Shown here: positions 1-64,000 of the stretch, in pieces | Layout: every line of letters starts with the position of its first letter | Numbering within the stretch: position 1 is the first letter of the stretch | Assembly: GCA_012838425.1 (NCBI GenBank) | Contig: DUPG01000010.1 | Location: 4,194 to 68,193, forward strand | Length of the DNA: 64,000 bases | Origin: Clostridiales bacterium | Lineage (GTDB): Bacteria; Bacillota; Clostridia; Christensenellales; CAG-138 | Direction of reading: 5' to 3' | Notes under the pieces: generated by a model | What the model saw: the letters and a program-made list of their open reading frames with translations, nothing else | Database searches by the model: none | What the model was told of the DNA's origin: nothing | Translations under genes and position numbers: made by a program

Positions 1-101
1 ATCGCAACTGCAAGCATAATTATTCCTGTTACAATGAATATTCCTAACATACCCTTCCACATAATGTTCAAGGTTTCCAAAAACAGTTTTACGTTAATCA
101 T
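1..101 (-). CDS. OadG-like small membrane subunit of a Na+-translocating decarboxylase (5' part only; runs off the window)
   Basis: ATG at 99-101 (complement) lies 10 nt after the beta-subunit stop, with GGAGG 5 nt upstream. The product starts MINVKLFLETLNIMWKGMLGIFIVTGIIMLAVA, a single hydrophobic helix as in gamma/OadG subunits. It is absent from the ORF track because it is truncated. Confidence 0.45.
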   Translation of the reverse strand, partial: MINVKLFLETLNIMWKGMLGIFIVTGIIMLAVA

Positions 102-111
102 AGCTACCTCC

Positions 112-1233
112 TTACTGTAAATACGGTATTACAAGGCTTAGTATCAAGCCGCCTGCGATAACCGAAGCAATCTGCCCGGAAACGTTTGCGCCTATAGAGT
201 GCATTAAAAGGTGATTCTGGTTATCCTCCTCAAGCCCCATTTTATGAATGACACGAGCAGACATTGGGAAGGCGGATATTCCGGCAGCACCAATCATAGG
301 ATTTACCTTGTTTTTTGCGAATATGTTTATGAACTTGCCAAGCATTACTCCGCCTACTGTATCGAATATGAAAGCCACTAAGCCAAGCCCTAATATCATA
401 AGCGTTTCGAGCTTTAAGAAGGAATCAGCCTGCATTCTTGCGGCGACAGTAATACCTAAGAAAAGCGTTACTAAGTTTGCTAAGGCGTTCTGTGCGGTTT
501 CAGAAAGCGAGCCTAATACTCCGCATTCTCTAATAAGGTTTCCGAACATTAAGAAGCCTACCAAAGCAACAGCACGCGGTGCAAACAGGCCGGTAATCAT
601 TGTGATTATGATAGGGAAGGATATGCGCGTAAGCTTTGATACGCTCTTGGGCTCATAAGCCATGCGAATTCGTCTTTCCTGCTTTGTAGTTATTAGCTTA
701 ATTACAGGTGGTTGTATTATAGGAACTAACGCCATATATGAGTACGCGGCAACTACAATCGGGCCAATATAGTTTGAATTCAGATAATTTGCGATGAATA
801 TTGATGTAGGACCGTCTGCTGCACCTATTATCGCTATGGAAGCCGCGTCCTTCAGCTCAAAGCCCAATAGCCCCGCTACGCTCAATGTAAAGAATATTCC
901 GAATTGAGCAGCAGCTCCGAACAGCAACAGCTTAGGATTTGTAAGCACAGGTCCGAAGTCAATCATTGCGCCTATTCCGATAAACAGTATTAGGGGGAAT
1001 AGCTCATTAGCAATACCTGAGTTGAAAAGCACATCTAATATGCCTATTTCAGTGCCGTGTGTAACAGCTCCCGACAGCGGGAGGTTTACAAGAATCGCTC
1101 CAAAGCCGATAGGAAGCAATAGCGTAGGCTCCATCTTTTTGTAGATAGCCAAAAAAATTAGTACAAGCCCTATAAGCCACATCACTACTTGCTGCCACTG
1201 TATTTGCGACAGGTTTTCAAACAATACTTCCAT
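112..1233 (-). CDS. Sodium ion-translocating decarboxylase beta subunit (OadB/GcdB/MmdB family)
   Basis: Polytopic membrane protein with the typical family N-terminus and length. The ORF-track start at 1251 is TTG. ATG at 1233 (MEVLFENLSQ) has a GAGGG SD 4-5 nt upstream. Confidence 0.9.
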   Translation of the reverse strand: MEVLFENLSQIQWQQVVMWLIGLVLIFLAIYKKMEPTLLLPIGFGAILVNLPLSGAVTHGTEIGILDVLFNSGIANELFPLILFIGIGAMIDFGPVLTNPKLLLFGAAAQFGIFFTLSVAGLLGFELKDAASIAIIGAADGPTSIFIANYLNSNYIGPIVVAAYSYMALVPIIQPPVIKLITTKQERRIRMAYEPKSVSKLTRISFPIIITMITGLFAPRAVALVGFLMFGNLIRECGVLGSLSETAQNALANLVTLFLGITVAARMQADSFLKLETLMILGLGLVAFIFDTVGGVMLGKFINIFAKNKVNPMIGAAGISAFPMSARVIHKMGLEEDNQNHLLMHSIGANVSGQIASVIAGGLILSLVIPYLQ

Positions 1234-1332
1234 AAAGCCCTCTTTCGTCAAATATTATAATAGTGCTTGCGCACAATCATATTATACACCAAATCGAAAA
1301 AATATTAAACTTAGTTTCAGCCTGCATTCAGT

Positions 1333-1361
1333 TTGACAAGGCAGTGGTTTTTGGATATACT
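1333..1361 (+). promoter_or_regulatory. Sigma-70-type promoter for the alaS-like gene
   Basis: TTGACA (1333-1338), 17-nt spacer, TATACT (1356-1361), about 30 nt upstream of the ATG at 1393. Confidence 0.55.
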
Positions 1362-1392
1362 AAGATGAAAAAATTTGTGAGGAAATGGCTAT

Positions 1393-3177
1393 ATGAGAAA
1401 ACTTACAACTAAAGAGCTTCGCAACTTGTTTATAGAGTTTTTTAAGACAAAGGACCATGCGGTAATTTCGTCAGCTTCACTGATACCTGAGAACGATCCG
1501 TCGGTTCTTTTTACAACTGCCGGCATGCACCCCTTAGTGCCTTATCTGTTAGGTGAAAAGCACCCCGCAGGCAAAAGGCTTGTTAATGTGCAGAAGTGCG
1601 TTCGCACAGGCGATATTGATGATGTGGGCGACACATCACACTTGACATTCTTCGAAATGCTTGGCAACTGGTCCTTGGGAGATTATTTTAAGAAGGAAGC
1701 TATTGAGTATTCATACGAATTTCTTACATCCCCCGATTGGTTGGGTATTGATAAAGACAAGCTGTATTTCACGGTATTTGCAGGCGATGAGGACGCTCCG
1801 AAAGATGTAGAAAGCTATGAGCACTGGCTTAGAATGGGCGTTGACCCTTCGCATATATTCTTTCTTCCCAAAAAGAATAACTGGTGGTTTGCGGGCCCTA
1901 CCGGTCCATGCGGTCCTGATACTGAGATATTCTATGATACGGGCATTGAGCCCTGCTGCACCGATTGCAGCCCTGCCTGCTCATGCGGCAAGTATTTAGA
2001 GATCTGGAACAATGTGTTTATGGAGTATAACAAAACTTCTAATGGCTTTGAGCCGCTTTCTCAGAAGAATGTTGATACAGGCATGGGATTGGAGAGGACT
2101 GTGGCGACATTGCAGGGTGTGGAATGTGCCTATGATACTGACGCTTTTTCGGGCATATTAAAGGAAATAGAAACGCTTTCGGGCAAGGGTTATAGGGATA
2201 ATCCGGATACCACAAAGGCGTTTAGGATAATAGCAGACCATATTCGATGTGCAACGTTCATTTTAGGCGACCCAAGAGGTGTTACGCCCTCCAATGTTGA
2301 CCAAGGCTATGTTCTGCGCAGGTTGATTCGCAGGGCGTTAAGATACGCTATGCAGTTAGAAATTCCTGAGGATAGCCTGTATATAATTGCTGAAGCAGTT
2401 ATCAATCAGAATGCTGACTTTTATACAGAGCTTGAAACGAATCGCGAAAGGATTATCACCGAGATTCAGACAGAGGAAAAGAGATTCCAGCGCACATTGA
2501 AGCAGGGAATGAGAGAGTTCGAAAAGATGAAGGAACATTTCATTCAAGAGGGGAAGATTGACGGCAAAAGCGCTTTCAGGCTTTATGATACCTTCGGCTT
2601 CCCGATTGAGTTCACTCAGGAAATGGCAAGCGAGATTGGCTTAACCGTTGACATTGAAGGCTTTAACGAGGCATTTGCTGAACACCAGAAGAAGTCGCAG
2701 ATAGGCGCAGACCAGAAGTTCAAGGGCGGCTTGGCTGATTCCTCCGAGCAGACAACAAGGCTGCACACAGCAACACACCTTTTGCAGGCCGCGTTGAGAA
2801 AGGTACTTGATGAAAGCGTTTCGCAAAGGGGTTCGAATATAACTCCCGAGAGGTTGAGGTTTGACTTTTCATTCGACCGTAAGGTTACAAGGGAGGAGTT
2901 AGATGAAATTGAACGCTTAGTAAATGAAGCGATACAAGCAGATGTTGAAGTTATCTGTGAGGAAAAAACAGTTGAGGAAGCACTGAACGAGGGAGCAATA
3001 GGCTTGTTCGGCGAACGATATGGCGAGCGAGTAAAGGTTTATACCGTACCCGGCTTCTCGAAAGAGATTTGCGGTGGTCCTCATGTTAAGCGAACCGGCG
3101 AGCTTGGTACCTTCAAGATTGTAAAAGAAGAGGCTTCAAGCGCAGGTGTTAGGAGAATAAAGGCTGTACTAAAATAA
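1393..3177 (+). CDS. alaS: Alanine--tRNA ligase, compact 594-aa form lacking the C-Ala domain
   Basis: Class II AlaRS N-terminus (FTTAGMHPLVPYLLG, KCVRTGDIDDVGDTSHLTFFEMLGNWSLGDYFK, DTGMGLERT). Editing-domain HxxxH (HTATHLL) and CxxxH (CGGPHV). Ends just after RRIKAV. GAGGAA SD. Confidence 0.85.
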   Translation: MRKLTTKELRNLFIEFFKTKDHAVISSASLIPENDPSVLFTTAGMHPLVPYLLGEKHPAGKRLVNVQKCVRTGDIDDVGDTSHLTFFEMLGNWSLGDYFKKEAIEYSYEFLTSPDWLGIDKDKLYFTVFAGDEDAPKDVESYEHWLRMGVDPSHIFFLPKKNNWWFAGPTGPCGPDTEIFYDTGIEPCCTDCSPACSCGKYLEIWNNVFMEYNKTSNGFEPLSQKNVDTGMGLERTVATLQGVECAYDTDAFSGILKEIETLSGKGYRDNPDTTKAFRIIADHIRCATFILGDPRGVTPSNVDQGYVLRRLIRRALRYAMQLEIPEDSLYIIAEAVINQNADFYTELETNRERIITEIQTEEKRFQRTLKQGMREFEKMKEHFIQEGKIDGKSAFRLYDTFGFPIEFTQEMASEIGLTVDIEGFNEAFAEHQKKSQIGADQKFKGGLADSSEQTTRLHTATHLLQAALRKVLDESVSQRGSNITPERLRFDFSFDRKVTREELDEIERLVNEAIQADVEVICEEKTVEEALNEGAIGLFGERYGERVKVYTVPGFSKEICGGPHVKRTGELGTFKIVKEEASSAGVRRIKAVLK

Positions 3178-3182
3178 TTTTA

Positions 3183-3214
3183 ATGCGGTTAGAGTATAAT
3201 ATGTCTAACCGCAT
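3183..3214 (+). terminator. 11-bp hairpin after alaS (weak U tract)
   Basis: ATGCGGTTAGA (3183-3193) pairs with TCTAACCGCAT (3204-3214). Only CAATTT follows. Confidence 0.45.
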
Positions 3215-3241
3215 CAATTTCAAGGAGTATTAGAAGCTTTG

Positions 3242-4225
3242 ATGGAAGAAACCACGCTTAATGAATTAGTGATACCATTAGAATCGATGGAAGAACAAAT
3301 TAAATTGTTCGGCGCATTCGATGAAAACTTGGCAATATTGGAGGCTGAAACTGGCGCGCAGATTACCGTAGCTTCCGACGGCATTAGAGTACAGGGTGAT
3401 TCGCAAGCCAAAATACTTGCATTTACGGTAATTGAAAAGCTGCTATTCATGATACGGCGAAACGATTTTATAGATAAGAGCCGCATCAGATACGCAATAG
3501 AGCTTGCGCGAGAAGGCAACGCGGATTTAATTGAGAAATTAGTCGACGATGTAGTTGCGTTCACAAGCAAGGGAAAGCGAATCCGCACAAAGACATTAGG
3601 GCAAAGGCGCTATGTTGATGCCCTGAAAAAATACACGGTTACATTCGGCATTGGTCCCGCAGGTACAGGCAAAACCTACTTGGCAGTTGCAATGGCTGTG
3701 TTAGCGTTTAAGAATAAAGAGGTTGAGCGCATAATTCTTACGCGTCCTGCGGTTGAAGCGGGCGAAAAGCTGGGCTTTTTACCGGGAGATCTGCAAAACA
3801 AGGTTGACCCGTATTTGCGTCCATTGTATGACGCGTTGTATGAGTTCTTAGGCGTTGAGAATTTTAAGATGCTATACGAGCGCGGCACAATAGAGGTTGC
3901 ACCATTGGCATATATGCGCGGCAGAACATTGAATGACGCTTATATAATATTAGACGAAGCGCAAAACTGCACAGTAGAGCAGATGAAGATGTTCTTGACG
4001 CGCTTTGGAGTTGGCTCAAAGGTCGTAATAACTGGCGACATAACCCAAATTGACTTGCCTCCAGACAAGAAAAGCGGCTTGAAGCACGCAATAGAGGTTT
4101 TGAACGATGTTGAGGGCATAGGATTTGTTTATTTGACGCATAAGGATGTTGTGCGCCACGAAATTGTTCAACGAATAGTAAACGCATACGACAGCTTTGA
4201 AAAGAAGAAGCGTTCAAATGATTGA
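3242..4225 (+). CDS. phoH: PhoH family ATPase
   Basis: Walker A GPAGTGKTYLAVA, ILDEAQN, and a conserved PhoH C-terminus. The ORF track starts at TTG 3239; ATG is at 3242. AGGAG is upstream. Confidence 0.9.
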   Translation: MEETTLNELVIPLESMEEQIKLFGAFDENLAILEAETGAQITVASDGIRVQGDSQAKILAFTVIEKLLFMIRRNDFIDKSRIRYAIELAREGNADLIEKLVDDVVAFTSKGKRIRTKTLGQRRYVDALKKYTVTFGIGPAGTGKTYLAVAMAVLAFKNKEVERIILTRPAVEAGEKLGFLPGDLQNKVDPYLRPLYDALYEFLGVENFKMLYERGTIEVAPLAYMRGRTLNDAYIILDEAQNCTVEQMKMFLTRFGVGSKVVITGDITQIDLPPDKKSGLKHAIEVLNDVEGIGFVYLTHKDVVRHEIVQRIVNAYDSFEKKKRSND

Positions 4226-4673
4226 AATTAGCATAAACGCTGAATTGAAGGAAATAACTGAGCAGGAGTTAGTCGCTTTGCTGACTGAGGTCTGTGAAGC
4301 CGCATTACAGCATGAGCAGAAAAGCGGCAGCATAGGGATTAGTATTATTGACGACACACAGATAAGGGAATTAAACGCGCAGTTCAGGGGTATAGACAGG
4401 CCGACAGACGTGTTGAGCTTCCCTTGTATAGATGGTTCATCGTATGATGTTACCGATGCGTACTTGGGCGATATTGCAATCTCAATAGATAGGGCGGAAA
4501 TGCAGGCGAATGAGTATGGTCATTCTTTGCGACGCGAGCTTGCTTTTTTGACGGTGCATGGTGTACTACATCTATTAGGCTATGACCATGAGGCAAGCGA
4601 CCAAATTGAAGCGGAATGTGATATGTTTAGGAAGCAAGAAGAAATATTAACGAGTTTGGGGTATAAAAGATGA
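4218..4673 (+). CDS. ybeY: rRNA maturation RNase YbeY
   Basis: HGVLHLLGYDH metal-binding motif. ATG 4218 overlaps the phoH stop (ATGATTGA). The ORF-track start at 4197 is TTG. Confidence 0.9.
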   Translation: MIEISINAELKEITEQELVALLTEVCEAALQHEQKSGSIGISIIDDTQIRELNAQFRGIDRPTDVLSFPCIDGSSYDVTDAYLGDIAISIDRAEMQANEYGHSLRRELAFLTVHGVLHLLGYDHEASDQIEAECDMFRKQEEILTSLGYKR

Positions 4674-5125
4674 GGATAATACATGATTTAGAGATTAAGA
4701 ATATGCTGAAAATGGCAGCTGACGCGTTTGACAGAGCATACGCGCCGTATTCAAATTATCGCGTGGGCGCTTGCTTGAAGGGTTCAACAGGCGCATACTA
4801 CTTGGGCGGCAATATCGAGAATTCAAGCTATGGTGCAACAATTTGCGCAGAACGCGTGGCACTTTCTAAGGCTGTTTATGAGGGCGAGAAGGAGTTCGAT
4901 GCCTTAGCAATATTTACTGATGATAAGTCCCCAACCCCTTGCGGCATATGCAGGCAGAGCTTAACAGAGTTCTGCGACCCTGAAATGCCCATAATCTGCG
5001 GAAGTAAAGACGGGAGCTACAAGGTTTATTCGCTTGGAGAGCTTTTCCCTTCGCCGTTTTTGCTGAAATCAGATAAAGAAACAATAGAACATTCTGAAGA
5101 AGTGAAAGAAGATACATATGAGTAA
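4670..5125 (+). CDS. cdd: Cytidine deaminase
   Basis: CAERVA and PCGICRQ zinc-ligand motifs. ATGA overlap with ybeY. Confidence 0.9.
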   Translation: MRIIHDLEIKNMLKMAADAFDRAYAPYSNYRVGACLKGSTGAYYLGGNIENSSYGATICAERVALSKAVYEGEKEFDALAIFTDDKSPTPCGICRQSLTEFCDPEMPIICGSKDGSYKVYSLGELFPSPFLLKSDKETIEHSEEVKEDTYE

Positions 5126-6026
5126 TAAAGAGTTTCGCTCCGGCTTTATAACAATAATAGGCGCGCCCAATGCCGGCAAATCAACGCTTATTAACCGCAT
5201 AGTCGGTCAGAAAATCAGCATTGTATCCGCCCGTGCGCAAACCACGCGCAATAAAATAATGGGTGTTTATAATGGTAAGGCAAACGCGTTCGACTATCAG
5301 ATGATATTCATAGATACTCCGGGTGTGGCGCTGCCTAAAAACAGGTTAGGGGAGTATATGCTAAGCGTTGCATACGAAGCGCTTAACGAGGTTGAAGCTG
5401 TGCTGTTTTTAGTCGATTCTACTATCGGAATTAAAGAAAAAGACGAGATGATACTTGAGCGCTTAGAAAAGAGCAAATCACCTGTAATTGCAGCTATAAA
5501 TAAAATTGATACGGCTAATGCTTCAGATGTTGAAGCAATAAAAGAGGTTTTGTCTTATAAACCCTTTATTAAGCAGGTGCTTACTATTTCTGCTATAAAT
5601 GGCGACGGTGTTGACGAGCTTGTAAATGTGCTCACAACCTACATGGTTGAAGGGCCTATGTATTTCCCGGAGGATATGGTAACAGATTCTCCTGAGAGGT
5701 TTATTTGCGCTGAAATGATTCGTGAAAAAGCGCTTGAGTTATTGCGCGACGAAGTTCCGCATGGTATAGGAGTGGGAATTGATGAGTTCAAGTATCGCGA
5801 AGACAAGGATATTGTTGATATAAGTGCCACCATTTATTGTGAAAGAGATTCTCACAAGGGCATAATCATAGGCAGAAAAGGCGATATGATTAAGCAGATA
5901 GGTACATCAGCGCGTATGGATATAGAATGGCTTTTAGGCTCAAAGGTGAATTTACAGCTATATGTTAAGGTAAAGCCTGATTGGAGAAATAGTGTAAGCA
6001 TTTTGAACGAGCTGGGATATAATTAA
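5118..6026 (+). CDS. era: GTPase Era
   Basis: G1 GAPNAGKST, G3 DTPG, NKID, and a C-terminal KH domain. Sits in the conserved cdd-era-recO order. Confidence 0.95.
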   Translation: MSNKEFRSGFITIIGAPNAGKSTLINRIVGQKISIVSARAQTTRNKIMGVYNGKANAFDYQMIFIDTPGVALPKNRLGEYMLSVAYEALNEVEAVLFLVDSTIGIKEKDEMILERLEKSKSPVIAAINKIDTANASDVEAIKEVLSYKPFIKQVLTISAINGDGVDELVNVLTTYMVEGPMYFPEDMVTDSPERFICAEMIREKALELLRDEVPHGIGVGIDEFKYREDKDIVDISATIYCERDSHKGIIIGRKGDMIKQIGTSARMDIEWLLGSKVNLQLYVKVKPDWRNSVSILNELGYN

Positions 6027-6106
6027 CACAGCTTCCGAATATTACAACGGTAAGTAAACGCTATTTGTGTAATACTAATACCAAGTAATAATTAGGAGGA
6101 AGCACA

Positions 6107-6268
6107 ATGAGTAATATCGATAAGAAAAACAATAAAGAAGTTCATGGCTCGAAAATCGCGTGGGACGGTTTTTCATCAACCGGCAAGATAGGTATGTATC
6201 TCCTATACAGAGCCTTGAAGGAGGACAATGGCTTCGATTATTCGGAAGGGGATAGTAACAAGGAGTAA
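6107..6268 (+). CDS. YqzL-like small protein (53 aa; below the ORF-track cutoff)
   Basis: AGGAGGA SD at 6094-6100, ATG at 6107. The product MSNIDKKNNKEVHGSKIAWDGFSSTGKIGMYLLYRALKEDNGFDYSEGDSNKE has the W..F..TG.I..YLLY core I recall for YqzL. It sits between era and recO, as in Bacillus. Confidence 0.55.
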   Translation: MSNIDKKNNKEVHGSKIAWDGFSSTGKIGMYLLYRALKEDNGFDYSEGDSNKE

Positions 6269-6950
6269 TGACTATCGCGACAACGATAGGATAATAAACC
6301 TGTTCACAACTGATGGCGAAATAATAACAGCAGCTATATATGGAGCAAAAGGAGTAAAGGGGCATAAGGCTGTTGCATCACAGATTTTTACTTATGGTGA
6401 GTATGTAATTGACAGCAAGAATAATAGAAACACAGTAAGCTCATGCACAGTTATTGAAACATATAGACCCATAACGCGTGATTACGCAAGGTACACTACG
6501 GGCTGTATGATGGTATCATCAATAAATACAGCTATGAGTGAAAGCGAAGATAACCCAGATGTATATTTGCTTTTGCAGCATTGCTTGACCTACCTTGCGT
6601 ATTCCGACCTGCATCAAGATGATTTGCTTATCTACTTTTTTCTGCATTTAATGTGTCTGATAGGCTATTGTCCTTCTATAACCGAATGTGCAAGCTGTGG
6701 CGCTGATATTAAGATGTTGAGCAGCGCAAGGTTCGATTGTGAGCAGGGCGGTGCCATATGCTTTGAGTGCCCGGCGCAGAGTAAGATTATAAACCTGTCT
6801 GCGCTTAGCTTGGAAGCCATGCGCCGTATGCTGTTGCTTGATTTTGACGAGCTAAGTAAGCTTATATTACCGCAAAAGGTCCGCAGAGAACTGTATAATT
6901 GCTTGTTGAATTATTCTGAATATTATCTGAATAGAAGTTTGAGAAAATAA
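6228..6950 (+). CDS. recO: DNA repair protein RecO
   Basis: RecO-type N-terminal OB fold (GIVTRSNDYRDNDRIINLFT) and a C-terminal Cys4 zinc motif (CASCG...CFEC). AGGAGG SD 5 nt upstream. Confidence 0.9.
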   Translation: MASIIRKGIVTRSNDYRDNDRIINLFTTDGEIITAAIYGAKGVKGHKAVASQIFTYGEYVIDSKNNRNTVSSCTVIETYRPITRDYARYTTGCMMVSSINTAMSESEDNPDVYLLLQHCLTYLAYSDLHQDDLLIYFFLHLMCLIGYCPSITECASCGADIKMLSSARFDCEQGGAICFECPAQSKIINLSALSLEAMRRMLLLDFDELSKLILPQKVRRELYNCLLNYSEYYLNRSLRK

Positions 6951-6951
6951 A

Positions 6952-6978
6952 AGCCCTATCATAATGATAAGGCTTTTT
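6952..6978. terminator. Bidirectional hairpin terminator between recO and rnfB
   Basis: GCCCTATC / GATAAGGC stem followed by TTTTT (6974-6978), between convergent genes. Confidence 0.6.
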
Positions 6979-6992
6979 AATAATGGGTTTGA

Positions 6993-7805
6993 TTACTTAT
7001 CACATTTATATGTTTGCACTACAATACAGTTGCTTGGGCAAACAGGAACACATTCTCCGCAATTATTGCATTTATGCGGGTCAATATGCGCTAAGTAGTT
7101 TTCAATAGTTATAGCTTCCTGCGGGCAAGCCTTTGCGCAGCGTCCGCACGCTATGCAAGCGCGCATACAAGCGTCCTTTGCGATTTTTGCTCTTTCGTGA
7201 TTGCTACATCTAACTGTAACATTGCACTCCTTAGGAATAAGCTCAATAACATGGCGCGGACATTCGAGCACACATTCGCCGCAAGCTGTGCATTTATCAG
7301 CATTTATTATTGCAACTCCATCTACAATATCTATAGCGTCAAAAGCGCATTTCTTTGCGCAGTCGCCCAAACCAATGCAAGCGTAATGGCACTGCTTGTT
7401 GCCGCCGGCCATTTGAGCAACAGCGCGGCAGCTTGAATAGCCCTCATAGTCGTATCTCTTTTTAGATACAGAGAAAGCGCCTTGACACAGCACTCTTGCT
7501 ACTCTGGGTTCACGCTCTGAAACCTCAACCTGCATTATCTGCCCCATCTTTTCTAAGTTATCAGCACTTGCAGCGGTACAATCCTCTGGGCAAGCCTGCC
7601 CTTCTATCAATGCCTTTGCAAAAGCGTCGCAGCCTGCAAATCCGCACGCGCCGCAGTTTGCGCCGCCAAGACAAGAACGCAGCTCTTCAACTCGCGGGTC
7701 TTCTTCTACATAAAATTTCTTTGCGCTTATTCCTAATACCACGCCGAATACTATGCCTATTCCGCTTAATATGCCTGCTGCAAGCAGTATATCAGTCCAA
7801 TTCAT
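6993..7805 (-). CDS. rnfB: Rnf electron transport complex subunit B (poly-ferredoxin type)
   Basis: N-terminal membrane helix, a CGGANCGACGFAGC cluster, and several CxxCxxCxxxCP 4Fe-4S motifs. Last gene of the rnf operon. Confidence 0.9.
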   Translation of the reverse strand: MNWTDILLAAGILSGIGIVFGVVLGISAKKFYVEEDPRVEELRSCLGGANCGACGFAGCDAFAKALIEGQACPEDCTAASADNLEKMGQIMQVEVSEREPRVARVLCQGAFSVSKKRYDYEGYSSCRAVAQMAGGNKQCHYACIGLGDCAKKCAFDAIDIVDGVAIINADKCTACGECVLECPRHVIELIPKECNVTVRCSNHERAKIAKDACMRACIACGRCAKACPQEAITIENYLAHIDPHKCNNCGECVPVCPSNCIVVQTYKCDK

Positions 7806-7817
7806 AATTACCTCCTA

Positions 7818-8405
7818 TTACTGGGCTATGCCTGAGAATCCCATAAATGCCAATGCCATAAGCCCCGCAATAACCAAAGAGCTTGAGAAACCACGCATAC
7901 ATTTTGGGATATCCGAGTGCTCAAGGCGTTCGCGGACTCCTGCCATAAGCACGATTGCAAGCATAAACCCAAGCGCGCTGAATGTACCATTAAGAACTGA
8001 GGTTAAGAGATTGTAATTTGAGTTTATGTTTAATATTGCAATACCTAATACCGCGCAGTTTGTAGTTATCAGGGGCAGGTAGATACCAAGGCTTTTATAT
8101 AGTGTGGGACTTGACTTTTTAATAAACATCTCAACCACTTGAACGAGAGCGGCAATTATGAGTATGAACGCAATGGTGTTTAAGTACTGCAAACCTAATG
8201 GAACGAGGAGAAATGCGTAAACAAGCCAAGTGCACAGCGATGATATAGCCATAACGAATGTAACAGCCATACCCATTCCGAAAGCCGTTTCGACCTTGCC
8301 CGAAACTCCCAAGAAGGGGCAGTTACCTAAAAATCTTGAGAATATAACATTGTTCGTAAGCACACAGGTTATAAACAATGTGAATATGTTAACTGATATG
8401 TTCAT
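7818..8405 (-). CDS. rnfA: Rnf complex subunit A
   Basis: 195-aa polytopic protein (NNVIFSRFLGNCPFLG) in the position and with the length of RnfA. Confidence 0.93.
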   Translation of the reverse strand: MNISVNIFTLFITCVLTNNVIFSRFLGNCPFLGVSGKVETAFGMGMAVTFVMAISSLCTWLVYAFLLVPLGLQYLNTIAFILIIAALVQVVEMFIKKSSPTLYKSLGIYLPLITTNCAVLGIAILNINSNYNLLTSVLNGTFSALGFMLAIVLMAGVRERLEHSDIPKCMRGFSSSLVIAGLMALAFMGFSGIAQ

Positions 8406-9043
8406 TTACAGCTTGCCTCCCTCTTCTTTGCGATTTTGTTGGTGATTGCATTCAATATGCCTAATGTTAAGCCCAAAGTAATAAATCCGCCGGGAGCAAG
8501 CGCGAAAACGGACATAGGCGTAAATGATGCGGGCAAAATACTTATTCCTAGTATTGTGCCGTTACCTATGATTTCGCGAATAGAGCCTATTATTGCAAGC
8601 GCCAATGTGAATCCAATGCCCATTCCTAAACCGTCAACAATAGAAGGGAGCAGGGGGTTTTTGCTTGCGAAAGCCTCTGCGCGAGCTAATATAATGCAGT
8701 TTACAACGATTAGCGGAATGAAAATTCCTAAGCTCTTATCAAGCTCGGGCAGGTATGCTTTCATAAGCAGCTCAATCATTGTAACGAATGTGCATATAAC
8801 GACTACAAACGCAGGAATTCTGATCTTATCAGGTATGAAGTCCTTCAAAAGTGATATAACAAGGTTTGAGCCTATAAGCACTAATGTAGTAGCAAGCCCC
8901 ATTCCTAAGCTGTTCTGAAGCGATGTGGTAATAGCTATTGTAGGGCATAAGCCTAATACCAAGCGGAATGTGGGGTTTTCATTAAGTATTCCGTTGAAGA
9001 ATGTATTTAATAGCCTTTTCAAATCAATTCCCCCTTTGCTCAT
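8402..9043 (-). CDS. rnfE: Rnf complex subunit E
   Basis: GILNENPTFRLVLGLCPTIAITT motif. 4-nt overlap with rnfA. Confidence 0.93.
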   Translation of the reverse strand: MSKGGIDLKRLLNTFFNGILNENPTFRLVLGLCPTIAITTSLQNSLGMGLATTLVLIGSNLVISLLKDFIPDKIRIPAFVVVICTFVTMIELLMKAYLPELDKSLGIFIPLIVVNCIILARAEAFASKNPLLPSIVDGLGMGIGFTLALAIIGSIREIIGNGTILGISILPASFTPMSVFALAPGGFITLGLTLGILNAITNKIAKKREASCK

Positions 9044-9662
9044 TTATATAATCAATTTGCGCCAACAAATGCTCGCAAAGTGCATTTACTCCGTCAACCA
9101 CGGTTCTTGAGGTGCCTGTAGCACCGGTGATAGCATCAACATTGTTCTCGTCTGTTGCAGGTTCGTTTGCTTTTTTGAGAATCAGCTTGTAGGTCTTGCC
9201 TATGAACTGTTCAGTGAATTCAGGGTCTTTCGCTTTTGAGCCGTAGCCTTCTGTTTCCTTGAAGTTCGCACCGCCTACGGACAAGCCTGTGATTTTACCG
9301 TCTAAATCCATGCCGACAGTCAACTCAATTTCGCCAGCATAGCCCTTTACAGTTATCTGCCCGGTAACGCCGACTATTTCATTACCTAATACTGCTATGA
9401 AAACATTGTCTAAGCTGTCGTCAATGCTCCCGAATTCTATACCCGATACAACGACTTTTTCAGCTTCGGTATCGGAAGCCTTGTTAAGCTGTATGAAGTC
9501 GTCAGCATTCTCAAAAACAGCTTTACGCGCTTCATTTGACGCCTTTCTTGCGTGTTCGTTTATGGGGGCAAGCGTAATGTCGTGCACAACGCCTAACAAA
9601 AGACCTGCTACAGCGGCTATAATAAATAGCTTTAATACCAAAGTAATTGTATTATCACGCAT
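9024..9662 (-). CDS. rnfG: Rnf complex subunit G (FMN-binding)
   Basis: N-terminal helix and the DAITGATGTS flavinylation motif. ATG 9662 has a GGAGG SD 8 nt upstream. The ORF-track start at 9704 would overlap rnfD by 50 nt. Confidence 0.9.
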   Translation of the reverse strand: MRDNTITLVLKLFIIAAVAGLLLGVVHDITLAPINEHARKASNEARKAVFENADDFIQLNKASDTEAEKVVVSGIEFGSIDDSLDNVFIAVLGNEIVGVTGQITVKGYAGEIELTVGMDLDGKITGLSVGGANFKETEGYGSKAKDPEFTEQFIGKTYKLILKKANEPATDENNVDAITGATGTSRTVVDGVNALCEHLLAQIDYINEQRGN

Positions 9663-10596
9663 TTGCTTTACCTCCATAAACTCTCGGTTTGATGAATTTA
9701 TCAATCAAGGGTGTGGCTATGTTCATAATCAGAATCGCATATGTAACGCCCTCGGGATAGCTTGAAAATTTTCTCATTACAGCGACTATTAAGCCGCAGC
9801 CTATTGCGAATAGGACTTCTCCTCGGAATGTCATCGGGTTTGTTGTGTAATCGGTTGCCATGAACACTGCGCCTAACAATAAACCGCCTGAGAGCACATA
9901 TTGCGCAGGGTTAATACTGAACCCATTGAACATCCAGCCGCAAAGTAGGGCAGTACCTACAAATATAGTTGGTATGGCTGGGGTGATAACGCGCCTTATA
10001 AGCAGATAAATAAAGCCCAATATAATAGCGACCTTTGATACTTCGCCGATACAGCCGGGGATATTGCCCAACAGAAGCTGCATAGTAGAATAATTCTCAG
10101 GGTTAGTGAGCGGAGTAGCGGCAGTCGCTGCGTCAACGCTCATAAAGCCAAGCGAAGAAGTCGTATTAGTGTTCACAAATGTTGAAACTAATGGCCCGAA
10201 GCTTGTAACCAGTATTGCGCGTGCGGCTAATGCAGGGTTTAAGAAGTTGCCGCCTAAGCCGCCAAAGAGTTGCTTTATAAGTATTATTGCTATTACGCTG
10301 CCCAAGCAAGCTGACCACCAAGGCGCTGTAGAGGGCAGGTTAAGTGCTAACAAAAGTCCGGTAACAACAGCGGATAAATCCCTAATTGTTACAGGCTTCT
10401 TTGCTAACTTCTGCCATATAAATTCAGCTAATACAGCGGATACAATCGAAACGGCTACTAATATTCCGGCACGGTAGCCAAAGAAATATAGACCGGCAAA
10501 TGTTGTAGGAAGAAGTGCGATGATCACATCGCGCATTATTGAGGTAGTAGTATCTTTAGAATGTAAATGCGGGGCAGGTGAAACGATTAAACTCAT
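9655..10596 (-). CDS. rnfD: Rnf complex subunit D
   Basis: NqrB/RnfD-type polytopic protein with the FMN-attachment motif SGGLLLGAVFMATD. Confidence 0.93.
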   Translation of the reverse strand: MSLIVSPAPHLHSKDTTTSIMRDVIIALLPTTFAGLYFFGYRAGILVAVSIVSAVLAEFIWQKLAKKPVTIRDLSAVVTGLLLALNLPSTAPWWSACLGSVIAIILIKQLFGGLGGNFLNPALAARAILVTSFGPLVSTFVNTNTTSSLGFMSVDAATAATPLTNPENYSTMQLLLGNIPGCIGEVSKVAIILGFIYLLIRRVITPAIPTIFVGTALLCGWMFNGFSINPAQYVLSGGLLLGAVFMATDYTTNPMTFRGEVLFAIGCGLIVAVMRKFSSYPEGVTYAILIMNIATPLIDKFIKPRVYGGKANA

Positions 10597-11915
10597 TGCT
10601 TTGCCCTCCTTTCAGCTTGTGCAATCTTTTCTTTCATAACCTTAAATGAGGGTGTAAGGTATCGCGACGCGGGGCATACATAAGAACAGCACCCACATAG
10701 TATGCAATCCTTTATGTTGCGCGATATTGCTGCCTTCATGTCGTTTTTATCGCAATCAAATTTAAGCGCGTGTGGCAGTAAGCCCGCAGGACAAACATAA
10801 ACGCAGCGCGCGCAGCGTATGCAGGCGGATTCCTCAGCAAACTTTGCTTCATGCTTGCCCAGCACTACAATTCCTCCGGTTGCTTTGCAAACGACTATAT
10901 CTTCTGTAGGTGCGCAAGGAGAAGTCATGCAGCCGCCTAATAGAATTTTCTTCGGTTCTTCCGAATATCCGTCGCATGCACCTATTAAATCGTAAAATAT
11001 TGAGCCGACTGGTACTAACAGGTTGGACGGACGATTTACCTTGCCAGTTACAGTGGTTACTCTTGAGATTAGAGGCAAGCCCTTACGAATAGCGTCTGAA
11101 ATAGCCTTGCTCGTGGAAGCATTTATTACGATAACTCCAACATCAATAGGCAATCCGCAGCTTGGAACCTCTCTGCCGGTCGCTACTTGTATGAGCTGTT
11201 TTTCGCTTCCTTGCGGATACTTCGTCTTTAGCACTAATACGCTTATATTTTCATAGTTTTTTACAACTTCTTTTATTGCTTGAATCGCTTCGGGCTTATT
11301 GTCCTCAATGCAAATAATTCCTTTGCTTACTTTCAGCGCACGCATTGTCAAGTGCAAGCCATCAACAACTAATTCGGGCTGTTCAAGCATTATTCTATGG
11401 TCGCAAGTAATATGAGTTTCGCACTCAACACCGTTTATAAGTATAGTATCGCAGTTCTTACCATTTGGAACAGTCAGCTTAACATGAGTAGGAAATGCAG
11501 CGCCTCCCATGCCGACAATACCAGCATTCTTAACAGCTTCTACGAATTTCTCAGTATTTTCGATTTCTTCTTCGGTTAAACCATGCAAATCGCTTACCCA
11601 TTCGTTAGCATAGTCGTTTTGTATTTCAACACAAAGTACGGGTTGTGAATCAGCGAATTGATGCTTTTCAACACACAATACTGTACCAGAAACGCTCGCG
11701 TGTATAGGTACTCCCAAAAAGCCTTGCGGTTCTCCTATGAGCTGCCCTTTGAGAACGCGTTGTCCTTTTTCTACACAAGGTGTGCAAGGCGGACCCATGT
11801 GCATTTGCATTGGTATAATTACAGTACCCGGTTCAAATTCTCGTATGGGTTCATTGCGTGTTGCGCGTTTTCCTCCATGCTTGATAGGGTGAATACCACC
11901 TCTGAATGATTTCAA
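10593..11915 (-). CDS. rnfC: Rnf complex subunit C
   Basis: FRGGIHP N-terminus, NADH/FMN-binding GMGGAAFPT, and two CxxCxxCxxxCP clusters. The start is uncertain: TTG 11915 with AGGTG upstream is preferred, but the ORF is open to TTG 11951. Confidence 0.88.
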   Translation of the reverse strand: MKSFRGGIHPIKHGGKRATRNEPIREFEPGTVIIPMQMHMGPPCTPCVEKGQRVLKGQLIGEPQGFLGVPIHASVSGTVLCVEKHQFADSQPVLCVEIQNDYANEWVSDLHGLTEEEIENTEKFVEAVKNAGIVGMGGAAFPTHVKLTVPNGKNCDTILINGVECETHITCDHRIMLEQPELVVDGLHLTMRALKVSKGIICIEDNKPEAIQAIKEVVKNYENISVLVLKTKYPQGSEKQLIQVATGREVPSCGLPIDVGVIVINASTSKAISDAIRKGLPLISRVTTVTGKVNRPSNLLVPVGSIFYDLIGACDGYSEEPKKILLGGCMTSPCAPTEDIVVCKATGGIVVLGKHEAKFAEESACIRCARCVYVCPAGLLPHALKFDCDKNDMKAAISRNIKDCILCGCCSYVCPASRYLTPSFKVMKEKIAQAERRAKQ

Positions 11916-12144
11916 TACATACACCTGCTTTCTACAATAAATTAGAGTCAACTTGTATCATAACATATTTGCAAAAAAAGTTAAAGAAAAAAATCGACAA
12001 CAGATTCGGATATATTATATTAAATCTCTTTCCTGCTTTTGCTTATGAGGTAATATTACTGTAATATGGCAGATTTACCATTCAAGAATTATTGTGTGTT
12101 ATTTGCGTAGTGGCTATTGTCCGTTATGGGAAATTCGATAAAGC

Positions 12145-12172
12145 AAAAACCCACCGCATTTGCAGTGGGTTT
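12145..12172 (-). terminator. Rho-independent terminator of ppdK
   Basis: On the minus strand, a CCCACUGC-AAAU-GCGGUGGG hairpin is followed by UUUUU. Confidence 0.75.
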
Positions 12173-12195
12173 CGTTTTAGTATCACAAGAGTGGA

Positions 12196-14820
12196 TTACT
12201 TCTTGTTTCTAATTGCTGATTGTGCTGCAGCCAAGCGTGCGATTGGCACACGATAGGGTGAGCAGGATACATAGTTCAGCCCAATCTTGTGGCAGAACTC
12301 GATTGATGACGGGTCGCCGCCATGCTCACCGCAGATACCCAGCTTGATGTTCGGGCGTGTCTGCTTGCCGAGCTCAACAGCCAGCTTCATGAGCTTGCCA
12401 ACGCCGGTTTGGTCTAACCTTGCGAACGGGTCGCTTTCGAATATCTTCTTAGCGTAGTATTCGCCCAAGAACTTAGTTGCGTCGTCGCGGCTGAAGCCGA
12501 ATGTCATCTGTGACAGGTCGTTTGTGCCGAATGAGAAGAACTCAGCCTTCTTTGCGATGTCATCTGCTGTTAAGCAAGCACGCGGAATTTCAATCATAGT
12601 ACCAACAAGGTAATTGATTTCTGTATTCTTCTCCTGCATAACCTTCTTAGCAGTTTCATCGATTACATTCTTTATGTATTCGAGCTCTTTCGCTTCGCAT
12701 ACTAAGGGAACCATTATTTCGGGAGTTACAGTCTTGCCGGTTTCCTTATACACATTGATTGCAGCTTCTATTATTGCGCGGGTCTGCATTTCAACGATTT
12801 CGGGATATGTAACGCCCAAACGGCAGCCGCGATGACCCATCATCGGGTTGAACTCATGCAAGCTCTCAACGGTTTCCTTCAATTCCTCGAAGGTAATGCC
12901 CATTGTCTTTGCTAAGGCTTCTATATCGTCGTCCTCAGAGGGCAGGAACTCATGTAATGGCGGGTCTAACAAGCGGATTGTAACAGGGAATTCGCCCATA
13001 ACCTTATAGATGCCTTCGAAGTCGCTTCTCTGCATGGGAAGCAGCTCAGCCAACGCCTTTCTGCGATTTTCTTCGGTTTTGCTTACTATCATTTCGCGAA
13101 CAGCAGGTATTCTGTCCTCCTCAAAGAACATATGCTCAGTGCGGCAAAGACCGATGCCTTCTGCACCGAATTCTATTGCAACCTTTGAATCTCTTGGTGA
13201 ATCCGCGTTGGTTCTTACCTTAAGCGTGCGGAACTGGTCAGCCAGCTTCATTATTCTGTGGAATTCGTCTGAAAGGATAGGCGGTATGGTGGGCAGTGCG
13301 CCTTCATATACCTTACCTGTTGAGCCGTCTAACGAAATCCAGTCGCCTTCGTGGAATACCTCGCCTGTAACAAGTGTTATTGTTTTCTTTTCGTCGTCTA
13401 TTCTAACCTGTGAACAGCCTGCTACACAGCACTTGCCCATACCGCGTGCAACAACTGCTGCGTGTGAAGTCATACCGCCGCGTGCTGTCAAAATACCTTC
13501 GGAAGCAATCATGCCTTCAATATCCTCAGGCGATGTTTCCAAACGCGCCAATATAACCTTTTCGCCGCGTGCTGCTGCTTCGTGAGCGTCCTCAGCCGAG
13601 AAGTAAACCTTACCCGACGCTGCGCCCGGTGATGCTGCAAGGCCCTGCGCTATGGGCTTAGCATTTGCCAATGCCTTGGGGTCAAAGCAGTTGTGCAGGA
13701 GTGTATCCAAGGTTCTGGGTTCAATCTTCAACAGAGCTTCTTCGGGTGAAAGCATGCCCTCGTCCATCAAATCGCAAGCGATCTTCAATGCTGCTGAAGC
13801 GGTGCGCTTGCCGTTGCGTGTCTGCAGGATATACAGCTTGCCACGCTCAATTGTGAACTCCATGTCCTGCATATCTCTGTAATGGCGCTCGAGCTTTTCG
13901 CAGATTTCTAAGAACTGTTTATATACTTCGGGCTGTGTTTGCTCTAATTGTGAAATGTGCTGAGGTGTGCGGATACCGGCAACAACATCTTCGCCCTGTG
14001 CGTTCATTAAGAATTCGCCGTAAATCTTCTTTTCGCCTGTTGAGGGGTTGCGTGAGAATGCAACGCCTGTGCCGCTGTCGTCGCCCATGTTGCCGAATAC
14101 CATCTCTTGCACATTAACAGCAGTACCCCAAGAATAAGGTATGTCGTTTTCACGACGATAGATAATAGCACGGGGGTTGTCCCAGCTTCTGAAAACAGCT
14201 TTTACTGCCTCAAGCAGCTGCTCTTTGGGCTCTTGCGGGAAGTCGAAGCCCTTTTCCTTCTTGAACAATTCCTTATATTGCTTTACTATCTCTTTGAGAT
14301 TATCGGCGGTTAAGTCGGTATCCTTTTCGCAATTATAGCGCTTCTTGGTTGAGTCAAGTATTTCATCGAACTTTTTCTTTTCGATTTCCATAACTACATC
14401 AGAGAACATCTGAATGAATCTTCTGTAGCTGTCATATGCGAATCTTTCGTTGTTTGTGAGCTTTGCCATGCCTTCAACTGTTTCGTCGTTCAAGCCAAGG
14501 TTGAGTATTGTATCCATCATGCCGGGCATTGAAGCTCTTGCACCGGAGCGAACAGATACCAAGAGGGGATTTTGTGGATTTCCGAATTGCTTGCCTGCTT
14601 TCTTCTCTAATTTCTTAAGAGAGTCAAAAATCTCGTCAATTATTTCTTTTGCAATCATTTTACCGTCATCATAATAACGGGTGCAGGCTTCGGTAGTAAC
14701 AGTAAAACCGAATGGAACAGGCAGTCCCAAATTTGTCATTTCTGCAAGGTTTGCGCCTTTGCCGCCAAGTAGCTCGCGCATGTTTGCATTACCTTCAGAA
14801 AACATGTAAACATACTTCAT
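12196..14820 (-). CDS. ppdK: Pyruvate, phosphate dikinase
   Basis: About 874 aa with the catalytic His motif GGMTSHAAVVARG and a PEP-utilising C-terminal TIM barrel (CGEHGGDP). ATG 14820 has a GGAGG SD. The ORF-track start at 14835 is TTG. Confidence 0.95.
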   Translation of the reverse strand: MKYVYMFSEGNANMRELLGGKGANLAEMTNLGLPVPFGFTVTTEACTRYYDDGKMIAKEIIDEIFDSLKKLEKKAGKQFGNPQNPLLVSVRSGARASMPGMMDTILNLGLNDETVEGMAKLTNNERFAYDSYRRFIQMFSDVVMEIEKKKFDEILDSTKKRYNCEKDTDLTADNLKEIVKQYKELFKKEKGFDFPQEPKEQLLEAVKAVFRSWDNPRAIIYRRENDIPYSWGTAVNVQEMVFGNMGDDSGTGVAFSRNPSTGEKKIYGEFLMNAQGEDVVAGIRTPQHISQLEQTQPEVYKQFLEICEKLERHYRDMQDMEFTIERGKLYILQTRNGKRTASAALKIACDLMDEGMLSPEEALLKIEPRTLDTLLHNCFDPKALANAKPIAQGLAASPGAASGKVYFSAEDAHEAAARGEKVILARLETSPEDIEGMIASEGILTARGGMTSHAAVVARGMGKCCVAGCSQVRIDDEKKTITLVTGEVFHEGDWISLDGSTGKVYEGALPTIPPILSDEFHRIMKLADQFRTLKVRTNADSPRDSKVAIEFGAEGIGLCRTEHMFFEEDRIPAVREMIVSKTEENRRKALAELLPMQRSDFEGIYKVMGEFPVTIRLLDPPLHEFLPSEDDDIEALAKTMGITFEELKETVESLHEFNPMMGHRGCRLGVTYPEIVEMQTRAIIEAAINVYKETGKTVTPEIMVPLVCEAKELEYIKNVIDETAKKVMQEKNTEINYLVGTMIEIPRACLTADDIAKKAEFFSFGTNDLSQMTFGFSRDDATKFLGEYYAKKIFESDPFARLDQTGVGKLMKLAVELGKQTRPNIKLGICGEHGGDPSSIEFCHKIGLNYVSCSPYRVPIARLAAAQSAIRNKK

Positions 14821-14943
14821 ACAGTGTACCTCCAAATTTATTTAGGTGTGAGCAATCGCTTTTTTGCGTAATTCTACACAGCTATACATTATAACCCAAG
14901 CGTTCCTTTATAGCAAACAAAAAACAAAAATGGATAATATATT

Positions 14944-15738
14944 TTAGATAAAATTTTGAACTACCCATTCTATAGCGTGTTCATCGCAGCTTGGTGAAAC
15001 ATAATCTGCCTCATTCAGCAGGTCAGGATGCGCGTTTTTGACAGCAATGCCTATATCGGCTGCTTTTATCATTGACAAATCAAGCAGACTGTCCCCAACG
15101 GCAATTGTTTCAGAAGGTGAAATATCTAAGTGCTTGCAAAACCATTCGAGCGCCTTGCCCTTTGTTGAATTCAAATCGCTTAGCTCTATGAAGTACTTTG
15201 AAGAAGCAGTAACCTCCATACAGTCTTTGAATTCATTGCGGGTGGCTTCTAAATGTGCCATAAGCTCGTTTGAATCAGCAAAGTACAGCACCTTAGGCAC
15301 ATTTGTCCATTTCTTATTACGGATTTCATTATCGTAGATGCATTTCAGCTTCAAGTACTCGATATATCTTTGCGTGTAGGGGTTTTCACACTCCGAAACC
15401 ACATAGTCGTCAACATATATTTGAGATACAAGCGAGCATTTCGTGGCGTAGTCAAGCGATTTTCTTACTAAATCATGCTTCAAGTAGTTTGAGTGCAGCA
15501 CCTCATTTGTGCGCATATTCTTGATAACAGCTCCGCCGAAGCAGGCTGCTACATCGTAGAACAAGCCGTTTTCCCAAACTATAGAAGCTCCTAATGGCGA
15601 CCTGCCCGTAAATACTGCTACATGAACGCCATTGCCTTTTGCTTTTTTAATAGCTCTTATGTTGCGTTCGGAAATTCGCCCTTGACTGTCTAACAGCGTC
15701 GCGTCTAAATCCAATGCTAATAGCTTATACTTACTCAT
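14944..15738 (-). CDS. Cof-type HAD-IIB family phosphatase
   Basis: DLDATLL motif I, TGR, and GDSLLDLSM motif IV. 4-nt overlap with the upstream gene. Confidence 0.85.
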   Translation of the reverse strand: MSKYKLLALDLDATLLDSQGRISERNIRAIKKAKGNGVHVAVFTGRSPLGASIVWENGLFYDVAACFGGAVIKNMRTNEVLHSNYLKHDLVRKSLDYATKCSLVSQIYVDDYVVSECENPYTQRYIEYLKLKCIYDNEIRNKKWTNVPKVLYFADSNELMAHLEATRNEFKDCMEVTASSKYFIELSDLNSTKGKALEWFCKHLDISPSETIAVGDSLLDLSMIKAADIGIAVKNAHPDLLNEADYVSPSCDEHAIEWVVQNFI

Positions 15739-16442
15739 TTTAAGAATGTACGCTTGCGCAGCGCCTCCTTAACATCTTTTCTTGAGTCTAAATACAATAG
15801 CGCTAATGACAATGTCGCGCAGGGAATCAACACATAATACGACCATTGCAGCATAAACGGAGTGCCGAAATGCTCGCAAAGCGTCAGCTCAATTACCATT
15901 GAATATACGCCTAATGAGAACAGCAGTATAGCTATTCTAACCAATATAGTTGTGCGCTTTGGATGCCGAAATAGCGCAAAAAACAGCCAAGTGAAGCCGC
16001 ACGAAGCAATGCAAAGCGGCAATCCGATTGTGATTAGCCACCTTCCGCCGGCCAAGAATTGAATCAAGGCTAAGTAACCGAACAAAGCCAAGTAGTCTAT
16101 AAAAATAAACAATGCAGTATGAAACTTGCGGAAGTACATGGGAAATAGAAACGCAACAAACACTAATGTAAGCGCACCCACTACATATAAAGACCAGCTT
16201 ATTTTACCATTAGCTATAAGGTTGCTAAGCATAGTAACAAAAATAGGTATTAGAAGCAGTATTGCAATGAATGTTGCAACCTTGCCTCTGTTAACCGGCT
16301 TCGCGACCTCATAGTTAGTAGGGAAGGGCGGGTCCTCCGGCTCCTTCCAAGGTGAGTGCGGATTTATCACTTCTGTATCGCAAAGCGGACATTTTTTTTC
16401 GGTTTCAGCAAGCTCGACGCCGCAATTAACACAATATGACAT
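15735..16442 (-). CDS. Zinc-ribbon polytopic membrane protein (DUF6320-like, from memory)
   Basis: N-terminal CVNCG...CPLC zinc ribbon followed by about 5 hydrophobic helices. Confidence 0.65.
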   Translation of the reverse strand: MSYCVNCGVELAETEKKCPLCDTEVINPHSPWKEPEDPPFPTNYEVAKPVNRGKVATFIAILLLIPIFVTMLSNLIANGKISWSLYVVGALTLVFVAFLFPMYFRKFHTALFIFIDYLALFGYLALIQFLAGGRWLITIGLPLCIASCGFTWLFFALFRHPKRTTILVRIAILLFSLGVYSMVIELTLCEHFGTPFMLQWSYYVLIPCATLSLALLYLDSRKDVKEALRKRTFLK

Positions 16443-16450
16443 AGTACCTC

Positions 16451-17770
16451 CTAATATCCGGAGTTGCTTGAAATCTTCACATGAACACCCTGCTTAACTA
16501 AAAAGGTGAAAAACTCTCTTTCAAGCATACTTTCCTTTATAGTTCTTATGAAGTTTATTACTAAATTGCCTTTATAGGAAGCCACTGCGCAGGTTATTCT
16601 GTTCCTTGATAAAGGCCCTACTAAAAAGTCGATTCTATCAACATACTTTTGCATTTCATCAGGCAGTACTATATTCCCCAAGTTAGAAATCACTGTTGAG
16701 GTTTTTCTGTCGCCAACCATATTGAATACAATGCGCAGTGCGATATTCTTAATAAACAGTGGAGTGATTGACAGCAGATTGTTCTTCTCGGCAAGCACAT
16801 TGGTTGAAAATTTTGCGTTCAAGCTCTTCTCGTTTACTTCAAGCCCCATTTGGTGATGCACGGCTTTTAACACCTCGTTGAATGTATAAACGCCTAAACG
16901 CGGGTCAATGCCGACATTTACATAGCTTGCGAAATTCCTCTTTGTGTTTGTAGGATAGAACTTGCGCAGGTTTACAGGCACAGATACCTTTACCGGTTTT
17001 AGCTTTTTGCGAACTTTTTCGAAGCTCTTTCCTTTGAAGCTGTCAAGCTGTATCTTGTTTACAGCCATAATCATAACTGCGACTAAGTATTCGGTTAGTG
17101 ATACCTGCTTTTCTTTTGCACGCGACAGTATTTCGTTTACCGGAACAACGCCTGATGTAACATGTATCCTGTCCATTGGCTCGCGTGTGCCTTTTATATA
17201 GTATGAGTCCGGCTCTTTTCTTGAACGCGTAACAGGACCAGCAAATCTCACAAAAGCGTCTTCAATTTCGGTTTGCTTTGGCTCCTCGGTACAGTCTAAA
17301 ATTTCTTTATTTCTTGGAATATCAGCTCCGTATTTGAGCCTAAGGTATTCCGCTACCATTGTAAGCAAAAAGCTCATACCGCCTGTGCCGTCGGACAGCA
17401 CATGAAATACCTCAAGCGCGATAGTTTTATTGTAGTACCTAACGCGCAGCATAAAGCCCTTGTTTTCGGATAAATCCATACGAACGCAGGGGTTAGCTAC
17501 ATCCTCTTGCAGCTCGGGGCTGTCGTGTATAATTTCTAAGTAAGGCCAAAACAACCCTGATTTAAGCTTCAGAGCAAACTGAGGGAAGCGCTTCAGTGTG
17601 ATTCGCTGCGCTTGGTCTAATATTTCAGGGTAAATTTTTTCATTCAGCGTTGCAGATACGCGAAATAAAGCAGTCCAATCGCTCCTGCGGGCAGCAGGGT
17701 AAATTTTTCCCGCATTATCGACCTTAAGCCACTTTACCTTCGCGCTTTCGGAAGAATCAATAACCTTCAT
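16451..17770 (-). CDS. Condensation-domain/alcohol-acetyltransferase-like acyltransferase (HxxxDG)
   Basis: FHVLSDGTGG matches the HxxxDG catalytic motif of the condensation / WS-DGAT / PapA5 superfamily. 439 aa. Confidence 0.65.
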   Translation of the reverse strand: MKVIDSSESAKVKWLKVDNAGKIYPAARRSDWTALFRVSATLNEKIYPEILDQAQRITLKRFPQFALKLKSGLFWPYLEIIHDSPELQEDVANPCVRMDLSENKGFMLRVRYYNKTIALEVFHVLSDGTGGMSFLLTMVAEYLRLKYGADIPRNKEILDCTEEPKQTEIEDAFVRFAGPVTRSRKEPDSYYIKGTREPMDRIHVTSGVVPVNEILSRAKEKQVSLTEYLVAVMIMAVNKIQLDSFKGKSFEKVRKKLKPVKVSVPVNLRKFYPTNTKRNFASYVNVGIDPRLGVYTFNEVLKAVHHQMGLEVNEKSLNAKFSTNVLAEKNNLLSITPLFIKNIALRIVFNMVGDRKTSTVISNLGNIVLPDEMQKYVDRIDFLVGPLSRNRITCAVASYKGNLVINFIRTIKESMLEREFFTFLVKQGVHVKISSNSGY

Positions 17771-17771
17771 A

Positions 17772-18104
17772 CTATATGCCCGATGTCAAAAGTATAGCAA
17801 TATAAACAAGCAAAGCGCTTATTATGGTTCCGAAGCCCAATACTGCGGTTCGGATAATTCTTAAGTAGCTGATTGTTCTATACCTTAATAGCTTGTCTAT
17901 GTCCTCGTCTGAGACCTCGTTATATGTGCATTTGAAATACTTGCCGTCTTTCTTCGCAAATATTCCGCCGGGGATAGGCTGACCCTGCGCTTGAACATCA
18001 GATATTGCCTGCTCCTCATCTTCGGTGCATCTATGTATGCTCGCGATACCAAGCTCGCTCATAAGCTTTATAAGCTCTTCGTTAAGTGATTTGGTTTTTT
18101 TCAT
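17772..18104 (-). CDS. Small C-terminally membrane-anchored protein, unknown function
   Basis: 110 aa with an acidic soluble N-domain and one C-terminal helix (AVLGFGTIISALLVYIAILL). Its stop lies 1 nt from the acyltransferase start. Confidence 0.5.
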   Translation of the reverse strand: MKKTKSLNEELIKLMSELGIASIHRCTEDEEQAISDVQAQGQPIPGGIFAKKDGKYFKCTYNEVSDEDIDKLLRYRTISYLRIIRTAVLGFGTIISALLVYIAILLTSGI

Positions 18105-18220
18105 GCTTCGCTACCCACCCTTAGCTTATTAAATGGTTGATAGTTACCATCCCATGTGTTATTATAGCATAGTTGGTGAGATTATTAAACAACAAGAATT
18201 ATTAACCTTTGGAGGAAAAA

Positions 18221-19612
18221 ATGCTTATATACAACACATTGACACGCAAAAAAGAAAAATTCGTACCGCGCAAGGAAAATGAAGTTAGTATGTATGTTTG
18301 CGGGCCTACGGTTTACGGCTTTATTCATATCGGCAACGCAAGGCCTTTGATTGTGTTTGATACCTTCCGAAAATATTTAGAGCATATGGGCTACAAGGTC
18401 AACTATATTCAAAACTTCACCGATATTGACGATAAGGTAATAAACCGCGCAAATGATGAGAACCTACCTTACTATGCTATAGCAAACAGGTATATCGATG
18501 AATATTATATTGACGCTGATGCGTTGTCGGTCAAGCACCCGACCAACAGCCCGCGTGCGACCGAGCATATAAACCATATTATCGAGCTTGTGCAAACTCT
18601 CATAGATAAGCAGCACGCATATGTCGCTGAAAACGGCGATGTGTATTTCAGTGTTCGCAGCTTTTCAGAGTACGGCAAGCTTTCGGGTCAATCGCTTGAC
18701 GATTTAGAGAGCGGCGCAAGAATTGACCCGACTGAGCAGAAGAAAGACCCGTTGGATTTTGCGTTGTGGAAAAGCGCAAAGCCCGGCGAGCCTTCTTGGG
18801 ATTCGCCTTGGGGCAAGGGCCGACCCGGCTGGCATATTGAGTGCTCTGCAATGAGCTTGAACATACTGGGCGAAGGCTTTGATATTCACGCAGGCGGAGT
18901 GGACTTGGTTTTCCCGCACCATGAGAACGAAATCGCACAAAGCGAAGCCGCGACAGGCAAGTGCTTTGCAAAATATTGGATGCACAATGGGCATATCAAC
19001 ATCAACAATCAGAAAATGAGCAAGAGCAAGGGCAACTTCTTCACTGTACGCGATATACTAAGCGTGTTTGAGCCTGATGTTGTGCGCTTGTTCATGCTTT
19101 CGTCGCATTATCGTTCACCTATGAATTTCACAAAGGAGCTGTTAGAGCAGACAGAGCCTGCTATTCAGCGTTTGCGCACAGCAAAGGAAAGGCTGCTTGA
19201 AGCAAAAATCGCAGAACAGCCGACTGAGGGCGAACCCGAATTCATAGAACAGCTAAACGAGTTTAAGACCTCATTCGAAGCGGCAATGAGCGATGACTTG
19301 AATACTGCCGACGCTATTGGCGTATTGTTCGATTTTGTTAGGGCATGCAACTCATTCGTAAATGCTCCAAGAAGCAAGCAAGCCATTGATGCTGCTTTGA
19401 ATCTGTTCAATACATTTACATATATATTGGGTATTCTTCAAAAGGAAAAGGAAGCTGAAATTCCTAAGGAAGCGCTTGAGCTGTTAGCTTTGAGAAACGA
19501 GGCGCGCGCCAATAAAAACTGGGCTGAAGCAGATAGGCTGCGCGACGCTTTGAAGGATATGGGCTATGCGGTTGAGGATTCTAAGGAAGGCGCAAAGCTC
19601 AAGAAGCTGTAA
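18221..19612 (+). CDS. cysS: Cysteine--tRNA ligase
   Basis: HIGNAR (HIGH) and KMSKS motifs. ATG 18221 has GGAGG at 18211-18215. The ORF-track start at 18209 is TTG. Confidence 0.95.
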
Positions 19613-19642
19613 TGCGAGCAATAAAACTGTACGGAGGAGTGT

Positions 19643-20722
19643 ATGTACCCAAGATTAGTTATTGATTTGCCTAAGCTTGAGAACAACCTGAATTATCTCA
19701 TAAGCCTTTGCCATTCAAAAGGCTTGACTTGCGCCATTGTTACCAAGGTTTTTTGCGCAGATGAAAAAATAGTCGAGCTTATCAATAATTCAAAAGCCGA
19801 TATTATAGCAGATTCGCGCTTAATCAATCTTAGACGCGTAAAAACAGCTAAGCCCAAGTTATTGCTTAGGATTTCCGCATTGAGTGAAATCAACGAGGTG
19901 TTGGAATTTTCCGATATATCGCTTCAAAGCGAAATTGCAACAATCAACAAGTTAGGCGAAGCGGCAGAGGGCAGAGCAAATAAGCATAAGGTCGTTTTAA
20001 TGATAGATTTAGGCGACTTGCGCGAGGGTATATTCTTCGAAAATGAAGAAGGTATCAGAGCAGCCGCGGAAGCAGTCCTAAAATACAAGAATTTAGAGCT
20101 GTACGGAATTGGCACAAATCTAACATGCTATGGCGGAATACTGCCCGACGAGAAAAACCTTTCTGTGCTTGTCGGCATAGCAAAAATGCTGCGTGAGAGG
20201 TACTCAATTGAAATGCCTTTTGTTTCGGGCGGCAACTCCTCAACGCTTGAATTCTTGAAGTCGGGCGGAGTTCCCAAGGGCATTACGAATCTGCGCTTGG
20301 GTGAATCCTTCGTACTGGGTAAAGACACAGCTGTATGTGAAGTTATGGAAGGCATGTACGGCGACGCGATTACATTAGAGGCGGAGCTTGTAGAGATTCA
20401 AACAAAGCCCAGCAAGCCCATTGGCACAACCGGCAGAAATGCTTTCGGCGAGGAAGTGTTCATAGAGGACAAGGGCATAATGCGCAGGGGAATACTTGGC
20501 ATAGGCAGACAAGACACGAATTCTGACGGTTTGGAGTTCGTAAATAATTCCTCTGAAAAATATATTAGCGTTATCGGCGCGTCATCTGACCATTTGTTGG
20601 TTGACTTAACTCATGCAGAATTATACAATGTTGGCGATGTCCTGCGTTTTACTATGGATTATGGTGCAGTCCTCCGCGGCTTCACCAGCGAATATGTAGG
20701 CAGGAAATATAAAATAAGTTAA
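19643..20722 (+). CDS. Alanine/ornithine racemase family PLP enzyme (Orr/YhfX-like)
   Basis: Fold-type III PLP barrel length and layout. AIVTKVF is a candidate PLP-Lys segment. It lacks the AYGHG signature of Alr. Confidence 0.7.
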   Translation: MYPRLVIDLPKLENNLNYLISLCHSKGLTCAIVTKVFCADEKIVELINNSKADIIADSRLINLRRVKTAKPKLLLRISALSEINEVLEFSDISLQSEIATINKLGEAAEGRANKHKVVLMIDLGDLREGIFFENEEGIRAAAEAVLKYKNLELYGIGTNLTCYGGILPDEKNLSVLVGIAKMLRERYSIEMPFVSGGNSSTLEFLKSGGVPKGITNLRLGESFVLGKDTAVCEVMEGMYGDAITLEAELVEIQTKPSKPIGTTGRNAFGEEVFIEDKGIMRRGILGIGRQDTNSDGLEFVNNSSEKYISVIGASSDHLLVDLTHAELYNVGDVLRFTMDYGAVLRGFTSEYVGRKYKIS

Positions 20723-20743
20723 TCGTAAAGGAAGGAGAGAAAA

Positions 20744-21736
20744 ATGCCAGTTAATCTTAAAGGCAGACATTTTCTGACACTGAAGGATTTTACACCTGAA
20801 GAAATCCGTTACTTGCTCGACTTAGCACATGATCTTAAGCGCAATAAGCGCGCAGGCGTTCGCTCAAACCTTTTGGCAGGCAAGAACATAGTTCTTCTTT
20901 TTGACAAGACTTCGACCCGCACACGCTGCGCATTCGAAGTAGCCGCTTTTGATGAAGGCGCGCATGTTACATTCCTGCAAAACAGCCAAATGGGCAAGAA
21001 GGAATCGCTTGAGGACACAGCGAAGGTTCTTGGCAGATTCTATGACGGTATTGAGTATCGCGGCTTCACACAGGAAACCGTTGAGCTGCTTGCCAAGTAC
21101 GCAGGTGTTCCCGTTTGGAATGGCTTGACTGACTTGTACCATCCCACACAGGTTTTGGCAGACTTCATGACCATTGAGGAGCATGTTTATAAGCCCTTGA
21201 ACAAGGTTAAGCTCGTATATGTAGGCGACGCAAGAAATAACATGGGCAATTCCTTGATGATAGGTTCGGCAAAAATGGGTTTGGACTTCGTGTCTATCGC
21301 TCCTAAGTCGCTTTTCCCCGATGAGAAGCTGGTTGCTGAAATGAGAGAGCTCGCAAAGACTACCGGCGGTTCAATTACGCTTTCAGAGGATATTAAGGAT
21401 GTAAAGGGCGCTGATGTAATCTACACCGATGTGTGGGTATCTATGGGCGAGGAAGCGCATTTTGAAGAGCGCATTAAGCTGCTTTCGCCTTACAGGGTAG
21501 ATATGAACATGATTAAGCTGACGGGCAATCCCGAAGTAGTATTCTTGCATTGTCTGCCCTCATTCCATGACCTTGAAACTACTGTCGGCAAGGAGATTTA
21601 CGAGAAGTTCGGTATCAAGGAAATGGAAGTATCCGACGAAGTATTCCGCTCGAAGCACTCAAAGGTATTTGACGAAGCAGAGAACAGAATGCACACCATA
21701 AAGGCTGTTATGGTAGCGACTATAGGCAATCAATAA
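20744..21736 (+). CDS. argF: Ornithine carbamoyltransferase
   Basis: [13 protein letters not shown] and HCLP motifs. 330 aa. Confidence 0.93.
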
Positions 21737-21752
21737 TTTTTGCTTAAATTCA

Positions 21753-21787
21753 GGAGCGGCTCAAATTTGAGCCGTTCCTTCGATTTT
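21753..21787 (+). terminator. Rho-independent terminator after argF
   Basis: GGAGCGGCTCA / TGAGCCGTTCC stem followed by TTCGATTTTTT. Confidence 0.7.
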
Positions 21788-21795
21788 TTAGGACT

Positions 21796-22935
21796 ATGAA
21801 AAACGAAATCAAATATAATTCACGCACTTGGGCAGAAATTGATTTTTCTGCATTGAAACACAATCTCACAGTAGCAAGGAATGCGTCTAACCGCCCTGTA
21901 ATGTGTGTTATTAAGGCGAACGCTTACGGTCATGGGGCTGTAGAGTGCGGCAGATACTTGCAAGACAATGGCGCCGCTGCTTTTGCGGTAGCATGTATTG
22001 ATGAAGCTATTGAGCTGCGCGAAAACGGAATACACCTTCCAATACTGATATTGGGCTATACGAGCAGCGAATTCGCGCCTTTGCTCGCTGAATATGACTT
22101 GATTCAAACAGCTGTTGATTTCTCTCACGCAGAGGAGTTGAACTCAGCAGCAGAAAATGCGAATGTGCGCTTGAAAGTCCATGTAAAAATAGATACCGGC
22201 ATGGGCAGAGCAGGCATATTAGCGCAGGGGGAGAAGCATATCCCTTCGGCGATAGACTTGGTATGCAGGATATTCGATATGAGCAATCTTGATGTAGAGG
22301 GTATGTATACTCACATGTCCGTTGCTGATACCGAATCTCAAAATGAATACACAAATTGGCAAATAGCTAACTTTGAAAGCGTAAGAGGCGGCGTTGAAGC
22401 ACGCGGAAAACATATTAAGTACTGTCATGCAAGCAATAGCGCAAGCATATTGAACCATAAGCGTGCGCATTTTGATATGGTGCGCGAAGGTATTATGCTA
22501 TATGGGCTGTATCCCGACAGCTTGCCTGTTGAAAACGGAATTCTGAAGCCTGTTATGACCTTGAAAAGCAGAGTAGGGCAGGTAAAGGAGTTTCCCGAAG
22601 GCTCGTCAGTAAGCTATGGCAGAACATTTGAAAGTCATGAAAGACTGCGCACGGCAGTAATAACAGCAGGCTATGCCGACGGCTACCCTCGCAGGTTGAG
22701 TAACAATGCTTTCGTTGTAATAAATGGCAAAAGTTACAATCAAATAGGCCGCGTTTGTATGGATATGATTATGGCAGATATTAAATACGATGAAGTGAAG
22801 CGCGGCGATGAGGTTATACTGTTCGGTAATGGCGGCATGAGCGTTGAAGCGGTTTCGCAAATCGTTGGAACAATAAACTACGAGATAACCTGCCTTGTTA
22901 CTCAGCGAGCAAAACGGCATTATATAAATGGTTAG
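21796..22935 (+). CDS. alr: Alanine racemase
   Basis: VIKANAYGHG PLP-Lys motif and the C-terminal beta domain with GRVCMD. Confidence 0.93.
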   Translation: MKNEIKYNSRTWAEIDFSALKHNLTVARNASNRPVMCVIKANAYGHGAVECGRYLQDNGAAAFAVACIDEAIELRENGIHLPILILGYTSSEFAPLLAEYDLIQTAVDFSHAEELNSAAENANVRLKVHVKIDTGMGRAGILAQGEKHIPSAIDLVCRIFDMSNLDVEGMYTHMSVADTESQNEYTNWQIANFESVRGGVEARGKHIKYCHASNSASILNHKRAHFDMVREGIMLYGLYPDSLPVENGILKPVMTLKSRVGQVKEFPEGSSVSYGRTFESHERLRTAVITAGYADGYPRRLSNNAFVVINGKSYNQIGRVCMDMIMADIKYDEVKRGDEVILFGNGGMSVEAVSQIVGTINYEITCLVTQRAKRHYING

Positions 22936-22950
22936 CAGAGTATCATAAAG

Positions 22951-22975
22951 GGCGGCTGCGATAGCCGCCTTTTTA
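22951..22975. terminator. Bidirectional terminator between alr and spoIVB
   Basis: GGCGGCT-GCGAT-AGCCGCC hairpin flanked by AAA/TTTTT. It abuts the spoIVB stop. Confidence 0.7.
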
Positions 22976-24253
22976 TCCCATCAGTTCCGCCATCCAGTAT
23001 GCGTACATACAGTAGCCCCTCTCGGGGTCATTTATCATAACGTGAGTAACCACACCTATAATTTTGCCGTTCTGAATTATAGGGCTGCCGCTCATGCCCT
23101 GCACAATTCCGCCTGTTTTCTCCAACAGTCGCGAATCGGTAATCTCAATAACAAAACCTTTTGATTCCGCTTTGCTTTGTGAAAACAGCTTAGTAACCTT
23201 GCATTCGTATTCGCCTATTGCAGAATCGTCAAGCGTGGTGAGTATAGTCGCCTTGCCTACACGCACTTCATTAGGAAAAGCCACAGGCAAGGGCTTGTCG
23301 TAAGCGGAGAGACTGTCGAAGTCTGTATCACTGTAAAGCGTACCATATACTCCAAACTCGCAGTTAGTTCTTATAGAACCAAAGCGCGTAGAGCTTGAAC
23401 CAAAGGTTCCTAATAGCTCGCCGGCTTCACCAACTTCGCCTTTTATTATGTCAACTATCTCACATTCGGTAATCTCGCCGCTTTTTACATCAAAAACTGT
23501 GCTCGTGTCAATATCCATAATGGCATGTCCGAGCGCCGCGTAGCTCAAGGTGTTTGGGTCAAAAAATGAAATAGTTCCTATGCCTGCTGTGCTGTCGCGC
23601 ACCCACATTCCAAGCTTGTATTGCTCTTCGCGCGGGTCGTATGCGGCTTTAAGGCTGATTTTTACTGTGCTCTTGTTTCTTTGTATTGTTAGCGTAACTT
23701 GTCCATTCGAAGCATTGCATATATTGACCAAGTTGTCTGTGTTGTAAATTTCAGTACCGTTTGCTTCTATTATTACATCGCCTGCTGTTATTCCGGCACC
23801 AGCTGCAGGAGAGGGTATGCTCTTGATTGTACCGTCGCTCAAGGTAGTTGTAATATCGCTTGTGCCAACTACTAATATTCCTTTAGAATGCAGCGCAATT
23901 CCAATACTTTGTCCGCAGGGAATTAGGTAATGGTTGCTTTTCGTGTAAAAGAAAACTGTTTTTACAGGAATTATTCCGAACAGCTCAACCGTTGCTGTGG
24001 TTCTATGTCGGTTCAGCGATTCGTCTATGCTTCCTGAAACCGTTTGCGTATCGTTGTTAAGCTTGTAGTAAAATGGGGCGGGAAGCGAGGAAAAGAAGTC
24101 GGCTTTTTGCGTATCAGAATCAAGATAGACAACATTCGGGATACTGCTTAGCACCTGCATAGCAGGCGAGAAGTTGAAAAGCACCATGAATAAGCACAGT
24201 ACTATTCCTATAGCTTTGATAATTGAGCTTTTTTGCCAATTGAATCTTCTCAT
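22973..24253 (-). CDS. spoIVB: SpoIVB peptidase (S55)
   Basis: N-terminal helix, a PDZ region, GIGTISFFDP...YAALGHAI and GMSGSPI serine-protease motifs. ATG 24253 has an AGGGG SD. Lies downstream of recN as in other Firmicutes. Confidence 0.87.
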   Translation of the reverse strand: MRRFNWQKSSIIKAIGIVLCLFMVLFNFSPAMQVLSSIPNVVYLDSDTQKADFFSSLPAPFYYKLNNDTQTVSGSIDESLNRHRTTATVELFGIIPVKTVFFYTKSNHYLIPCGQSIGIALHSKGILVVGTSDITTTLSDGTIKSIPSPAAGAGITAGDVIIEANGTEIYNTDNLVNICNASNGQVTLTIQRNKSTVKISLKAAYDPREEQYKLGMWVRDSTAGIGTISFFDPNTLSYAALGHAIMDIDTSTVFDVKSGEITECEIVDIIKGEVGEAGELLGTFGSSSTRFGSIRTNCEFGVYGTLYSDTDFDSLSAYDKPLPVAFPNEVRVGKATILTTLDDSAIGEYECKVTKLFSQSKAESKGFVIEITDSRLLEKTGGIVQGMSGSPIIQNGKIIGVVTHVMINDPERGYCMYAYWMAELMG

Positions 24254-24365
24254 AAACACCCCTAATAGCAGCATAACACAAAAGTAATGGTGTTATTATT
24301 ACCATAGTACAGGCTTGAATATTCTATTGCTAATGATAATAAAATAGTATATTGTCAAGAATTGA

Positions 24366-26060
24366 CTATTTTGCTCTGGCTTCTTTTATCATAGCAGCGG
24401 CATGCATTAAAGAGGTTTCTTTCGTACCGCCTAATATTCTTGCAATTTCCTTGCAATGCTCATCGTCGTTTAACAGGGTAATAGTGCTGTTTGTAGCATC
24501 ATCAGTTTGAGTCTTGGTTACCAAATAGTGATAATCAGAAAATGCTGCAATCTGGGGCAGGTGAGTAATAGCGATAATCTGCTTGCTTCTTGAAATTGAG
24601 TGCATTTTTTCGCCTACAACCATTGCTGTATTACCGCTGATGCCTGTGTCTATCTCGTCGAATATCATCAATGAAATGTCCTCGCAATCAGTAAGCACAG
24701 ATTTTAGCGCAAGCATTATGCGCGATACCTCGCCGCCGGAAGCAACCTTCGACAGCGGTTTCTCAGGCTCACCCGGATTGGTTGTAAGCATAAATTCAAC
24801 ATTGTCTATTCCGTTCGGGTGTGGCTCTTCATCGCCCAACGGCTCGAATTTTACGGAGAATTTCGCTTTTTCTAAGCCTAAATCGGCTAACTCTTTCAAA
24901 ACACTTTGGCTAAACACTTCAGCGGCCTGCTTTCTAAGCTCAGACAGCTTGTTTGCCGCTTCAAAATATTGCACTCTGTATTCTTCAAGCTGCTTGTTTA
25001 GCTTTATTCGCCTTTCTTCGCCTGAAAGCAAAGCGTAAAGCTCTTCCTTCGCCTTATTTAAGAAGTCTAATATTACTGAAATGCTGTTGCCGTTCTTGCG
25101 ATTTAACTGACCTATTGCGTGAAGCCTTGCTTCAATCTCCTCAAGCCTGTCTATATCAAATGAAAACGAGTCAACAGTATCGCGTAAGGAATATGTTGAC
25201 GATTCTAATGAATAATATGCTTCATTGAAGCTCTCATATAGCGCATTATATTCATCAGAGTACTTCGATATTTCAGAAAGTGCCCGACAAGCCTCTTTTA
25301 TTGCATACAGCGCACCGTGTTCCGCGTCAGTTATAAGCTCTGATACGGTGCTTAACTGGCGAAGAACATGCTCGCCATTCGCTAAAATGTTGCGCTCGGC
25401 TTCTAATCTCTCGTCCTCGCCGTCCTCAAGCTTCATGGATTCGATTTCGTTAATCTGATAGGTGAGCATATCTATCTTTCTCTCGCGCTCTTCTTCAGAA
25501 ATAAAGCCGCTCAGCAGTTCTTGCTTTGTATTCTTGTAGCTTTCGTATGCGCTCTTAACAATGCTTTTTACATCAATCAACTCTTTTGAAGCGAATGCGT
25601 CCAAATACGCAATATGCCGCTTTGAGTTTAACAACGCTTGGTGTTCATGCTGCCCATGCAAATCGACTATATGCTCGGTTATCGCTTTTAGTATCGCAGC
25701 ATTGGTCATCAAACCGTTTATTCGGCAAACGCTCTTAATAGTACCCGGACTGTTCTTTGGTATGCTAATCTCGCGTGCAACGGTTATGCTTTCGCCGTCA
25801 TAGTCAATTTCTTCCTGCTCTAATATCTGCTTTACTGCCTCGTTAGCTGAAATATCGAAAGTTGCTTCAACAACAGCCTTAGATTCGCCATGCTTAATAA
25901 GCTCAATGCTTGCACGCTCTCCAAGCGCAAGGCTTATCGAATCCAACAGAATAGACTTGCCCGCGCCGGTTTCGCCGGTGATTATGTTCAAGCCCTTGTT
26001 AAAGTCTATTTGAACTTCATCAATCAAAGCTATGTTCTTTATTACAAGCCTTGTAAGCAT
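24366..26060 (-). CDS. recN: DNA repair protein RecN
   Basis: GETGAGKS Walker A, a long coiled coil, and the C-terminal SGGE signature with FDEID Walker B. Confidence 0.95.
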   Translation of the reverse strand: MLTRLVIKNIALIDEVQIDFNKGLNIITGETGAGKSILLDSISLALGERASIELIKHGESKAVVEATFDISANEAVKQILEQEEIDYDGESITVAREISIPKNSPGTIKSVCRINGLMTNAAILKAITEHIVDLHGQHEHQALLNSKRHIAYLDAFASKELIDVKSIVKSAYESYKNTKQELLSGFISEEERERKIDMLTYQINEIESMKLEDGEDERLEAERNILANGEHVLRQLSTVSELITDAEHGALYAIKEACRALSEISKYSDEYNALYESFNEAYYSLESSTYSLRDTVDSFSFDIDRLEEIEARLHAIGQLNRKNGNSISVILDFLNKAKEELYALLSGEERRIKLNKQLEEYRVQYFEAANKLSELRKQAAEVFSQSVLKELADLGLEKAKFSVKFEPLGDEEPHPNGIDNVEFMLTTNPGEPEKPLSKVASGGEVSRIMLALKSVLTDCEDISLMIFDEIDTGISGNTAMVVGEKMHSISRSKQIIAITHLPQIAAFSDYHYLVTKTQTDDATNSTITLLNDDEHCKEIARILGGTKETSLMHAAAMIKEARAK

Positions 26061-26062
26061 AA

Positions 26063-26533
26063 TTACCTCGTGTTGTTCTTAGCTATTACTTCTTCTAATT
26101 GTTCCTTAACCAATTTGCTTTCGTTTTCGCCCTTAGTCGCTATGAATAAAGTGTCATAGCCTGCAACGCTTCCTAAGATTTTTAAGTACTTTATGCTGTC
26201 TAACGCCTTTGCTACCATAGTTGCTGCGCCCGGCAGAGTTTTCACAACTACCAGATTACCAGCAGGCACTATAGAGGTTACCGAGCTTGCAAACAGCGAC
26301 TTGTACGATGATGTGTTTTTGCTGTGCTGCTTTGTATCGGCAATAGCATAGCGATAGGATATACCGTTATCGGATAGCACCTTTACGAGCTTCAGCTCTT
26401 TAATATCGCGAGAAACTGTGGTTTGTGTTACATTGAAACCACAGCTTCTTAAATGCTCTGCCAATTCCTTCTGTGTCTCAATGTTGACCGATTCGATAAT
26501 CTCGATAATCTTTTTTTGTCTTGCGTTCCTCAT
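26063..26533 (-). CDS. argR: Arginine repressor
   Basis: Winged-helix N-domain (TQTTVSRDIKEL) and a C-terminal oligomerisation domain (GTIAGDDT-like AGYDTLFI). Confidence 0.9.
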   Translation of the reverse strand: MRNARQKKIIEIIESVNIETQKELAEHLRSCGFNVTQTTVSRDIKELKLVKVLSDNGISYRYAIADTKQHSKNTSSYKSLFASSVTSIVPAGNLVVVKTLPGAATMVAKALDSIKYLKILGSVAGYDTLFIATKGENESKLVKEQLEEVIAKNNTR

Positions 26534-26546
26534 AATTAGGCGTCCT

Positions 26547-27410
26547 TTATGTTAGCTTTTCTCTAATTAGCGAATAGATGTTCTTATTGTTCAATTCTAT
26601 AAAGTCGCAAGTGCGCGTTGACTTCGTAATAGTTACTCTTTCGTTCTTTTTCAGAGAGCGAATTACGGTGCCGTCAGAGGCGAAGCACCCGTCGCTATGC
26701 ACAGTTAGTTCTATTTTGGAGTCGCAGCCTGCAACAATAGGTCGAAAAGCTAATGAATGAGGACAAATGGGCGTGATTATTATTACATCAAGCCCCGGGG
26801 AGATAACCGGCCCGCCAGCTGAAATAGAATATGCGGTAGCACCGGTAGGACTGCTTACAACAAGCCCGTCGCAGAACACTCTGCCAGCATATACGCCGTT
26901 AATCTCAATACCCACATCTGCAATTTCTGTAAATGAAGATTTATAGACGGTGAAGTCGTTTAAGCTGTCGTAGCTGTTGCCTAAATCGACACAGTTAAGC
27001 ATCATGCGCTTGTTCAGCTTGTAATCGCCTATACATATTCTTTTTAATGCGGATTCGAACTCGTCAATTTCTATTTCGTTCAAGAAGCCCACACGCCCCA
27101 TATTTATTCCAAGCAGGGGAACGCCTTTTGCGCTTGCGTACTTCGAAGCCATAAGCATTGTGCCGTCGCCGCCAACAGCGACAACAAAGTCTATATCGTT
27201 TTCTTCAATGTCAGAAAACTCCACTGAGGGATTGCTTATATATTTAGGCGAGCTTGCTAAGCCAATATTGTGCTTTTCGAGTATATGCGCAATTCTTTCT
27301 AAGCCAATGGAAGCACCGCCCTTGTCAGGCTTGCAGATAAGACCTATTCTATTGTGCTTCAGCGCATACATAGAATTATTATAAACGCAGTTAAATATAA
27401 ATTCAAGCAT
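26547..27410 (-). CDS. nadK: NAD kinase
   Basis: GGDGT motif (VAVGGDGTML) and the NE/ATAYSxSAGGP region. The start is uncertain (ATG 27410 or 27371), and neither has a clear SD. Confidence 0.88.
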   Translation of the reverse strand: MLEFIFNCVYNNSMYALKHNRIGLICKPDKGGASIGLERIAHILEKHNIGLASSPKYISNPSVEFSDIEENDIDFVVAVGGDGTMLMASKYASAKGVPLLGINMGRVGFLNEIEIDEFESALKRICIGDYKLNKRMMLNCVDLGNSYDSLNDFTVYKSSFTEIADVGIEINGVYAGRVFCDGLVVSSPTGATAYSISAGGPVISPGLDVIIITPICPHSLAFRPIVAGCDSKIELTVHSDGCFASDGTVIRSLKKNERVTITKSTRTCDFIELNNKNIYSLIREKLT

Positions 27411-27523
27411 ACCGACATATATTCAAGGATTGAAAATAAGCAAATAATATGTTAAAATGCTTTAATGAAATATTTGCTAGTTTTCATAAACGCAGCAAGC
27501 TAATATACATTTTAGGAGGAATT

Positions 27524-28711
27524 ATGATTAAAGATGTTGTTCTTGTTGGTGCAGTTAGAACTGCTATCGGCTCATTCGGCGGAATGTTGAAGAATACACC
27601 TGTTACTGAGCTCGGCGCTATTGTTATTAAAGAAGCTTTGAAGCGTGCAAATGTACCTGCAGAGGCTGTTGACGAAGTCATTATGGGTTGCGTTTTACAG
27701 GCAGGCTTGGGGCAGAATGTTGCGCGTCAGGCAGCAATAAAGGCGGGAATTCCTGATTCTGTTCCTGCTATGACATTGAACAATGTTTGCGGCTCTGGCC
27801 TAAAAGCCATAAATTTAGCTGCTTCTATGATACAAGCCGGCGAAGCTGATGTTATAGTCGCAGGCGGTATGGAGAATATGAGCGCGACGCCGTATCTTAT
27901 TCCCAATGCGCGTTACGGCTATCGTATGAGCATGCCTACTGCTTCAATAGTAGATTCAATGGTTAATGACGGGCTTTGGGACGCGTTCAATAACTATCAT
28001 ATGGGAATTACAGCAGAGAATGTAGCTGAAAAATACGGCATAACACGCGAAGAACAAGACGAATTCGCTTTATCAAGCCAGTTGAAGTGCCAAAAGGCTC
28101 AAAACGAAGGCAAGTTTGACGATGAGATAGTACCTGTTCTTGTAAAAGAGAAGAAGGAAGTTATAGAGTTCAAGAAGGATGAGCATCCCCGTCCTAATGC
28201 AACGATCGAAGGCTTGAAGAAGCTATCCCCTGCGTTCAAGCCTGATGGCACTGTTACTGCTGGCTCGGCATCAGGCATAAATGACGGCGCAGCTGCAATA
28301 GTGGTAATGAGCGCAGAAAAAGCGAATGAGCTTGGAGTTACCCCCATGGCGAAAATAGTTGCGTACGCTTCGGCAGGCGTTGACCCGAAAATCATGGGCA
28401 TTGGTCCGGTCGAAAGCACGAAGAAGGCATTGAAGCTTGCAGGCATGGCAATTTCAGACATAGATTTAGTAGAAGCCAACGAAGCGTTCGCGGCACAGGC
28501 TTTGGCTGTTGCGCGTGAATTGAAGCTTGACCCTGAAAAGGTTAATGTAAACGGCGGCGCAATCGCGTTAGGACATCCGATAGGCGCGTCCGGTTGCCGC
28601 ATACTCGTTACTCTGCTGCACGAGCTCAAGCGCAGCGGTAAGAAAATCGGCTTGGCTACATTGTGCGTAGGCGGAGGCATGGGCGTTTCGACAATCGTAG
28701 AAAGTATGTAA
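27524..28711 (+). CDS. Acetyl-CoA C-acetyltransferase (thiolase II)
   Basis: Active-site [15 protein letters not shown] and GHPIGASG motifs, with CVGGGMG at the C-terminus. ATG 27524 follows AGGAGG. The ORF-track N-extension was rejected. Confidence 0.95.
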
Positions 28712-28739
28712 TATAGAAGGGGGTATCCCTGATATAATC

Positions 28740-29066
28740 ATGAAGAGAGATAGGCTTGGTGAGCGTTTGCTTATCATATACGCACTCAATATCATCGATG
28801 TAATCTATACGATGTACTTTGCCGTGCGCTTTGGTATTCAGATTGAAGCCAACAGTTACGCTCTCAAATTATGGAACAACAACCCCACGCTGCTTGTTGT
28901 ATTCAAGCTGTTTGGGGTTGGGCTGCTTTTAATAGTGATTTATCTGCTTAGAAAGTATAGAGCAGCAGACTTTGCCTCGAAGGTTTTACTTGCGATATAT
29001 GGTATGCTCGTTGTGTATCACATTGTTTTGCTTTTATTGGCTATACAGAATCATGGTTTAGTGTAA
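28740..29066 (+). CDS. Small 3-helix membrane protein, unknown function (DUF5658-like, from memory)
   Basis: 108 aa and hydrophobic. Lies 28 nt after the thiolase stop. Confidence 0.45.
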   Translation: MKRDRLGERLLIIYALNIIDVIYTMYFAVRFGIQIEANSYALKLWNNNPTLLVVFKLFGVGLLLIVIYLLRKYRAADFASKVLLAIYGMLVVYHIVLLLLAIQNHGLV

Positions 29067-29116
29067 TAATATCACAGTTCACAAAGCTTTAATCCAGTGT
29101 TACCATACTAACCTTG

Positions 29117-29145
29117 TTGATTGTAGTTGATATTGTATGTATAAT
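29117..29145 (+). promoter_or_regulatory. Sigma-70-type promoter for lon
   Basis: TTGATT (29117-29122), 17-nt spacer, TATAAT (29140-29145). Confidence 0.5.
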
Positions 29146-29222
29146 TATAATTGAACACTATATAAAGCTACACTGAACAATATTTACAGTTGTTCGGAAC
29201 ATATAAGGAAAAGAGGGATAAT

Positions 29223-31595
29223 ATGCAAACACATGAATATATACATATGCCAGTTATCGCAATGCGCGGAGTCGTGATACTGCCCAACGAGCATGTAGGC
29301 TTTGATATTGGGCGTGAGATGAGCTTAGCCGCCGCAAAGAATTCAATATTGAATTTTGATGGCAAGGTCATTTTGGTATGCCAAAAAGAAGCGCACAAGA
29401 CTGATGTAACCGCACAGGATTTATACACTGTAGGTACTTTGTGCAAAATTACGCAGATGGCAAAGGGTCCAAGCGTGTTGACAGCAAGGGTATTTGTTGA
29501 CGCATTAGAAAGAGTAGAGATAGCCGAGTTCAATTTTGACGGCGAGTATATCACTGCAAGCGGAATATCCTATACTGAACCTAAGTGCGAAGACCCATTG
29601 CATGAAACCTTGCGCCGCAGAATGTCGAGCTTGTTCTTAGAATACTGTGCGCTCTCTAAGCGCTTTTTACCCGAGCAGATTTCAGCAATTGAAAACATTA
29701 CGCAATTAGGCGCATATGCAGATGCTATCTGTGCTTTGACATTGCAAAAAACAGAGTACAGGCAAAAGGTATTAGAGAAGTTCGAGCCTATTCAAAGGCT
29801 GAATACAGTGTATGAGCTTCTCTCATTTGAGTTAGAGGTAGCAAAGCTTGATAATCAAGTTGAAATACTCACCAAGCGCAACCTTGATAAAAACCAAAGG
29901 GATTATTACCTGAATGAGAAAATCAAGGCGATTAAGCAAGAGCTTGGCGATACTCAGAATAAAGAGATTGAGAAGTTCAAGCAGCGCATGGAAAATAAGC
30001 TGCTTCCTGAGGCTGTGCGTGAGAAGCTGCAATCAGAGATAAGCAGGCTAGAGAGCTTGCCCGTATCTTCACATGAAGCTCCTAACATTATCTCATATGT
30101 TGAGCTTGTGCTCGATTTGCCGTGGACAGAAGCGACAGACGATAATATCGACCTTGCAGTCGCGCGTCAGATATTAGACAGGGATCATTTCGGGCTTGAA
30201 AAGGTTAAGCAGCGCATTATAGAGCATTTGGCGATTGCAAAGCTTACAAACAACCTAAGCGGTCAGATTATTTGCTTAGTCGGTCCTCCCGGTGTGGGCA
30301 AAACATCAATAGCCAGTGCGGTTGCCGAAGCGGTTGGGCGTAAATTCGTTCGTATGAGCATAGGCGGCATTGATGACGAAGCCGAAATCCGCGGACATCG
30401 CAGAACATATATTGGTGCAATGCCCGGGCGTGTAATCAACGCTATGAAGCAGGCAAAAACCATAAATCCTGTAATCTTGTTTGATGAGATCGACAAGCTT
30501 ACAAAGAATATTCATGGTGACCCTGCTGCGGCAATGCTTGAGGTCTTAGACCCGGCGCAGAATAAGGCATTCCGCGACCATTACTTAGAGCTGCCTTACG
30601 ACTTGTCTAAGGTTATGTTCATAGCTACGGCAAATTCACTTGATACCATTCCAAGACCTTTGCTTGACAGAATGGAGGTTATTGAGGTTCCGAGCTACCT
30701 TGAGCATGAAAAGACACAGATTGCGCTGCGCCATTTGGTTCCCAAGCAGCTTGAAAAGCATGGGCTTGCAAATTGCGATGTAGAGATAGACGAGAATACC
30801 ATCATTACTCTAATTAGAGACTATACGATGGAAGCCGGCGTGCGTGAGCTGGAGCGTGTTATAGCTTCGCTTTGCAGAAAGCTGTCTTGCGACTTGTTAG
30901 AGGGCAAGGACATAAATGCACAGCCGTTGGTTGACCGAATTACCGATTACTTAGGGCCAGCAAAATTTAAGCGCAACGCTGCGATTTTGAATCCTGCCAT
31001 AGGTGTTGTAAATGGCTTGGCGTGGACGGCATACGGCGGTGAAACCCTCCCCATTGAAGCGCAAGTAATGGCGGGCAACGGCAAGATTGAGATAACAGGT
31101 AATTTAGGTGAAGTAATGCGAGAGAGCGCTCATGCGGCTGTTACTTTCATAAGAGCAAATGCCGAAGAGCTGGGTATTGACAGCGAGTACTTTGCAAAGC
31201 ATGATTTGCACATACACGCTTTGAGCGGCGCAACGCCAAAAGACGGGCCGAGCGCAGGTATTGCAATAACTACAGCTATAACGAGCGCAATTACGGGTAA
31301 GCCCGTTAAGCCCTGCCTTGCTATGACGGGCGAGGTATCTATTCGCGGCGAGGTTTTACCTATTGGCGGCTTGCGTGAAAAGCTGCTGGGCGCATTGCGC
31401 GCAGGCATTACAACCGTAATAGTGCCTAACGCGAATAGGGCGGATGTATCCGACTTAGATCAAAGGCTGTTAGCTGAGCTTGAGATAATCTATGTAACTA
31501 ACACGCTGGAGGTATTGAAAGCGGCGCTGTTAGACGAGATACCACCTACTGTGCCGCACGATTCGATACATTCCTCGGTAACAATGGCGCAATAG
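29223..31595 (+). CDS. lon: ATP-dependent Lon protease
   Basis: LON N-domain, AAA+ GPPGVGKTS, and the protease Ser motif PKDGPSAG. ATG 29223 (MQTHEYIHMPVIAMRG) is preferred over the track start. Confidence 0.95.
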   Translation: MQTHEYIHMPVIAMRGVVILPNEHVGFDIGREMSLAAAKNSILNFDGKVILVCQKEAHKTDVTAQDLYTVGTLCKITQMAKGPSVLTARVFVDALERVEIAEFNFDGEYITASGISYTEPKCEDPLHETLRRRMSSLFLEYCALSKRFLPEQISAIENITQLGAYADAICALTLQKTEYRQKVLEKFEPIQRLNTVYELLSFELEVAKLDNQVEILTKRNLDKNQRDYYLNEKIKAIKQELGDTQNKEIEKFKQRMENKLLPEAVREKLQSEISRLESLPVSSHEAPNIISYVELVLDLPWTEATDDNIDLAVARQILDRDHFGLEKVKQRIIEHLAIAKLTNNLSGQIICLVGPPGVGKTSIASAVAEAVGRKFVRMSIGGIDDEAEIRGHRRTYIGAMPGRVINAMKQAKTINPVILFDEIDKLTKNIHGDPAAAMLEVLDPAQNKAFRDHYLELPYDLSKVMFIATANSLDTIPRPLLDRMEVIEVPSYLEHEKTQIALRHLVPKQLEKHGLANCDVEIDENTIITLIRDYTMEAGVRELERVIASLCRKLSCDLLEGKDINAQPLVDRITDYLGPAKFKRNAAILNPAIGVVNGLAWTAYGGETLPIEAQVMAGNGKIEITGNLGEVMRESAHAAVTFIRANAEELGIDSEYFAKHDLHIHALSGATPKDGPSAGIAITTAITSAITGKPVKPCLAMTGEVSIRGEVLPIGGLREKLLGALRAGITTVIVPNANRADVSDLDQRLLAELEIIYVTNTLEVLKAALLDEIPPTVPHDSIHSSVTMAQ

Positions 31596-31612
31596 AGGTT
31601 CAGGGAGCACAG

Positions 31613-32461
31613 ATGATAGTAGAATGCGACAGAAATTTATTTGAACAGTGTAAAGGGCTTTGGCGCGAGGCATTTGACGAGGACGACGATTTCGTTGCTT
31701 ACTTCTTCGAGGAGCGCACAAGCCCTCAATTCATATTATGCGATGTCGATGAAGAAAGAAATCTGCGTGGAATGCTGCATATGTTCCCAAAGCGCATAAA
31801 GGTAGGCAGGAAATCCTTCAAAGCAATGCACATTGTTGGCGTTGCTGTGAAAATTGAGCACAGGGGCAAGGGAATAGCGGCAGAGCTGTTAAAGCAAGCC
31901 GAAATACGCGCCAAACAGCAAAATGCTGCATATCTAATACTTCATCCCGAAAATCTTTCGCTTTTTGTGTTTTACAAGAAGCATGGTTACAGCCCGTTAG
32001 GAGTTCACAAAATACTTGCGAAGCGCTTCGATAAGCCGCATGAGGTGAAAGACGAGGAGCTATCTGTGAATCCCGAGCTGCTTTTGAGCATATATAAGCA
32101 AAATATGCGCCGCGCTGACGGCTATGTAAAAAGGAATATCAGGCATTTTAACGCATTGCTAAATGAAGCGAAACGCTTTAACTATGCTGTAGTTGCTACA
32201 AGCACAGGCTATGGAGTTTTGGAGGTATATGCCGACGAGGCTTTCTGCTTTGAGTTCTGCGGAGAGCTTACGGCCTGCATATTAGAAATGATGCGGCAAG
32301 CCACCGGGAAAAGTATTATAAGATTTGATATTTCGCCCACAGCTTGCTACATAAAGTGCGAAATAGAGGAGCTTGATACTGTTCCATTCAATATGATTAA
32401 GCCACTCAATAATACTGTTTGGGACACTAATATTCGATTCAACTCATACGAGATGTATTGA
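31613..32461 (+). CDS. GNAT family N-acetyltransferase
   Basis: Acetyl-CoA binding segment VAVKIEHRGKGIAAELL (R/Q-x-x-G-x-G/A). Confidence 0.7.
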   Translation: MIVECDRNLFEQCKGLWREAFDEDDDFVAYFFEERTSPQFILCDVDEERNLRGMLHMFPKRIKVGRKSFKAMHIVGVAVKIEHRGKGIAAELLKQAEIRAKQQNAAYLILHPENLSLFVFYKKHGYSPLGVHKILAKRFDKPHEVKDEELSVNPELLLSIYKQNMRRADGYVKRNIRHFNALLNEAKRFNYAVVATSTGYGVLEVYADEAFCFEFCGELTACILEMMRQATGKSIIRFDISPTACYIKCEIEELDTVPFNMIKPLNNTVWDTNIRFNSYEMY

Positions 32462-33208
32462 TTATTTCGGCATATGGCGTATTTTCATATAGTAAAGTGT
32501 GCCATTGTCCGCTTTTGTCAGCTTGGTAAAACCTAAGCCCTGCATATAGTCAATACTAACATTTGACGAAGGTATGGCTTGTATATGCAGCCTTTCGCCT
32601 TCAAGCTCCACTATGCCTTCAAGGTATTTTATATTACGCCATTGCATAATACGCCACCTTGAATTCGGGTAAATGGCTGAGAAGGGGTTATATACATTTC
32701 TTTGGCGTGGCTTGCTTGTGCTCGTGTATGTAGTGTTAGGCTTTATAGGTGTTTGCTCTCCGAATATCTCTTTTGCTTGCTCTAATATCTCTTTCAATGC
32801 TTCGGAGGGCTGCCTATTTGGGTTTTTGCGTATTTGACTTGGCGGATACACAGCTTGTGTTTGCTGTGGGGCAGGGATACTGATTCTAACATGTGTGCTT
32901 TTTTCATACTCTATCTGTCGCTTGAAGGGCATTAAGCTGTTATTGTTTCCGCGCAAAGCACCTTCCATAATCACTCTGCCGTTCTGAAACACTATAATAC
33001 CTACAATTTTGCTTATATCAATATTCTTTTCTTCTAATAACTGTGATGTTGATAACAGTTTATCCTTATATGCAACATACACTTCCGAGTTTTCGGGTTC
33101 ACCCTTTGTTGATATGATGATATTTGTGCCATCATATCGCAAGCGCGCGAATCCTCTATACCTTCCGTGTAGGTTTACTATTACCTCAAAAGCCTGCATA
33201 CTTTTCAC
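32462..33208 (-). CDS. Hypothetical protein (no recognisable motif)
   Basis: 248-aa ORF with normal composition and a central Pro/Gln-rich linker. Divergent from the spo0A-like gene. Confidence 0.5.
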   Translation of the reverse strand: MKSMQAFEVIVNLHGRYRGFARLRYDGTNIIISTKGEPENSEVYVAYKDKLLSTSQLLEEKNIDISKIVGIIVFQNGRVIMEGALRGNNNSLMPFKRQIEYEKSTHVRISIPAPQQTQAVYPPSQIRKNPNRQPSEALKEILEQAKEIFGEQTPIKPNTTYTSTSKPRQRNVYNPFSAIYPNSRWRIMQWRNIKYLEGIVELEGERLHIQAIPSSNVSIDYMQGLGFTKLTKADNGTLYYMKIRHMPK

Positions 33209-33260
33209 CCCTTATTATAGGTTATTCGCAAAATAGAAATAAGGAACTGTTTTGACCATT

Positions 33261-33267
33261 TTCGACA
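33261..33267. promoter_or_regulatory. Exact 0A-box heptamer (TTCGACA, the complement of TGTCGAA) upstream of the spo0A-like gene
   Basis: Perfect match to the Spo0A binding heptamer, 47 nt upstream of ATG 33314. A single 7-mer match could be chance. Confidence 0.35.
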
Positions 33268-33313
33268 ATTTGTCCTCTTGAAACAACAATGCAGCAAAGG
33301 ATATGCTATACAT

Positions 33314-34096
33314 ATGAAGAACACAAATGTTATTAAACTACAAGTTATAGATGAACGCCCCTATACATATGCGCGCCTTTGCGAAGCCGCTTCGGCTTTC
33401 AAGCAAGTGTCTATGCTGCCATATATTGCAGACCTCGATTTGCTGACAGCCGAAAGTGTGGCGCAGGCGGATTGCATATTGGCTAATGTCGCAAGCTCGT
33501 CAAACAATATCAGAGCATTGCATAATCTATATTCAAGCAATGAAGTTACTGCAAAGCTGTATATATTGGGCGACGCGTTTTCGATTGATGAAGCTTCAAT
33601 CGTATTAGAGCGGTACTTGGAATATGCCTTTGCCGAACCTATACCGGGAGATATTGTGATAAAGCGCATATATGAGTTTATGACGACTAAGCCCGAGTAC
33701 AATCCGCATGAGGAGGACTCTTTGAGCTTTTATAACAGCTATTTTAAGCAAATGGAGCTGTGCGCCGGCGTATTGCTTCGCGAATTAGGAATCGCAATGC
33801 ACCTGCAAGGCTTCAACTACCTGCGGTTTGCGGTTACTTACTTCACTTTTTCACCGCGGGCAACGCTTAAATGGGATGTGTTTCCGAAAATGGAGCGCAT
33901 ATTTCATACTTCCCGCGTTAATATTGACCGTTCAATGCGCTATGCCATAGAAACTGCTTGGAATAATGGCGACTTCGAAGCTCAACAGGCACATTTCGGC
34001 TACACAATAGATGAGCAAAAGGGCAAACCTGAGGTTCGCGAATTCATATCTATGTTAGGGCAGCATATGCGCACAAAAATGCTGAAATTAGCATAG
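33314..34096 (+). CDS. Spo0A-like regulator: Spo0A_C DNA-binding domain with a degenerate (pseudo)receiver domain
   Basis: The C-terminus LGIAMHLQGFNYLRFAV...SRVNIDRSMRYAIETAWNNG...FGYT...KPEVREFISML aligns with the B. subtilis Spo0A effector domain. The N-terminus is receiver-like but substituted at key residues. The ORF is open from TTG 33278, and ATG 33314 has only a weak SD. Confidence 0.75.
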   Translation: MKNTNVIKLQVIDERPYTYARLCEAASAFKQVSMLPYIADLDLLTAESVAQADCILANVASSSNNIRALHNLYSSNEVTAKLYILGDAFSIDEASIVLERYLEYAFAEPIPGDIVIKRIYEFMTTKPEYNPHEEDSLSFYNSYFKQMELCAGVLLRELGIAMHLQGFNYLRFAVTYFTFSPRATLKWDVFPKMERIFHTSRVNIDRSMRYAIETAWNNGDFEAQQAHFGYTIDEQKGKPEVREFISMLGQHMRTKMLKLA

Positions 34097-34118
34097 GCTT
34101 GGCAATAGGGCAGGCGAT

Positions 34119-34733
34119 ATGCGCAGAGCAAGATTAGATGAATCACTCATATATCAAAGCATAGTCAGGCGTAAAAGGGTTAGGCTTATCAATGACACAT
34201 ACAAGATTAGCACTTTCAGTATTTTCTTTGTTGCTTTTTTGCTGTTAGTTGGTATAATATCCGGGATTGCTACATTGAACTTATTAGGTGAAACGACAAA
34301 ATCATATTATATCGCATCGGTGGGCAAAGCAATATTAGTTTCATCGGCGTTTAATATTTTAATGCTTGCAGTATCGATTATGTGCGCTATTTGGATATTC
34401 GGAATTCTGCCCCTGATAGCTGCCATACTATTAAAAGGCTTCATATTAAGCTTTTCTGCCTGCGCTCTAATTATGGCGAAGTATGGCTTTTTAGGCTTTG
34501 CAATAAGCATAGTAATTCCTAATATGGTGCTGTTATATGCGCATTTCACGCTTATACTGATTTCTTTAAGCGAATGGTCAAATAGATTCAAAAACTTCTT
34601 TCAAAATAGAGCACAGACAAAAAGTATCAACACCCAGTATTTTCAAGCGATTCGGCCGTGCTTGATTGCGCTTGTACTGGGAATAATTATTGAGGGCATA
34701 ATAGCGCCGCTTCTCATGCGTGCAATTCAGTGA
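34119..34733 (+). CDS. spoIIM: SpoIIM-like stage II sporulation membrane protein
   Basis: About 200 aa with 5 helices. LKGFILSF and IVIPNMVLLYAHF resemble SpoIIM's LKGIVVGF and VLPQNLLLIPAYL. Confidence 0.55.
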   Translation: MRRARLDESLIYQSIVRRKRVRLINDTYKISTFSIFFVAFLLLVGIISGIATLNLLGETTKSYYIASVGKAILVSSAFNILMLAVSIMCAIWIFGILPLIAAILLKGFILSFSACALIMAKYGFLGFAISIVIPNMVLLYAHFTLILISLSEWSNRFKNFFQNRAQTKSINTQYFQAIRPCLIALVLGIIIEGIIAPLLMRAIQ

Positions 34734-34765
34734 TGTTTAATGTAAAATAGAATAGGAGGTAGCAT

Positions 34766-35911
34766 ATGAAAAGACGAGTCGTGTTATTTGTCCTCGATAG
34801 CGTTGGCATTGGCGCTTTGCCTGACGCTCATTTGTTTTCTGATACCGGTGCGCACACCTTGGGAAATATCTACAAGCTATGCGGCAGGCTTGATTTGCCT
34901 AATATGTATTCTATGGGGCTGTCTGAAATAGAGGATTCGCGGCTTCCTAAGTATCATGGAAATATTGTCGGCGCATTCGGTCGAGCGGCTGAAAAGAGCA
35001 GCGGCAAGGATACAATTTCAGGACATTGGGAGCTTATGGGCGTTATCTCTGAAAACAGATTCGAAACATATACCGAAAATGGATTTCCGTCTGAACTGAT
35101 TGAGGATTTCGAGAAGCGCATTGGCACGAAAACGCTTGGCAACTATGCGGCTTCGGGTACGGAGATTATAAAGCAGCTTGGTGCAGAGCATCAAAAAACC
35201 GGTTATCCGATAGTTTATACTTCCGCAGACAGTGTGTTTCAGATAGCTGCGCATGAAGATATAATTTCATTGCAAAGACTTTATATGATGTGTGAAATTG
35301 CGCGTGAAATCATTGATGACGGTGGCTATAACATAGCAAGAGTTATAGCGCGTCCCTTTATTGGCGATCCAATAGTTGGATATACGCGCACGCCGAATAG
35401 AAAGGACTTTTCAGTAGAGCCTCCAAGCACAACGATATTAGACAGGCTTCAGCATATGGGGTTTGAAACAGTTGGCATAGGCAAGATCCATGATATATTT
35501 GCAGGCAAGGGAATATCCATTGCAGAGCATACGAAAAGCAATGCCGAGGGTATAGACGCTACAATACGCTACTTAAAATCTGGCGAAGGCGATTTTATAT
35601 TCACAAACCTTGTTGATTTCGATATGCTTTTCGGGCATCGCAACGATTATGAGGGATACAGAAAGGCGTTAGAGTACTTCGACAGCAGGCTGCCTGAAGT
35701 TATTTCCTCTATGACTGAGCATGATTTACTTATAATCACTGCTGATCATGGCTGCGACCCGACATTCACAGGTACAGACCATACGCGAGAGTACATTCCA
35801 ATACTTGTTTTCAATAAGCGTATGACCAATGCGATGCCTTTGGGTACTGTTGACAGCTTCATTCATATTGGCGGCTTGGCATATACATACCTGTCTTCGC
35901 TTGCGGAATAA
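34766..35911 (+). CDS. deoB: Phosphopentomutase
   Basis: N-terminal VLDSVGIGALPDA and the metal-binding ADHGCDPT motif. Confidence 0.93.
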   Translation: MKRRVVLFVLDSVGIGALPDAHLFSDTGAHTLGNIYKLCGRLDLPNMYSMGLSEIEDSRLPKYHGNIVGAFGRAAEKSSGKDTISGHWELMGVISENRFETYTENGFPSELIEDFEKRIGTKTLGNYAASGTEIIKQLGAEHQKTGYPIVYTSADSVFQIAAHEDIISLQRLYMMCEIAREIIDDGGYNIARVIARPFIGDPIVGYTRTPNRKDFSVEPPSTTILDRLQHMGFETVGIGKIHDIFAGKGISIAEHTKSNAEGIDATIRYLKSGEGDFIFTNLVDFDMLFGHRNDYEGYRKALEYFDSRLPEVISSMTEHDLLIITADHGCDPTFTGTDHTREYIPILVFNKRMTNAMPLGTVDSFIHIGGLAYTYLSSLAE

Positions 35912-35939
35912 CAAGGACCTTTATGCTATACAATATTGT

Positions 35940-36992
35940 ATGTTACATAGACTTAATAAAAAGCGCATAGTTATCATAATATTAGCATTGTCCTTGACCG
36001 TAATAATCGTTAGGGGAATATTCTTTGCGTTTTTACCTCTACCGCAGTTCTTAGAAAACCTTTCGGGTGAAAAGATGAAGCCTAAGGACATTTTATTCGA
36101 TGAAGTAGCCTTTATCAGCGTTTTTGATGTGAAAACCAACAGAGTGTTTGAGGTTGGGCTTGAAGAATATGTATTCTGCGCAACCGCAGCAGAAATGCCT
36201 GCTTCATATGAGCTGGAAGCTATAAAAGCGCAGGCGTTAGCAGCAAGAACATATGCGTTTACCCATATGCGCGAGCTATACGCAGATTCCACACCTTGCA
36301 AGAAGGGTTTATCCGATGTTTGCACCGATAGCGGCTGTTGCCAATCCTATAAAAGCATTGAAAGCCTATTTGAGAAGTGGGGGAGCAACGCAAGCAGGTA
36401 TGCCAAGAAGGTATATGAAGCAGTAAAAGTTACAAAAGGTGAGATAGTATCGTATCAAGGAGAGCCAATTCTGGCGCTTTTTCACGCATCATCAGGAGGG
36501 GTTACGGAAAACAGCGAGAATGTGTTTTCATCAGCACTGCCGTACTTGGTCAGCGTTGACAGCCCGAATGAAGAATTCCACACGCATTTTGCTGATACCA
36601 AAGTGTTAAGCGCTGAATATGTGGTAGAAGCAATAAATACAAGCTTTCTCGAAGCAAACTTGCGCAAAGCAGAGCTAAGCAAACAGATAAAAGTGTTAGA
36701 ACGCTACATCTCAGGAAGAGTAAAAACCGTTCAGATAGGCAACAGCACTTGCACAGGCAGAGATTTGAGGAATACGCTGGGGCTTAATAGCGCCAACTTT
36801 TCTATTGAGTTTGATAGCGACAAGGTTATTATATCAACAATAGGCTTTGGGCATGGAGTTGGAATGAGTCAAGCGGGCGCAAATGCTATGGCGCAGGCTG
36901 GCAGTAACTACATACAGATATTGACGCATTACTATCAAAGCACAGAGGTAACCTCTATATACCCAAAGTACGATTCTATTAGCCCGCCATAA
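35940..36992 (+). CDS. spoIID: Stage II sporulation protein D (lytic transglycosylase)
   Basis: N-terminal helix and SpoIID/LytB signature motifs (EAIKAQALAARTYA, HASSGGVTE, GHGVGMSQ). The track start at 35829 overlaps deoB by 83 nt, so ATG 35940 was chosen. Confidence 0.85.
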   Translation: MLHRLNKKRIVIIILALSLTVIIVRGIFFAFLPLPQFLENLSGEKMKPKDILFDEVAFISVFDVKTNRVFEVGLEEYVFCATAAEMPASYELEAIKAQALAARTYAFTHMRELYADSTPCKKGLSDVCTDSGCCQSYKSIESLFEKWGSNASRYAKKVYEAVKVTKGEIVSYQGEPILALFHASSGGVTENSENVFSSALPYLVSVDSPNEEFHTHFADTKVLSAEYVVEAINTSFLEANLRKAELSKQIKVLERYISGRVKTVQIGNSTCTGRDLRNTLGLNSANFSIEFDSDKVIISTIGFGHGVGMSQAGANAMAQAGSNYIQILTHYYQSTEVTSIYPKYDSISPP

Positions 36993-36998
36993 AAAATA

Positions 36999-37032
36999 AA
37001 GCCGCTATCCTGTTACGAATAGCGGCCGTTTA
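36999..37032. terminator. Bidirectional hairpin between spoIID and the CoA-transferase operon
   Basis: GCCGCTAT (37001-37008) pairs with ATAGCGGC (37019-37026), flanked by A-rich and T-rich runs. Confidence 0.6.
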
Positions 37033-37040
37033 AGTTGATT

Positions 37041-37694
37041 TCAAGCAACATTTATTACTTTTAGGTTATCAGATATAATAAGCTCGCAGCCTGTTGCGGC
37101 CTGCACTTCCTCTACTGTTACACCAGGGGCAATTTCAATCAATTCCAAGCCCTTGTCTGTAACTTCAATGACTCCCATATCGGTAATTATCATGTCAACA
37201 ACCTCAACTGCTGTTAACGGGAAGGTACATTCCTCTAAAATCTTATGGCTGCCTTTCGCCGTATGCTCCATAGCGATTATTACGCGCTTAGCTCCTACAA
37301 CCAAGTCCATTGCGCCGCCCATGCCGGGCACCTTCTTATTTGGGACCATCCAGTTTGCCAAGTTGCCTTTCTTGTCAACCTGCAATGCGCCTAATATTGT
37401 TACATCAACATGCCCGCCGCGTATAATGCCGAACGAATCTGCGCTGTGGAAGAATGAAGCACCCGGAATTACAGTGATATATCCGCCGCCAGCATTTGTA
37501 ATATACGGATTCTCTTTGCCGGGCTCAGCAGTTGCGCCTACGCCAATAAGACCGTTCTCGGATTGCAGCAAAACCTTTATTCCTTTGGGAACATGGTTCG
37601 CAACCATAGTAGGCAAGCCAATACCTAAGTTTACTACATCGCCGTGCTTTAATTCTTGAGCTGCTCGCTTTGCTATGAATTCCTTCTTATCCAT
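37041..37694 (-). CDS. 3-oxoacid/acetate CoA-transferase subunit B
   Basis: SENG active-site motif (LQSENGLIGVG). 8-nt overlap with subunit A. Confidence 0.92.
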   Translation of the reverse strand: MDKKEFIAKRAAQELKHGDVVNLGIGLPTMVANHVPKGIKVLLQSENGLIGVGATAEPGKENPYITNAGGGYITVIPGASFFHSADSFGIIRGGHVDVTILGALQVDKKGNLANWMVPNKKVPGMGGAMDLVVGAKRVIIAMEHTAKGSHKILEECTFPLTAVEVVDMIITDMGVIEVTDKGLELIEIAPGVTVEEVQAATGCELIISDNLKVINVA

Positions 37695-38352
37695 TTTGTC
37701 CCTCCGATTGTACTATTGCATCAATAAATAGCCCAGGTATTGTAACTAACTCATGGTCTAATTCGCCGACTTCAACTATTTGTTCGGCTTCTACAACAAC
37801 ATAATCAGCAGCGCGTGCCATAATCGCGTTGAAATTCTTAGTCGAGCCCTTTAAGAAGCAGTTGCCTTCCTTATCTGCTATTGTTGCTTTTATGAAAGCA
37901 ATGTTCCCTCTAATGTTTGTTTCCAACAAATAGTCAACGCCGTTGAAAGTGCGCTTTTCTTTACCCTTTTCAACGATAGTTCCAACACCAACGGGAGTAT
38001 AAAAAGCCGCAATACCAGCGCCGCCGCAGCGTATCCTTTCAGCTAAAGTACCCTGAGGGGATAGCTCAACGCTTTCCGGATTGTCCATTAGCATTTGACC
38101 GGTTACAGGATTTGCGCCGATATAAGATGCAATAACCTTTTTTACTCTGCCTTGCTGCATAATCTTGATGGTCGTCATTTCAGAAGTGCCTGTGTCATTC
38201 GAAACGATTGTCAAATCTTTTGCGTCGCTGTAATTCAGAACGCCTTGCAGGATAGTTTCGGGCGCGCCTGATTGCAGGAAGCCGCCAATCAGAACAGTGT
38301 CGCCGCTTTTCAAACGCTGCACCGCTTCCTTAACGGTAGTTACCTTATTCAT
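37687..38352 (-). CDS. 3-oxoacid/acetate CoA-transferase subunit A
   Basis: N-terminal VKEAVQRLKSGDTVLIGGF, typical of AtoD/CtfA/ScoA. Confidence 0.92.
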   Translation of the reverse strand: MNKVTTVKEAVQRLKSGDTVLIGGFLQSGAPETILQGVLNYSDAKDLTIVSNDTGTSEMTTIKIMQQGRVKKVIASYIGANPVTGQMLMDNPESVELSPQGTLAERIRCGGAGIAAFYTPVGVGTIVEKGKEKRTFNGVDYLLETNIRGNIAFIKATIADKEGNCFLKGSTKNFNAIMARAADYVVVEAEQIVEVGELDHELVTIPGLFIDAIVQSEGQNG

Positions 38353-38455
38353 ATAACATCTCCCTTCATAGTGGTATTACCATAGAATCAGTATAACAGA
38401 AATATTCTTTATTATCAATCCAAGAGCTATACTCATTATTATTGCAAACTCGTGT

Positions 38456-38483
38456 TTGAAAGCTGCATAAAATATTGTATAAT
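38456..38483 (+). promoter_or_regulatory. Sigma-70-type promoter (extended -10)
   Basis: TTGAAA, 16-nt spacer, TG-TATAAT (38478-38483). Confidence 0.45.
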
Positions 38484-38508
38484 AATTTATATCTTATGTG
38501 GGGTTGTT

Positions 38509-39063
38509 ATGGAAAAAACGATAGACGACCTAAAAAGTGAAGTTGAAACGCTTCTCCAAGAGTATGTAGTTGTTGAAAAAAGGCGAAAGGTTATCCGAAT
38601 CATCCGCTTATGCTTTGTTATACTTGTGATTCCTTTTTATGTTTATGGCGCCTATATGGCGTTTACAACATATCAAGGAACAACCGGATTTAATATTAGG
38701 TATCTGCTTGTCGCAATTGTTGCGACTCTGATTTTCTTTGTTTTCATGGTTTTTGGAATAGGCTTCTTTAAGCTTGAGGATAGGCTATTTTTAATCGGAG
38801 ATTTGAGTTTGTCTACTCTGAATATTATCTTCTACATTGCGCTTGCAATATTTCTTGCAATGTCATTCATATATGAAACACAAGTCAGCAAGCTGGATAA
38901 AATCAAGAATTCCGTCGCGACTATACGCAAGGCGATTGAGGTCAGGGAAAGTCTGATTCAGCAGTTTACCGAAGAAATGACAAAAGCTCAAACAAAGACC
39001 GCAAGGTCGCTGTTCAGTTCCTATGAACCTGACGAAAATGCTGAAAAGCACGAGTTTTATTAA
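38509..39063 (+). CDS. Hypothetical membrane protein with coiled-coil termini
   Basis: About 4 hydrophobic helices. ATG 38509 (MEKTIDDLK) is preferred over the track start at 38452. Confidence 0.5.
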   Translation: MEKTIDDLKSEVETLLQEYVVVEKRRKVIRIIRLCFVILVIPFYVYGAYMAFTTYQGTTGFNIRYLLVAIVATLIFFVFMVFGIGFFKLEDRLFLIGDLSLSTLNIIFYIALAIFLAMSFIYETQVSKLDKIKNSVATIRKAIEVRESLIQQFTEEMTKAQTKTARSLFSSYEPDENAEKHEFY

Positions 39064-39066
39064 AGG

Positions 39067-39762
39067 TCAATTATCGTAAAAGTATGGTCTTAGCTTATTA
39101 AGCGCACGCTTTTCAATGCGCGAAACATAAGAGCGCGACACACCCAAAAGCGCGGCGACCTCACGCTGAGGTAAGGGATTTTCGCCATCAAGATTATATC
39201 GCGTTGTCAGCACCATTCTTTCAACATCAGTCAGTACTGATTTTTGCACATTTCTGAGTTTCTCGTTAAGCATTGCGCGGTTTAGCTCTTCCTGAAAGTC
39301 GGGCTGCTCGGACACAAACCTGTCGGCAATAGTTATTTCGTTCCCGTCGTTATCACGCCCTATGGGTTCCTCTATCGAGCGCACATATACGCTGGAATGC
39401 CTTGCATTTCTTCGCATTTCCATTAGAATTTCGTTCTCAATACATCTTGCCGCATATGCTGCCAAAGTGCCTTTTTCGGGCTTGTAGGTTGATACCGCCT
39501 TAATCAAGCCGATTATTCCCACAGAAATCAAATCATCAGATTCAACCGCCGCCGAATTATTAGTAAACTTTTTTGCAATATGTGCAACCAAGCGCAAATT
39601 ATGCTCTATCAGCTTTTGCCTTGCATTTTCATCGCCTTCGAGGTGCAGGGCGATATACCTTGCTTCATCTTCTTTTGAGAGCTGTTCTGGGAATGATGTG
39701 CTTGTGTTTACATAAGCCGCAAAAAACAATATGTCTTTTACAAACTGAATGAATGAAATCAT
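39067..39762 (-). CDS. sigK: Sporulation sigma factor SigK (uninterrupted, with short pro-sequence)
   Basis: YVNTSTSFPEQLS, IEHNLRLVAHIAKKF, AAYAARCIENEILM and SRSYVSRIEKRAL closely follow B. subtilis SigK rather than SigE. Confidence 0.85.
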   Translation of the reverse strand: MISFIQFVKDILFFAAYVNTSTSFPEQLSKEDEARYIALHLEGDENARQKLIEHNLRLVAHIAKKFTNNSAAVESDDLISVGIIGLIKAVSTYKPEKGTLAAYAARCIENEILMEMRRNARHSSVYVRSIEEPIGRDNDGNEITIADRFVSEQPDFQEELNRAMLNEKLRNVQKSVLTDVERMVLTTRYNLDGENPLPQREVAALLGVSRSYVSRIEKRALNKLRPYFYDN

Positions 39763-39839
39763 GCCTACCTCCCTTATCTATTCAAAGATATGCGGCTTAG
39801 GCATGATAGTTTACGGCTAATTATGTAGAATATGTAGAA

Positions 39840-40268
39840 TTAGAAGAATGTTGCCCAATGCAGAGTATCGTTTTCGAATATGTAGTTTATGTCGGCAATT
39901 ATATTTGATAAGCATTCAATGAACAAATCCTTTTCTAATACATTGTGCTCTATCAGCTGCTTTGCAAAGCATATGTCCTTCACAGCATCATCTACTGATT
40001 GATTATTATAAAAAAGCTTTAGGTGCTCCTTCGTTTCTTCAAACTTGTCCGCTATATCGTATATGCATTCCGCTAAGCCTGCATAGTTTTCTTTTGAAGC
40101 AAGCATTATTCCTTCTTCGGCCTTGTTGCTTATATATTCAAGTCTTGGTCTTGCGTAGCTTACAGGGTATATGAATAAAAAAGTGAGTATCGCTATAGAT
40201 AATATTATCCCAATAATTACTGCAATTTTCGTGCCTATGTATTTCTTCATTGCTGTATTGTTTTCCAA
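39840..40268 (-). CDS. Small N-terminally anchored protein (DUF4363-like, from memory)
   Basis: 142 aa with one N-terminal helix. Overlaps the upstream DUF421 gene by 22 nt, a pairing I recall as common in Clostridia. Confidence 0.5.
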   Translation of the reverse strand: MENNTAMKKYIGTKIAVIIGIILSIAILTFLFIYPVSYARPRLEYISNKAEEGIMLASKENYAGLAECIYDIADKFEETKEHLKLFYNNQSVDDAVKDICFAKQLIEHNVLEKDLFIECLSNIIADINYIFENDTLHWATFF

Positions 40269-40954
40269 TCCTCCTTATTGAATACAACCTGCCTTGCGCC
40301 GAACTTCTCTTTAGTTTGCATGATAAGCGTATCATCGGCTTCCATAATGATATAGAAAATATCCTTCTCGGTTTTGCAGCCGGTTTTCTTAATTTGCCTA
40401 TCAAGCTCTGCTTCTGTAATGCCGATTTGGTTGAGCGAGTCGATTATTCTTTTCCCGTCAAGCGTTATTAGGTGCGCGGGGCGCGATTCAGGCGGTGTGC
40501 CGGGCTGCTTACCAGCCTTGGGCAGTATCCCCAGTTCGCCATTACACTCTAATACTGCGTAGTTTACATCGTTTAGTGAAAAATAGTCCTTTGAACGCAG
40601 CTGTTCCATTAAATCAGTTAAGGAGTAGTTTGCGACCTTCATCAACCTTTCATTGACTATGCCTTTTTCTATAAGTAATAGCGGATTTCCGCAAATTATG
40701 GTTCTGAGCGTCTTATTCTTAAGCGAAAGATACGCAAAAAACCTTTGCATAAGGAATAAAGCAATTATTGGAATTATACCATACGCCAATGGAACATCAT
40801 TGTTCGATATAGGGTTAGATGCGACATCGGCAATCAGTATTGTGATTACTAAGTCAAATGGCTGCAGCTCGGAAATCTGCCGCTTGCCAGTCAGCCTGAT
40901 TGCCGCAAACACGAACAGATATATTGTTAGTGTTCGAAAAAATACTGTGAGCAT
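40247..40954 (-). CDS. YetF/DUF421 family membrane protein
   Basis: LTIYLFVFAAIRLTGKRQISELQPFDLVITILIADVA is the typical DUF421 N-terminus. ATG 40954 has GGAGG 5 nt upstream. Confidence 0.75.
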   Translation of the reverse strand: MLTVFFRTLTIYLFVFAAIRLTGKRQISELQPFDLVITILIADVASNPISNNDVPLAYGIIPIIALFLMQRFFAYLSLKNKTLRTIICGNPLLLIEKGIVNERLMKVANYSLTDLMEQLRSKDYFSLNDVNYAVLECNGELGILPKAGKQPGTPPESRPAHLITLDGKRIIDSLNQIGITEAELDRQIKKTGCKTEKDIFYIIMEADDTLIMQTKEKFGARQVVFNKEDWKTIQQ

Positions 40955-41005
40955 ATGTTCCTCCATTACTTATTCTTTTATCGAAGTAAAGATAATATTC
41001 AAGCG

Positions 41006-41034
41006 TTGCTCCAAGGCATTTGCTTTGATATAAT
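41006..41034 (+). promoter_or_regulatory. Sigma-70-type promoter for the HAD gene
   Basis: TTGCTC, 17-nt spacer, TATAAT (41029-41034). Confidence 0.45.
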
Positions 41035-41061
41035 GACAAAAAATAATACTAAGGAGATGAC

Positions 41062-41715
41062 ATGAGCCTGAAATATGTATTGTTAGACTTAGATGGTACA
41101 CTGACTAATCCTGAAACAGGAATAACCAATTCGATAATATACGCATTAAATAAGCTTGGTATCGAAGTAGAGGACAGAGCGACCCTGCGCAAGTTTATAG
41201 GTCCGCCGCTTATTGACTCTTTCATGGGCTATTATGGCTTTTCACGCGATGACGCCAAAAAAGCAGTTGGTTTATATAGAGAATACTATGCCGAAAAGGG
41301 CATATTTGAAAATGAAGTGTATGAGGGAATACCTGAGCTATTAGAAGAGCTTACACAAAGGAATATCACTTGCGTATTAGCTACTTCAAAGCCTACATTT
41401 TTTGCTACACAGGTTATTGAGCATTTTGGGCTTACTAAGTATTTCGCATACCTTTCAGGTACAACGCTTGATGATACTTTAATCACGAAAGACGCAGTTA
41501 TAACGCAAGCTATAAAGCAATTATCAATAACCGATTTGGATAATTCAATCATGGTCGGTGATAGAAAGCACGATATTGAGGGCGCGCACGCAAACGGTAC
41601 GAAGTGCGTTGGCGTTTTATTTGGATTCGGCACAAGAGAAGAGCTCGTTAATGCCGGCGCTGACTATTTGGTCGAAACAGTTGATGAGCTTAGAAAGCTG
41701 TTGATTAGCATATGA
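41062..41715 (+). CDS. HAD-IA family hydrolase (phosphoglycolate phosphatase / 5'-nucleotidase-like)
   Basis: LLDLDGTLT motif I, ATSK motif II, and GDRKHDIEGA motif III/IV. Confidence 0.85.
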   Translation: MSLKYVLLDLDGTLTNPETGITNSIIYALNKLGIEVEDRATLRKFIGPPLIDSFMGYYGFSRDDAKKAVGLYREYYAEKGIFENEVYEGIPELLEELTQRNITCVLATSKPTFFATQVIEHFGLTKYFAYLSGTTLDDTLITKDAVITQAIKQLSITDLDNSIMVGDRKHDIEGAHANGTKCVGVLFGFGTREELVNAGADYLVETVDELRKLLISI

Positions 41716-41891
41716 GATGCAGTTGTACGGTTTGCGGGGCGTATATGGCGAATTCAGAAGGTATTGAGTTAGGCTGTGTATGCCCTGAATGCTTACATAG
41801 GTGTAAAGCCTGTTTGGGTACTGACAGCGTAAAGGATGTAGAGCAAATCAAGGCACTTCACGAAGAAAAAGTCGAAGACAACGAAGCATAA
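41712..41891 (+). CDS. Cys-rich 59-aa zinc-finger-like protein (below the ORF-track cutoff)
   Basis: ATGA start/stop overlap with the HAD gene. The product MRCSCTVCGAYMANSEGIELGCVCPECLHRCKACLGTDSVKDVEQIKALHEEKVEDNEA has 8 Cys in CxC/CxxC spacing. Confidence 0.5.
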   Translation: MRCSCTVCGAYMANSEGIELGCVCPECLHRCKACLGTDSVKDVEQIKALHEEKVEDNEA

Positions 41892-41961
41892 TACATAGGA
41901 CAAAGGGCTAAGGAATAACCTGTTCATAAGATGCTCATAATATCAAAAAAAGGAGCAGCTT

Positions 41962-42384
41962 ATGGACGCGAGTGTAATAAAGTGCATATTAGAAGTTTCC
42001 GAAGTTGGAAGGGACACTTTGGGCAATTTGATAAAGAAAAGCGATGATAGCGGCTTTAGAAGCGTAATGGCGGATGAATTTGCTAAGTTTCAGGATATAA
42101 CGCGCAATACAATGGAATATGCTGCCAAGAACAACATTAGCTTTAAGTCGAGCAAAAAGTTTAGGGCAAATCCTTTGTCAAATTTCAGGTTAGGTACGCT
42201 GTCAATCAAAAAGACGCCCGAGTATATGGCTGAAATGCTTGTAGTCAGCAACATAATTGGCTTAATAGATATTAAAAAAGCGCTCAAAGAATGCGGTGAA
42301 GCAAATGAAGATGTTAAAGCCTTAGCGTATAGTCTTATAGATGTATTGAACTCGAATATTCAAGAAATGCTTAGCTTTGTATAA
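41962..42384 (+). CDS. Hypothetical helical protein
   Basis: 140-aa ORF with an AGGAG SD. No diagnostic motif. Confidence 0.5.
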   Translation: MDASVIKCILEVSEVGRDTLGNLIKKSDDSGFRSVMADEFAKFQDITRNTMEYAAKNNISFKSSKKFRANPLSNFRLGTLSIKKTPEYMAEMLVVSNIIGLIDIKKALKECGEANEDVKALAYSLIDVLNSNIQEMLSFV

Positions 42385-42401
42385 CATTCCCTTAATAATA
42401 T

Positions 42402-42435
42402 AGGCGTTGTGTAAACAGCATAACGCCTTTGTTAT
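42402..42435 (+). terminator. Rho-independent terminator
   Basis: AGGCGTTGTG / CATAACGCCT stem followed by TTTGTTAT. Confidence 0.55.
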
Positions 42436-42539
42436 GCTGACAAATTCAGAAAATTTACAAAAATGTCTAAATATCTCTTGTGTGCTGTGTTTAGGTTTAT
42501 TGTATAATATCTATTATTCTAAAAGAAAGGAGAACGCAC

Positions 42540-43226
42540 ATGGAAGAACAAAAAAAGAAAATCCCTATGGCAATAAAGGGCGTATTGAGAAACCATATGC
42601 TTTCTGTGCCGAGCTCTATATATAAATGCAGCGGAATATTCGTGTTTGGTAAGCGCATAAAATCCTTTGTGTTTTCTACCGACTTGGCAATAATAAAAAA
42701 CATAAACGCAGACGCAATCTTTGCTGTATATCCGTTCACACCGCAGCCTATTATCACACAAGCGTTGCTGCTTGCGGCGGACATTCCGGTATTCACCGGA
42801 GTAGGGGGCGGTATTACACAAGGTAATTATGTTGTAAAGCTTGCCGGTTATGCTGAAATGCAAGGCGCTACAGGCGTTATAGTTAATGCTCCTACAACCG
42901 AAGAAGTTATTCGCAATGTGCGCGAGGCTATCGATATTCCATTAGTCGCAACAGTGGTTACAGATGACGACAGCTATTTGCGTAAAATTGACGCCGGAGC
43001 AAGCATTATCAATGTATCTGCTGCGGAGAGAACTCCCGACATTGTTGCGAAGATTCGAAGCAGGTTTGAGGACTTCCCGATTATCGCAACGGGAGGACCT
43101 ACCGACGAGACGATTTTAGAAACCATAGCGGCCGGTGCTAATGCGATTACCTATACGCCGCCGTCTTCCTCGCAGATTCAAAAAGAGCTGATGACTAAAT
43201 ACCGTCAAGAATATGAAAGGGACTGA
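42540..43226 (+). CDS. Putative phosphate-binding (beta/alpha)8-barrel protein, function unknown
   Basis: Alternating beta/alpha pattern. VFTGVGGG and IIATGGPTD resemble Gly-rich phosphate-binding loops of ThiE/NanE/HisF-like barrels. AAGGAG SD. Confidence 0.5.
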   Translation: MEEQKKKIPMAIKGVLRNHMLSVPSSIYKCSGIFVFGKRIKSFVFSTDLAIIKNINADAIFAVYPFTPQPIITQALLLAADIPVFTGVGGGITQGNYVVKLAGYAEMQGATGVIVNAPTTEEVIRNVREAIDIPLVATVVTDDDSYLRKIDAGASIINVSAAERTPDIVAKIRSRFEDFPIIATGGPTDETILETIAAGANAITYTPPSSSQIQKELMTKYRQEYERD

Positions 43227-43229
43227 CCC

Positions 43230-43637
43230 ATGCGAAATAGGCTTATAAGATTTATGGAAGGCAGGTACGGCGTTGATAAGCTGCACTACTTTCTGTTTAT
43301 TGTGAGTCTTGTACTTCTCTTTATTGGTTCCTTTGCGGTTAACACGTTTATTAAGGCTTTTTTTCTGCTAATAGCATTAGCAATAACAGTTATTGCTTTG
43401 CTTAGGATATTTTCGCGAAACAAGTATAAGCGCAGCTTAGAAAACCTTATGTATATCAAGCTGAGAGATAAGGTATCAGGCTTTGTTAAAACCAGAATTA
43501 AGATGTTTCGCGAGAGGAAAACTCATAGGTTTTTCAAATGCCCCAACTGCAAGGTGACTTTGCGCGTTCCAAAAGGTAAGGGCAGTATTAGGATTACTTG
43601 TCCAAAATGCCGCGAGTCATTTACGGAAAAAACATGA
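43230..43637 (+). CDS. Membrane protein with C-terminal zinc ribbon
   Basis: Two hydrophobic helices followed by CPNC...CPKC. Confidence 0.55.
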   Translation: MRNRLIRFMEGRYGVDKLHYFLFIVSLVLLFIGSFAVNTFIKAFFLLIALAITVIALLRIFSRNKYKRSLENLMYIKLRDKVSGFVKTRIKMFRERKTHRFFKCPNCKVTLRVPKGKGSIRITCPKCRESFTEKT

Positions 43638-44455
43638 TGAAAGGGCTTGTTACAACACTAATCCTTTTTTGCTTAATGTTCAGTGTGCTTGGCTGTGCTG
43701 AGCAGACCCCTGATTTTGAGATTGCGTTTTTAGAAACGGGCGATTCAGATTGCATAGTAATTCAAACGCCCGATAGCGTTATAATGATTGATACAGCATA
43801 CGATTCCAGCTTTGAAAAGATAAAGACTTATTTAGATAATCAGCAAATTGCAAAAATTGATTACCTCATACTGACTCATTTTGATAAAGACCATGTAGGC
43901 AGCGCCGCAAGCATAATTAACAGCTGCGAAGTAGGGGAGGTAATTGCCCCGAACTATGAAAAGCAAAGCGAATATATGACTGCGCTTTCTGAGAGTGTGC
44001 AGGCAAAGAAAGTTAAGTATTCTAAGATTTCAGAAGATGTGAATATAGAGCTTAACGGCGTTAGGCTATGGATAAGCGCACCGCAGGAAAGCTATTATGA
44101 GAACGAAAACAACTACTCGCTAATAGTATCTCTAAAGTATGAAGGATACAGCTTCTTGTTCATGGGCGACGCGCTCAAGCTGCGTACGCAAGAGTTCGTA
44201 AATTATGCTGATTTTGAAGAATGGAGCTATTGCTTAATAAAAGCCCCTCACCATGGAGATTATTCAAAGCCCATAAAGGCTATATATGAGTCCTGCCCTT
44301 TGCAGTATTGCGTAATCACAACGGATATGCCCGATAATGTCGGCAATAAACTGATTGAATTAAATAAAGAGCTTGATGTCAAGCCCTTTTATACATTTAA
44401 TGGTGATGTATTCGTTGCTATTTCAAATGGCGAATTGAAGGTATCGCAAAGGTGA
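43634..44455 (+). CDS. MBL-fold metallo-hydrolase lipoprotein (ComEC C-terminal-like)
   Basis: Lipobox FSVLGC, LILTHFDKDHVGS metal motif, and PHHG. ATGA overlap with the previous gene. Confidence 0.75.
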   Translation: MMKGLVTTLILFCLMFSVLGCAEQTPDFEIAFLETGDSDCIVIQTPDSVIMIDTAYDSSFEKIKTYLDNQQIAKIDYLILTHFDKDHVGSAASIINSCEVGEVIAPNYEKQSEYMTALSESVQAKKVKYSKISEDVNIELNGVRLWISAPQESYYENENNYSLIVSLKYEGYSFLFMGDALKLRTQEFVNYADFEEWSYCLIKAPHHGDYSKPIKAIYESCPLQYCVITTDMPDNVGNKLIELNKELDVKPFYTFNGDVFVAISNGELKVSQR

Positions 44456-44456
44456 A

Positions 44457-45524
44457 TTAACTCTCACTGCTTAGCATATCCATTCTATTTTTCAGTATCA
44501 ATGCTTCGACTATTTCGTCAATATCACCGTCTAAAAATTCTTCAAGGCGGTAAAGAGTAAGGTTAATTCTATGGTCTGTAACCCTGCCTTGCGGGAAGTT
44601 ATATGTACGCACTCTCTCGCTTCTATCGCCCGAACCAATTTGGCTTTTGCGTTCGCTTGCAAGCTGTGCTTGGCGTTTGCTTCGCTCTAAATCGTATAGG
44701 CGTGTTTTGAGAATCTTCATAGCGGTTTCTCTGTTCTTTATCTGCGACTTTTCATTTTGGCATTGCACCACCAAACCGGTAGGCAAATGCGTTATGCGAA
44801 TAGCGCTCTCTGTCTTGTTTACATGCTGACCGCCCGCGCCGCTTGAACGGTATGTGTCTATTCTCAGGTCAGTCGGGTTAATCTCGATTTCCACATCCTC
44901 GACTTCGGATAATACCGCTACCGTTGCTGCAGAAGTATGAATTCGCCCTTGCGATTCGGTTTCGGGTACCCTCTGAACTCTGTGCACGCCGTTTTCAAAC
45001 TTTAATCTGCTGTAAACGCCCTTGCCTTTTATTGAAATTATTGCTTCCTTAACGCCGCCCATTGGCGTATCGTTAATGCTTAAAACTGATGCGGAATATC
45101 GCTTCCTTTCTGCGTATCTTAGGTACATGCGCATCAGGTCAGCGGCAAATAAAGATGCCTCATCGCCGCCAGTGCCTGCGCGAATCTCGATAATTACATT
45201 TCTGTCGTCGTCTTCATCCTTAGGAAGCAGCATAAATTTTAATTCGTTGGTTACCTCCTCGATTTTCTTGTCCAACTCATGCAATTCGCTTTCAAGCAGT
45301 GTGCGCATTTCAGAATCGTTTTCCGATTTCAGCATTTCGGCGCAATCATCTTTTTGAATCATAAGCTCTTTCAGATTGTCATATGCTTCAACAATCTCCT
45401 GCAATGAATTATGCTCGCGCGTGAGCTCTAAGAACTTCTGCCTATCGTTGACCGTTTCAGGCAGCATTAGCTCCTCATTTATTTCGTTATAGCGTTGCTT
45501 CATGGCTTCAAGCTTCTTTAGCAT
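44457..45524 (-). CDS. prfA: Peptide chain release factor 1
   Basis: GGQHVNKT motif and a PxT-type region ([14 protein letters not shown]). ATG 45524 has a GAGGAG SD. The track N-extension was rejected. Confidence 0.95.
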
Positions 45525-45526
45525 AT

Positions 45527-46810
45527 TTACTCCTCGCTCATTAAGAATTCTTTGCCGCAAATATCTATAACAAATTGCCTGCATGTTTCTATTGCGTTCA
45601 ATTCGTCTTTTGATAGCGGCTTTATGGCAGTTATTCTCGATGTATCAGTATAGCAGGGTAATGTCTGATGCACAACCCGTCCGCTAACATATTGCTTTAT
45701 GCAGTACACAGGCAAGTAGCTTATTGAAACCGCGCGCGTACCCGTTTGGTCTTTTTCAAGCTCTAATTTAACGAACATACCATAATCGCAGGGTGTTGAC
45801 ATATTCGCAATAAAGTTTCCAAGCGAATACACTATGGGCGCTTTTATCGTTTTGCCGGCCCTTTCAATTTCAAGCCATTCTATAGGCTGTACTACATGTG
45901 GATGTGAAGCGATAATCGCGTCGGCTCCCCATGAAACTAAGTCGCGAAACAGCTGAACAACTCTCGCCGGCGGAGTGGTAACGCGCTCATCGCCGCAGTG
46001 CGGGAAAGCAATTATATAATCTGCCCCTTCTTCCTTGCAAGCGTTTATCATGGCTTTTACATATTCGGTATCATACAAATATGAAATAGAGTGCAAATCC
46101 TCTTCGCTTAAATTGCGATTAAATGTATTGAAACCCCCTGAGAAGGCCACAATGCCTATTTTTATTCCGTTGACTTCAACAATCAGCGGCTTGACCTCAT
46201 TTTTTGATAAGAAGGTACCGGTCTGCAATAAGCCAGCTTCGCGAATAATCCTTATAGTTCTGCGCAAACCTTCTATACCTCTGTCTAAGCAATGATTGTT
46301 GGCTGTGGTTAGCACATCAAAGCCTAAGTCATAAAGATTTCTCGCTAACTCGTCGGGCGCATTAAAGGTTTGATATGGCTTTTGGGAGTTAGGGTTGTCC
46401 TCAGTTGCTGGCGGTCTGGTGGGTGCAGGTCCGGAATATGTGGCGCTTTCGCCCGCTAACGGCACCTCAAGATTCCCGCACATAATATCAACCGAATTGA
46501 ACAGCTCGCGCATGGGCTCAAAGCTGCGTGTAAAATCGTAGCTGCCATCGCTTTGCAATGCGGATTTAACTTGGTTTTGCATAATCATAATATCGCCAAC
46601 AAAGCCAAGAGAAGCGGACATAGTTGTTGGTTTGGGTGAAGGCGTTAATAAGACGCTCTCTGTCGGTGTAGGTGATAGGGTAGGGCCGGGAGATGAAGCA
46701 GCTGCTGAATTAGGCGTAATATCGACTATCGGCTGTTCGACCGAGCTGCATGAAACGCACATCGCAAGCATAGCAATTATGCAAAATGCACATACGATTT
46801 TATTTAACAT
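45527..46810 (-). CDS. CapA/PGA_cap family metallophosphatase-like exported protein
   Basis: Signal peptide, [17 protein letters not shown] and ASHPHVVQP motifs. The start is ambiguous (ATG 46810 or 46825). Confidence 0.72.
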
Positions 46811-48740
46811 TCGAAGCACCTTCATTCTGCAATTCTTCAAGCTGTAACGCAAGCTTCTCCCATTCATTATATAGGCTGTTCAATTCGTTTTTCTTGTTCT
46901 CTAACTCGCCACTCAGCTCCATAACCTTAACATAATCTGAGGTTACAGCGGGGTTAGCGAGCTCTGTTTCGATTAACTCTATTTCGCTTTCTATGCTGTT
47001 AATACTCTGTTCAATTCGTGTTAACCTGCCTTTTGTGCGATTAAGTAGGCTGATGAATTCTTTTTTCTGCTTGTATGCGTTAGGCTTGTCTGACTTTTCG
47101 GCTTTTTCTACTGCTATATTTGCCTTTTCTTCGGCTTGCTGCGCTAAAAACTCATCATATCCGCCGATGTATTCTTTTATAGTGCCACGCGTTATATGCA
47201 AAATCCTGTCGGCTAAGCGGTTTACTAAGTATCTGTCATGCGATACAATAAGCATAGTGCCGTCATAGCTTTCAAGCGCTTTTTCCAATGCAGCGCGTGA
47301 ACCAATGTCTAAGTGGTTTGTAGGCTCATCTAAGAACAGCATATTAGCACCCGAAAGCATTAGCTTCAAAAGCTGAATTCGCGCCTGTTCGCCGCCCGAA
47401 GCAAGCTTGGCAGATTTATATACATCATCACCTTTGAACAAGAATAATGCCATAGCATTTCTTATTTCGCCAAAGTTCATGTGGGGGTATGTGTCGTAAA
47501 CCACATCTAATAGTGTTCCATCGCCTAAATTGCTTGATACATTTTGCTCATAATAGCCCTTGATTACATTCGCGCCATATTGAATAGTGCCGCTGTCGGG
47601 ATTTTCATGTCTTGCGAGAATTTTTAGCAGAGTGGTTTTGCCGCAGCCATTTGCACCTAACAAAAACACCTTGTCGCCCTTTTTAATATGCAGGTTCACA
47701 TCTGAAAACAAGTGGTTGTCGCCAAATGACTTTGAAAGATTCTCCGCGATTATTACATCGTTTCCTGAAGGCTTCTCAACCTTGAAGTTAAAGCCTATTG
47801 TATCCTGCTCCTTTTCGGGTTCGACCAAAGTCTCCTTTAGCCTTTCTATCTGCTTCAGCTTTGAAGCAATGGTTACATAGTTGCGCTCCTGATTCCAGCG
47901 TTTTTGCTGCTCAATAATACCGTAAATGCGCTTTATCTCCTTCTGTGTGTTGAGATAATGCCGCCTTGTGATTTCATTCTGTGAGCTTGTAAGCTCAATA
48001 TGTGTAGTGTAATTTCCTTTTGTGTAGTAAAAACGATTGTTGCGTATTTCAAAAATCTTGGTGGCGACCTTATCGAGAAAATACCTGTCGTGTGATATTA
48101 CAATAAATGCCTTATTGCAGGTAATTAAAAAGTCCTCGAGCCAAGCCACCGCGTCTATGTCTAAATGATTCGTTGGCTCGTCTAACAATAACAGATTTGC
48201 GTCAGATAATAGCACGCGCGCCAACTGCGCTTTGTTTCTCTGACCGCCGCTCAACAGGTCAATATTCAGATTCAAATCATCTTGAGTAAAGCCTAAACCC
48301 AGCAATACTGATTTTGTCATTGAGCGGTATGTCAGCCCGCCCTTGCTGTAAAACTCATTTCTCAGTCTATCTTGCTTGGATATGAGCTTTTGCCGTTCGT
48401 CATCATCAACGCTTGTGTTGAGTGCGGCTATGCAGTTTTCAAGCTGATTTTCAATTTCAATTAGCTGCGAAAACTCTAAAAGCGCATAATCGTATAGGCT
48501 AATACCTGCCTCGCTAATGCTTTGACTCATAAAGCCTAACTTCAAGTCACGGCTTTTATATATGCTGCCGCTGTCTATTTCTTCGATTCCACGCAATATT
48601 TTGAACAGCGTTGTTTTTCCGCAGCCGTTATTTCCGACAAGCCCTATGCGGTCTGTGGGATCGACTTCAAAAGAAACATCATAAAACAGCTCACGCTGTG
48701 CAAAACTTTTACTTATGTTTGATACAGTAATGAGTGGCAT
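46800..48740 (-). CDS. ABC-F family ATPase with C-terminal coiled coil
   Basis: Two NBDs (GNNGCGKTT / LSGGQRNK; GANGCGKTT / ASGGEQAR), no TMD, and an inter-domain linker. Confidence 0.9.
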   Translation of the reverse strand: MPLITVSNISKSFAQRELFYDVSFEVDPTDRIGLVGNNGCGKTTLFKILRGIEEIDSGSIYKSRDLKLGFMSQSISEAGISLYDYALLEFSQLIEIENQLENCIAALNTSVDDDERQKLISKQDRLRNEFYSKGGLTYRSMTKSVLLGLGFTQDDLNLNIDLLSGGQRNKAQLARVLLSDANLLLLDEPTNHLDIDAVAWLEDFLITCNKAFIVISHDRYFLDKVATKIFEIRNNRFYYTKGNYTTHIELTSSQNEITRRHYLNTQKEIKRIYGIIEQQKRWNQERNYVTIASKLKQIERLKETLVEPEKEQDTIGFNFKVEKPSGNDVIIAENLSKSFGDNHLFSDVNLHIKKGDKVFLLGANGCGKTTLLKILARHENPDSGTIQYGANVIKGYYEQNVSSNLGDGTLLDVVYDTYPHMNFGEIRNAMALFLFKGDDVYKSAKLASGGEQARIQLLKLMLSGANMLFLDEPTNHLDIGSRAALEKALESYDGTMLIVSHDRYLVNRLADRILHITRGTIKEYIGGYDEFLAQQAEEKANIAVEKAEKSDKPNAYKQKKEFISLLNRTKGRLTRIEQSINSIESEIELIETELANPAVTSDYVKVMELSGELENKKNELNSLYNEWEKLALQLEELQNEGASNVK

Positions 48741-48750
48741 TTTCTCTTCG

Positions 48751-49713
48751 CTATTCCTTAATCACTAAGCTGCTTTTTACATCGCGAACGAGCAGGGGCA
48801 GCGTTTTATAGCCGTATAGCGGCGTATTGAAGCGAGCTACGGTAACGAAATCCCTATCTACTAAAATCCAGCCTTGAATAGGATTCAGCGGGAAGTAATA
48901 GTCCTGCTTCACATCTTTTGTTTTTTGAACAAAGAACATATATGTTGATTCGTTCGCTAAGTTAATAATGCTATAGGTGTCCATAGACACATTTTCCAAT
49001 GATTTCGAATCAGTCATTGACGAAGCAGTGGAGGGTATGTTAACAAGCTTGATTGTAGTGCCGTATTTCAAATTCCCCTTTATAGTGCCATATACAACGA
49101 CCTTTACAACAGAGGCTTCAACGGCGTTTTCTACAATAGCCCCGTCTATTTGTGATTTCACATTCATTTTTTTAATCTTTGGAGCGTCAAGCACCTCGCC
49201 AATAAATATTGCGTCTGCGGCTTCGGTTAAGTCGCTCAGCTTTGTATAAAAATAGGTTGTTCCCGGAATGGTTATAGTTGCTGCAAATGAATACAGCTCG
49301 CTCAAAACAGTTTTCAGGTTTACCCAAGTACCGTTCCAAAGCACACTGTCGGCAGTAATTCTCAGTTCGCTGTCGTTTACAATCCTATAATAGCTGGAAT
49401 CCTCAATTGTGGCTAAAAACAATAGATAATTGTTGCCTGCATTCAACGATTTGCCTGCAACTTGAATAGCTCTTGAGCTATCAACCTCGCCGGCTATTAC
49501 TTCGCTGATCTGAATAGTATAGTGATTTTCGTCTTTCTCGGGTTTAACTTCGGTACAGCTTCCCAATACAACTAATGATGATTGCTTATAATAAAGCTTT
49601 GCGTCAAGCAGCACCTTTTCAGAAGGCTCCACATATGAAACCTTAGAGGTTCTGCAAGCAGCAAGTGCAAGCACACAAAAGGCAAGTAATATAAAAGCGA
49701 TGCACCTTTTCAT
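48751..49713 (-). CDS. Hypothetical lipoprotein
   Basis: Lipobox LALAAC and a beta-rich mature part. No motif recognised. Confidence 0.55.
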   Translation of the reverse strand: MKRCIAFILLAFCVLALAACRTSKVSYVEPSEKVLLDAKLYYKQSSLVVLGSCTEVKPEKDENHYTIQISEVIAGEVDSSRAIQVAGKSLNAGNNYLLFLATIEDSSYYRIVNDSELRITADSVLWNGTWVNLKTVLSELYSFAATITIPGTTYFYTKLSDLTEAADAIFIGEVLDAPKIKKMNVKSQIDGAIVENAVEASVVKVVVYGTIKGNLKYGTTIKLVNIPSTASSMTDSKSLENVSMDTYSIINLANESTYMFFVQKTKDVKQDYYFPLNPIQGWILVDRDFVTVARFNTPLYGYKTLPLLVRDVKSSLVIKE

Positions 49714-49741
49714 ACTTCCCTCCAGCTTTACACTCTTTACA

Positions 49742-50341
49742 CTATATATCCCTGCGACCCTCTATCGCCATAGATAGAGTTAGAGGGTCAATAAACTCTA
49801 AATTGCTGCCCATAGGTATTCCATAGGCTAAGCGAGTTACTCTAACACCAAGCGGTTTTATAACATCGCAAAGGTATGAAGCCGTAGCTTCTCCTGCAAC
49901 ATCAGGGTTTGTTGCAAGTATAACCTCTTTTATTTCGCCGCTCTTTACACGCTTAATAAGCGAATCAATGTTTAGGTCCTTCGGAGTTACGCCGTCCATA
50001 GGGGATAGAGTACCGCCCAACACATGATATTGACCGGAAAACTCGTGCATACCCTCCAAAACAAATACATCCTTCGGGTCAGCAACTACGCATAAAAGCC
50101 CGTTTTTTCGCTTCTCGCTGCTGCAAATAGCGCAAGGCTCTATGTCTGTGATTCCGCCGCATATGGAGCATTTTATCAGTTTTTTCTTTGCGGAATCTAC
50201 TGCGTTTATGAATGCCTGCGTGTCGCTGTCAGACATCTTAAGAATATGAAAAGCCAAGCGTTGAGCAGATCTTTGCCCAACACCGGGCAGCTTTGCAAGC
50301 TGTTTAATAAGCGTAGTGATTTGTTCGGGTAAGTCAGCCAT
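49742..50341 (-). CDS. recR: Recombination protein RecR
   Basis: HhH (LPGVGQRSAQRLAFH), a Cys4 zinc finger (CSICG...CAIC), and a Toprim domain. Confidence 0.95.
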   Translation of the reverse strand: MADLPEQITTLIKQLAKLPGVGQRSAQRLAFHILKMSDSDTQAFINAVDSAKKKLIKCSICGGITDIEPCAICSSEKRKNGLLCVVADPKDVFVLEGMHEFSGQYHVLGGTLSPMDGVTPKDLNIDSLIKRVKSGEIKEVILATNPDVAGEATASYLCDVIKPLGVRVTRLAYGIPMGSNLEFIDPLTLSMAIEGRRDI

Positions 50342-50676
50342 TAAAAACCTAATTTAAGTCCGCCTGTTACAGACTCCATTGCCGAAGCCATAGCTTCTTC
50401 AGCGGTTTTTATAGCTTCATTTACCGCAGACAAGACCAAATCCTGAAGCATTTCAACATCATCAGGGTCAACACATGCGGGGTCAATTACAATAGACTTA
50501 AATTCTTTTTTACCATTTATAATAGCTTTTACAGCACCGCCGCCAACAGAAGCCTCGAATTCTTGATTGCCTATTTCTTCTTGAACTCTTGCTATTTCCT
50601 GCTGCATTTTCTGTGCTTGTTTCATCATTTGAGCAATGTTTCCGCCGCCCATACCGGGGAATCCGCCTTTTGCCAT
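50341..50676 (-). CDS. ybaB: YbaB/EbfC nucleoid-associated protein
   Basis: NIAQMMKQAQKMQQEI... is typical of YbaB. ATG 50676 has a GGAGGA SD. 1-nt overlap with recR. Confidence 0.92.
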   Translation of the reverse strand: MAKGGFPGMGGGNIAQMMKQAQKMQQEIARVQEEIGNQEFEASVGGGAVKAIINGKKEFKSIVIDPACVDPDDVEMLQDLVLSAVNEAIKTAEEAMASAMESVTGGLKLGF

Positions 50677-50752
50677 CGATTCGTCCTCCATATAATAAAT
50701 ATACCCGTATTTTAACACGAAAGCCTTGAAAATGCAATACGGGAAGGTACGC

Positions 50753-52192
50753 TCAATCGGTTTCGCTGAGTATGAACGCTAAAATCTCTTCACCTTGCAG
50801 GAGCAAGCGGCTTATGTTCTTTGCTTCCATAGGGCAGTCAGAATCAATGGGCGCTTCATACAAGCCATAGTCCATATTATCGGCTATTAACTCAAGTCCA
50901 TTCTCGCTGTTGCCCGTAATGCCTTTCTCAAAAAACGCCTTTAGCCCGGCAACTCTGTAATGCTTCTTAGCATATATAGTCGCGCCGTTGTAATGGGTAG
51001 CAATTACCGAAAAAGCCTTCTTTGTGTTCAGATACTTGACAAGCGCGCGAACAATCTGCGCCCCTTCCTCGGGGTTAGTGCCTTTTGCGAACTCGTCAAA
51101 CAGCATTAAGGAATGTGCATCTATGTGTTTCAGTTCGTGCTTCAGCTTTAGAATCTCTCCGCCGAATGAGGATAGACCGCTCGTTATGTTTTCATAGTCC
51201 TGCGCAATTAAGCAGATATGCTCTATCATTGGCAGCTTTGCGCTTTCGGCGAACACGAAGAACCCCGACATAGCAAGCGCAGCATTGAGCGCAAGAGTCT
51301 TAATAGCCATGCTCTTTCCGCCCATGTTCGCGCCCGTTATCACGGTTGAACCGGGAAGCAACTCGATAGATACAGGAATAAAGCAGCGCTTTTTCTCCCT
51401 CAAAATGCTGTCGTAATACGGGTTCTGCATAGCTGTAAACGCAACTGCTTCATCGGTTGTGATTTCTGGCTTAGTAGCCTTGTGCAGCAGGGCAAGCTTT
51501 GCTTTTTGAATAATTAGGTCAAGCCTGCCTATTGAGCTTATCGCTTGCAATATGTCGTCTTTATGAGCGGCTAACTTCTCTGAGAGGTATTTGCGAATGC
51601 TATACTCTTCCTCACACTCTGCTTCTACAATCTTCTGTCTTTCGATTTTTAGCTGTTCTATCTCTTGCTCATCGTTGGCGTTGTGTAGTTTCACTTCGAT
51701 TTCGTGCTTCATCCTGCGAATGCTGCTAAGCTCTAATGAAAACGTGTCGCTTATGTGAAAGCTTGCCGCTTCGGATTTATCGGGATTTATCAGATACAAT
51801 GCGTCTATGCAGGACGGGATTTCTAAGCCAATCAAATGCGCATTCAGCCGTTCGACTGACGCGACTATATGCTGCAGTAATAGCAGGAAACGCTTGATTT
51901 CAAACAGCGCCACGCTATCCAACACAACATCGGGGCATGATTCTATACTGCGCTTAATATCGCGAACCTGCGAAAAGTAATTCTCAATGCTTGCTATATC
52001 ATTTGGTTGAGTTTTCAGCAGGTCAATAACAACCGAAATATTATCAAGCTCTTGCTTTAATTCTTCGGCTTGCTTGCTTTTATAGGGTTTTAGCGTTCTA
52101 ACAAGCGCACGACCATATGGTGTGCGGCATGACAGCAAATTCTTTATATATTCAAGCCCTATAGCCACGCTTTCTCTGTGGTTAAAAAACAT
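50753..52192 (-). CDS. MutS-domain-V-type ATPase without mismatch-binding or Smr domains
   Basis: Walker A GANMGGKSMAIKTL, Walker B LMLFDEFAKGTNPEEG, and a helical N-terminal half. ATG 52192 has AGGAGGG 5 nt upstream. Confidence 0.7.
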   Translation of the reverse strand: MFFNHRESVAIGLEYIKNLLSCRTPYGRALVRTLKPYKSKQAEELKQELDNISVVIDLLKTQPNDIASIENYFSQVRDIKRSIESCPDVVLDSVALFEIKRFLLLLQHIVASVERLNAHLIGLEIPSCIDALYLINPDKSEAASFHISDTFSLELSSIRRMKHEIEVKLHNANDEQEIEQLKIERQKIVEAECEEEYSIRKYLSEKLAAHKDDILQAISSIGRLDLIIQKAKLALLHKATKPEITTDEAVAFTAMQNPYYDSILREKKRCFIPVSIELLPGSTVITGANMGGKSMAIKTLALNAALAMSGFFVFAESAKLPMIEHICLIAQDYENITSGLSSFGGEILKLKHELKHIDAHSLMLFDEFAKGTNPEEGAQIVRALVKYLNTKKAFSVIATHYNGATIYAKKHYRVAGLKAFFEKGITGNSENGLELIADNMDYGLYEAPIDSDCPMEAKNISRLLLQGEEILAFILSETD

Positions 52193-53198
52193 ATCTTCCC
52201 TCCTGAACATCGAATATAGGAACACGCATGGGTTTTATCAGCTTCGCAAGCTCATCAATGAATTTGTGCTTATCAAACGACGCTCCGCTTGCAGAGTAGG
52301 GGTTTACGGTTATTGCGATGAGCTCCATTTCGTGCTTGGGCTGAAGCATGCAGTCAAGCGAACACAGCTTCTCAAAATAACTCTTTGATAGCAGAAATTT
52401 GCTCGCGTCAAAGCCTATAATGCCGATGTTTCTAATACCGCTTTCAATAATAGGTTTAACGACAGTATCGGTGATTGCTCCGTTAATGCAAACAGCTTTT
52501 ATGCTTTTTCTATGCTTTGATTTAGAAATGAATCCGCTGTACTCAACAGGCGAATCAGTTTCATATGTGTTGTTATCGTCTAAAAATACAACAAACTTGC
52601 TGTCTGATTGATACGCTATTTCCTGCTTAAACTGCTCTAATTGCTTTATAGTTAATAACTGTGCAGTATAGTGAGTTTCGGTTATAACCTTGTGCATTGA
52701 GCTGTCAAGCGAAGCGCCGCTGCACAGTATTACTTCCTTGCATAGTGTAGGCACAGAAAAGGATTTGCGGTTAATAGCACCGTCAATCAGCACCAGTTCA
52801 GCGCCTAAATTCAGTATTTGCTCGCATACCGACTGCAAGCCATCAACGGTAGATGGACCGGCTATTTGCACAAAGCCGCAGCTCAATGCCCGTATAATTA
52901 TGACCTCTCCCAAAGGCGTCAATATGCCTGTTGTGTCAAGAATCTCTTGTGTAATATCGCATGAGTTAAGCAGATCCTTGGCTGTGGCAATAATTGCTCC
53001 TGCGCTTACATAGATTTCGGGCTTTTTTGTGCCTGTTACTAAATCAATGCTTTCACCGTCGCGACCGATTGAGGTTATTCCAAGCGTTTTTTGCTGATTT
53101 TCTTTAATAATAGCATTAAGCACAGTGGTTTTGCCTGCGTTCTTTGACATTCCGATTATAGCAACGGAGCTTGATTTAATTGTGTCGGAAATCTTCAT
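52182..53198 (-). CDS. P-loop NTPase-like protein, unknown function
   Basis: N-terminal IIGMSKNAGKTTVLNAI (GxxxxGKT). 338 aa. Overlaps the MutS-like gene by 11 nt. No SD; see the leaderless promoter. Confidence 0.55.
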   Translation of the reverse strand: MKISDTIKSSSVAIIGMSKNAGKTTVLNAIIKENQQKTLGITSIGRDGESIDLVTGTKKPEIYVSAGAIIATAKDLLNSCDITQEILDTTGILTPLGEVIIIRALSCGFVQIAGPSTVDGLQSVCEQILNLGAELVLIDGAINRKSFSVPTLCKEVILCSGASLDSSMHKVITETHYTAQLLTIKQLEQFKQEIAYQSDSKFVVFLDDNNTYETDSPVEYSGFISKSKHRKSIKAVCINGAITDTVVKPIIESGIRNIGIIGFDASKFLLSKSYFEKLCSLDCMLQPKHEMELIAITVNPYSASGASFDKHKFIDELAKLIKPMRVPIFDVQEGRYVF

Positions 53199-53204
53199 AT
53201 TTTA

Positions 53205-53233
53205 ATTATACCAAAATCGGCATATGGTTTCAA
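53205..53233 (-). promoter_or_regulatory. Consensus promoter placing the TSS at the ATG of the P-loop gene (leaderless mRNA)
   Basis: Minus strand reads TTGAAA (53233-53228), 17-nt spacer ending TGG, TATAAT (53210-53205), then TAAAAT and ATG (53198). Confidence 0.55.
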
Positions 53234-53289
53234 TTTTAGTTACCCAAGCAATAAAGAGCGAAATATATTAAATATTATGAATTTTGCGC

Positions 53290-53318
53290 TTGCCAAAGCA
53301 ATATTCATGCTATATAAT
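53290..53318 (+). promoter_or_regulatory. Sigma-70-type promoter of the leader/ABC exporter operon
   Basis: TTGCCA (53290-53295), 17-nt spacer, TATAAT (53313-53318). Confidence 0.6.
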
Positions 53319-53357
53319 GCACTCACAGCAAAAAATAAGAAAAGGAGGTCGCGTTAA

Positions 53358-53444
53358 ATGATCAATATGCTGTTTGTTAAATTAAATAGAGTTTCTGATA
53401 CAATTGCTGCTACGCAGTGTTGGCGCGACCTATGTATGAGTTGA
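53358..53444 (+). CDS. 28-codon leader peptide ORF
   Basis: GGAGG at 53344-53348, ATG at 53358. The product is MINMLFVKLNRVSDTIAATQCWRDLCMS, with TGA at 53442-53444. Its last codons overlap a segment complementary to the 5' arm of the terminator. Confidence 0.5.
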   Translation: MINMLFVKLNRVSDTIAATQCWRDLCMS

Positions 53445-53465
53445 TTTAATTTACAACCGATATAC

Positions 53466-53506
53466 ATACAGGTCAATGCTAACAGCGTATGACCTGTATT
53501 TTTTTA
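53466..53506 (+). terminator. Intrinsic terminator (attenuator) between the leader ORF and the ABC exporter genes
   Basis: ATACAGGTCA (53466-53475) pairs perfectly with TGACCTGTAT (53490-53499), then TTTTTT. The ABC gene's SD is only about 18 nt downstream. Confidence 0.8.
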
Positions 53507-53533
53507 TACTTGAATGGAATAAAGGGAGGGTAT

Positions 53534-55366
53534 ATGACTTCAAAAGAGAATAAAAAGACAAAGTTCAGCCTAAAAACATTGATAAAGATGATGAAGGGCT
53601 ATAAGCGATACCTGCTCATTTCAGCAATATCACTTATATTGGCTGCCTTGATTTGGTTTGCGATACCGTATGTATCGAGTATTGCTGTTGACTATGTAAT
53701 AGGCGAAAATGAAGAGGTGCTGCCGTCAATAGTAAAGAGCATTATTGAATCCATAGGCGGCAGGGAGTTTTTATTGTCGCACTTTTACTTGCTTCCGCTA
53801 TGCTTGGTATTGTTCACGCTGTTGAACGGTTTGTTCGTTTTCCTGCGCGGCAGAAACATAGCAATTGCGGCGGAGGGCATGGCAAAGAATATGCGCGACG
53901 CATTGTATGAGCACCTGTTGCTCGTTCCGTATGACTATCATAAGCATATTTCGACGGGCGATATTATTCAGCGATGTACCTCTGATGTAGATACGGTGCG
54001 CAGATTCATATTGAATCAGCTGCTTGAAGTGCTAAGACCTATTACAATGGTCATTATTACTGGCTACATAATGTTCTCATACAATGTGAAGATGGCTGTG
54101 ATTTCGATTGCATTGCTGCCCATTCTAACTATATCGTCATACTTCTATTTTAAGTATGTGCGAAAGTACTTCGCCTATTCAGATGAGGCTGAGGGCAAGC
54201 TGTCTGCCGTATTGCAGGAGAACTTAACGGGTGTTCGCGTGGTACGCGCATTCGCACAGCAAAAGAATGAGCTTAAGAAGTTCACAGAAGCGAACAAGGA
54301 CTATAAAGACAAGACATATAAGCTCATAAAAATGCTTGCCTTTTACTGGGGCTCATCCGATGTGCTGGGCTATACGCAAATACTGTTAACGCTTGTGTTT
54401 GGTGTGTATTTCGCCGTAACCTCTGATTTTACAGTTGGCGGCATAATGCTTTTTACATCATATACGGCAGCGTTGACCTGGCCGGTTCGTCAGCTTGGCA
54501 GAGTGCTTGCTGATATGGGTAAAGCGACAGTTTCCTTGTCACGATTAGACGATATTTTCAATCATCCGACGGAAGTAGAGCCGGGCAAGGCGCTTAAGCC
54601 AGAAATTCGCGGCAATATTGAGTTCAAAGATGTATGCTTTGCGTATGATGACGGCGAGAATGTGCTTGAGAACATCAGCTTCTCAGCAAAGCAGGGACAG
54701 ACCATAGCCATATTAGGCTCGACCGGCTCAGGAAAAACCAGCTTGGTGCATCTACTGCAAAGGCTGTACCCGGTTACAAGAGGAACCATTACCATTGATG
54801 GCGAAAACATCAATGATATTGAAATGCACCATCTGCGCAAGAACATAGGCATTGTGCTTCAGGAGCCTTTCTTGTTCTCGCGTACGATAATGGAGAATAT
54901 ACGCATTACGAACCCCGACGCGCCTGAAGAGGCTGTATATGAAGCCGCAAAGATTGCATCAGTACATGATGTAATATGCGAATTCGAAAAGGGTTACGAC
55001 ACGCTTGTAGGCGAAAGAGGCGTAACGCTGTCGGGCGGACAGAAGCAGAGAATCGCAATAGCGCGTATGCTTTTACAAAACGCGCCGATATTGATACTCG
55101 ACGACTCATTGAGTGCAGTCGATACTGAAACCGACTTGGCGATACGAGAGGCTCTGAACAAGCGCAAGGGCAGCGCTACGACATTCATAATTTCGCACAG
55201 GATTACGACTTTGTGCAATGCGGATAAGATTCTTGTTTTAGAGGACGGAAAGCTCGTTCAACAGGGAACGCATGAGGAGCTTATTAAGCAAGAAGGTCTA
55301 TACAAGCGTATTGCGCAAATACAGGATATGCTCGAAACAGAGCTTATGGAAGGAAGTGAAGAGTAA
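53534..55366 (+). CDS. ABC exporter half-transporter (TMD-NBD), heterodimer subunit 1
   Basis: 6-helix TMD, Walker A GSTGSGKTS, signature LSGGQKQR, and Walker B ILILDD. ATG 53534 follows GGGAGGG. The track start at 53489 lies inside the terminator. Confidence 0.92.
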   Translation: MTSKENKKTKFSLKTLIKMMKGYKRYLLISAISLILAALIWFAIPYVSSIAVDYVIGENEEVLPSIVKSIIESIGGREFLLSHFYLLPLCLVLFTLLNGLFVFLRGRNIAIAAEGMAKNMRDALYEHLLLVPYDYHKHISTGDIIQRCTSDVDTVRRFILNQLLEVLRPITMVIITGYIMFSYNVKMAVISIALLPILTISSYFYFKYVRKYFAYSDEAEGKLSAVLQENLTGVRVVRAFAQQKNELKKFTEANKDYKDKTYKLIKMLAFYWGSSDVLGYTQILLTLVFGVYFAVTSDFTVGGIMLFTSYTAALTWPVRQLGRVLADMGKATVSLSRLDDIFNHPTEVEPGKALKPEIRGNIEFKDVCFAYDDGENVLENISFSAKQGQTIAILGSTGSGKTSLVHLLQRLYPVTRGTITIDGENINDIEMHHLRKNIGIVLQEPFLFSRTIMENIRITNPDAPEEAVYEAAKIASVHDVICEFEKGYDTLVGERGVTLSGGQKQRIAIARMLLQNAPILILDDSLSAVDTETDLAIREALNKRKGSATTFIISHRITTLCNADKILVLEDGKLVQQGTHEELIKQEGLYKRIAQIQDMLETELMEGSEE

Positions 55367-57216
55367 TGAACGGATACGATGAACAGGATTTTGACAGGGC
55401 CGATGAGCGAATAAATCTCAGCATTTGGAAAAGACTGCTGAAGTATGCCTTCAGACGCAAGTGGCTAGTATTGTCGCTCGTAATTGCAATGGCTATACTC
55501 TCTACGATTGATATTATGTATCCGCTTTTATCGAGATACGCAATAGACACCTTTGTCATGAACCAAACCACTGAGGGACTTGTACCTTTTGTGGTGCTGT
55601 ATATATGCCTGGTGCTGATACAAGGAATTAGCATTGTGTACTTTATATCGGGCGGCGGTAAGCTTGAAATGCAGATTTCGTACGATATTCGCCAAGAAGC
55701 CTTTATAAAGCTGCAGAAGCTGTCGCTGTCGTTCTATGACAAAACGCCTGTCGGTTACCTGATGGCGCGAATGCTAAGCGATATAGCAAGGCTTAGCGAA
55801 ATGATTGCCTGGGCACTTATAGACATATTTTGGACCTCGACTTTCCTGATTGGCGTAACTATTTCTATGTTCGTGCTGAACTGGAAGCTTGCGCTTATTG
55901 TAATAGTAGTTTTACCGCCACTGCTATTGTTGAGCATAGTGTTCCAACGCGCAATGCTGAAGTATCAAAGGAAGGTTAGAAAGACCAACTCAAAAATAAC
56001 GGGCGCTTTTAATGAAGGCATAATGGGCGCGGTAACTACAAAGACCTTGGTGCGCGAGAAAAGAAACACAGAAGAATTTAAGGAAGTTACCAGCGAAATG
56101 AAGCATTCGTCTATTCGTTCGGCAACGCTTTCATACATATTTATGCCTTTGGTAATATTGTTAGGTTCAATAGGCACAGCACTTGCGTTGTATTATGGAG
56201 GTTCAGATGTGCTGAAGGGCGTACATGCTACTATTACAATAGGTACGCTGGCTGCATTCATCGCATATACGACACAATTTTTTGAACCTGTGCAGACCAT
56301 AGCTCGAGTTTTCGCGGAAATGCAGAGCGCACAGGCAAGTGCAGAAAGAGTGCTGTCACTGATAGACACGCCTTGCGAAATAGAGGATACGCCCGAGGTA
56401 GAAGCTATTTATGGCGACTGCTTCGAACCTAAGCGTGAAAACTTCCCTAAAATTCATGGCGAAATCGACTTCATTGATGTTAGCTTCGCATACAATGTGG
56501 GAAGCAACAAGCAGGTGCTTGACAACTTCAACCTGCATGTTGACGCCGGGCAGACTATTGCTTTAGTAGGCGAAACCGGTGCCGGCAAGAGTACCATAGT
56601 AAATCTGTTATGCAGGTTCTATGAGCCTACATCAGGCAAGATTCTGATTGATGGCGTTGACTATCGTGAAAGAAGTCAGGCATGGCTGCAATCGAGCTTG
56701 GGATATGTTTTGCAGCAGCCGCACTTGTTCTCAGGTACAATATTTGAGAACATAGCGTATGGCAGACCTGACGCCACAGAGGAAGAAGTAATAGCCGCTG
56801 CGAAGTTAGTTCACGCGCACGACTTCATAATGAAGCAGGAAAAGGGCTATTATACCGAAGTAGGCGAGGGCGGCGTGCTCCTATCCACCGGGCAGAAGCA
56901 GTTGATTTCATTCGCACGCGTAATATTGGCCGACCCAAGAATATTCGTGCTTGATGAAGCGACTTCTTCAATCGACACGGAAACCGAGCAGCTCATACAG
57001 AACGCTATAAAGTATGTGTTGAAGGATAGAACAAGCTTCATAGTAGCGCACAGGCTCAGCACGATACGCAATGCCGATAGGATTTTGGTAATACGCGACG
57101 GAAGGATTTTCGAAAGCGGTACACATTCCAAGCTTATGAAGCAAAAGGGCTATTATTACGACTTGTACACTAATCAGTTTAAGAGCGAAGCTGCTGATAA
57201 AATTCTTGACAAGTAA
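55366..57216 (+). CDS. ABC exporter half-transporter (TMD-NBD), heterodimer subunit 2
   Basis: Walker A GETGAGKST, degenerate-looking signature LSTGQKQL, and Walker B IFVLDEATS. 1-nt overlap with subunit 1. Confidence 0.92.
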   Translation: MNGYDEQDFDRADERINLSIWKRLLKYAFRRKWLVLSLVIAMAILSTIDIMYPLLSRYAIDTFVMNQTTEGLVPFVVLYICLVLIQGISIVYFISGGGKLEMQISYDIRQEAFIKLQKLSLSFYDKTPVGYLMARMLSDIARLSEMIAWALIDIFWTSTFLIGVTISMFVLNWKLALIVIVVLPPLLLLSIVFQRAMLKYQRKVRKTNSKITGAFNEGIMGAVTTKTLVREKRNTEEFKEVTSEMKHSSIRSATLSYIFMPLVILLGSIGTALALYYGGSDVLKGVHATITIGTLAAFIAYTTQFFEPVQTIARVFAEMQSAQASAERVLSLIDTPCEIEDTPEVEAIYGDCFEPKRENFPKIHGEIDFIDVSFAYNVGSNKQVLDNFNLHVDAGQTIALVGETGAGKSTIVNLLCRFYEPTSGKILIDGVDYRERSQAWLQSSLGYVLQQPHLFSGTIFENIAYGRPDATEEEVIAAAKLVHAHDFIMKQEKGYYTEVGEGGVLLSTGQKQLISFARVILADPRIFVLDEATSSIDTETEQLIQNAIKYVLKDRTSFIVAHRLSTIRNADRILVIRDGRIFESGTHSKLMKQKGYYYDLYTNQFKSEAADKILDK

Positions 57217-57232
57217 TGCGACACATCAAAAT

Positions 57233-57262
57233 AAGGCACTCTGCGGAGTGCCTTTGATTATT
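57233..57262. terminator. Terminator hairpin after the ABC operon (shared with convergent ogt)
   Basis: AAGGCACTC-TGCG-GAGTGCCTT followed by a T-rich tail. Confidence 0.7.
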
Positions 57263-57307
57263 TATTTTCGATATGCAATTAGTATTAAGTGATGAGAACC
57301 TTTGCGG

Positions 57308-57628
57308 CTATTCTTTCATGTAGAAATCAAGCGCTTGATACTTGCTCAAATCCACACGCCCGTTTATAACTTCAACGCCTTCAGCTTCAAGCAGCTGTGC
57401 CTGCATATTGACTCCGCCGAACGCAAATGCAGGGGATAAACCGCCAAATCGGTTGACCACCCGATGGCAGGGTATATTAGTGGGATCTGGATTTACATGC
57501 AAAGCATAGCCCACAACGCGCGATAAGCGGTCGTTGCCAACAAGCATAGCAATCTGTCCATATGTGGCTACCTTGCCCTTCGGTATTTGCTTTACAACAT
57601 CATATATAAGTTCAAATGTATTAGCCAT
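57308..57628 (-). CDS. MGMT-family methylated-DNA--protein-cysteine methyltransferase (C-terminal domain only)
   Basis: IPCHRVV active-site motif with the Cys retained. 106 aa from ATG 57628. The track N-extension covers a divergent promoter. Confidence 0.85.
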   Translation of the reverse strand: MANTFELIYDVVKQIPKGKVATYGQIAMLVGNDRLSRVVGYALHVNPDPTNIPCHRVVNRFGGLSPAFAFGGVNMQAQLLEAEGVEVINGRVDLSKYQALDFYMKE

Positions 57629-57662
57629 GCAATAATTATACCATATACATTCAAGCCACAGG

Positions 57663-57691
57663 TTGACAATTTTCATCAAGCATAATATAAT
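57663..57691 (+). promoter_or_regulatory. Consensus sigma-70 promoter of the crp/fnr-family gene
   Basis: TTGACA (57663-57668), 17-nt spacer, TATAAT (57686-57691). Confidence 0.65.
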
Positions 57692-57719
57692 TTAATTAAC
57701 AGCAGAAAAAGGGGTACAT

Positions 57720-58385
57720 ATGGAGAATATTGATTATAAAGGATTGTTTCCTAATTGGGATATGCTAACTGCCGAACAGCAGCAGCTTCTATTAGATTCG
57801 TGCTATGAAAAGAAATATAATAAGGGTCAGCAGGTGCATGGCGGCAATGAAAGCTGCTTAGGCATGCTTGTTGTAAAAAGCGGTCTTTTGCGTGCATACA
57901 TTGTTTCCGAAAACGGCAAGGAGATTACGCTGTATCGCCTTTTCCCCGGTGATATATGCTTGCTTTCGGCGTCTTGCGTGCTAAGGAATATCAGCTTTGA
58001 GATTTTCATAGAGGCTTCAAAGGATTCTGAAATATGTATTATCCCCACCGATACCTTCCAGCAGCTTTCTGAGAGCTCCATAGTGTTTTCTAACTATATT
58101 ACAGAGCTTATGGCTGCAAGGTTCTCTGATGTTATGTGGATATTAGAGCAAACATTATTCACGCGGTTTGATAGCAGGTTAGCTTCGTTTTTGATTGAGG
58201 AATCCAATATCGAACAGTCAAAAACGCTTTCCATAACGCATGAGGAAATCGCAATGCACATAGGCAGTGCCCGGGAAGTTGTTACCAAAATGCTCAAATA
58301 CTTCACACAGGAGGGCATTGTAGAGCTTTCCCGCGGGAAGATTCACATACTTGATATGCGCAAGCTCTATGGTTTAGTGCAGTAG
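57720..58385 (+). CDS. Crp/Fnr family transcriptional regulator
   Basis: cNMP-binding-like beta-roll and a C-terminal HTH (ITHEEIAMHIGSAREVVTKMLK). No N-terminal Fnr Cys cluster. Confidence 0.85.
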   Translation: MENIDYKGLFPNWDMLTAEQQQLLLDSCYEKKYNKGQQVHGGNESCLGMLVVKSGLLRAYIVSENGKEITLYRLFPGDICLLSASCVLRNISFEIFIEASKDSEICIIPTDTFQQLSESSIVFSNYITELMAARFSDVMWILEQTLFTRFDSRLASFLIEESNIEQSKTLSITHEEIAMHIGSAREVVTKMLKYFTQEGIVELSRGKIHILDMRKLYGLVQ

Positions 58386-58390
58386 AGTTA

Positions 58391-58419
58391 TTGACTTAAT
58401 GCTGATTTACTTGTACAAT
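58391..58419 (+). promoter_or_regulatory. Sigma-70-type promoter of the DUF1538/P-II operon
   Basis: TTGACT (58391-58396), 17-nt spacer ending TG, TACAAT (58414-58419). Confidence 0.55.
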
Positions 58420-58425
58420 CATTAA

Positions 58426-58441
58426 GTACGCATATGCGTAC
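58426..58441. promoter_or_regulatory. Perfect 16-bp palindrome GTACGCATATGCGTAC at the predicted transcription start
   Basis: Perfectly self-complementary, 7 nt downstream of the -10 box. Could be an operator or a 5' hairpin. Confidence 0.5.
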
Positions 58442-58480
58442 AGGGTATTATAGGCAACTTAATAAGAAAGGAGTAATGTA

Positions 58481-59977
58481 TTGAATATTCTTAGCGAAAA
58501 GCTAAAAGAGGTTCTATTTTCAGTAACTCCGATTGTCCTAATTGTCTTAGTGTTGCATTTTACATCACTTGTTCCGCTTCAAACTCCGCTTTTTGTTAGA
58601 TTTATAATAGGTTCGATTCTAATAATACTTGGTTTGGCAATATTCCTTGCCGGTGTTGATATTAGTATTTCGCGCATAGGCAACAACATAGGCTCATTCA
58701 TTGTAAAGAAAAATAAGATACTGATTGTTATTGTTGCTGGGCTTTTGCTTGGCTTTTTTATAAATTTTGCAGAACCCGATATTCACATTTTAGGCTCACA
58801 GGTGGAGGATGTAACAGGGCAACAGCTTCCACAGTTACTCTTAGTAGGCATAGTATCAATTGGAGTCGGGTTGTTGGTAAGCATTGGCTTGGTACGCATT
58901 GTTCATAACTTCCCGCTATATAAAATTCTGCTTATCACTTACGGTATAATATGTCTTTTCGCTATATTTGCAAGCGATACATTTGTTGCTATTGCGTTTG
59001 ATTCATCAGGCGCAACAACAGGTGCGGTTACTGTACCTTTCTTATTAGCGTTAGGCGCAGGTATTTCCGCTTTGAAGAAGGACTCTAAAGCATCAGAGAA
59101 GGACAGTTTTGGCATAGTTGGGCTTGCATCAGCAGGCGCGATAATTTCAGTTCTGGTTGCAAGTGTAATTACAGATTTGTCTATCGACCCGAATCTATCT
59201 AATAACGGAAGCGAAACCGTAGAGATTTCAGCTTCTATTATACAGCCTTTTATCAATAAGCTGCCTACTGTGCTTTTTGAAGCTTTCCTTGCGATATTCC
59301 CGATATTCTTTATATATATGCTGTTTCAGTTAATGTATCTCAAGCAGCCGAAAAGAGCATTTAGAAGGGTGATTTTCGGCTTGCTTTTCGCATTCATAGG
59401 GCTTGTGCTGTTTATGCTTGGCGTTCACGCGGGATTCTTAGATGTGGGCAGAATAGTAGGCTCAACATTGTCCGAGCCTGATAACAAGTTCCTGCTAATT
59501 GCCATTGCATTTGGCTTAGGTCTATTCACCGTATTAGCCGAGCCTGCTGTAAGTGTATTAACACATCAAATTGAGAATGTAACAAGCGGCTACATAAAGC
59601 GCAGGGTCGTTTCTATTGCGCTATCAATAGGCGTGGGGCTTGCTGTTGCGCTAAGCGTAGTCAGAATTTTAGTTCCTGAGCTCAGGCTATGGCATTTTTT
59701 GCTGCCCGGGTATATAATAGCACTTGGCTTGACATTCGTAGTGCCAAAACTATTCGTTGGTATTGCGTTTGACGCTGGCGGAGTTGCTACAGGTCCCATG
59801 ACTGCTACATTCATATTTGCGTTTATGCAAGGTGCGGCAGACAAGGTTCCAACCGCAAATGTTTTGATTGACGGCTTTGGCGTAGTCGCAATGATTGCGA
59901 TGACTCCGATAATAGCATTGCAGGTTTTGGGCTTGATTTACTCGATAAAGAATAAAAAGGAGCAGATAAGTGAATAG
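58481..59977 (+). CDS. Duplicated-domain permease (DUF1538-like, from memory)
   Basis: About 12 helices in two homologous halves (FDSSGATTGAVTVPF and FDAGGVATGPMTATF). TTG start with AAGGAG upstream. Confidence 0.7.
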   Translation: MNILSEKLKEVLFSVTPIVLIVLVLHFTSLVPLQTPLFVRFIIGSILIILGLAIFLAGVDISISRIGNNIGSFIVKKNKILIVIVAGLLLGFFINFAEPDIHILGSQVEDVTGQQLPQLLLVGIVSIGVGLLVSIGLVRIVHNFPLYKILLITYGIICLFAIFASDTFVAIAFDSSGATTGAVTVPFLLALGAGISALKKDSKASEKDSFGIVGLASAGAIISVLVASVITDLSIDPNLSNNGSETVEISASIIQPFINKLPTVLFEAFLAIFPIFFIYMLFQLMYLKQPKRAFRRVIFGLLFAFIGLVLFMLGVHAGFLDVGRIVGSTLSEPDNKFLLIAIAFGLGLFTVLAEPAVSVLTHQIENVTSGYIKRRVVSIALSIGVGLAVALSVVRILVPELRLWHFLLPGYIIALGLTFVVPKLFVGIAFDAGGVATGPMTATFIFAFMQGAADKVPTANVLIDGFGVVAMIAMTPIIALQVLGLIYSIKNKKEQISE

Positions 59978-60623
59978 CAAGTTTGAGATGATGTGCGTAA
60001 TCGTCAATCACGGTCATGGAAGCAAGGTTGTAAACATGGCTAAAAAATACGGTGTGGTTGGCGGCAAAATAATGCATGGCACCGGAACAGCCAACAGCAG
60101 AATTCTCGATTACTTAGGCTTGTCTGATATTAGGAAAGAGGTTGTGCTGATGTTTGCTTTTCCCGAAGTCGCCGCTGCTGCATTAGAGGGCTTGAGTAAA
60201 GAGTTGAAGCTCGAAAAGCCTAACCATGGCATAGCGTTTTCAGTACCAGTTATGCAGATAATAGGCTCAGCAAAGCTAAAATTAGCTGAATCAAATACTC
60301 AAATTGAAGGAGAAGATACAATGTATCAAATGATAATGGTAATTGTCGATAAGGGTAGGGCGGAAGATGTAATAGACGCAGCCACTGCCGCAGGTTCAAA
60401 GGGCGGTACCATAATAAACGCAAGAGGCGCAGGCGTTCACGAAACGAGCAAAGTATTCGCTATGGAGATTGAACCTGAAAAGGAAATTGTGATGATACTT
60501 TCCGAGCAGGAAACGGTAGAAGCTATAGTGAACTCAATCAGAGAAAAGCTGAATATCGACGCGCCCGGTAAGGGAATAATCAGCATACAGCCAGTTACAA
60601 GGACTTATGGCTTATACAAGTAA
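59970..60623 (+). CDS. Tandem P-II-like signal-transduction protein
   Basis: Two about 100-aa halves (MMCVIVNHGHGSKVV...GTGTA and MIMVIVDKGRAEDVI...ARGAG) with the P-II beta-alpha-beta pattern. GTG start with an AAGGAG SD. 8-nt overlap with the permease. Confidence 0.65.
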   Translation: MNSKFEMMCVIVNHGHGSKVVNMAKKYGVVGGKIMHGTGTANSRILDYLGLSDIRKEVVLMFAFPEVAAAALEGLSKELKLEKPNHGIAFSVPVMQIIGSAKLKLAESNTQIEGEDTMYQMIMVIVDKGRAEDVIDAATAAGSKGGTIINARGAGVHETSKVFAMEIEPEKEIVMILSEQETVEAIVNSIREKLNIDAPGKGIISIQPVTRTYGLYK

Positions 60624-60640
60624 AAATGTTTACTTCTGCG

Positions 60641-60680
60641 TCCCTCATTCACACAACGAATGGGGGATTATTACTAATTT
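60641..60680 (+). terminator. Hairpin after the P-II gene (weak U tract)
   Basis: TCCCTCATTC / GAATGGGGGA 10-bp stem (one G-U), followed by TTATTACTAATTTT. Confidence 0.4.
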
Positions 60681-60907
60681 TGACGAATGTTCACCCCTCG
60701 CTTAACTTTTACAATGTATTTCAATAAGTACAACATTGTTGCGCTCTTGCCAAACACTTAATTCTTTAGCAACAAAAATAGCAACTCAAATTATAAATTA
60801 TAAACACATATCATAAATAATGCTAAGAAAATAATATAAAATACAGAATATCATTACAATTTATGAGCAGATTATTGCGCAAAATCGTTCAGTATTATTT
60901 GCAATCG

Positions 60908-60936
60908 TTGACGCAAAACTAACAATGGCTTAATAT
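60908..60936 (+). promoter_or_regulatory. Sigma-70-type promoter of the pilin-like locus
   Basis: TTGACG (60908-60913), 17-nt spacer, TAATAT (60931-60936). The 5' UTR would be about 110 nt. Confidence 0.45.
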
Positions 60937-61054
60937 ATAGGCGGAATGCTTAATTCAGGCATTTTATATTATCCGGCATGTGGCAAGTATTGCTGAAAAT
61001 GACCATAAGGACAGCGGTACTTTCTACTGCATAAAATTATAATGGGTTGTTTTT

Positions 61055-61351
61055 ATGAAAGCAAAACAGCACAAAAAAGCCTTTACTATCGTCGAGTTGG
61101 TCATTGTTATTGCAGTAATTGGAATTTTAGCGGCAATACTGATTCCCGCATTCTCAAATATTATTGCAAGAGCAAATGCAAAAGCGGCATTGTCTGATGC
61201 AAGAAGCACGCTTACATCATTTTTAGCAGAGAATCTTGAAATAATTGATGGACAATTAGCCGCAAGCATAGTGATTTTCACTACAAAAGCGAGGAATATT
61301 TATGTTTACGGATACTCAAATCATTTTGCCGATTCGGGCAAGCTGCTATAG
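61055..61351 (+). CDS. Prepilin-type N-terminal cleavage/methylation domain protein (type IV pilin/pseudopilin-like), ending at an in-frame TAG
   Basis: MKAKQHKKA/FTIVELVIVIAVIGILAAILIPAF is a class III signal with Glu+5. It stops at TAG 61349-61351, in frame with the next ORF. Confidence 0.75.
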   Translation: MKAKQHKKAFTIVELVIVIAVIGILAAILIPAFSNIIARANAKAALSDARSTLTSFLAENLEIIDGQLAASIVIFTTKARNIYVYGYSNHFADSGKLL

Positions 61352-61372
61352 TCTGCTGGCAACCCATATAAA

Positions 61373-63850
61373 ATGGAGGATTTAGCGGAGCTGATAGAGC
61401 AATACAATTGCCCTGACGAGTCTTTATTAGGCATAGAAGAAGAAAGCAATTACGCTATTTTCCTGCGCACAACTCCTTCCGGCACCAAAGGCGGAATAGA
61501 GGAAATCAATGATATATTCGTGAACATCACAAGCAAGATCAAGGATTTGCCGAACAATGTGCAGGTTTTTGACGGATTTTTAGTAGGTGGAATAATCGAC
61601 GCAAATGATTTCCCGTCAACTGGCGGCACTAACCCCGGTGAAGTGCCCGGCGTCGGCGGAACCACACCTCATGCTACACCCGGTGGCAGCACTACTTATT
61701 CGGTAACATATGACAAGAATTGCGACGATGAAAGTATAGTAGCGCCTGTTGACAACAACCAATACACAGTGTTAAGCACAGTTACTGTTAAGGAAGCACT
61801 CGAGAGATACGGCTATTCATTCGATGGCTGGGAAGCTGCACACAATGGTCAGCTATATCAACCGGGCGACACATTCAATATGCCTTCAGGGAACACCACG
61901 CTAAAGGCGCGCTGGTCTGTATTGCCTAAATACACTCTTAGCTTCAACCTAAACGGCGGTGTAGATACCGAGAATGCCTTTAATGACATAGAGTTCTATC
62001 CGGGCGATGATATTGTACTGCCCTCTGCTGTTCCCACAAAGGAAAACAGTGCTTTCGGCGGCTGGGACTACGATGGCATGACAATTGCTGCAGGCGGCAC
62101 GCTAATTGATGCACCTGCTGAGAATATTGAGCTTGTAGCGAAGTGGACAGCGTATGAGTTCTACATTGTGTTTGACGCAAATGGCGGAACCGGTGCGCCT
62201 GCAAATGAAACCGTTCCTTGCGCAAGTGCAGGCGAATACACCGTTCCTCAAACTGTACCCACAAAGGCGAACTATGAGTTTGATCACTGGGCAACAACAC
62301 TCGGCACAAACGTTCAGCCCGGCGACACGATAGCATATACTCCCGACTTTGCCGGTCAAACAATTACTTTGACTGCTCAGTGGAGGCAGGCGCCCACGAA
62401 TTACACAGTAAGATTTACTCTAACTGATATGTTCAATGAATCTGGAACATTTACTGTTGATGTAACCATACCGTTAATACCCGGTCAATCAATTACTATA
62501 AATAATAGCAACTTCGCTGATTACCTGCCGGGCTATATGCCGTATGACAGCACAAATCGCTTTAACGCAACATATTCAAGAACATTCACGACAACGGGCA
62601 CAACCATTTCGCCTTCATCACAATCTGTCAATGTATATAGATACACAGTAATTGATGGAGAGGAATACATACTTTTGACCACCGATAAGGGTGTGAAGAA
62701 GCTGAGCGTTGATGAAACCCACATGGGCAAGAATTATCAGCTGCAAGCCAATATTACTACCTCGATAACTTTTCCGTTGGGCTGGGACGCTGATACCGCC
62801 ACACGCAGATTGCCATTCACAGGAAAGTTTGACGGCAACAATTACTCTGTAAAATTCTTCTCGAACTGGGCTGGTCATAAAGAATACGTCGGCTTATTCG
62901 GAAAAATCGGACCTACAGGTGTAGTTAAAAACCTCACAGTAGATCGTGGCGGTGTTGTTTCTGGTCATAAGTATATTGGCGCACTGTCGGGTTATAATGA
63001 AGGCACTATCATAAATTGTTCTACAATAGGAACAAATGATGTAAGCTCTATCTCTAATGCAGGGGATGTATTCGTAGGTGGCTTTGTTGGATATAATGTT
63101 GGCACGATTATGCACTGCAACGCCACTATAAAGACTGTTCAAGCCAGTGACGGTGAATATGTTGGTGGCTTCGTAAGCTATAACGCTTCAACAGGCGTAA
63201 TATTAGACTGTCATGCCACATTAACAGGCAATGTTAATCCCGGAAGTGGCGATGCTTCATATTCCGGAGGCTTTGTCGGCTACAATGAGGGCACAATCAC
63301 TTGGAGCTCTGTTTCCGCAACTGCAACGAACTCAGCTGTATATGGCAGATACTATGTTGGCGGCTTTGTAGGCTACTCATCAGGCACAATAGAGTACAGT
63401 TCTTCAGAATGGTATATGTTAAGAAACACAAACAGCTTATACGGTGATTACTTCGCAGGCTTCTGCGGTTACTCTGTCGGCGCTACTTTCAGAAATTGCT
63501 TCATTCGCGTAACACAGCAAATGCAGCCTCGAGGTGTTTATGCCGGGTTTACAGTATTAGCGTCAGGTAACACCACTATAGAAAACTGCTATGCTTACCT
63601 GAAATCAGTATCAGGAGGAAACGGCAACTTAGATATTACGGTAGTAGACGGCACTGCAACAGTATCAAACTGCTACTTAGTAACAACAGCAACCGGCACA
63701 CAGCACGCAACCTATGGCTTTACGAAGGTTGCAACTGAGGCTGATTTGAAAGATTCAGCAAGCGCAAACGCTGCCTGGGTAAACGCTGGCTGCTGGGATT
63801 TCTCAGGTCTTTATGTAAAGCTCGTTTCGTGGGAAGAGTTTAGCGCATAA
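61373..63850 (+). CDS. Repeat adhesin-like protein (InlB-B/Listeria-Bacteroides repeats plus GLUG-like repeats), possibly the 3' part of the pilin-like gene
   Basis: No signal peptide and no SD. Gly/Pro linker, three YxVxF..NGG...GYxFxGW-type repeats, and about eight (Y/F)VGGFVGYNxGTI repeats. Same frame as 61055-61351. Confidence 0.7.
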   Translation: MEDLAELIEQYNCPDESLLGIEEESNYAIFLRTTPSGTKGGIEEINDIFVNITSKIKDLPNNVQVFDGFLVGGIIDANDFPSTGGTNPGEVPGVGGTTPHATPGGSTTYSVTYDKNCDDESIVAPVDNNQYTVLSTVTVKEALERYGYSFDGWEAAHNGQLYQPGDTFNMPSGNTTLKARWSVLPKYTLSFNLNGGVDTENAFNDIEFYPGDDIVLPSAVPTKENSAFGGWDYDGMTIAAGGTLIDAPAENIELVAKWTAYEFYIVFDANGGTGAPANETVPCASAGEYTVPQTVPTKANYEFDHWATTLGTNVQPGDTIAYTPDFAGQTITLTAQWRQAPTNYTVRFTLTDMFNESGTFTVDVTIPLIPGQSITINNSNFADYLPGYMPYDSTNRFNATYSRTFTTTGTTISPSSQSVNVYRYTVIDGEEYILLTTDKGVKKLSVDETHMGKNYQLQANITTSITFPLGWDADTATRRLPFTGKFDGNNYSVKFFSNWAGHKEYVGLFGKIGPTGVVKNLTVDRGGVVSGHKYIGALSGYNEGTIINCSTIGTNDVSSISNAGDVFVGGFVGYNVGTIMHCNATIKTVQASDGEYVGGFVSYNASTGVILDCHATLTGNVNPGSGDASYSGGFVGYNEGTITWSSVSATATNSAVYGRYYVGGFVGYSSGTIEYSSSEWYMLRNTNSLYGDYFAGFCGYSVGATFRNCFIRVTQQMQPRGVYAGFTVLASGNTTIENCYAYLKSVSGGNGNLDITVVDGTATVSNCYLVTTATGTQHATYGFTKVATEADLKDSASANAAWVNAGCWDFSGLYVKLVSWEEFSA
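61697..62389 (+). repeat. Three tandem coding repeats of about 75 aa (Listeria-Bacteroides / InlB B-repeat type)
   Basis: YSVTYDKN...YSFDGWEA...LKARW; YTLSFNLNGG...SAFGGWDY...LVAKW; YIVFDANGG...YEFDHWAT...LTAQW. Confidence 0.65.
62885..63690 (+). repeat. About eight degenerate GLUG-like coding repeats (25-30 aa)
   Basis: YVGLFGKIGPTGVVKNLTV, YIGALSGYNEGTIINCST, FVGGFVGYNVGTIMHCNAT, YVGGFVSYNASTGVILDCHAT, YSGGFVGYNEGTITWSS, YVGGFVGYSSGTIEYSS, YFAGFCGYSVGATFRNC, and others. Confidence 0.6.
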
Positions 63851-63878
63851 GCAAAATATCTTTTCCTACCTCCTATCT

Positions 63879-63907
63879 AAGCGGGCGCAATGCCCGCTTA
63901 TTTTTTC
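63879..63907 (+). terminator. Rho-independent terminator of the adhesin gene
   Basis: AAGCGGGC-GCAAT-GCCCGCTT followed by ATTTTTT. Confidence 0.8.
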
Positions 63908-64000
63908 AATAATAATCAAACATTGGGTATTTGCTGTTATTATTATTCTATAAACGGAACACTGAACATGACAGGCAACAGCAATTATGTGCAGTTAGGT

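What the first reader, a model, noticed from the sequence alone, without database searches (positions are those of the whole stretch)
33261..34096. Spo0A paralogue with an intact DNA-binding domain but a non-phosphorylatable pseudo-receiver
The C-terminal 110 aa align closely with the Spo0A effector domain (AMHLQGFNYLRFAV..., SRVNIDRSMRYAIETAWNNG, FGYT...KPEVREFISML). The N-terminal half aligns by eye, at a constant offset, with the Spo0A receiver domain. Its key positions are changed:
- acidic pair DD becomes DE
- the residue aligned to the phospho-acceptor Asp (B. subtilis D56, LVLDIIMP) is Asn (CILANVAS)
- the conserved Thr (MLTAF) is Gly (ILGDAF)
- the conserved Lys (ILKPF) is Glu (FAEPI)

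The gene is not in the nearly universal spoIVB-spo0A arrangement: alr lies downstream of spoIVB here. Instead it sits directly upstream of a spoIIM-like gene. An exact 0A box (TTCGACA, 33261-33267) lies in its own upstream region, which suggests (auto)regulation by a Spo0A-type protein.

If this is the only Spo0A in the genome, entry into sporulation would be phosphorelay-independent. If it is a second copy, it may compete for, or modulate binding at, 0A boxes.
Basis: partly seen in the sequence, partly recalled or inferred. Interest (0 to 1): 0.65.

Follow-up and report, generated by a model that had tools for sequence, protein, structure and literature searches.

The report
Spo0A orthologue with a dead receiver
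This gene encodes the master sporulation regulator Spo0A in a form that keeps its DNA-binding domain and a receiver-shaped N-terminal domain but has lost the residues needed for phosphorylation. It sits in the normal spo0A slot, so it is probably this bacterium's own spo0A and not an extra copy.

Summary
ORF 33314-34096 (+, 260 aa) has a genuine but divergent Spo0A_C domain (Pfam 79.5 bits; 30% identity to B. subtilis). Its N-terminal half gives no Response_reg hit. It still aligns collinearly with Spo0A receivers and is modelled as a (βα)5 receiver fold.

Three alignments agree on the key positions: Asn58 at the phospho-acceptor, Asp13-Glu14 at the acidic pair, Gly86/Asp87 at the Thr, and Glu108 at the Lys.

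The "paralogue" label is probably wrong. In related genomes the order is recN-spoIVB-spo0A-spoIIM-deoB. Here the gene directly precedes a divergent spoIIM-like gene and deoB. spoIVB lies about 9 kb away on the other strand, with alr where spo0A would normally follow it.

Other uncultured Clostridia carry spo0A in the fully canonical slot with Ser, Cys, Gly or Glu at the acceptor, so this is one end of a continuum.

Both domains are under purifying selection. spoIVB, spoIID and a sigK-like gene in the window are intact.

The upstream TTCGACA heptamer is real but no more frequent than chance.

I could not check whether a second, canonical spo0A exists elsewhere in the genome.

The parts
33314..34096 (+). 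CDS of the Spo0A-type protein (260 aa plus stop)
   Evidence: ORF list and sequence. The identical protein is called on at least 23 metagenome contigs with the same neighbours. Orthologue P0002 is 78% identical and the same length.
33314..33688 (+). Pseudo-receiver domain (residues 1-125), a (βα)5 fold. Active-site positions are D13-E14, N58, G86/D87 and E108.
   Evidence: No Response_reg hit. hhalign against Spo0A receivers beats 150/150 shuffles. AF2 places β1 7-12, β3 54-58, β4 81-86 and β5 102-107. Foldseek hits receiver domains. pN 0.186 against pS 0.83 versus L001.
33485..33487 (+). Codon AAT = Asn58, at the column of the phospho-acceptor Asp (B. subtilis D56), at the C-terminal end of β3
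   Evidence: MAFFT, hhalign, hmmalign census, AF2 secondary structure.
33689..33754 (+). Inter-domain linker (residues 126-147), predicted disordered at 127-139
   Evidence: AF2 pLDDT is below 50 for residues 127-139. Amino-acid identity to P0002 is lowest here, 0.64.
33755..34093 (+). Spo0A_C effector (DNA-binding) domain, residues 148-260, of a divergent 'ERSMRYAIE' subtype
   Evidence: Pfam PF08769 79.5 bits. PDB 1fc3/1lq1 by sequence and by fold: TM 0.83-0.89, rmsd 1.5-2.0 Å. Residue mapping.
33261..33267 (+). TTCGACA heptamer (reverse complement of the 0A-box core TGTCGAA), 47 bp upstream of the ATG. It overlaps the first hexamer of a weak sigma-70-like match.
   Evidence: Exact match: 5 in the window against 6.3 expected. 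Conserved in L001, absent in L005 and L010. Promoter-like match TCGACA-17-AACAAT, 9/12.
34119..34733 (+). 204-aa membrane protein in the spoIIM position, probably a divergent SpoIIM
   Evidence: No Pfam or NCBIfam hit. hhalign against same-position proteins, including Pfam-verified SpoIIM of L008 and L018: probability 89%, E 2e-6. Conserved downstream of the gene in L001, L005-L007 and L010.
34766..35911 (+). deoB (phosphopentomutase), the conserved third gene of the spo0A-spoIIM-deoB block
   Evidence: NF003766 510.8 bits. Same position in L008, L018, L021 and L026.
35940..36992 (+). spoIID (350 aa from the start chosen by gene callers; the mechanical ORF starts at 35829)
   Evidence: TIGR02870 330.8 bits against cut-off 234.75. 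Gene calls. pN/pS at most 0.19 versus L001.
32462..33208 (-). Conserved divergently transcribed neighbour of unknown function ('X248')
   Evidence: No family or PDB hit. Homologues sit in the same divergent position in L001, L005-L007 and L010-L012 only.
22973..24274 (-). spoIVB, preceded by nadK-argR-recN, with alr (21796-22935, +) where spo0A would normally follow
   Evidence: TIGR02860 402.4 bits against cut-off 305.25, and neighbour identities. tblastn with B. subtilis Spo0A finds no other Spo0A in the 64 kb.
39067..39762 (-). sigK-like sporulation sigma factor (context: the late sporulation programme is retained)
   Evidence: NF004471 253.2 bits (cut-off 252); TIGR02846 251.6 bits (cut-off 298.65).

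Best explanation
This is the lineage's own spo0A, its positional orthologue. The receiver domain has evolved into a pseudo-receiver.

**Shown:**
- The protein keeps the two-domain Spo0A architecture: a receiver fold, a flexible linker and a Spo0A_C helix-turn-helix domain.
- The aspartyl-phosphate pocket is dismantled: acceptor Asp to Asn, Thr to Gly/Asp, Lys to Glu, second acidic residue to Glu.
- The gene stayed with spoIIM-deoB when a local rearrangement separated that block from recN-spoIVB.
- Both domains are under purifying selection.

**Inferred:**
- The protein cannot be switched by a histidine kinase or phosphorelay.
- It acts as a phosphorylation-independent Spo0A-type transcription factor.
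- The conserved pseudo-receiver probably provides dimerisation, or a non-phosphoryl regulatory interface for a protein partner or ligand.
- Activity would then be set by expression level or by such a partner.
- Because spoIVB, spoIID, a sigK-like gene and a spoIIM-like gene are intact nearby, the most likely process controlled is still entry into sporulation.
For: **Domains.**
- Spo0A_C hit.
- Receiver-likeness from hhalign with shuffles.
- Collinear full-length phmmer alignments to Spo0A proteins, e.g. P0029 query 9-252 and P0084 query 7-252.
- AF2 model and Foldseek matches.

**Active-site substitutions.**

**Slot.**
- L008 reads spoIVB, Spo0A (Response_reg + Spo0A_C), SpoIIM (PF01944), deoB.
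- L018, L021, L023, L024 and L026 read argR-recN-spoIVB-spo0A-(SpoIIM-like)-deoB.
- The window, L001, L005-L007 and L010 keep spo0A*, SpoIIM-like, deoB.
- The spoIVB-adjacent site here is taken by alr.

**Continuum.** Spo0A genes in the canonical slot carry only a Spo0A_C hit and have Ser or Cys at the acceptor.

**Tree.** With the search motifs masked, the window clade has 80% bootstrap and nests among positional spo0A genes.

**Selection.** N-domain pN 0.186, C-domain pN 0.071, with pS about 0.8 and saturated. This is comparable to DeoB, Lon and SpoIID.

**Population.** The identical protein appears on at least 23 contigs from JGI, ENA and Logan samples.

**Background.**
- D10, D11, D56, I58 and K108 are required for C. 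difficile Spo0A dimerisation and sporulation (bioRxiv 10.1101/2022.02.07.479450).
- The isolated DNA-binding domain binds targets without phosphorylation (PMC3485338).
Against: - Only 64 kb of the genome is visible, so a second, canonical spo0A elsewhere cannot be excluded.
- All sources are metagenomes or MAGs, so no sporulation phenotype is known.
- The DNA-binding domain is very divergent: 30% identity and TIGR02875 at 76 of 200 bits. Positions such as R211N, H218Y, K171Q and E178F are changed. Binding to classical 0A boxes is therefore unproven.
- The AF2 alignment contained canonical Spo0A sequences, which favours a receiver fold.
- The hhalign signal is modest (P about 1e-3).
- SpoIIM-like identity rests on profile-profile comparison of membrane proteins.
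- The tree is neighbour-joining on 94 columns, and I did not assess support for the deeper nodes.
Confidence: 0.55

Rival explanations
1. It is the same gene, the spo0A orthologue with a pseudo-receiver, but the lineage no longer sporulates. Alternatively, the regulator has been repurposed as a phosphorylation-independent global regulator of stationary-phase or metabolic genes.
For: - Related degenerate forms occur in Christensenellales-like MAGs (L018 Ca. Allochristensenella, L022 Ca. Pullichristensenella). From my own knowledge, cultured relatives of that group are described as non-spore-forming.
- SpoIIM has also diverged beyond Pfam detection.
- The DNA-binding domain has subfamily-specific changes.
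Against: - SpoIVB (402 bits against 305) and SpoIID (331 against 235) pass equivalog cut-offs, and a sigK-like gene is present.
- SpoIID and the SpoIIM-like gene are under purifying selection between two species-level lineages.
Confidence: 0.2
2. The gene is a second, paralogous Spo0A-like protein that coexists with a canonical phosphorylatable Spo0A encoded elsewhere. It competes for or modulates 0A boxes.
For: - Many architecturally odd Spo0A_C proteins exist: stand-alone domains and tandem arrays.
- One clade member (P0016) sits in a different context, next to spoIIID and the S10 operon.
- The rest of the genome was not visible.
Against: - The gene occupies the spo0A slot before spoIIM-deoB.
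- The spoIVB-adjacent site is empty.
- Spo0A genes in the fully canonical slot show the same degeneration.
- From my own knowledge, spo0A is normally single-copy.
Confidence: 0.17
3. It is a decaying, non-functional remnant of spo0A (a pseudogene in the making), or an assembly artefact.
For: There is no Response_reg hit, and the score against the Spo0A equivalog model is low.
Against: - The 260-aa frame is intact in both species.
- pN is far below pS in both domains.
- The identical protein appears on at least 23 independent contigs.
- A confident two-domain model was obtained.
Confidence: 0.03

Closest known systems
Spo0A (B. subtilis BSU24220, C. difficile CD1214; NCBIfam TIGR02875; Pfam Response_reg + Spo0A_C)
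   Same: - Two-domain layout and length (about 260 aa).
- Spo0A_C fold: TM 0.83-0.89 to 1lq1/1fc3.
- Invariant arginines at the positions of R214 and R217, plus the FGYT...GKP motif.
- Position immediately upstream of spoIIM-deoB.
   Different: - No detectable Response_reg signature.
- Acceptor Asp to Asn, Thr to Gly/Asp, Lys to Glu, D11 to Glu.
- 76 bits against the 200-bit equivalog cut-off.
- The C-domain is only 30% identical, with an 'ERSMRYAIE' recognition helix in place of 'ERAIRHAIE'.
- Not adjacent to spoIVB.
Aspartate-less / pseudo-receiver response regulators (ALR domains, PMC4395418; pseudo-receivers, PMC12632262; examples ChxR, HP1043/HsrA, GlnR, BldM/WhiI)
   Same: A receiver fold is retained, the phospho-acceptor is missing, and the domain is fused to a DNA-binding output. 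Activity is expected to be phosphorylation-independent.
   Different: - The output domain is Spo0A_C. Spo0A does not occur in PMC12632262, and PMC4395418 mentions it only as a canonical example.
- Three of the five pocket residues are changed non-conservatively and a fourth conservatively (Asp to Glu). That goes beyond the single Asp-to-Glu change that PMC4395418 reports as the most frequent ALR substitution.
Spo0A genes of uncultured Clostridia in the canonical recN-spoIVB-spo0A-spoIIM-deoB slot with degenerate receivers
   Same: - The same 'MRYA' recognition-helix subtype.
- Weak or absent Response_reg score.
- Acceptor Ser, Cys or Gly in several loci.
- The same downstream SpoIIM-like and deoB genes.
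   Different: - Those genes are still next to spoIVB, and some retain the Thr and Lys (DHSTK pattern).
- The window protein is more degenerate.
- It is detached from spoIVB and has acquired the conserved divergent neighbour X248.
B. subtilis Spo0A sad/sob-type mutants and the isolated Spo0A C-domain
   Same: Functional analogy only: Spo0A activity without phosphorylation. The isolated DNA-binding domain binds its targets (PMC3485338).
   Different: Those are laboratory alleles or truncations. Here a full-length natural protein keeps a conserved N-domain, which suggests that the domain has a retained role.

Membership tests
Spo0A (TIGR02875 equivalog) | C-terminal Spo0A_C DNA-binding/trans-activation domain | tested here: met
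   PF08769 79.5 bits, E 2e-22. PDB 1fc3/1lq1 by sequence and by fold.
Spo0A (TIGR02875 equivalog) | N-terminal phosphorylatable receiver with D10, D11, D56, T86 and K108 | tested here: not met
   No Response_reg hit at E<=1. The aligned residues are D, E, N, G/D and E.
Spo0A (TIGR02875 equivalog) | Whole-protein score at or above the curated cut-off (200 bits) | tested here: not met
   76.0 bits, aligned over residues 101-256 only.
Spo0A (TIGR02875 equivalog) | Conserved genomic position: downstream of spoIVB | tested here: not met
   On spoIVB's strand (-), the spo0A site is taken by alr, encoded on the + strand. The gene lies about 9 kb from spoIVB on the opposite strand.
Spo0A (TIGR02875 equivalog) | Conserved genomic position: immediately upstream of spoIIM-deoB (as in L008 and L018) | tested here: met
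   Searches give the reference arrangement. Searches cover the window (deoB 510.8 bits; SpoIIM-like by hhalign at 89% probability).
Spo0A (TIGR02875 equivalog) | Binds 0A boxes (TGTCGAA) and is required for sporulation | not testable with these tools
   Two invariant recognition-helix arginines are kept, but R211N, H218Y and other positions are changed. This needs EMSA or DAP-seq, and genetics.
Spo0A (TIGR02875 equivalog) | Single copy: the only Spo0A_C transcription factor of the genome | not testable with these tools
   Only 64 kb is available, with no other Spo0A in it.
Pseudo-receiver / aspartate-less receiver response regulators | Receiver (βα)5 fold | tested here: met
   AF2 pLDDT about 80-90 with five β-α units. 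Foldseek hits FixJ, NarL, RcsB, ETR1, CpaE and Spo0A-N. hhalign exceeds all shuffles. Caveat: the AF2 alignment contains canonical Spo0A sequences.
Pseudo-receiver / aspartate-less receiver response regulators | Phospho-acceptor Asp absent | tested here: met
   Asn58 falls in that column in every alignment and at the end of β3 in the model. The same holds in orthologue P0002.
Pseudo-receiver / aspartate-less receiver response regulators | Activity independent of phosphorylation | not testable with these tools
   Inferred from loss of Asp, Thr and Lys. This needs phosphotransfer and activity assays.
SpoIIM (PF01944), for the downstream gene 34119-34733 | Match to the family model | tested here: not met
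   No Pfam or NCBIfam hit for the window protein or its orthologues.
SpoIIM (PF01944), for the downstream gene 34119-34733 | Homology to verified SpoIIM, and the same genomic position | tested here: met
   hhalign against an alignment that includes Pfam-positive SpoIIM of L008 and L018: probability 89%, E 2e-6 over 152 columns. Caveat: membrane-protein composition can inflate such scores.

The most novel reading that the evidence does not exclude
In this lineage, and in several other uncultured Clostridia whose canonical-slot spo0A carries Ser, Cys, Gly, Asn or Glu at the acceptor, the only Spo0A cannot be phosphorylated. The decision to sporulate would then be taken without any histidine kinase or phosphorelay. 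It would be controlled by Spo0A abundance, or by a non-phosphoryl input to the conserved pseudo-receiver. One candidate for that input is the co-conserved divergent neighbour X248.
Probability: 0.3. Interest if true: 0.8.

Novelty: new variant of a known kind. Interest (0 to 1): 0.6.

Why it matters
Spo0A~P is treated as the universal trigger of endospore formation. [quoted passage not shown]

Natural spo0A orthologues that keep a conserved receiver fold but lack the aspartyl-phosphate pocket would have two implications, provided their genomes also keep spoIVB, spoIID, sigK-like and spoIIM-like genes:
- The initiation switch could be rewired in evolution.
- They would offer a natural system for asking what the Spo0A receiver does apart from accepting phosphate.

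There is also a practical point. MAG-based predictions of sporulation capacity that count "Spo0A present" by the equivalog model or by Response_reg + Spo0A_C would miss these genes. The NCBI record for P0002 calls it a hypothetical protein.

Tried and rejected
- **AF2 from the single sequence.** The model was useless (pLDDT 38, all-helical), so I discarded it and repeated with a 74-sequence alignment.
- **Sequence searches for a receiver.** Pfam (E<=1), PDB phmmer (E<=10) and phmmer with the B. subtilis receiver (E<=10) all found nothing. Only profile-profile comparison and structure prediction show receiver-likeness.
- **Direct family assignment of the downstream gene as SpoIIM.** Pfam and NCBIfam gave nothing, including for its orthologues. 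I accepted it only through hhalign and position.
- **The 0A box as evidence of autoregulation.**
  - The heptamer is at chance frequency.
  - It is conserved only in an 88%-identical spacer.
  - It is absent upstream of the more distant orthologues.
  - I did not pursue a sigma-H-like reading of the spacer, because the AGGA element is not conserved in L001.
- **Function of X248.** Pfam, NCBIfam and PDB sequence searches gave only noise.
- **A claim that Asn is conserved at the acceptor across the whole degenerate clade.** I considered this (a 'LINAD/LINSD' motif in P0013, P0014 and P0016). I dropped it because MAFFT aligns that motif with β4 and not β3.
- **Literature.** Four searches found no paper describing an aspartate-less or pseudo-receiver Spo0A.
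- **Metagenome scan.** It added almost nothing beyond the loci already known.
- **Second spo0A in the same genome.** I could not test this.
Full report
**1. What is at the coordinates**

The finding covers a 105-bp spacer and one ORF. The ORF runs 33314-34096 on the + strand and is 260 aa from the ATG. A mechanical TTG start lies at 33278. Its only close relatives are P0001 (99% identical) and P0002 (78%). Both are 260 aa and start at the same Met. The identical protein is encoded on at least 23 contigs from JGI, ENA and Logan metagenomes, always with the same neighbours. It is therefore a stable gene of a real, uncultured organism.

**2. C-terminal half**

- Pfam finds a single domain, Spo0A_C, over residues 154-251 (79.5 bits, E 2e-22).
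- The only solved structures matched by sequence are the Spo0A C-domains 1fc3 and 1lq1 (E about 1e-16).
- In the predicted structure this half superposes on them with TM 0.83-0.89 and rmsd 1.5-2.0 Å.

The domain is divergent, however:

- It is 30% identical to B. subtilis.
- The NCBIfam Spo0A equivalog model gives 76 bits against a cut-off of 200.
- Two recognition-helix arginines (positions of B. subtilis R214 and R217) and the FGYT...GKP motif are kept. E213 becomes Asp.
- R211N, H218Y, K171Q, E178F and T248E/N249V/S250R are changed.
- Several of these changes are shared with a small set of proteins carrying 'ERSMRYAIE' and 'GFxYLxF' motifs.

"Intact" DNA-binding domain is thus only partly justified. 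Recognition of the classical 0A box is unproven.

**3. N-terminal half**

Sequence searches see no receiver. This holds for Pfam at E<=1, PDB at E<=10, and phmmer with the B. subtilis receiver at E<=10. Four other lines of evidence say it is a receiver homologue.

- (a) Against 1.84 billion representatives, several full-length Spo0A proteins align collinearly almost from the first residues. Examples are P0029 (query 9-252), P0084 (7-252) and P0099 (6-250).
- (b) The TIGR02875 alignment starts at residue 101 against model position 100, that is, in β5 at the same offset.
- (c) hhalign of the N-half (window plus P0002) against 40 canonical Spo0A receivers gives a collinear 121-column global alignment.
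  - Global: score 19.8, P 8.6e-4; 150 column shuffles gave mean 4.2, sd 2.8, maximum 15.6.
  - Local: score 21.3, against a shuffle maximum of 17.7.
- (d) AlphaFold2 with a 74-sequence alignment gives mean pLDDT 82.
  - The N-domain scores about 80-90.
  - It has β1 7-12, α1 16-27, β2 32-34, β3 54-58, α3 63-74, β4 81-86, α4 88-97, β5 102-107 and α5 112-124.
  - A disordered linker at 127-139 follows.
  - Foldseek matches full-length response regulators (FixJ, NarL, RcsB), isolated receivers (ETR1, GacS D1, RR468), the CpaE N-domain, and Spo0A-N 1qmp at TM 0.71.

The caveat is that the AF2 alignment contains canonical Spo0A sequences, which favours this fold. The single-sequence run was uninformative.

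**4. Active-site residues**

MAFFT with 13 sequences, MAFFT with 21, hhalign and hmmalign agree on these placements.

| Window residue | B. subtilis position | Role |
|---|---|---|
| D13-E14 | D10-D11 | acidic pair |
| N58 (AAT, 33485-33487) | D56 | phospho-acceptor |
| G86 or D87 | T86 | conserved Thr |
| E108 (GAA, 33635-33637) | K108 | conserved Lys |

In the model these positions fall at the C-terminal ends of β1, β3, β4 and β5, which is where the pocket lies. P0002 has the same residues. In C. difficile, D10, D11, D56, I58 and K108 are each needed for Spo0A dimerisation and sporulation (bioRxiv 10.1101/2022.02.07.479450). The pseudo-receiver call is confirmed.

**5. The gene is maintained**

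Between the window and L001, synonymous sites are saturated (pS about 0.8). pN is 0.186 in the N-domain and 0.071 in the C-domain. The whole-gene pN/pS of 0.17 is an upper bound on ω. It resembles DeoB (0.135), Lon (0.115), SpoIID (0.19) and the SpoIIM-like gene (0.22). The pseudo-receiver is therefore functional, not decaying.

**6. Context, and why "paralogue" is probably wrong**

In the window, nadK-argR-recN-spoIVB lie on the minus strand (27410 down to 22973). alr follows on the other strand only 37 bp from spoIVB, and there is no spo0A there. tblastn finds no other Spo0A in the 64 kb.

The gene is followed by three genes:
- a 204-aa membrane protein (34119-34733)
- deoB
- spoIID

In a related metagenomic locus with a canonical Spo0A (L008), the order is spoIVB, Spo0A (Response_reg + Spo0A_C), SpoIIM (PF01944), deoB. 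GTDB genomes L018, L021, L023, L024 and L026 show argR-recN-spoIVB-spo0A-(SpoIIM-position gene)-deoB. L018's downstream gene is a Pfam-verified SpoIIM at 52 bits.

The window's 204-aa protein has no family hit. Its family nevertheless aligns with the SpoIIM-position family at hhalign probability 89%, E 2e-6, over 152 columns.

The window gene therefore sits in the spo0A slot of a conserved spo0A-spoIIM-deoB block. A breakpoint between spoIVB and spo0A explains the rest. The more distant clade members P0013 and P0157 have the same spo0A*, SpoIIM-like, deoB arrangement.

**7. A continuum of receiver loss**

Spo0A genes in the fully canonical slot also lack the acceptor Asp in other uncultured Clostridia.

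| Locus | Acceptor residue |
|---|---|
| L021 / L023 / L024 | Ser |
| L026 | Cys |
| L022 | Ser |
| L020 | Gly |
| L017 / L031 | Glu |
| L018, L025, L028, L008 | Asp (kept) |

Pfam sees only Spo0A_C in L021, L024 and L026, and a sub-threshold Response_reg in L018 and L022.

This set is biased toward relatives of the query. The acceptor column held D in 124, E in 20, S in 6, N in 5, G in 2, C, H and R in one each, and a gap in 21.

A neighbour-joining tree of the C-domain was built with the two motifs used for retrieval masked. It groups the window with P0002, P0006, P0013, P0014, P0016, P0157 and L014 at 80% bootstrap. It nests that clade among the canonical-slot genes. The tree uses 94 columns, and I did not assess support for the deeper nodes.

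The window protein is the most degenerate form that still has a full-length receiver fold.

**8. The 0A box**

TTCGACA is present at 33261-33267, 47 bp before the ATG. The window has 5 copies against 6.3 expected, and 75 of 100 shuffles had at least 5. The heptamer is conserved in L001, but that whole spacer is 88% identical. It is absent upstream of the P0013 and P0157 orthologues and of the canonical-slot genes examined. It overlaps a weak sigma-70-like match. Autoregulation is possible but not evidenced.

**9. How it most likely works**

Shown:
- A Spo0A-type helix-turn-helix domain is tethered by a flexible linker to a conserved receiver fold.
- The phosphorylation pocket is dismantled.
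- The gene is in the spo0A slot.
- Both domains are under purifying selection.
- The neighbouring sporulation genes are intact: SpoIVB 402 bits against 305, SpoIID 331 against 235, and a sigK-like gene at 253 against 252.

Inferred:
- The protein cannot be switched by phosphotransfer.
- It acts as a phosphorylation-independent Spo0A.
- The pseudo-receiver supplies dimerisation or a non-phosphoryl regulatory interface, as in other aspartate-less regulators (PMC4395418).
- Control is exerted through abundance or through a partner.

A candidate partner is the divergently transcribed gene X248 (32462-33208, -). It has no known family. It accompanies only the strongly degenerate clade (window, L001, L005-L007, L010-L012).

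**10. Rivals**

- (i) The same gene in a lineage that no longer sporulates, or that has repurposed the regulator.
- (ii) A true paralogue alongside an unseen canonical spo0A.
- (iii) A decaying remnant. This one is essentially excluded.

**11. Novelty**

Pseudo-receiver response regulators are well known. Four full-text searches found no description of a Spo0A with a pseudo-receiver. The 2025 review of bacterial pseudo-receivers (PMC12632262) does not mention Spo0A. NCBI annotates P0002 as a hypothetical protein.

I rate this a new variant of a known kind, with interest 0.6. The molecular description is solid. Its biological weight depends on whether it is the sole Spo0A of a spore-former.

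Noticed in passing
window 32462-33208 (-); L001 5371-6153; L005 3533-4189; L010 2693-3382: A conserved protein of unknown function ('X248', 215-260 aa, no Pfam, NCBIfam or PDB hit) is transcribed divergently from the pseudo-receiver spo0A. It appears only in the strongly degenerate clade. It is absent within ±10 kb of canonical-slot spo0A genes. It could be a functional partner.
   Followed up: partly
proteins P0004, P0005, P0009, P0010, P0011: Some proteins consist of 3-4 tandem Spo0A_C domains with no receiver (e.g. P0004, 394 aa, three repeats). In total, 21 of 153 sequences in the set had 2-4 Spo0A_C domains. I did not examine this architecture further.
   Followed up: no
L030 9983-10459 and L032 9905-10372 (Peptacetobacter genomes): A 155-158-aa protein with only a Spo0A_C domain lies directly after recN, with no spoIVB and no receiver. 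NCBI names it 'Spo0A C-terminal domain-containing protein' (P0162). This is a different way of losing the receiver at the same chromosomal site.
   Followed up: no
proteins P0197, P0179, P0084, P0024, P0182, P0077 and others: Twenty Spo0A-like representatives have Glu in place of Asp at the acceptor. Most of them have strong receiver scores (patterns such as DDESK and DNESK). This suggests a separate, milder class of aspartate-less Spo0A.
   Followed up: partly
L021 6609-7235, L026 10367-10990, window 34119-34733: Where the Spo0A receiver has degenerated, the SpoIIM-position gene has also diverged beyond Pfam detection. L008 and L018 keep a recognisable SpoIIM. This may be co-divergence of the two adjacent genes.
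   Followed up: partly
window 35829-35911: The mechanical spoIID ORF (387 aa) overlaps the end of deoB by 83 bp. Gene callers on identical contigs start SpoIID later (350 aa, about 35940), so the overlap is probably not real.
   Followed up: partly
protein P0003 (187 aa, ENA): A called protein fuses the last ~34 residues of the Spo0A-like protein to a frameshifted version of the downstream membrane protein. This is probably an assembly or frameshift error in one metagenome.
   Followed up: no
window 19643-20722, 50753-53198, 6993-11951, 27449-28711: The window encodes ornithine racemase, lysine 5,6-aminomutase reactivase KamB/KamC, RnfB plus adjacent genes I did not scan (presumably the rest of the Rnf cluster), and a thiolase. 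This suggests an amino-acid-fermenting anaerobe, consistent with the anaerobic-digester source of the closest MAG.
   Followed up: no
L003 2799-3888: Clade member P0016 is not in the spoIIM-deoB context. It is divergent from spoIIID and upstream of the S10 ribosomal operon, so at least one member of the degenerate clade has moved or is a paralogue.
   Followed up: no
L017 9557-11391: In a Hadza-gut Oscillospiraceae MAG, a Spo0A-like gene with Glu at the acceptor is followed directly by a second gene with a receiver-domain match.
   Followed up: no

Follow-up and report, generated by a model that had tools for sequence, protein, structure and literature searches.

A modular type IV pilin gene with adhesin-type repeats, divided by a polymorphic amber codon in an uncultured digester Clostridiales bacterium

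Closest described systems

Modular type IV pilins are known from Streptococcus sanguinis, in which PilB possesses a vWA module and PilC a lectin module (Raynaud et al., 2021; PMC8179133). An InterPro survey has identified over 1,200 modular pilins with 264 architectures, one of these being IPR012902-IPR011493, described as having a predicted M26-family peptidase module (PMC8179133). A second relevant system is the adhesin gene inlA of Listeria monocytogenes, for which a premature-stop-codon (PMSC) polymorphism has been reported (PMC12427964; PMC5131979). The locus described here shares features with both and lies on a 64,000-nucleotide stretch of a Clostridiales contig (DUPG01000010.1, positions 4,194 to 68,193), which in its entirety is referred to as the window.

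Like the S. sanguinis modular pilins, the gene at this locus has an N-terminal class III signal and α1 pilin module, with a non-pilin module joined via a linker. It differs in that the graft, a putative adhesin module, is much larger (~740 aa) and consists of both Flg_new (Listeria-Bacteroides) and GLUG repeats, and in that the fusion of the window strain is interrupted by a stop which falls within the pilin module. With inlA it has in common that nonsense and frameshift alleles of a presumed surface adhesin gene segregate beside intact ones in wild populations, and that truncation uncouples the adhesin from its anchor. However, in inlA the stops are spread over the length of the gene and take away the C-terminal LPXTG anchor, resulting in secretion of the adhesin, whereas the breaks here are clustered in 42 nt near the 5′ end and cut off the N-terminal export and anchor signal, so that the adhesin would not be exported at all.

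Geobacter encodes its pilin in two separate genes, a state which is fixed and conserved, with the C-terminal partner reaching the periplasm by its own route. The Geobacter PilA-N/PilA-C pair (PDB 6VK9) resembles the present locus in having a short α1-only N-terminal pilin part encoded apart from the globular part, but the split here is polymorphic and the 3′ ORF has neither a Shine-Dalgarno sequence nor a signal.

One gene with a prepilin leader and adhesin-type repeats

Two ORFs are called at the locus, both on the forward strand. The first (61055..61351) has 98 codons, from ATG 61055 to the TAG at 61349..61351, and encodes the leader MKAKQHKKA/FTIVE, a hydrophobic α1 helix and the first predicted β-hairpin. 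The second (61373..63850) begins with an ATG in frame with the first ORF and has 825 codons up to the TAA at 63848..63850, these being codons 107-931 of the gene, which encode the rest of the pilin module (its second half), then the linker and both types of repeat, Flg_new and GLUG. The 21 nt in between (61352..61372, TCT GCT GGC AAC CCA TAT AAA) contain no stop and represent codons 100-106 (SAGNPYK), with SAGNPF/Y being conserved in relatives. Read through the TAG, the locus has 931 codons. In coordinates, frame, stop-free spacer and readthrough length, this agrees with a preliminary description of the same DNA made from its letters. The product of the second ORF is identical to HHT86530.1 and to P0150, and the NCBI annotation of the MAG (HHT86529.1 and HHT86530.1) shows the same split.

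These two ORFs are a single gene split by the TAG, as the preliminary description had suggested. An intact 931-aa allele with CAG at codon 99 (P0121) was found at the same locus in the same species, with the same gene neighbourhood as in the window and ~99% identity to the 825-aa ORF over the full length of that ORF. The intact CAG allele is present at 15 same-species loci from at least 15 metagenome samples (among them L018, L031-L040, L050, L053 and L058). Paralogues and orthologues from digester MAGs, identified by scans of genome and metagenome contigs, are 45-58% identical. Homologues spanning the junction are continuous with Q at the TAG position, and codon 99 is CAA or CAG in all 14 related loci, so that the orthologue alignment proposed as a check gives a sense codon (Gln) in the intact same-species loci and in the related loci alike. 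Where the contig permits, the relatives are single ORFs of 654-1891 aa (about 650-1900).

On the evidence of P0121, the single-ORF relatives and Pfam, the whole ancestral gene (61055..63850, forward strand) is a 931-codon modular type IV pilin or pseudopilin which comprises, from N- to C-terminus, the prepilin leader, the α1 helix, a small pilin module (to approximately codon 190), a Gly/Pro linker, three Flg_new repeats and a GLUG-repeat region. It is preceded by an AT-rich intergenic region of 430 nt containing a promoter-like site, AGGACA-18-TAAAAT (61008..61037, forward strand), which is a consensus match only, such sites being no more numerous than in shuffled sequence. A hairpin and T-run resembling an intrinsic terminator lie just past the TAA (63878..63900, forward strand). 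No terminator was found between the two ORFs, and they are therefore expected to be co-transcribed.

The first ORF matches N_methyl (PF07963; 28.4 bits, cut-off 21.2) and TIGR02532 (25.6 bits, cut-off 16.3). Its leader has the features of a class III signal, being short and basic, ending in A and having Glu at +5, and it is followed by a hydrophobic N-terminal α1 region with a Kyte-Doolittle maximum of 3.48 at residues 16-30. Residues 5-86 align to solved type IV pilins (E = 1.8e-8 to 1e-5) including Geobacter PilA-N, Pseudomonas aeruginosa PilA and gonococcal PilE. AF2 predicts a helix at residues 12-64 (pLDDT 83-92 over residues 11-40), while the mean pLDDT of two AlphaFold runs, with alignments of 11 and 83 sequences, was 52 and 56, these models being unreliable beyond approximately residue 90. 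Conservation among relatives extends to approximately residue 190, before the Gly/Pro linker. In the second ORF, Pfam detects three Flg_new/List-Bact repeat stretches (E = 1e-20) and four GLUG stretches above threshold (E = 5e-13), with about eight GGFVGY-like motifs visible by eye. IPR011493, which forms part of the surveyed architecture mentioned above, is presumably the GLUG signature. These matches confirm the prepilin N-terminus and the InlB-B-type and GLUG-like repeats recognised earlier.

The intact 931-aa allele possesses PF07963, PF09479 and PF07581 in one ORF, as do its relatives, which makes the gene a modular pilin; in the allele of the window, the TAG parts the pilin from the adhesin modules. 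The large Flg_new/GLUG module is presumably an adhesin displayed at the cell surface on a type IV filament. Judged from its sequence, the gene would be a clear natural case of a large adhesin of this type on a prepilin leader in an uncultured digester Clostridiales. Among the long ORFs of the window scanned against Pfam there are no pilus-assembly genes (T2SSE, T2SSF, Peptidase_A24), bearing out the earlier statement that the window has no pilB, pilC or pilD; genes annotated there include those of an ABC transporter and crp. The gene tables retrieved for related loci likewise list no prepilin peptidase or assembly ATPase/platform.

The prepilin leader is the only export and anchoring signal of the 931-codon gene. 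Hydropathy and motif inspection of the 825-aa ORF revealed neither a signal peptide nor a transmembrane segment or sorting motif. Its best 15-residue Kyte-Doolittle window is 1.45, meaning that there is no hydrophobic segment, and its first 40 residues have a net charge of -7. A C-terminal LPXTG is absent, the sole LPxTG-like string (LPFTG) being internal at residue 480. There is also no Shine-Dalgarno sequence before ATG 61373, the anti-SD duplex having an energy of -1.5 kcal/mol as against a median of -7.0 kcal/mol for 37 other starts in the window. A search for a start signal or signal peptide belonging to the 825-aa ORF itself thus found neither, as had been supposed.

Amber and frameshift alleles among strains

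The preliminary description had left three options for the TAG, these being a base-call error, a recent nonsense pseudogene and a regulated readthrough or suppression switch. The TAG is real and polymorphic. It was found in at least 11 independent assemblies (the window, L001, L002, L019-L024 and L045-L046) on three haplotype backgrounds, in contigs of JGI and Logan assemblies from different samples that are 99.2-99.9% identical to the window. That it should be a sequencing or assembly artefact at 61349 is exceedingly improbable; in its favour is just the prior chance that one in-frame stop in a MAG is an error, and against it the same T recurs across different samples and pipelines in contigs with distinguishing SNPs. 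In addition, the flanking variants are spaced more closely than the k-mer length of the assemblers, and the haplotypes must therefore be present in the reads. The base-call option can accordingly be set aside.

Two further broken alleles are -1 frameshifts, namely delA 61370 (eight loci, on two backgrounds) and delC 61329 (four loci). Each gives a 109-aa stub which ends at a TAG at 61383-85 in the -1 frame. One other locus, L051, was left out of the counts as doubtful, as it shows a 62-aa and 859-aa split on a contig of 5.8x coverage which has a second split gene (crp). With an intact allele at the orthologous locus and three independent lesions (TAG99, delA 61370 and delC 61329), the gene has the features of a polymorphic null, and it is the pseudogene option that gains support.

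All of the population-level disruptions, together with some unusual polymorphisms, lie in a segment of 46 nt (61325..61370, forward strand) with eight haplotypes, six of them broken. The variants in this segment are codon 91 TTT/GGA, delC 61329, S94L at 61335, C/T at 61349 and delA 61370. The breaks themselves are confined to 42 nt, and the remaining 2.4 kb is free of stops and indels in every allele. The probability that three random hits share 42 nt of the 2796-nt gene is 7e-4. A plain loss-of-function model does not predict breaks so close together (p ~7e-4), nor does it predict that TAG and delA each occur on two or three backgrounds.

A possible but unlikely explanation for this pattern is that 61325-61370 is locally hypermutable, perhaps through a quasi-palindrome as template, or is prone to recombination, giving rise to a heritable ON/OFF polymorphism of the adhesin. 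C↔T changes at codon 99 and A4↔A3 slippage would repeatedly turn the gene off, and might also turn it on again. As well as the three kinds of disruption within 42 nt and their recurrence on several backgrounds, such a process would accommodate the finding that the TAG haplotypes are not mutual nearest neighbours across the rest of the gene. It would also fit codon 91, where the variants TTT and GGA are three neighbouring base differences apart on backgrounds that match in all else (L058 versus L035, L037 and L040). The TTT variant gives the sequence CATTTT, exactly complementary to AAAATG at 61370-75, a stretch that includes both the A run affected by delA and the downstream ATG. However, the only tract involved is a run of four A (61370-61373), far below the length of known slipped-strand phase-variation tracts, the other lesions being one base substitution and the loss of a single C from 'GCCG'. 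The hairpin in this region is not significant, and we know of no mechanism for a recurrent site-specific C>T change here. Homoplasy can also be produced by short-tract recombination among co-resident strains, and L045 looks like a 250-nt imported patch. It should also be mentioned that most loci were fetched via allele-specific protein queries and only 10 came from an unbiased neighbour-gene sample, which counts against this reading.

It is quite unlikely that the 46 nt just upstream of ATG 61373 form a true mutational or recombinational switch region which toggles display of the pilin-borne adhesin in digesters. Under such a switch, the TTT/GGA change would possibly be templated and driven by the CATTTT/AAAATG quasi-palindrome. 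If true, this would be a contingency locus working without a long repeat tract, and hence a new kind of contingency site.

Decoding of the TAG and fate of the 3′ part

TAG is a normal stop elsewhere in the window, as noted previously, terminating 9 of the 54 long ORFs (17%), including lon (to 31595) and a crp-family gene (to 58385). The window also contains an intact gene (44457..45584, reverse strand) for peptide chain release factor 1 (RF1), which recognises UAG, with PCRF and RF-1 domains and the PET tripeptide and GGQ motifs. Genome-wide reassignment of TAG was ruled out on these two grounds. No tRNA genes are present in the window, and a search of 61342-61400 for structure gave a hairpin no better than shuffled sequence (z = -1.6; 11 of 200 shuffles fold as well). 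A riboswitch or recoding RNA was likewise ruled out by this z-score and by an Rfam search of 60400-64000, in which the sole match was a chance one to an sRNA (E = 0.38).

As in amber recoding (pyrrolysine, or TAG-to-Gln in phages), an in-frame TAG stands where relatives have Gln. Some TAG-recoding phages carry an amber suppressor derived from tRNA-Gln, and a suppressor of this type would restore the wild-type protein here. The frame is perfectly kept across the TAG, and since the evidence covers the window, a suppressor tRNA or pyrrolysine system could sit elsewhere in the genome. Nevertheless, regulated readthrough or suppression, by a Gln suppressor tRNA, pyrrolysine or a leaky context, giving a mix of short pilin and pilin-tethered adhesin, is highly improbable. 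Unlike the stops of recoded genes, this TAG is not conserved among orthologues but occurs in a subset of strains only, and the sister alleles are -1 frameshifts that cause the same truncation and are beyond repair by readthrough. RF1 is intact, TAG is an ordinary stop, and the window has no tRNA or pyl genes, Rfam element or significant structure which might provide machinery or a stimulatory signal. The base 3′ of the stop is T, and the UAG-U context terminates efficiently in Escherichia coli. The switch proposed in the preliminary description is thus not supported, and the amber allele is probably a naturally circulating knock-out.

Functional fission has also to be considered, in which the break would be selected and the locus would produce a short pilin of 98-109 residues in the α1-only style and, by termination-reinitiation at ATG 61373, an 825-aa protein. 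The geometry fits translational coupling, as each upstream stop lies -24 to +12 nt from this ATG, and the N-terminus finds its best matches in the PDB among the Geobacter PilA-N pilins, which are short by nature. All broken alleles examined retain the 825-codon 3′ ORF as an open frame, although divergence is below 1% and this therefore carries little weight. Fission is very unlikely, however. As it lacks a signal peptide, a transmembrane segment and a sorting motif and has a strongly acidic N-terminus, the 3′ product would be an extracellular-type repeat protein stranded in the cytoplasm, and its ATG has no Shine-Dalgarno sequence. The stop cuts through the second half of the pilin module, a block which relatives have kept, and a conserved two-gene arrangement was seen in no relative examined. 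Variants private to broken alleles (12 N : 6 S, compared with 1 N : 4 S for intact alleles) lean towards relaxed constraint, a contrast that is not significant (Fisher p = 0.13); the private changes of the window's own lineage are 4 N : 1 S. The 3′ ORF of the broken alleles shows no secondary stops or indels as signs of decay, at a divergence below 1%.

At this locus, a modular type IV pilin-adhesin gene is likely to be present as an amber null allele which segregates among strains. In the intact protein, the class III (prepilin) signal and α1 helix would carry the Flg_new/GLUG adhesin-type module through the Gly/Pro linker, with filament display presumed at the surface of this spore-forming digester Clostridiales bacterium. 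In the strain of the window, Gln99 would have changed from CAG to TAG, where RF1 would terminate translation and release a 98-residue prepilin stub lacking half of the pilin module. Because there is no Shine-Dalgarno sequence and no export signal, the remaining 825 codons are probably untranslated, or else subject to inefficient reinitiation giving a non-functional cytoplasmic product. In anaerobic-digester populations the amber allele circulates together with the intact one and with two or more -1 frameshift null alleles of independent origin, from which it follows that the gene has been repeatedly lost, either through relaxed selection or because losing the displayed adhesin may be of benefit. 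Wild strains would have given up this surface structure again and again, in the way known for Listeria inlA.

For annotation purposes, HHT86529.1 and HHT86530.1 are best treated as parts of a single disrupted gene, and the 825-aa 'InlB B-repeat protein' ought not to be listed as an independent product, whether cytoplasmic or secreted. There is nothing unusual about an amber-split gene as such; what stands out mildly is how closely its breaks are grouped and that they recur. If the clustering reflects selection, it would show the part of the pilin whose removal abolishes modular pilin function. In-frame stops are also present in L007, a paralogue from a related MAG with both TAA and TGA. This suggested that such stops might be a habit of the family, which was rejected as the other relatives are uninterrupted (L003, L005, L006, L011-L014, L016 and L017), and L007 is read as another decayed copy.

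The interrupted pilin-adhesin locus

The prepilin-type ORF starts at ATG 61055 and runs for 98 codons to TAG 61349-61351. The 21 nt which follow (TCT GCT GGC AAC CCA TAT AAA) contain no stop, and ATG 61373, in the same frame, opens a second ORF of 825 codons ending at TAA 63848-63850, as given in the preliminary description. There is a strong terminator-like hairpin (63878-63900) 3′ of this TAA, and no terminator was found between the two ORFs.

The first ORF possesses a prepilin cleavage/methylation motif (PF07963, 28.4 bits, cut-off 21.2) and matches TIGR02532 (25.6 bits, cut-off 16.3), while its residues 5-86 match type IV pilins of solved structure. The second has three Flg_new stretches (Listeria-Bacteroides/InlB-B type) and GLUG repeats, the signature of which we take to be IPR011493. 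It lacks a Shine-Dalgarno (SD) sequence, with an anti-SD pairing of -1.5 kcal/mol (median for the window, -7.0), as well as any hydrophobic segment or C-terminal sorting signal for export, and its N-terminus is acidic (net charge of -7 across 40 residues). The prepilin character, the adhesin modules and the missing SD and export signals had all been proposed from inspection of the DNA and were each recovered here.

In the window the pilin gene itself has a weak ribosome-binding site, at -3.1 kcal/mol. A T/G polymorphism lies at 61047, 8 nt 5′ of ATG 61055, where the window has GGGTTG and most strains have GGGGTG, the better SD-like match. The AT-rich intergenic region of 430 nt preceding the pilin gene (60624-61054) is unusually polymorphic between strains: approximately 11 of its sites vary, and the changes include an indel of 2 nt (60774-75) and an insertion of 1 nt (61032). 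A scan of 60400-64000 against Rfam detected no element.

Homologues and the intact same-species allele

With the 825-aa ORF as query, P0121 was identified, a same-species protein of 931 aa, exactly 98 + 1 + 7 + 825, which covers the whole query at ~99% identity and whose residue 99 is Gln. PF07963, PF09479 and PF07581 all lie in this single chain, and its gene has the same neighbourhood as that of the window, namely ABC transporters, an MGMT-type DNA-binding-domain gene, crp, DUF1538, a P-II protein and then the gene itself. The 90%-identity cluster of P0121 has 30 members, which occur as 931-aa, 98-aa plus 825-aa and 109-aa forms. One 98 + 825 pair, HHT86529.1/HHT86530.1 from an NCBI MAG annotation, is identical to the two ORFs of the window, HHT86530.1 being the cluster member P0150 with the sequence of the 825-aa product.

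More distant relatives agree. With a junction-spanning query of 191 residues, homologues of ~60% identity were uninterrupted over 94-100% of the query, and GKLL(stop)SAGNPY of the window corresponds to GKLMQSAGNPF in 8/8 close homologues. The family was surveyed in a related digester MAG, JAAZFD01, which has at least six paralogues, and in digester-metagenome loci. Its usual state is one uninterrupted ORF of 654-1891 aa, in the order prepilin leader, pilin module of ~190 aa, Gly/Pro linker, Flg_new repeats and GLUG repeats, and the codon at the position of the stop is CAA or CAG in 14/14 related loci. The suggestion that the locus is one gene is thus upheld by continuous homologues, by Gln at the stop position and by the intact P0121. 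Were the locus truly two genes, its nearest precedent would be the conserved split pilin pair PilA-N/PilA-C of Geobacter. That arrangement is defined by its conservation and by an independently exported C-terminal partner, and neither feature is present here.

The JAAZFD01 paralogues (L003, L005-L009) are prepilin-Flg_new-GLUG genes encoding 1000-1900 aa. L007 (JAAZFD010000137.1, 126-5489) is the only interrupted paralogue, so that in-frame stops are no general trait of the family. It has a TAA at 567-569, where relatives have Lys, and a TGA at 4428-4430, with no frameshift; its stops are at positions other than that of the window and it is another decaying family member. Small lipoprotein-like genes (~150 aa) lie 3′ of the paralogues in those loci that extend past the gene (L005 3226-3672 and 3907-4416, L007 5608-6084, and also L006). 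Their products end in ...FIKIEVTD.A...V..D.KHF and match DUF6591 weakly (E = 4.7e-5, short of the cut-off). At the corresponding place the species of the window has instead a 37-aa ORF and an HtrA-like protease.

Broken and intact alleles in the population

Allele DNA was collected from other assemblies (L001, L002 and L018-L058; 99.0-99.9% identical to the window), and all same-species matches came from anaerobic-digester or bioreactor-type metagenomes. Over the 50 nt 5′ of ATG 61373 there are eight haplotypes, two intact and six broken, differing also at codon 91 (61325-61327), which is TTT (Phe) in the window and, in most strains as in relatives, GGA (Gly). The intact haplotypes are GGA91-CAG99 (14 loci, among them the doubtful L051, broken further upstream) and TTT91-CAG99 (L058). 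The TAG is found on TTT91 (window, L001, L002), on GGA91 with S94L (L019-L024) and on plain GGA91 (L045, L046). A 1-nt deletion of A at 61370 (delA) is found on GGA91 (L025-L030) and on TTT91 (L047, L048), and a deletion of C at 61329 (delC) on TTT91 (L041-L044). Either deletion puts translation into a frame with a TAG 10 nt beyond ATG 61373, and thus gives the 109-aa products. Sequencing runs that yielded the alleles include ERR6222550 (TAG), ERR6195971 (delA), SRR31905297 (delC) and ERR6186276 (intact). The 3′ ORF is open in all loci covering it, and no further stops or indels were found in the other 2.4 kb of the gene among the fetched loci. A sample drawn via the neighbouring P-II protein, and hence unbiased by whether the gene is broken, comprised seven intact alleles, one TAG, one frameshift and one doubtful low-coverage contig. 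The TAG is therefore polymorphic, and is one among at least three independent natural breaks of this gene.

Locus L051 (ENA ERZ3460579 NODE_409, 5.8x coverage) has 1-nt deletions at 61236 and 61254, giving 62 aa plus 859 aa. These are likely assembly errors, as the crp gene is also split on the same contig; if real, the break would be a fourth independent lesion in the pilin module.

Three explanations had been offered for the stop. A base-call error is excluded, since the TAG is present in at least 11 assemblies. Under programmed readthrough the stop should be conserved and frameshift alleles absent, and neither is the case. The window also encodes release factor RF1, with its PET and GGQ motifs, which speaks against readthrough too, and TAG is, as previously stated, an ordinary terminator there: 9/54 long ORFs end in it, those of lon and the crp-family gene among them. 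There are no tRNA genes in the window, no RNA family match near the stop, and the local hairpin at the stop is not significant.

The nonsense pseudogene fits best, in the form of a natural null allele. The region conserved in relatives extends to approximately residue 190, and the stop, falling amid this block, leaves a 98-aa stub without half of the pilin module; the remaining part, judged by its sequence, could not be exported alone. Private variants number 12 nonsynonymous to 6 synonymous in the broken haplotypes and 1 to 4 in the intact ones, a contrast which is not significant (p = 0.13) but runs in the direction of relaxed constraint; the window's own lineage has four nonsynonymous private changes and one synonymous. 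We are fairly confident that the best explanation is an amber null allele segregating at a modular pilin-adhesin gene, and such an allele is ordinary in kind.

The three independent lesions lie within 42 nt of a 2796-nt gene, which under uniform placement has a chance of ~7e-4. All of them put the upstream stop within ~25 nt of ATG 61373, a geometry that would allow reinitiation, although a signal-less product has no apparent use. A genuine switch or hot spot at this site is considered improbable. The TAG and delA are each present on more than one background at codon 91, and elsewhere in the gene the three TAG haplotypes are nearer to intact haplotypes than to one another. Either the same bases must have mutated repeatedly or recombination must have acted over very short tracts, and L045 looks like a 250-nt imported patch. 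At codon 91 all three bases differ between otherwise identical haplotypes (L058 and L035), and TTT91 yields CATTTT, the exact reverse complement of AAAATG (61370-61375), 45 nt downstream, which contains the delA run and the downstream ATG. TTT91 may be a quasi-palindrome-templated mutation, but the match may also be due to chance (~0.05 by a rough count).

Related systems and neighbouring genes

The architecture fits the definition of modular type IV pilins given for PilB and PilC of S. sanguinis (PMC8179133). The InterPro survey of the same paper already lists the combination IPR012902-IPR011493, there called a predicted M26-family peptidase module. The population picture is paralleled by inlA of Listeria monocytogenes, in which premature stops are polymorphic (PMC12427964, PMC5131979); unlike in inlA, the lesions here are clustered near the 5′ end and sever the adhesin from its N-terminal export signal.

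The RF1 gene prfA lies at 44457-45584 on the reverse strand. Read from its first ATG it has a 20-residue extension overlapping the upstream PGA_cap gene, and the true start is probably a later Met after this extension. Homologues of SpoIVB (22973-24274, reverse strand), Spo0A (33278-34096, forward) and SpoIID (35829-36992, forward), together with a full Rnf cluster of RnfC, D, G, E, A and B types (6993-11951, reverse), mark the source as the chromosome of a spore-forming anaerobic member of the Clostridia. In L031-L034 and L038, approximately 3.2 kb downstream of the pilin gene and past the window end, there is a 735-aa protein with Dockerin_1 and Flg_new repeats (e.g. L031 9973-10796), which suggests that the same species is a cellulosome-type organism with Flg_new modules on two different display systems.
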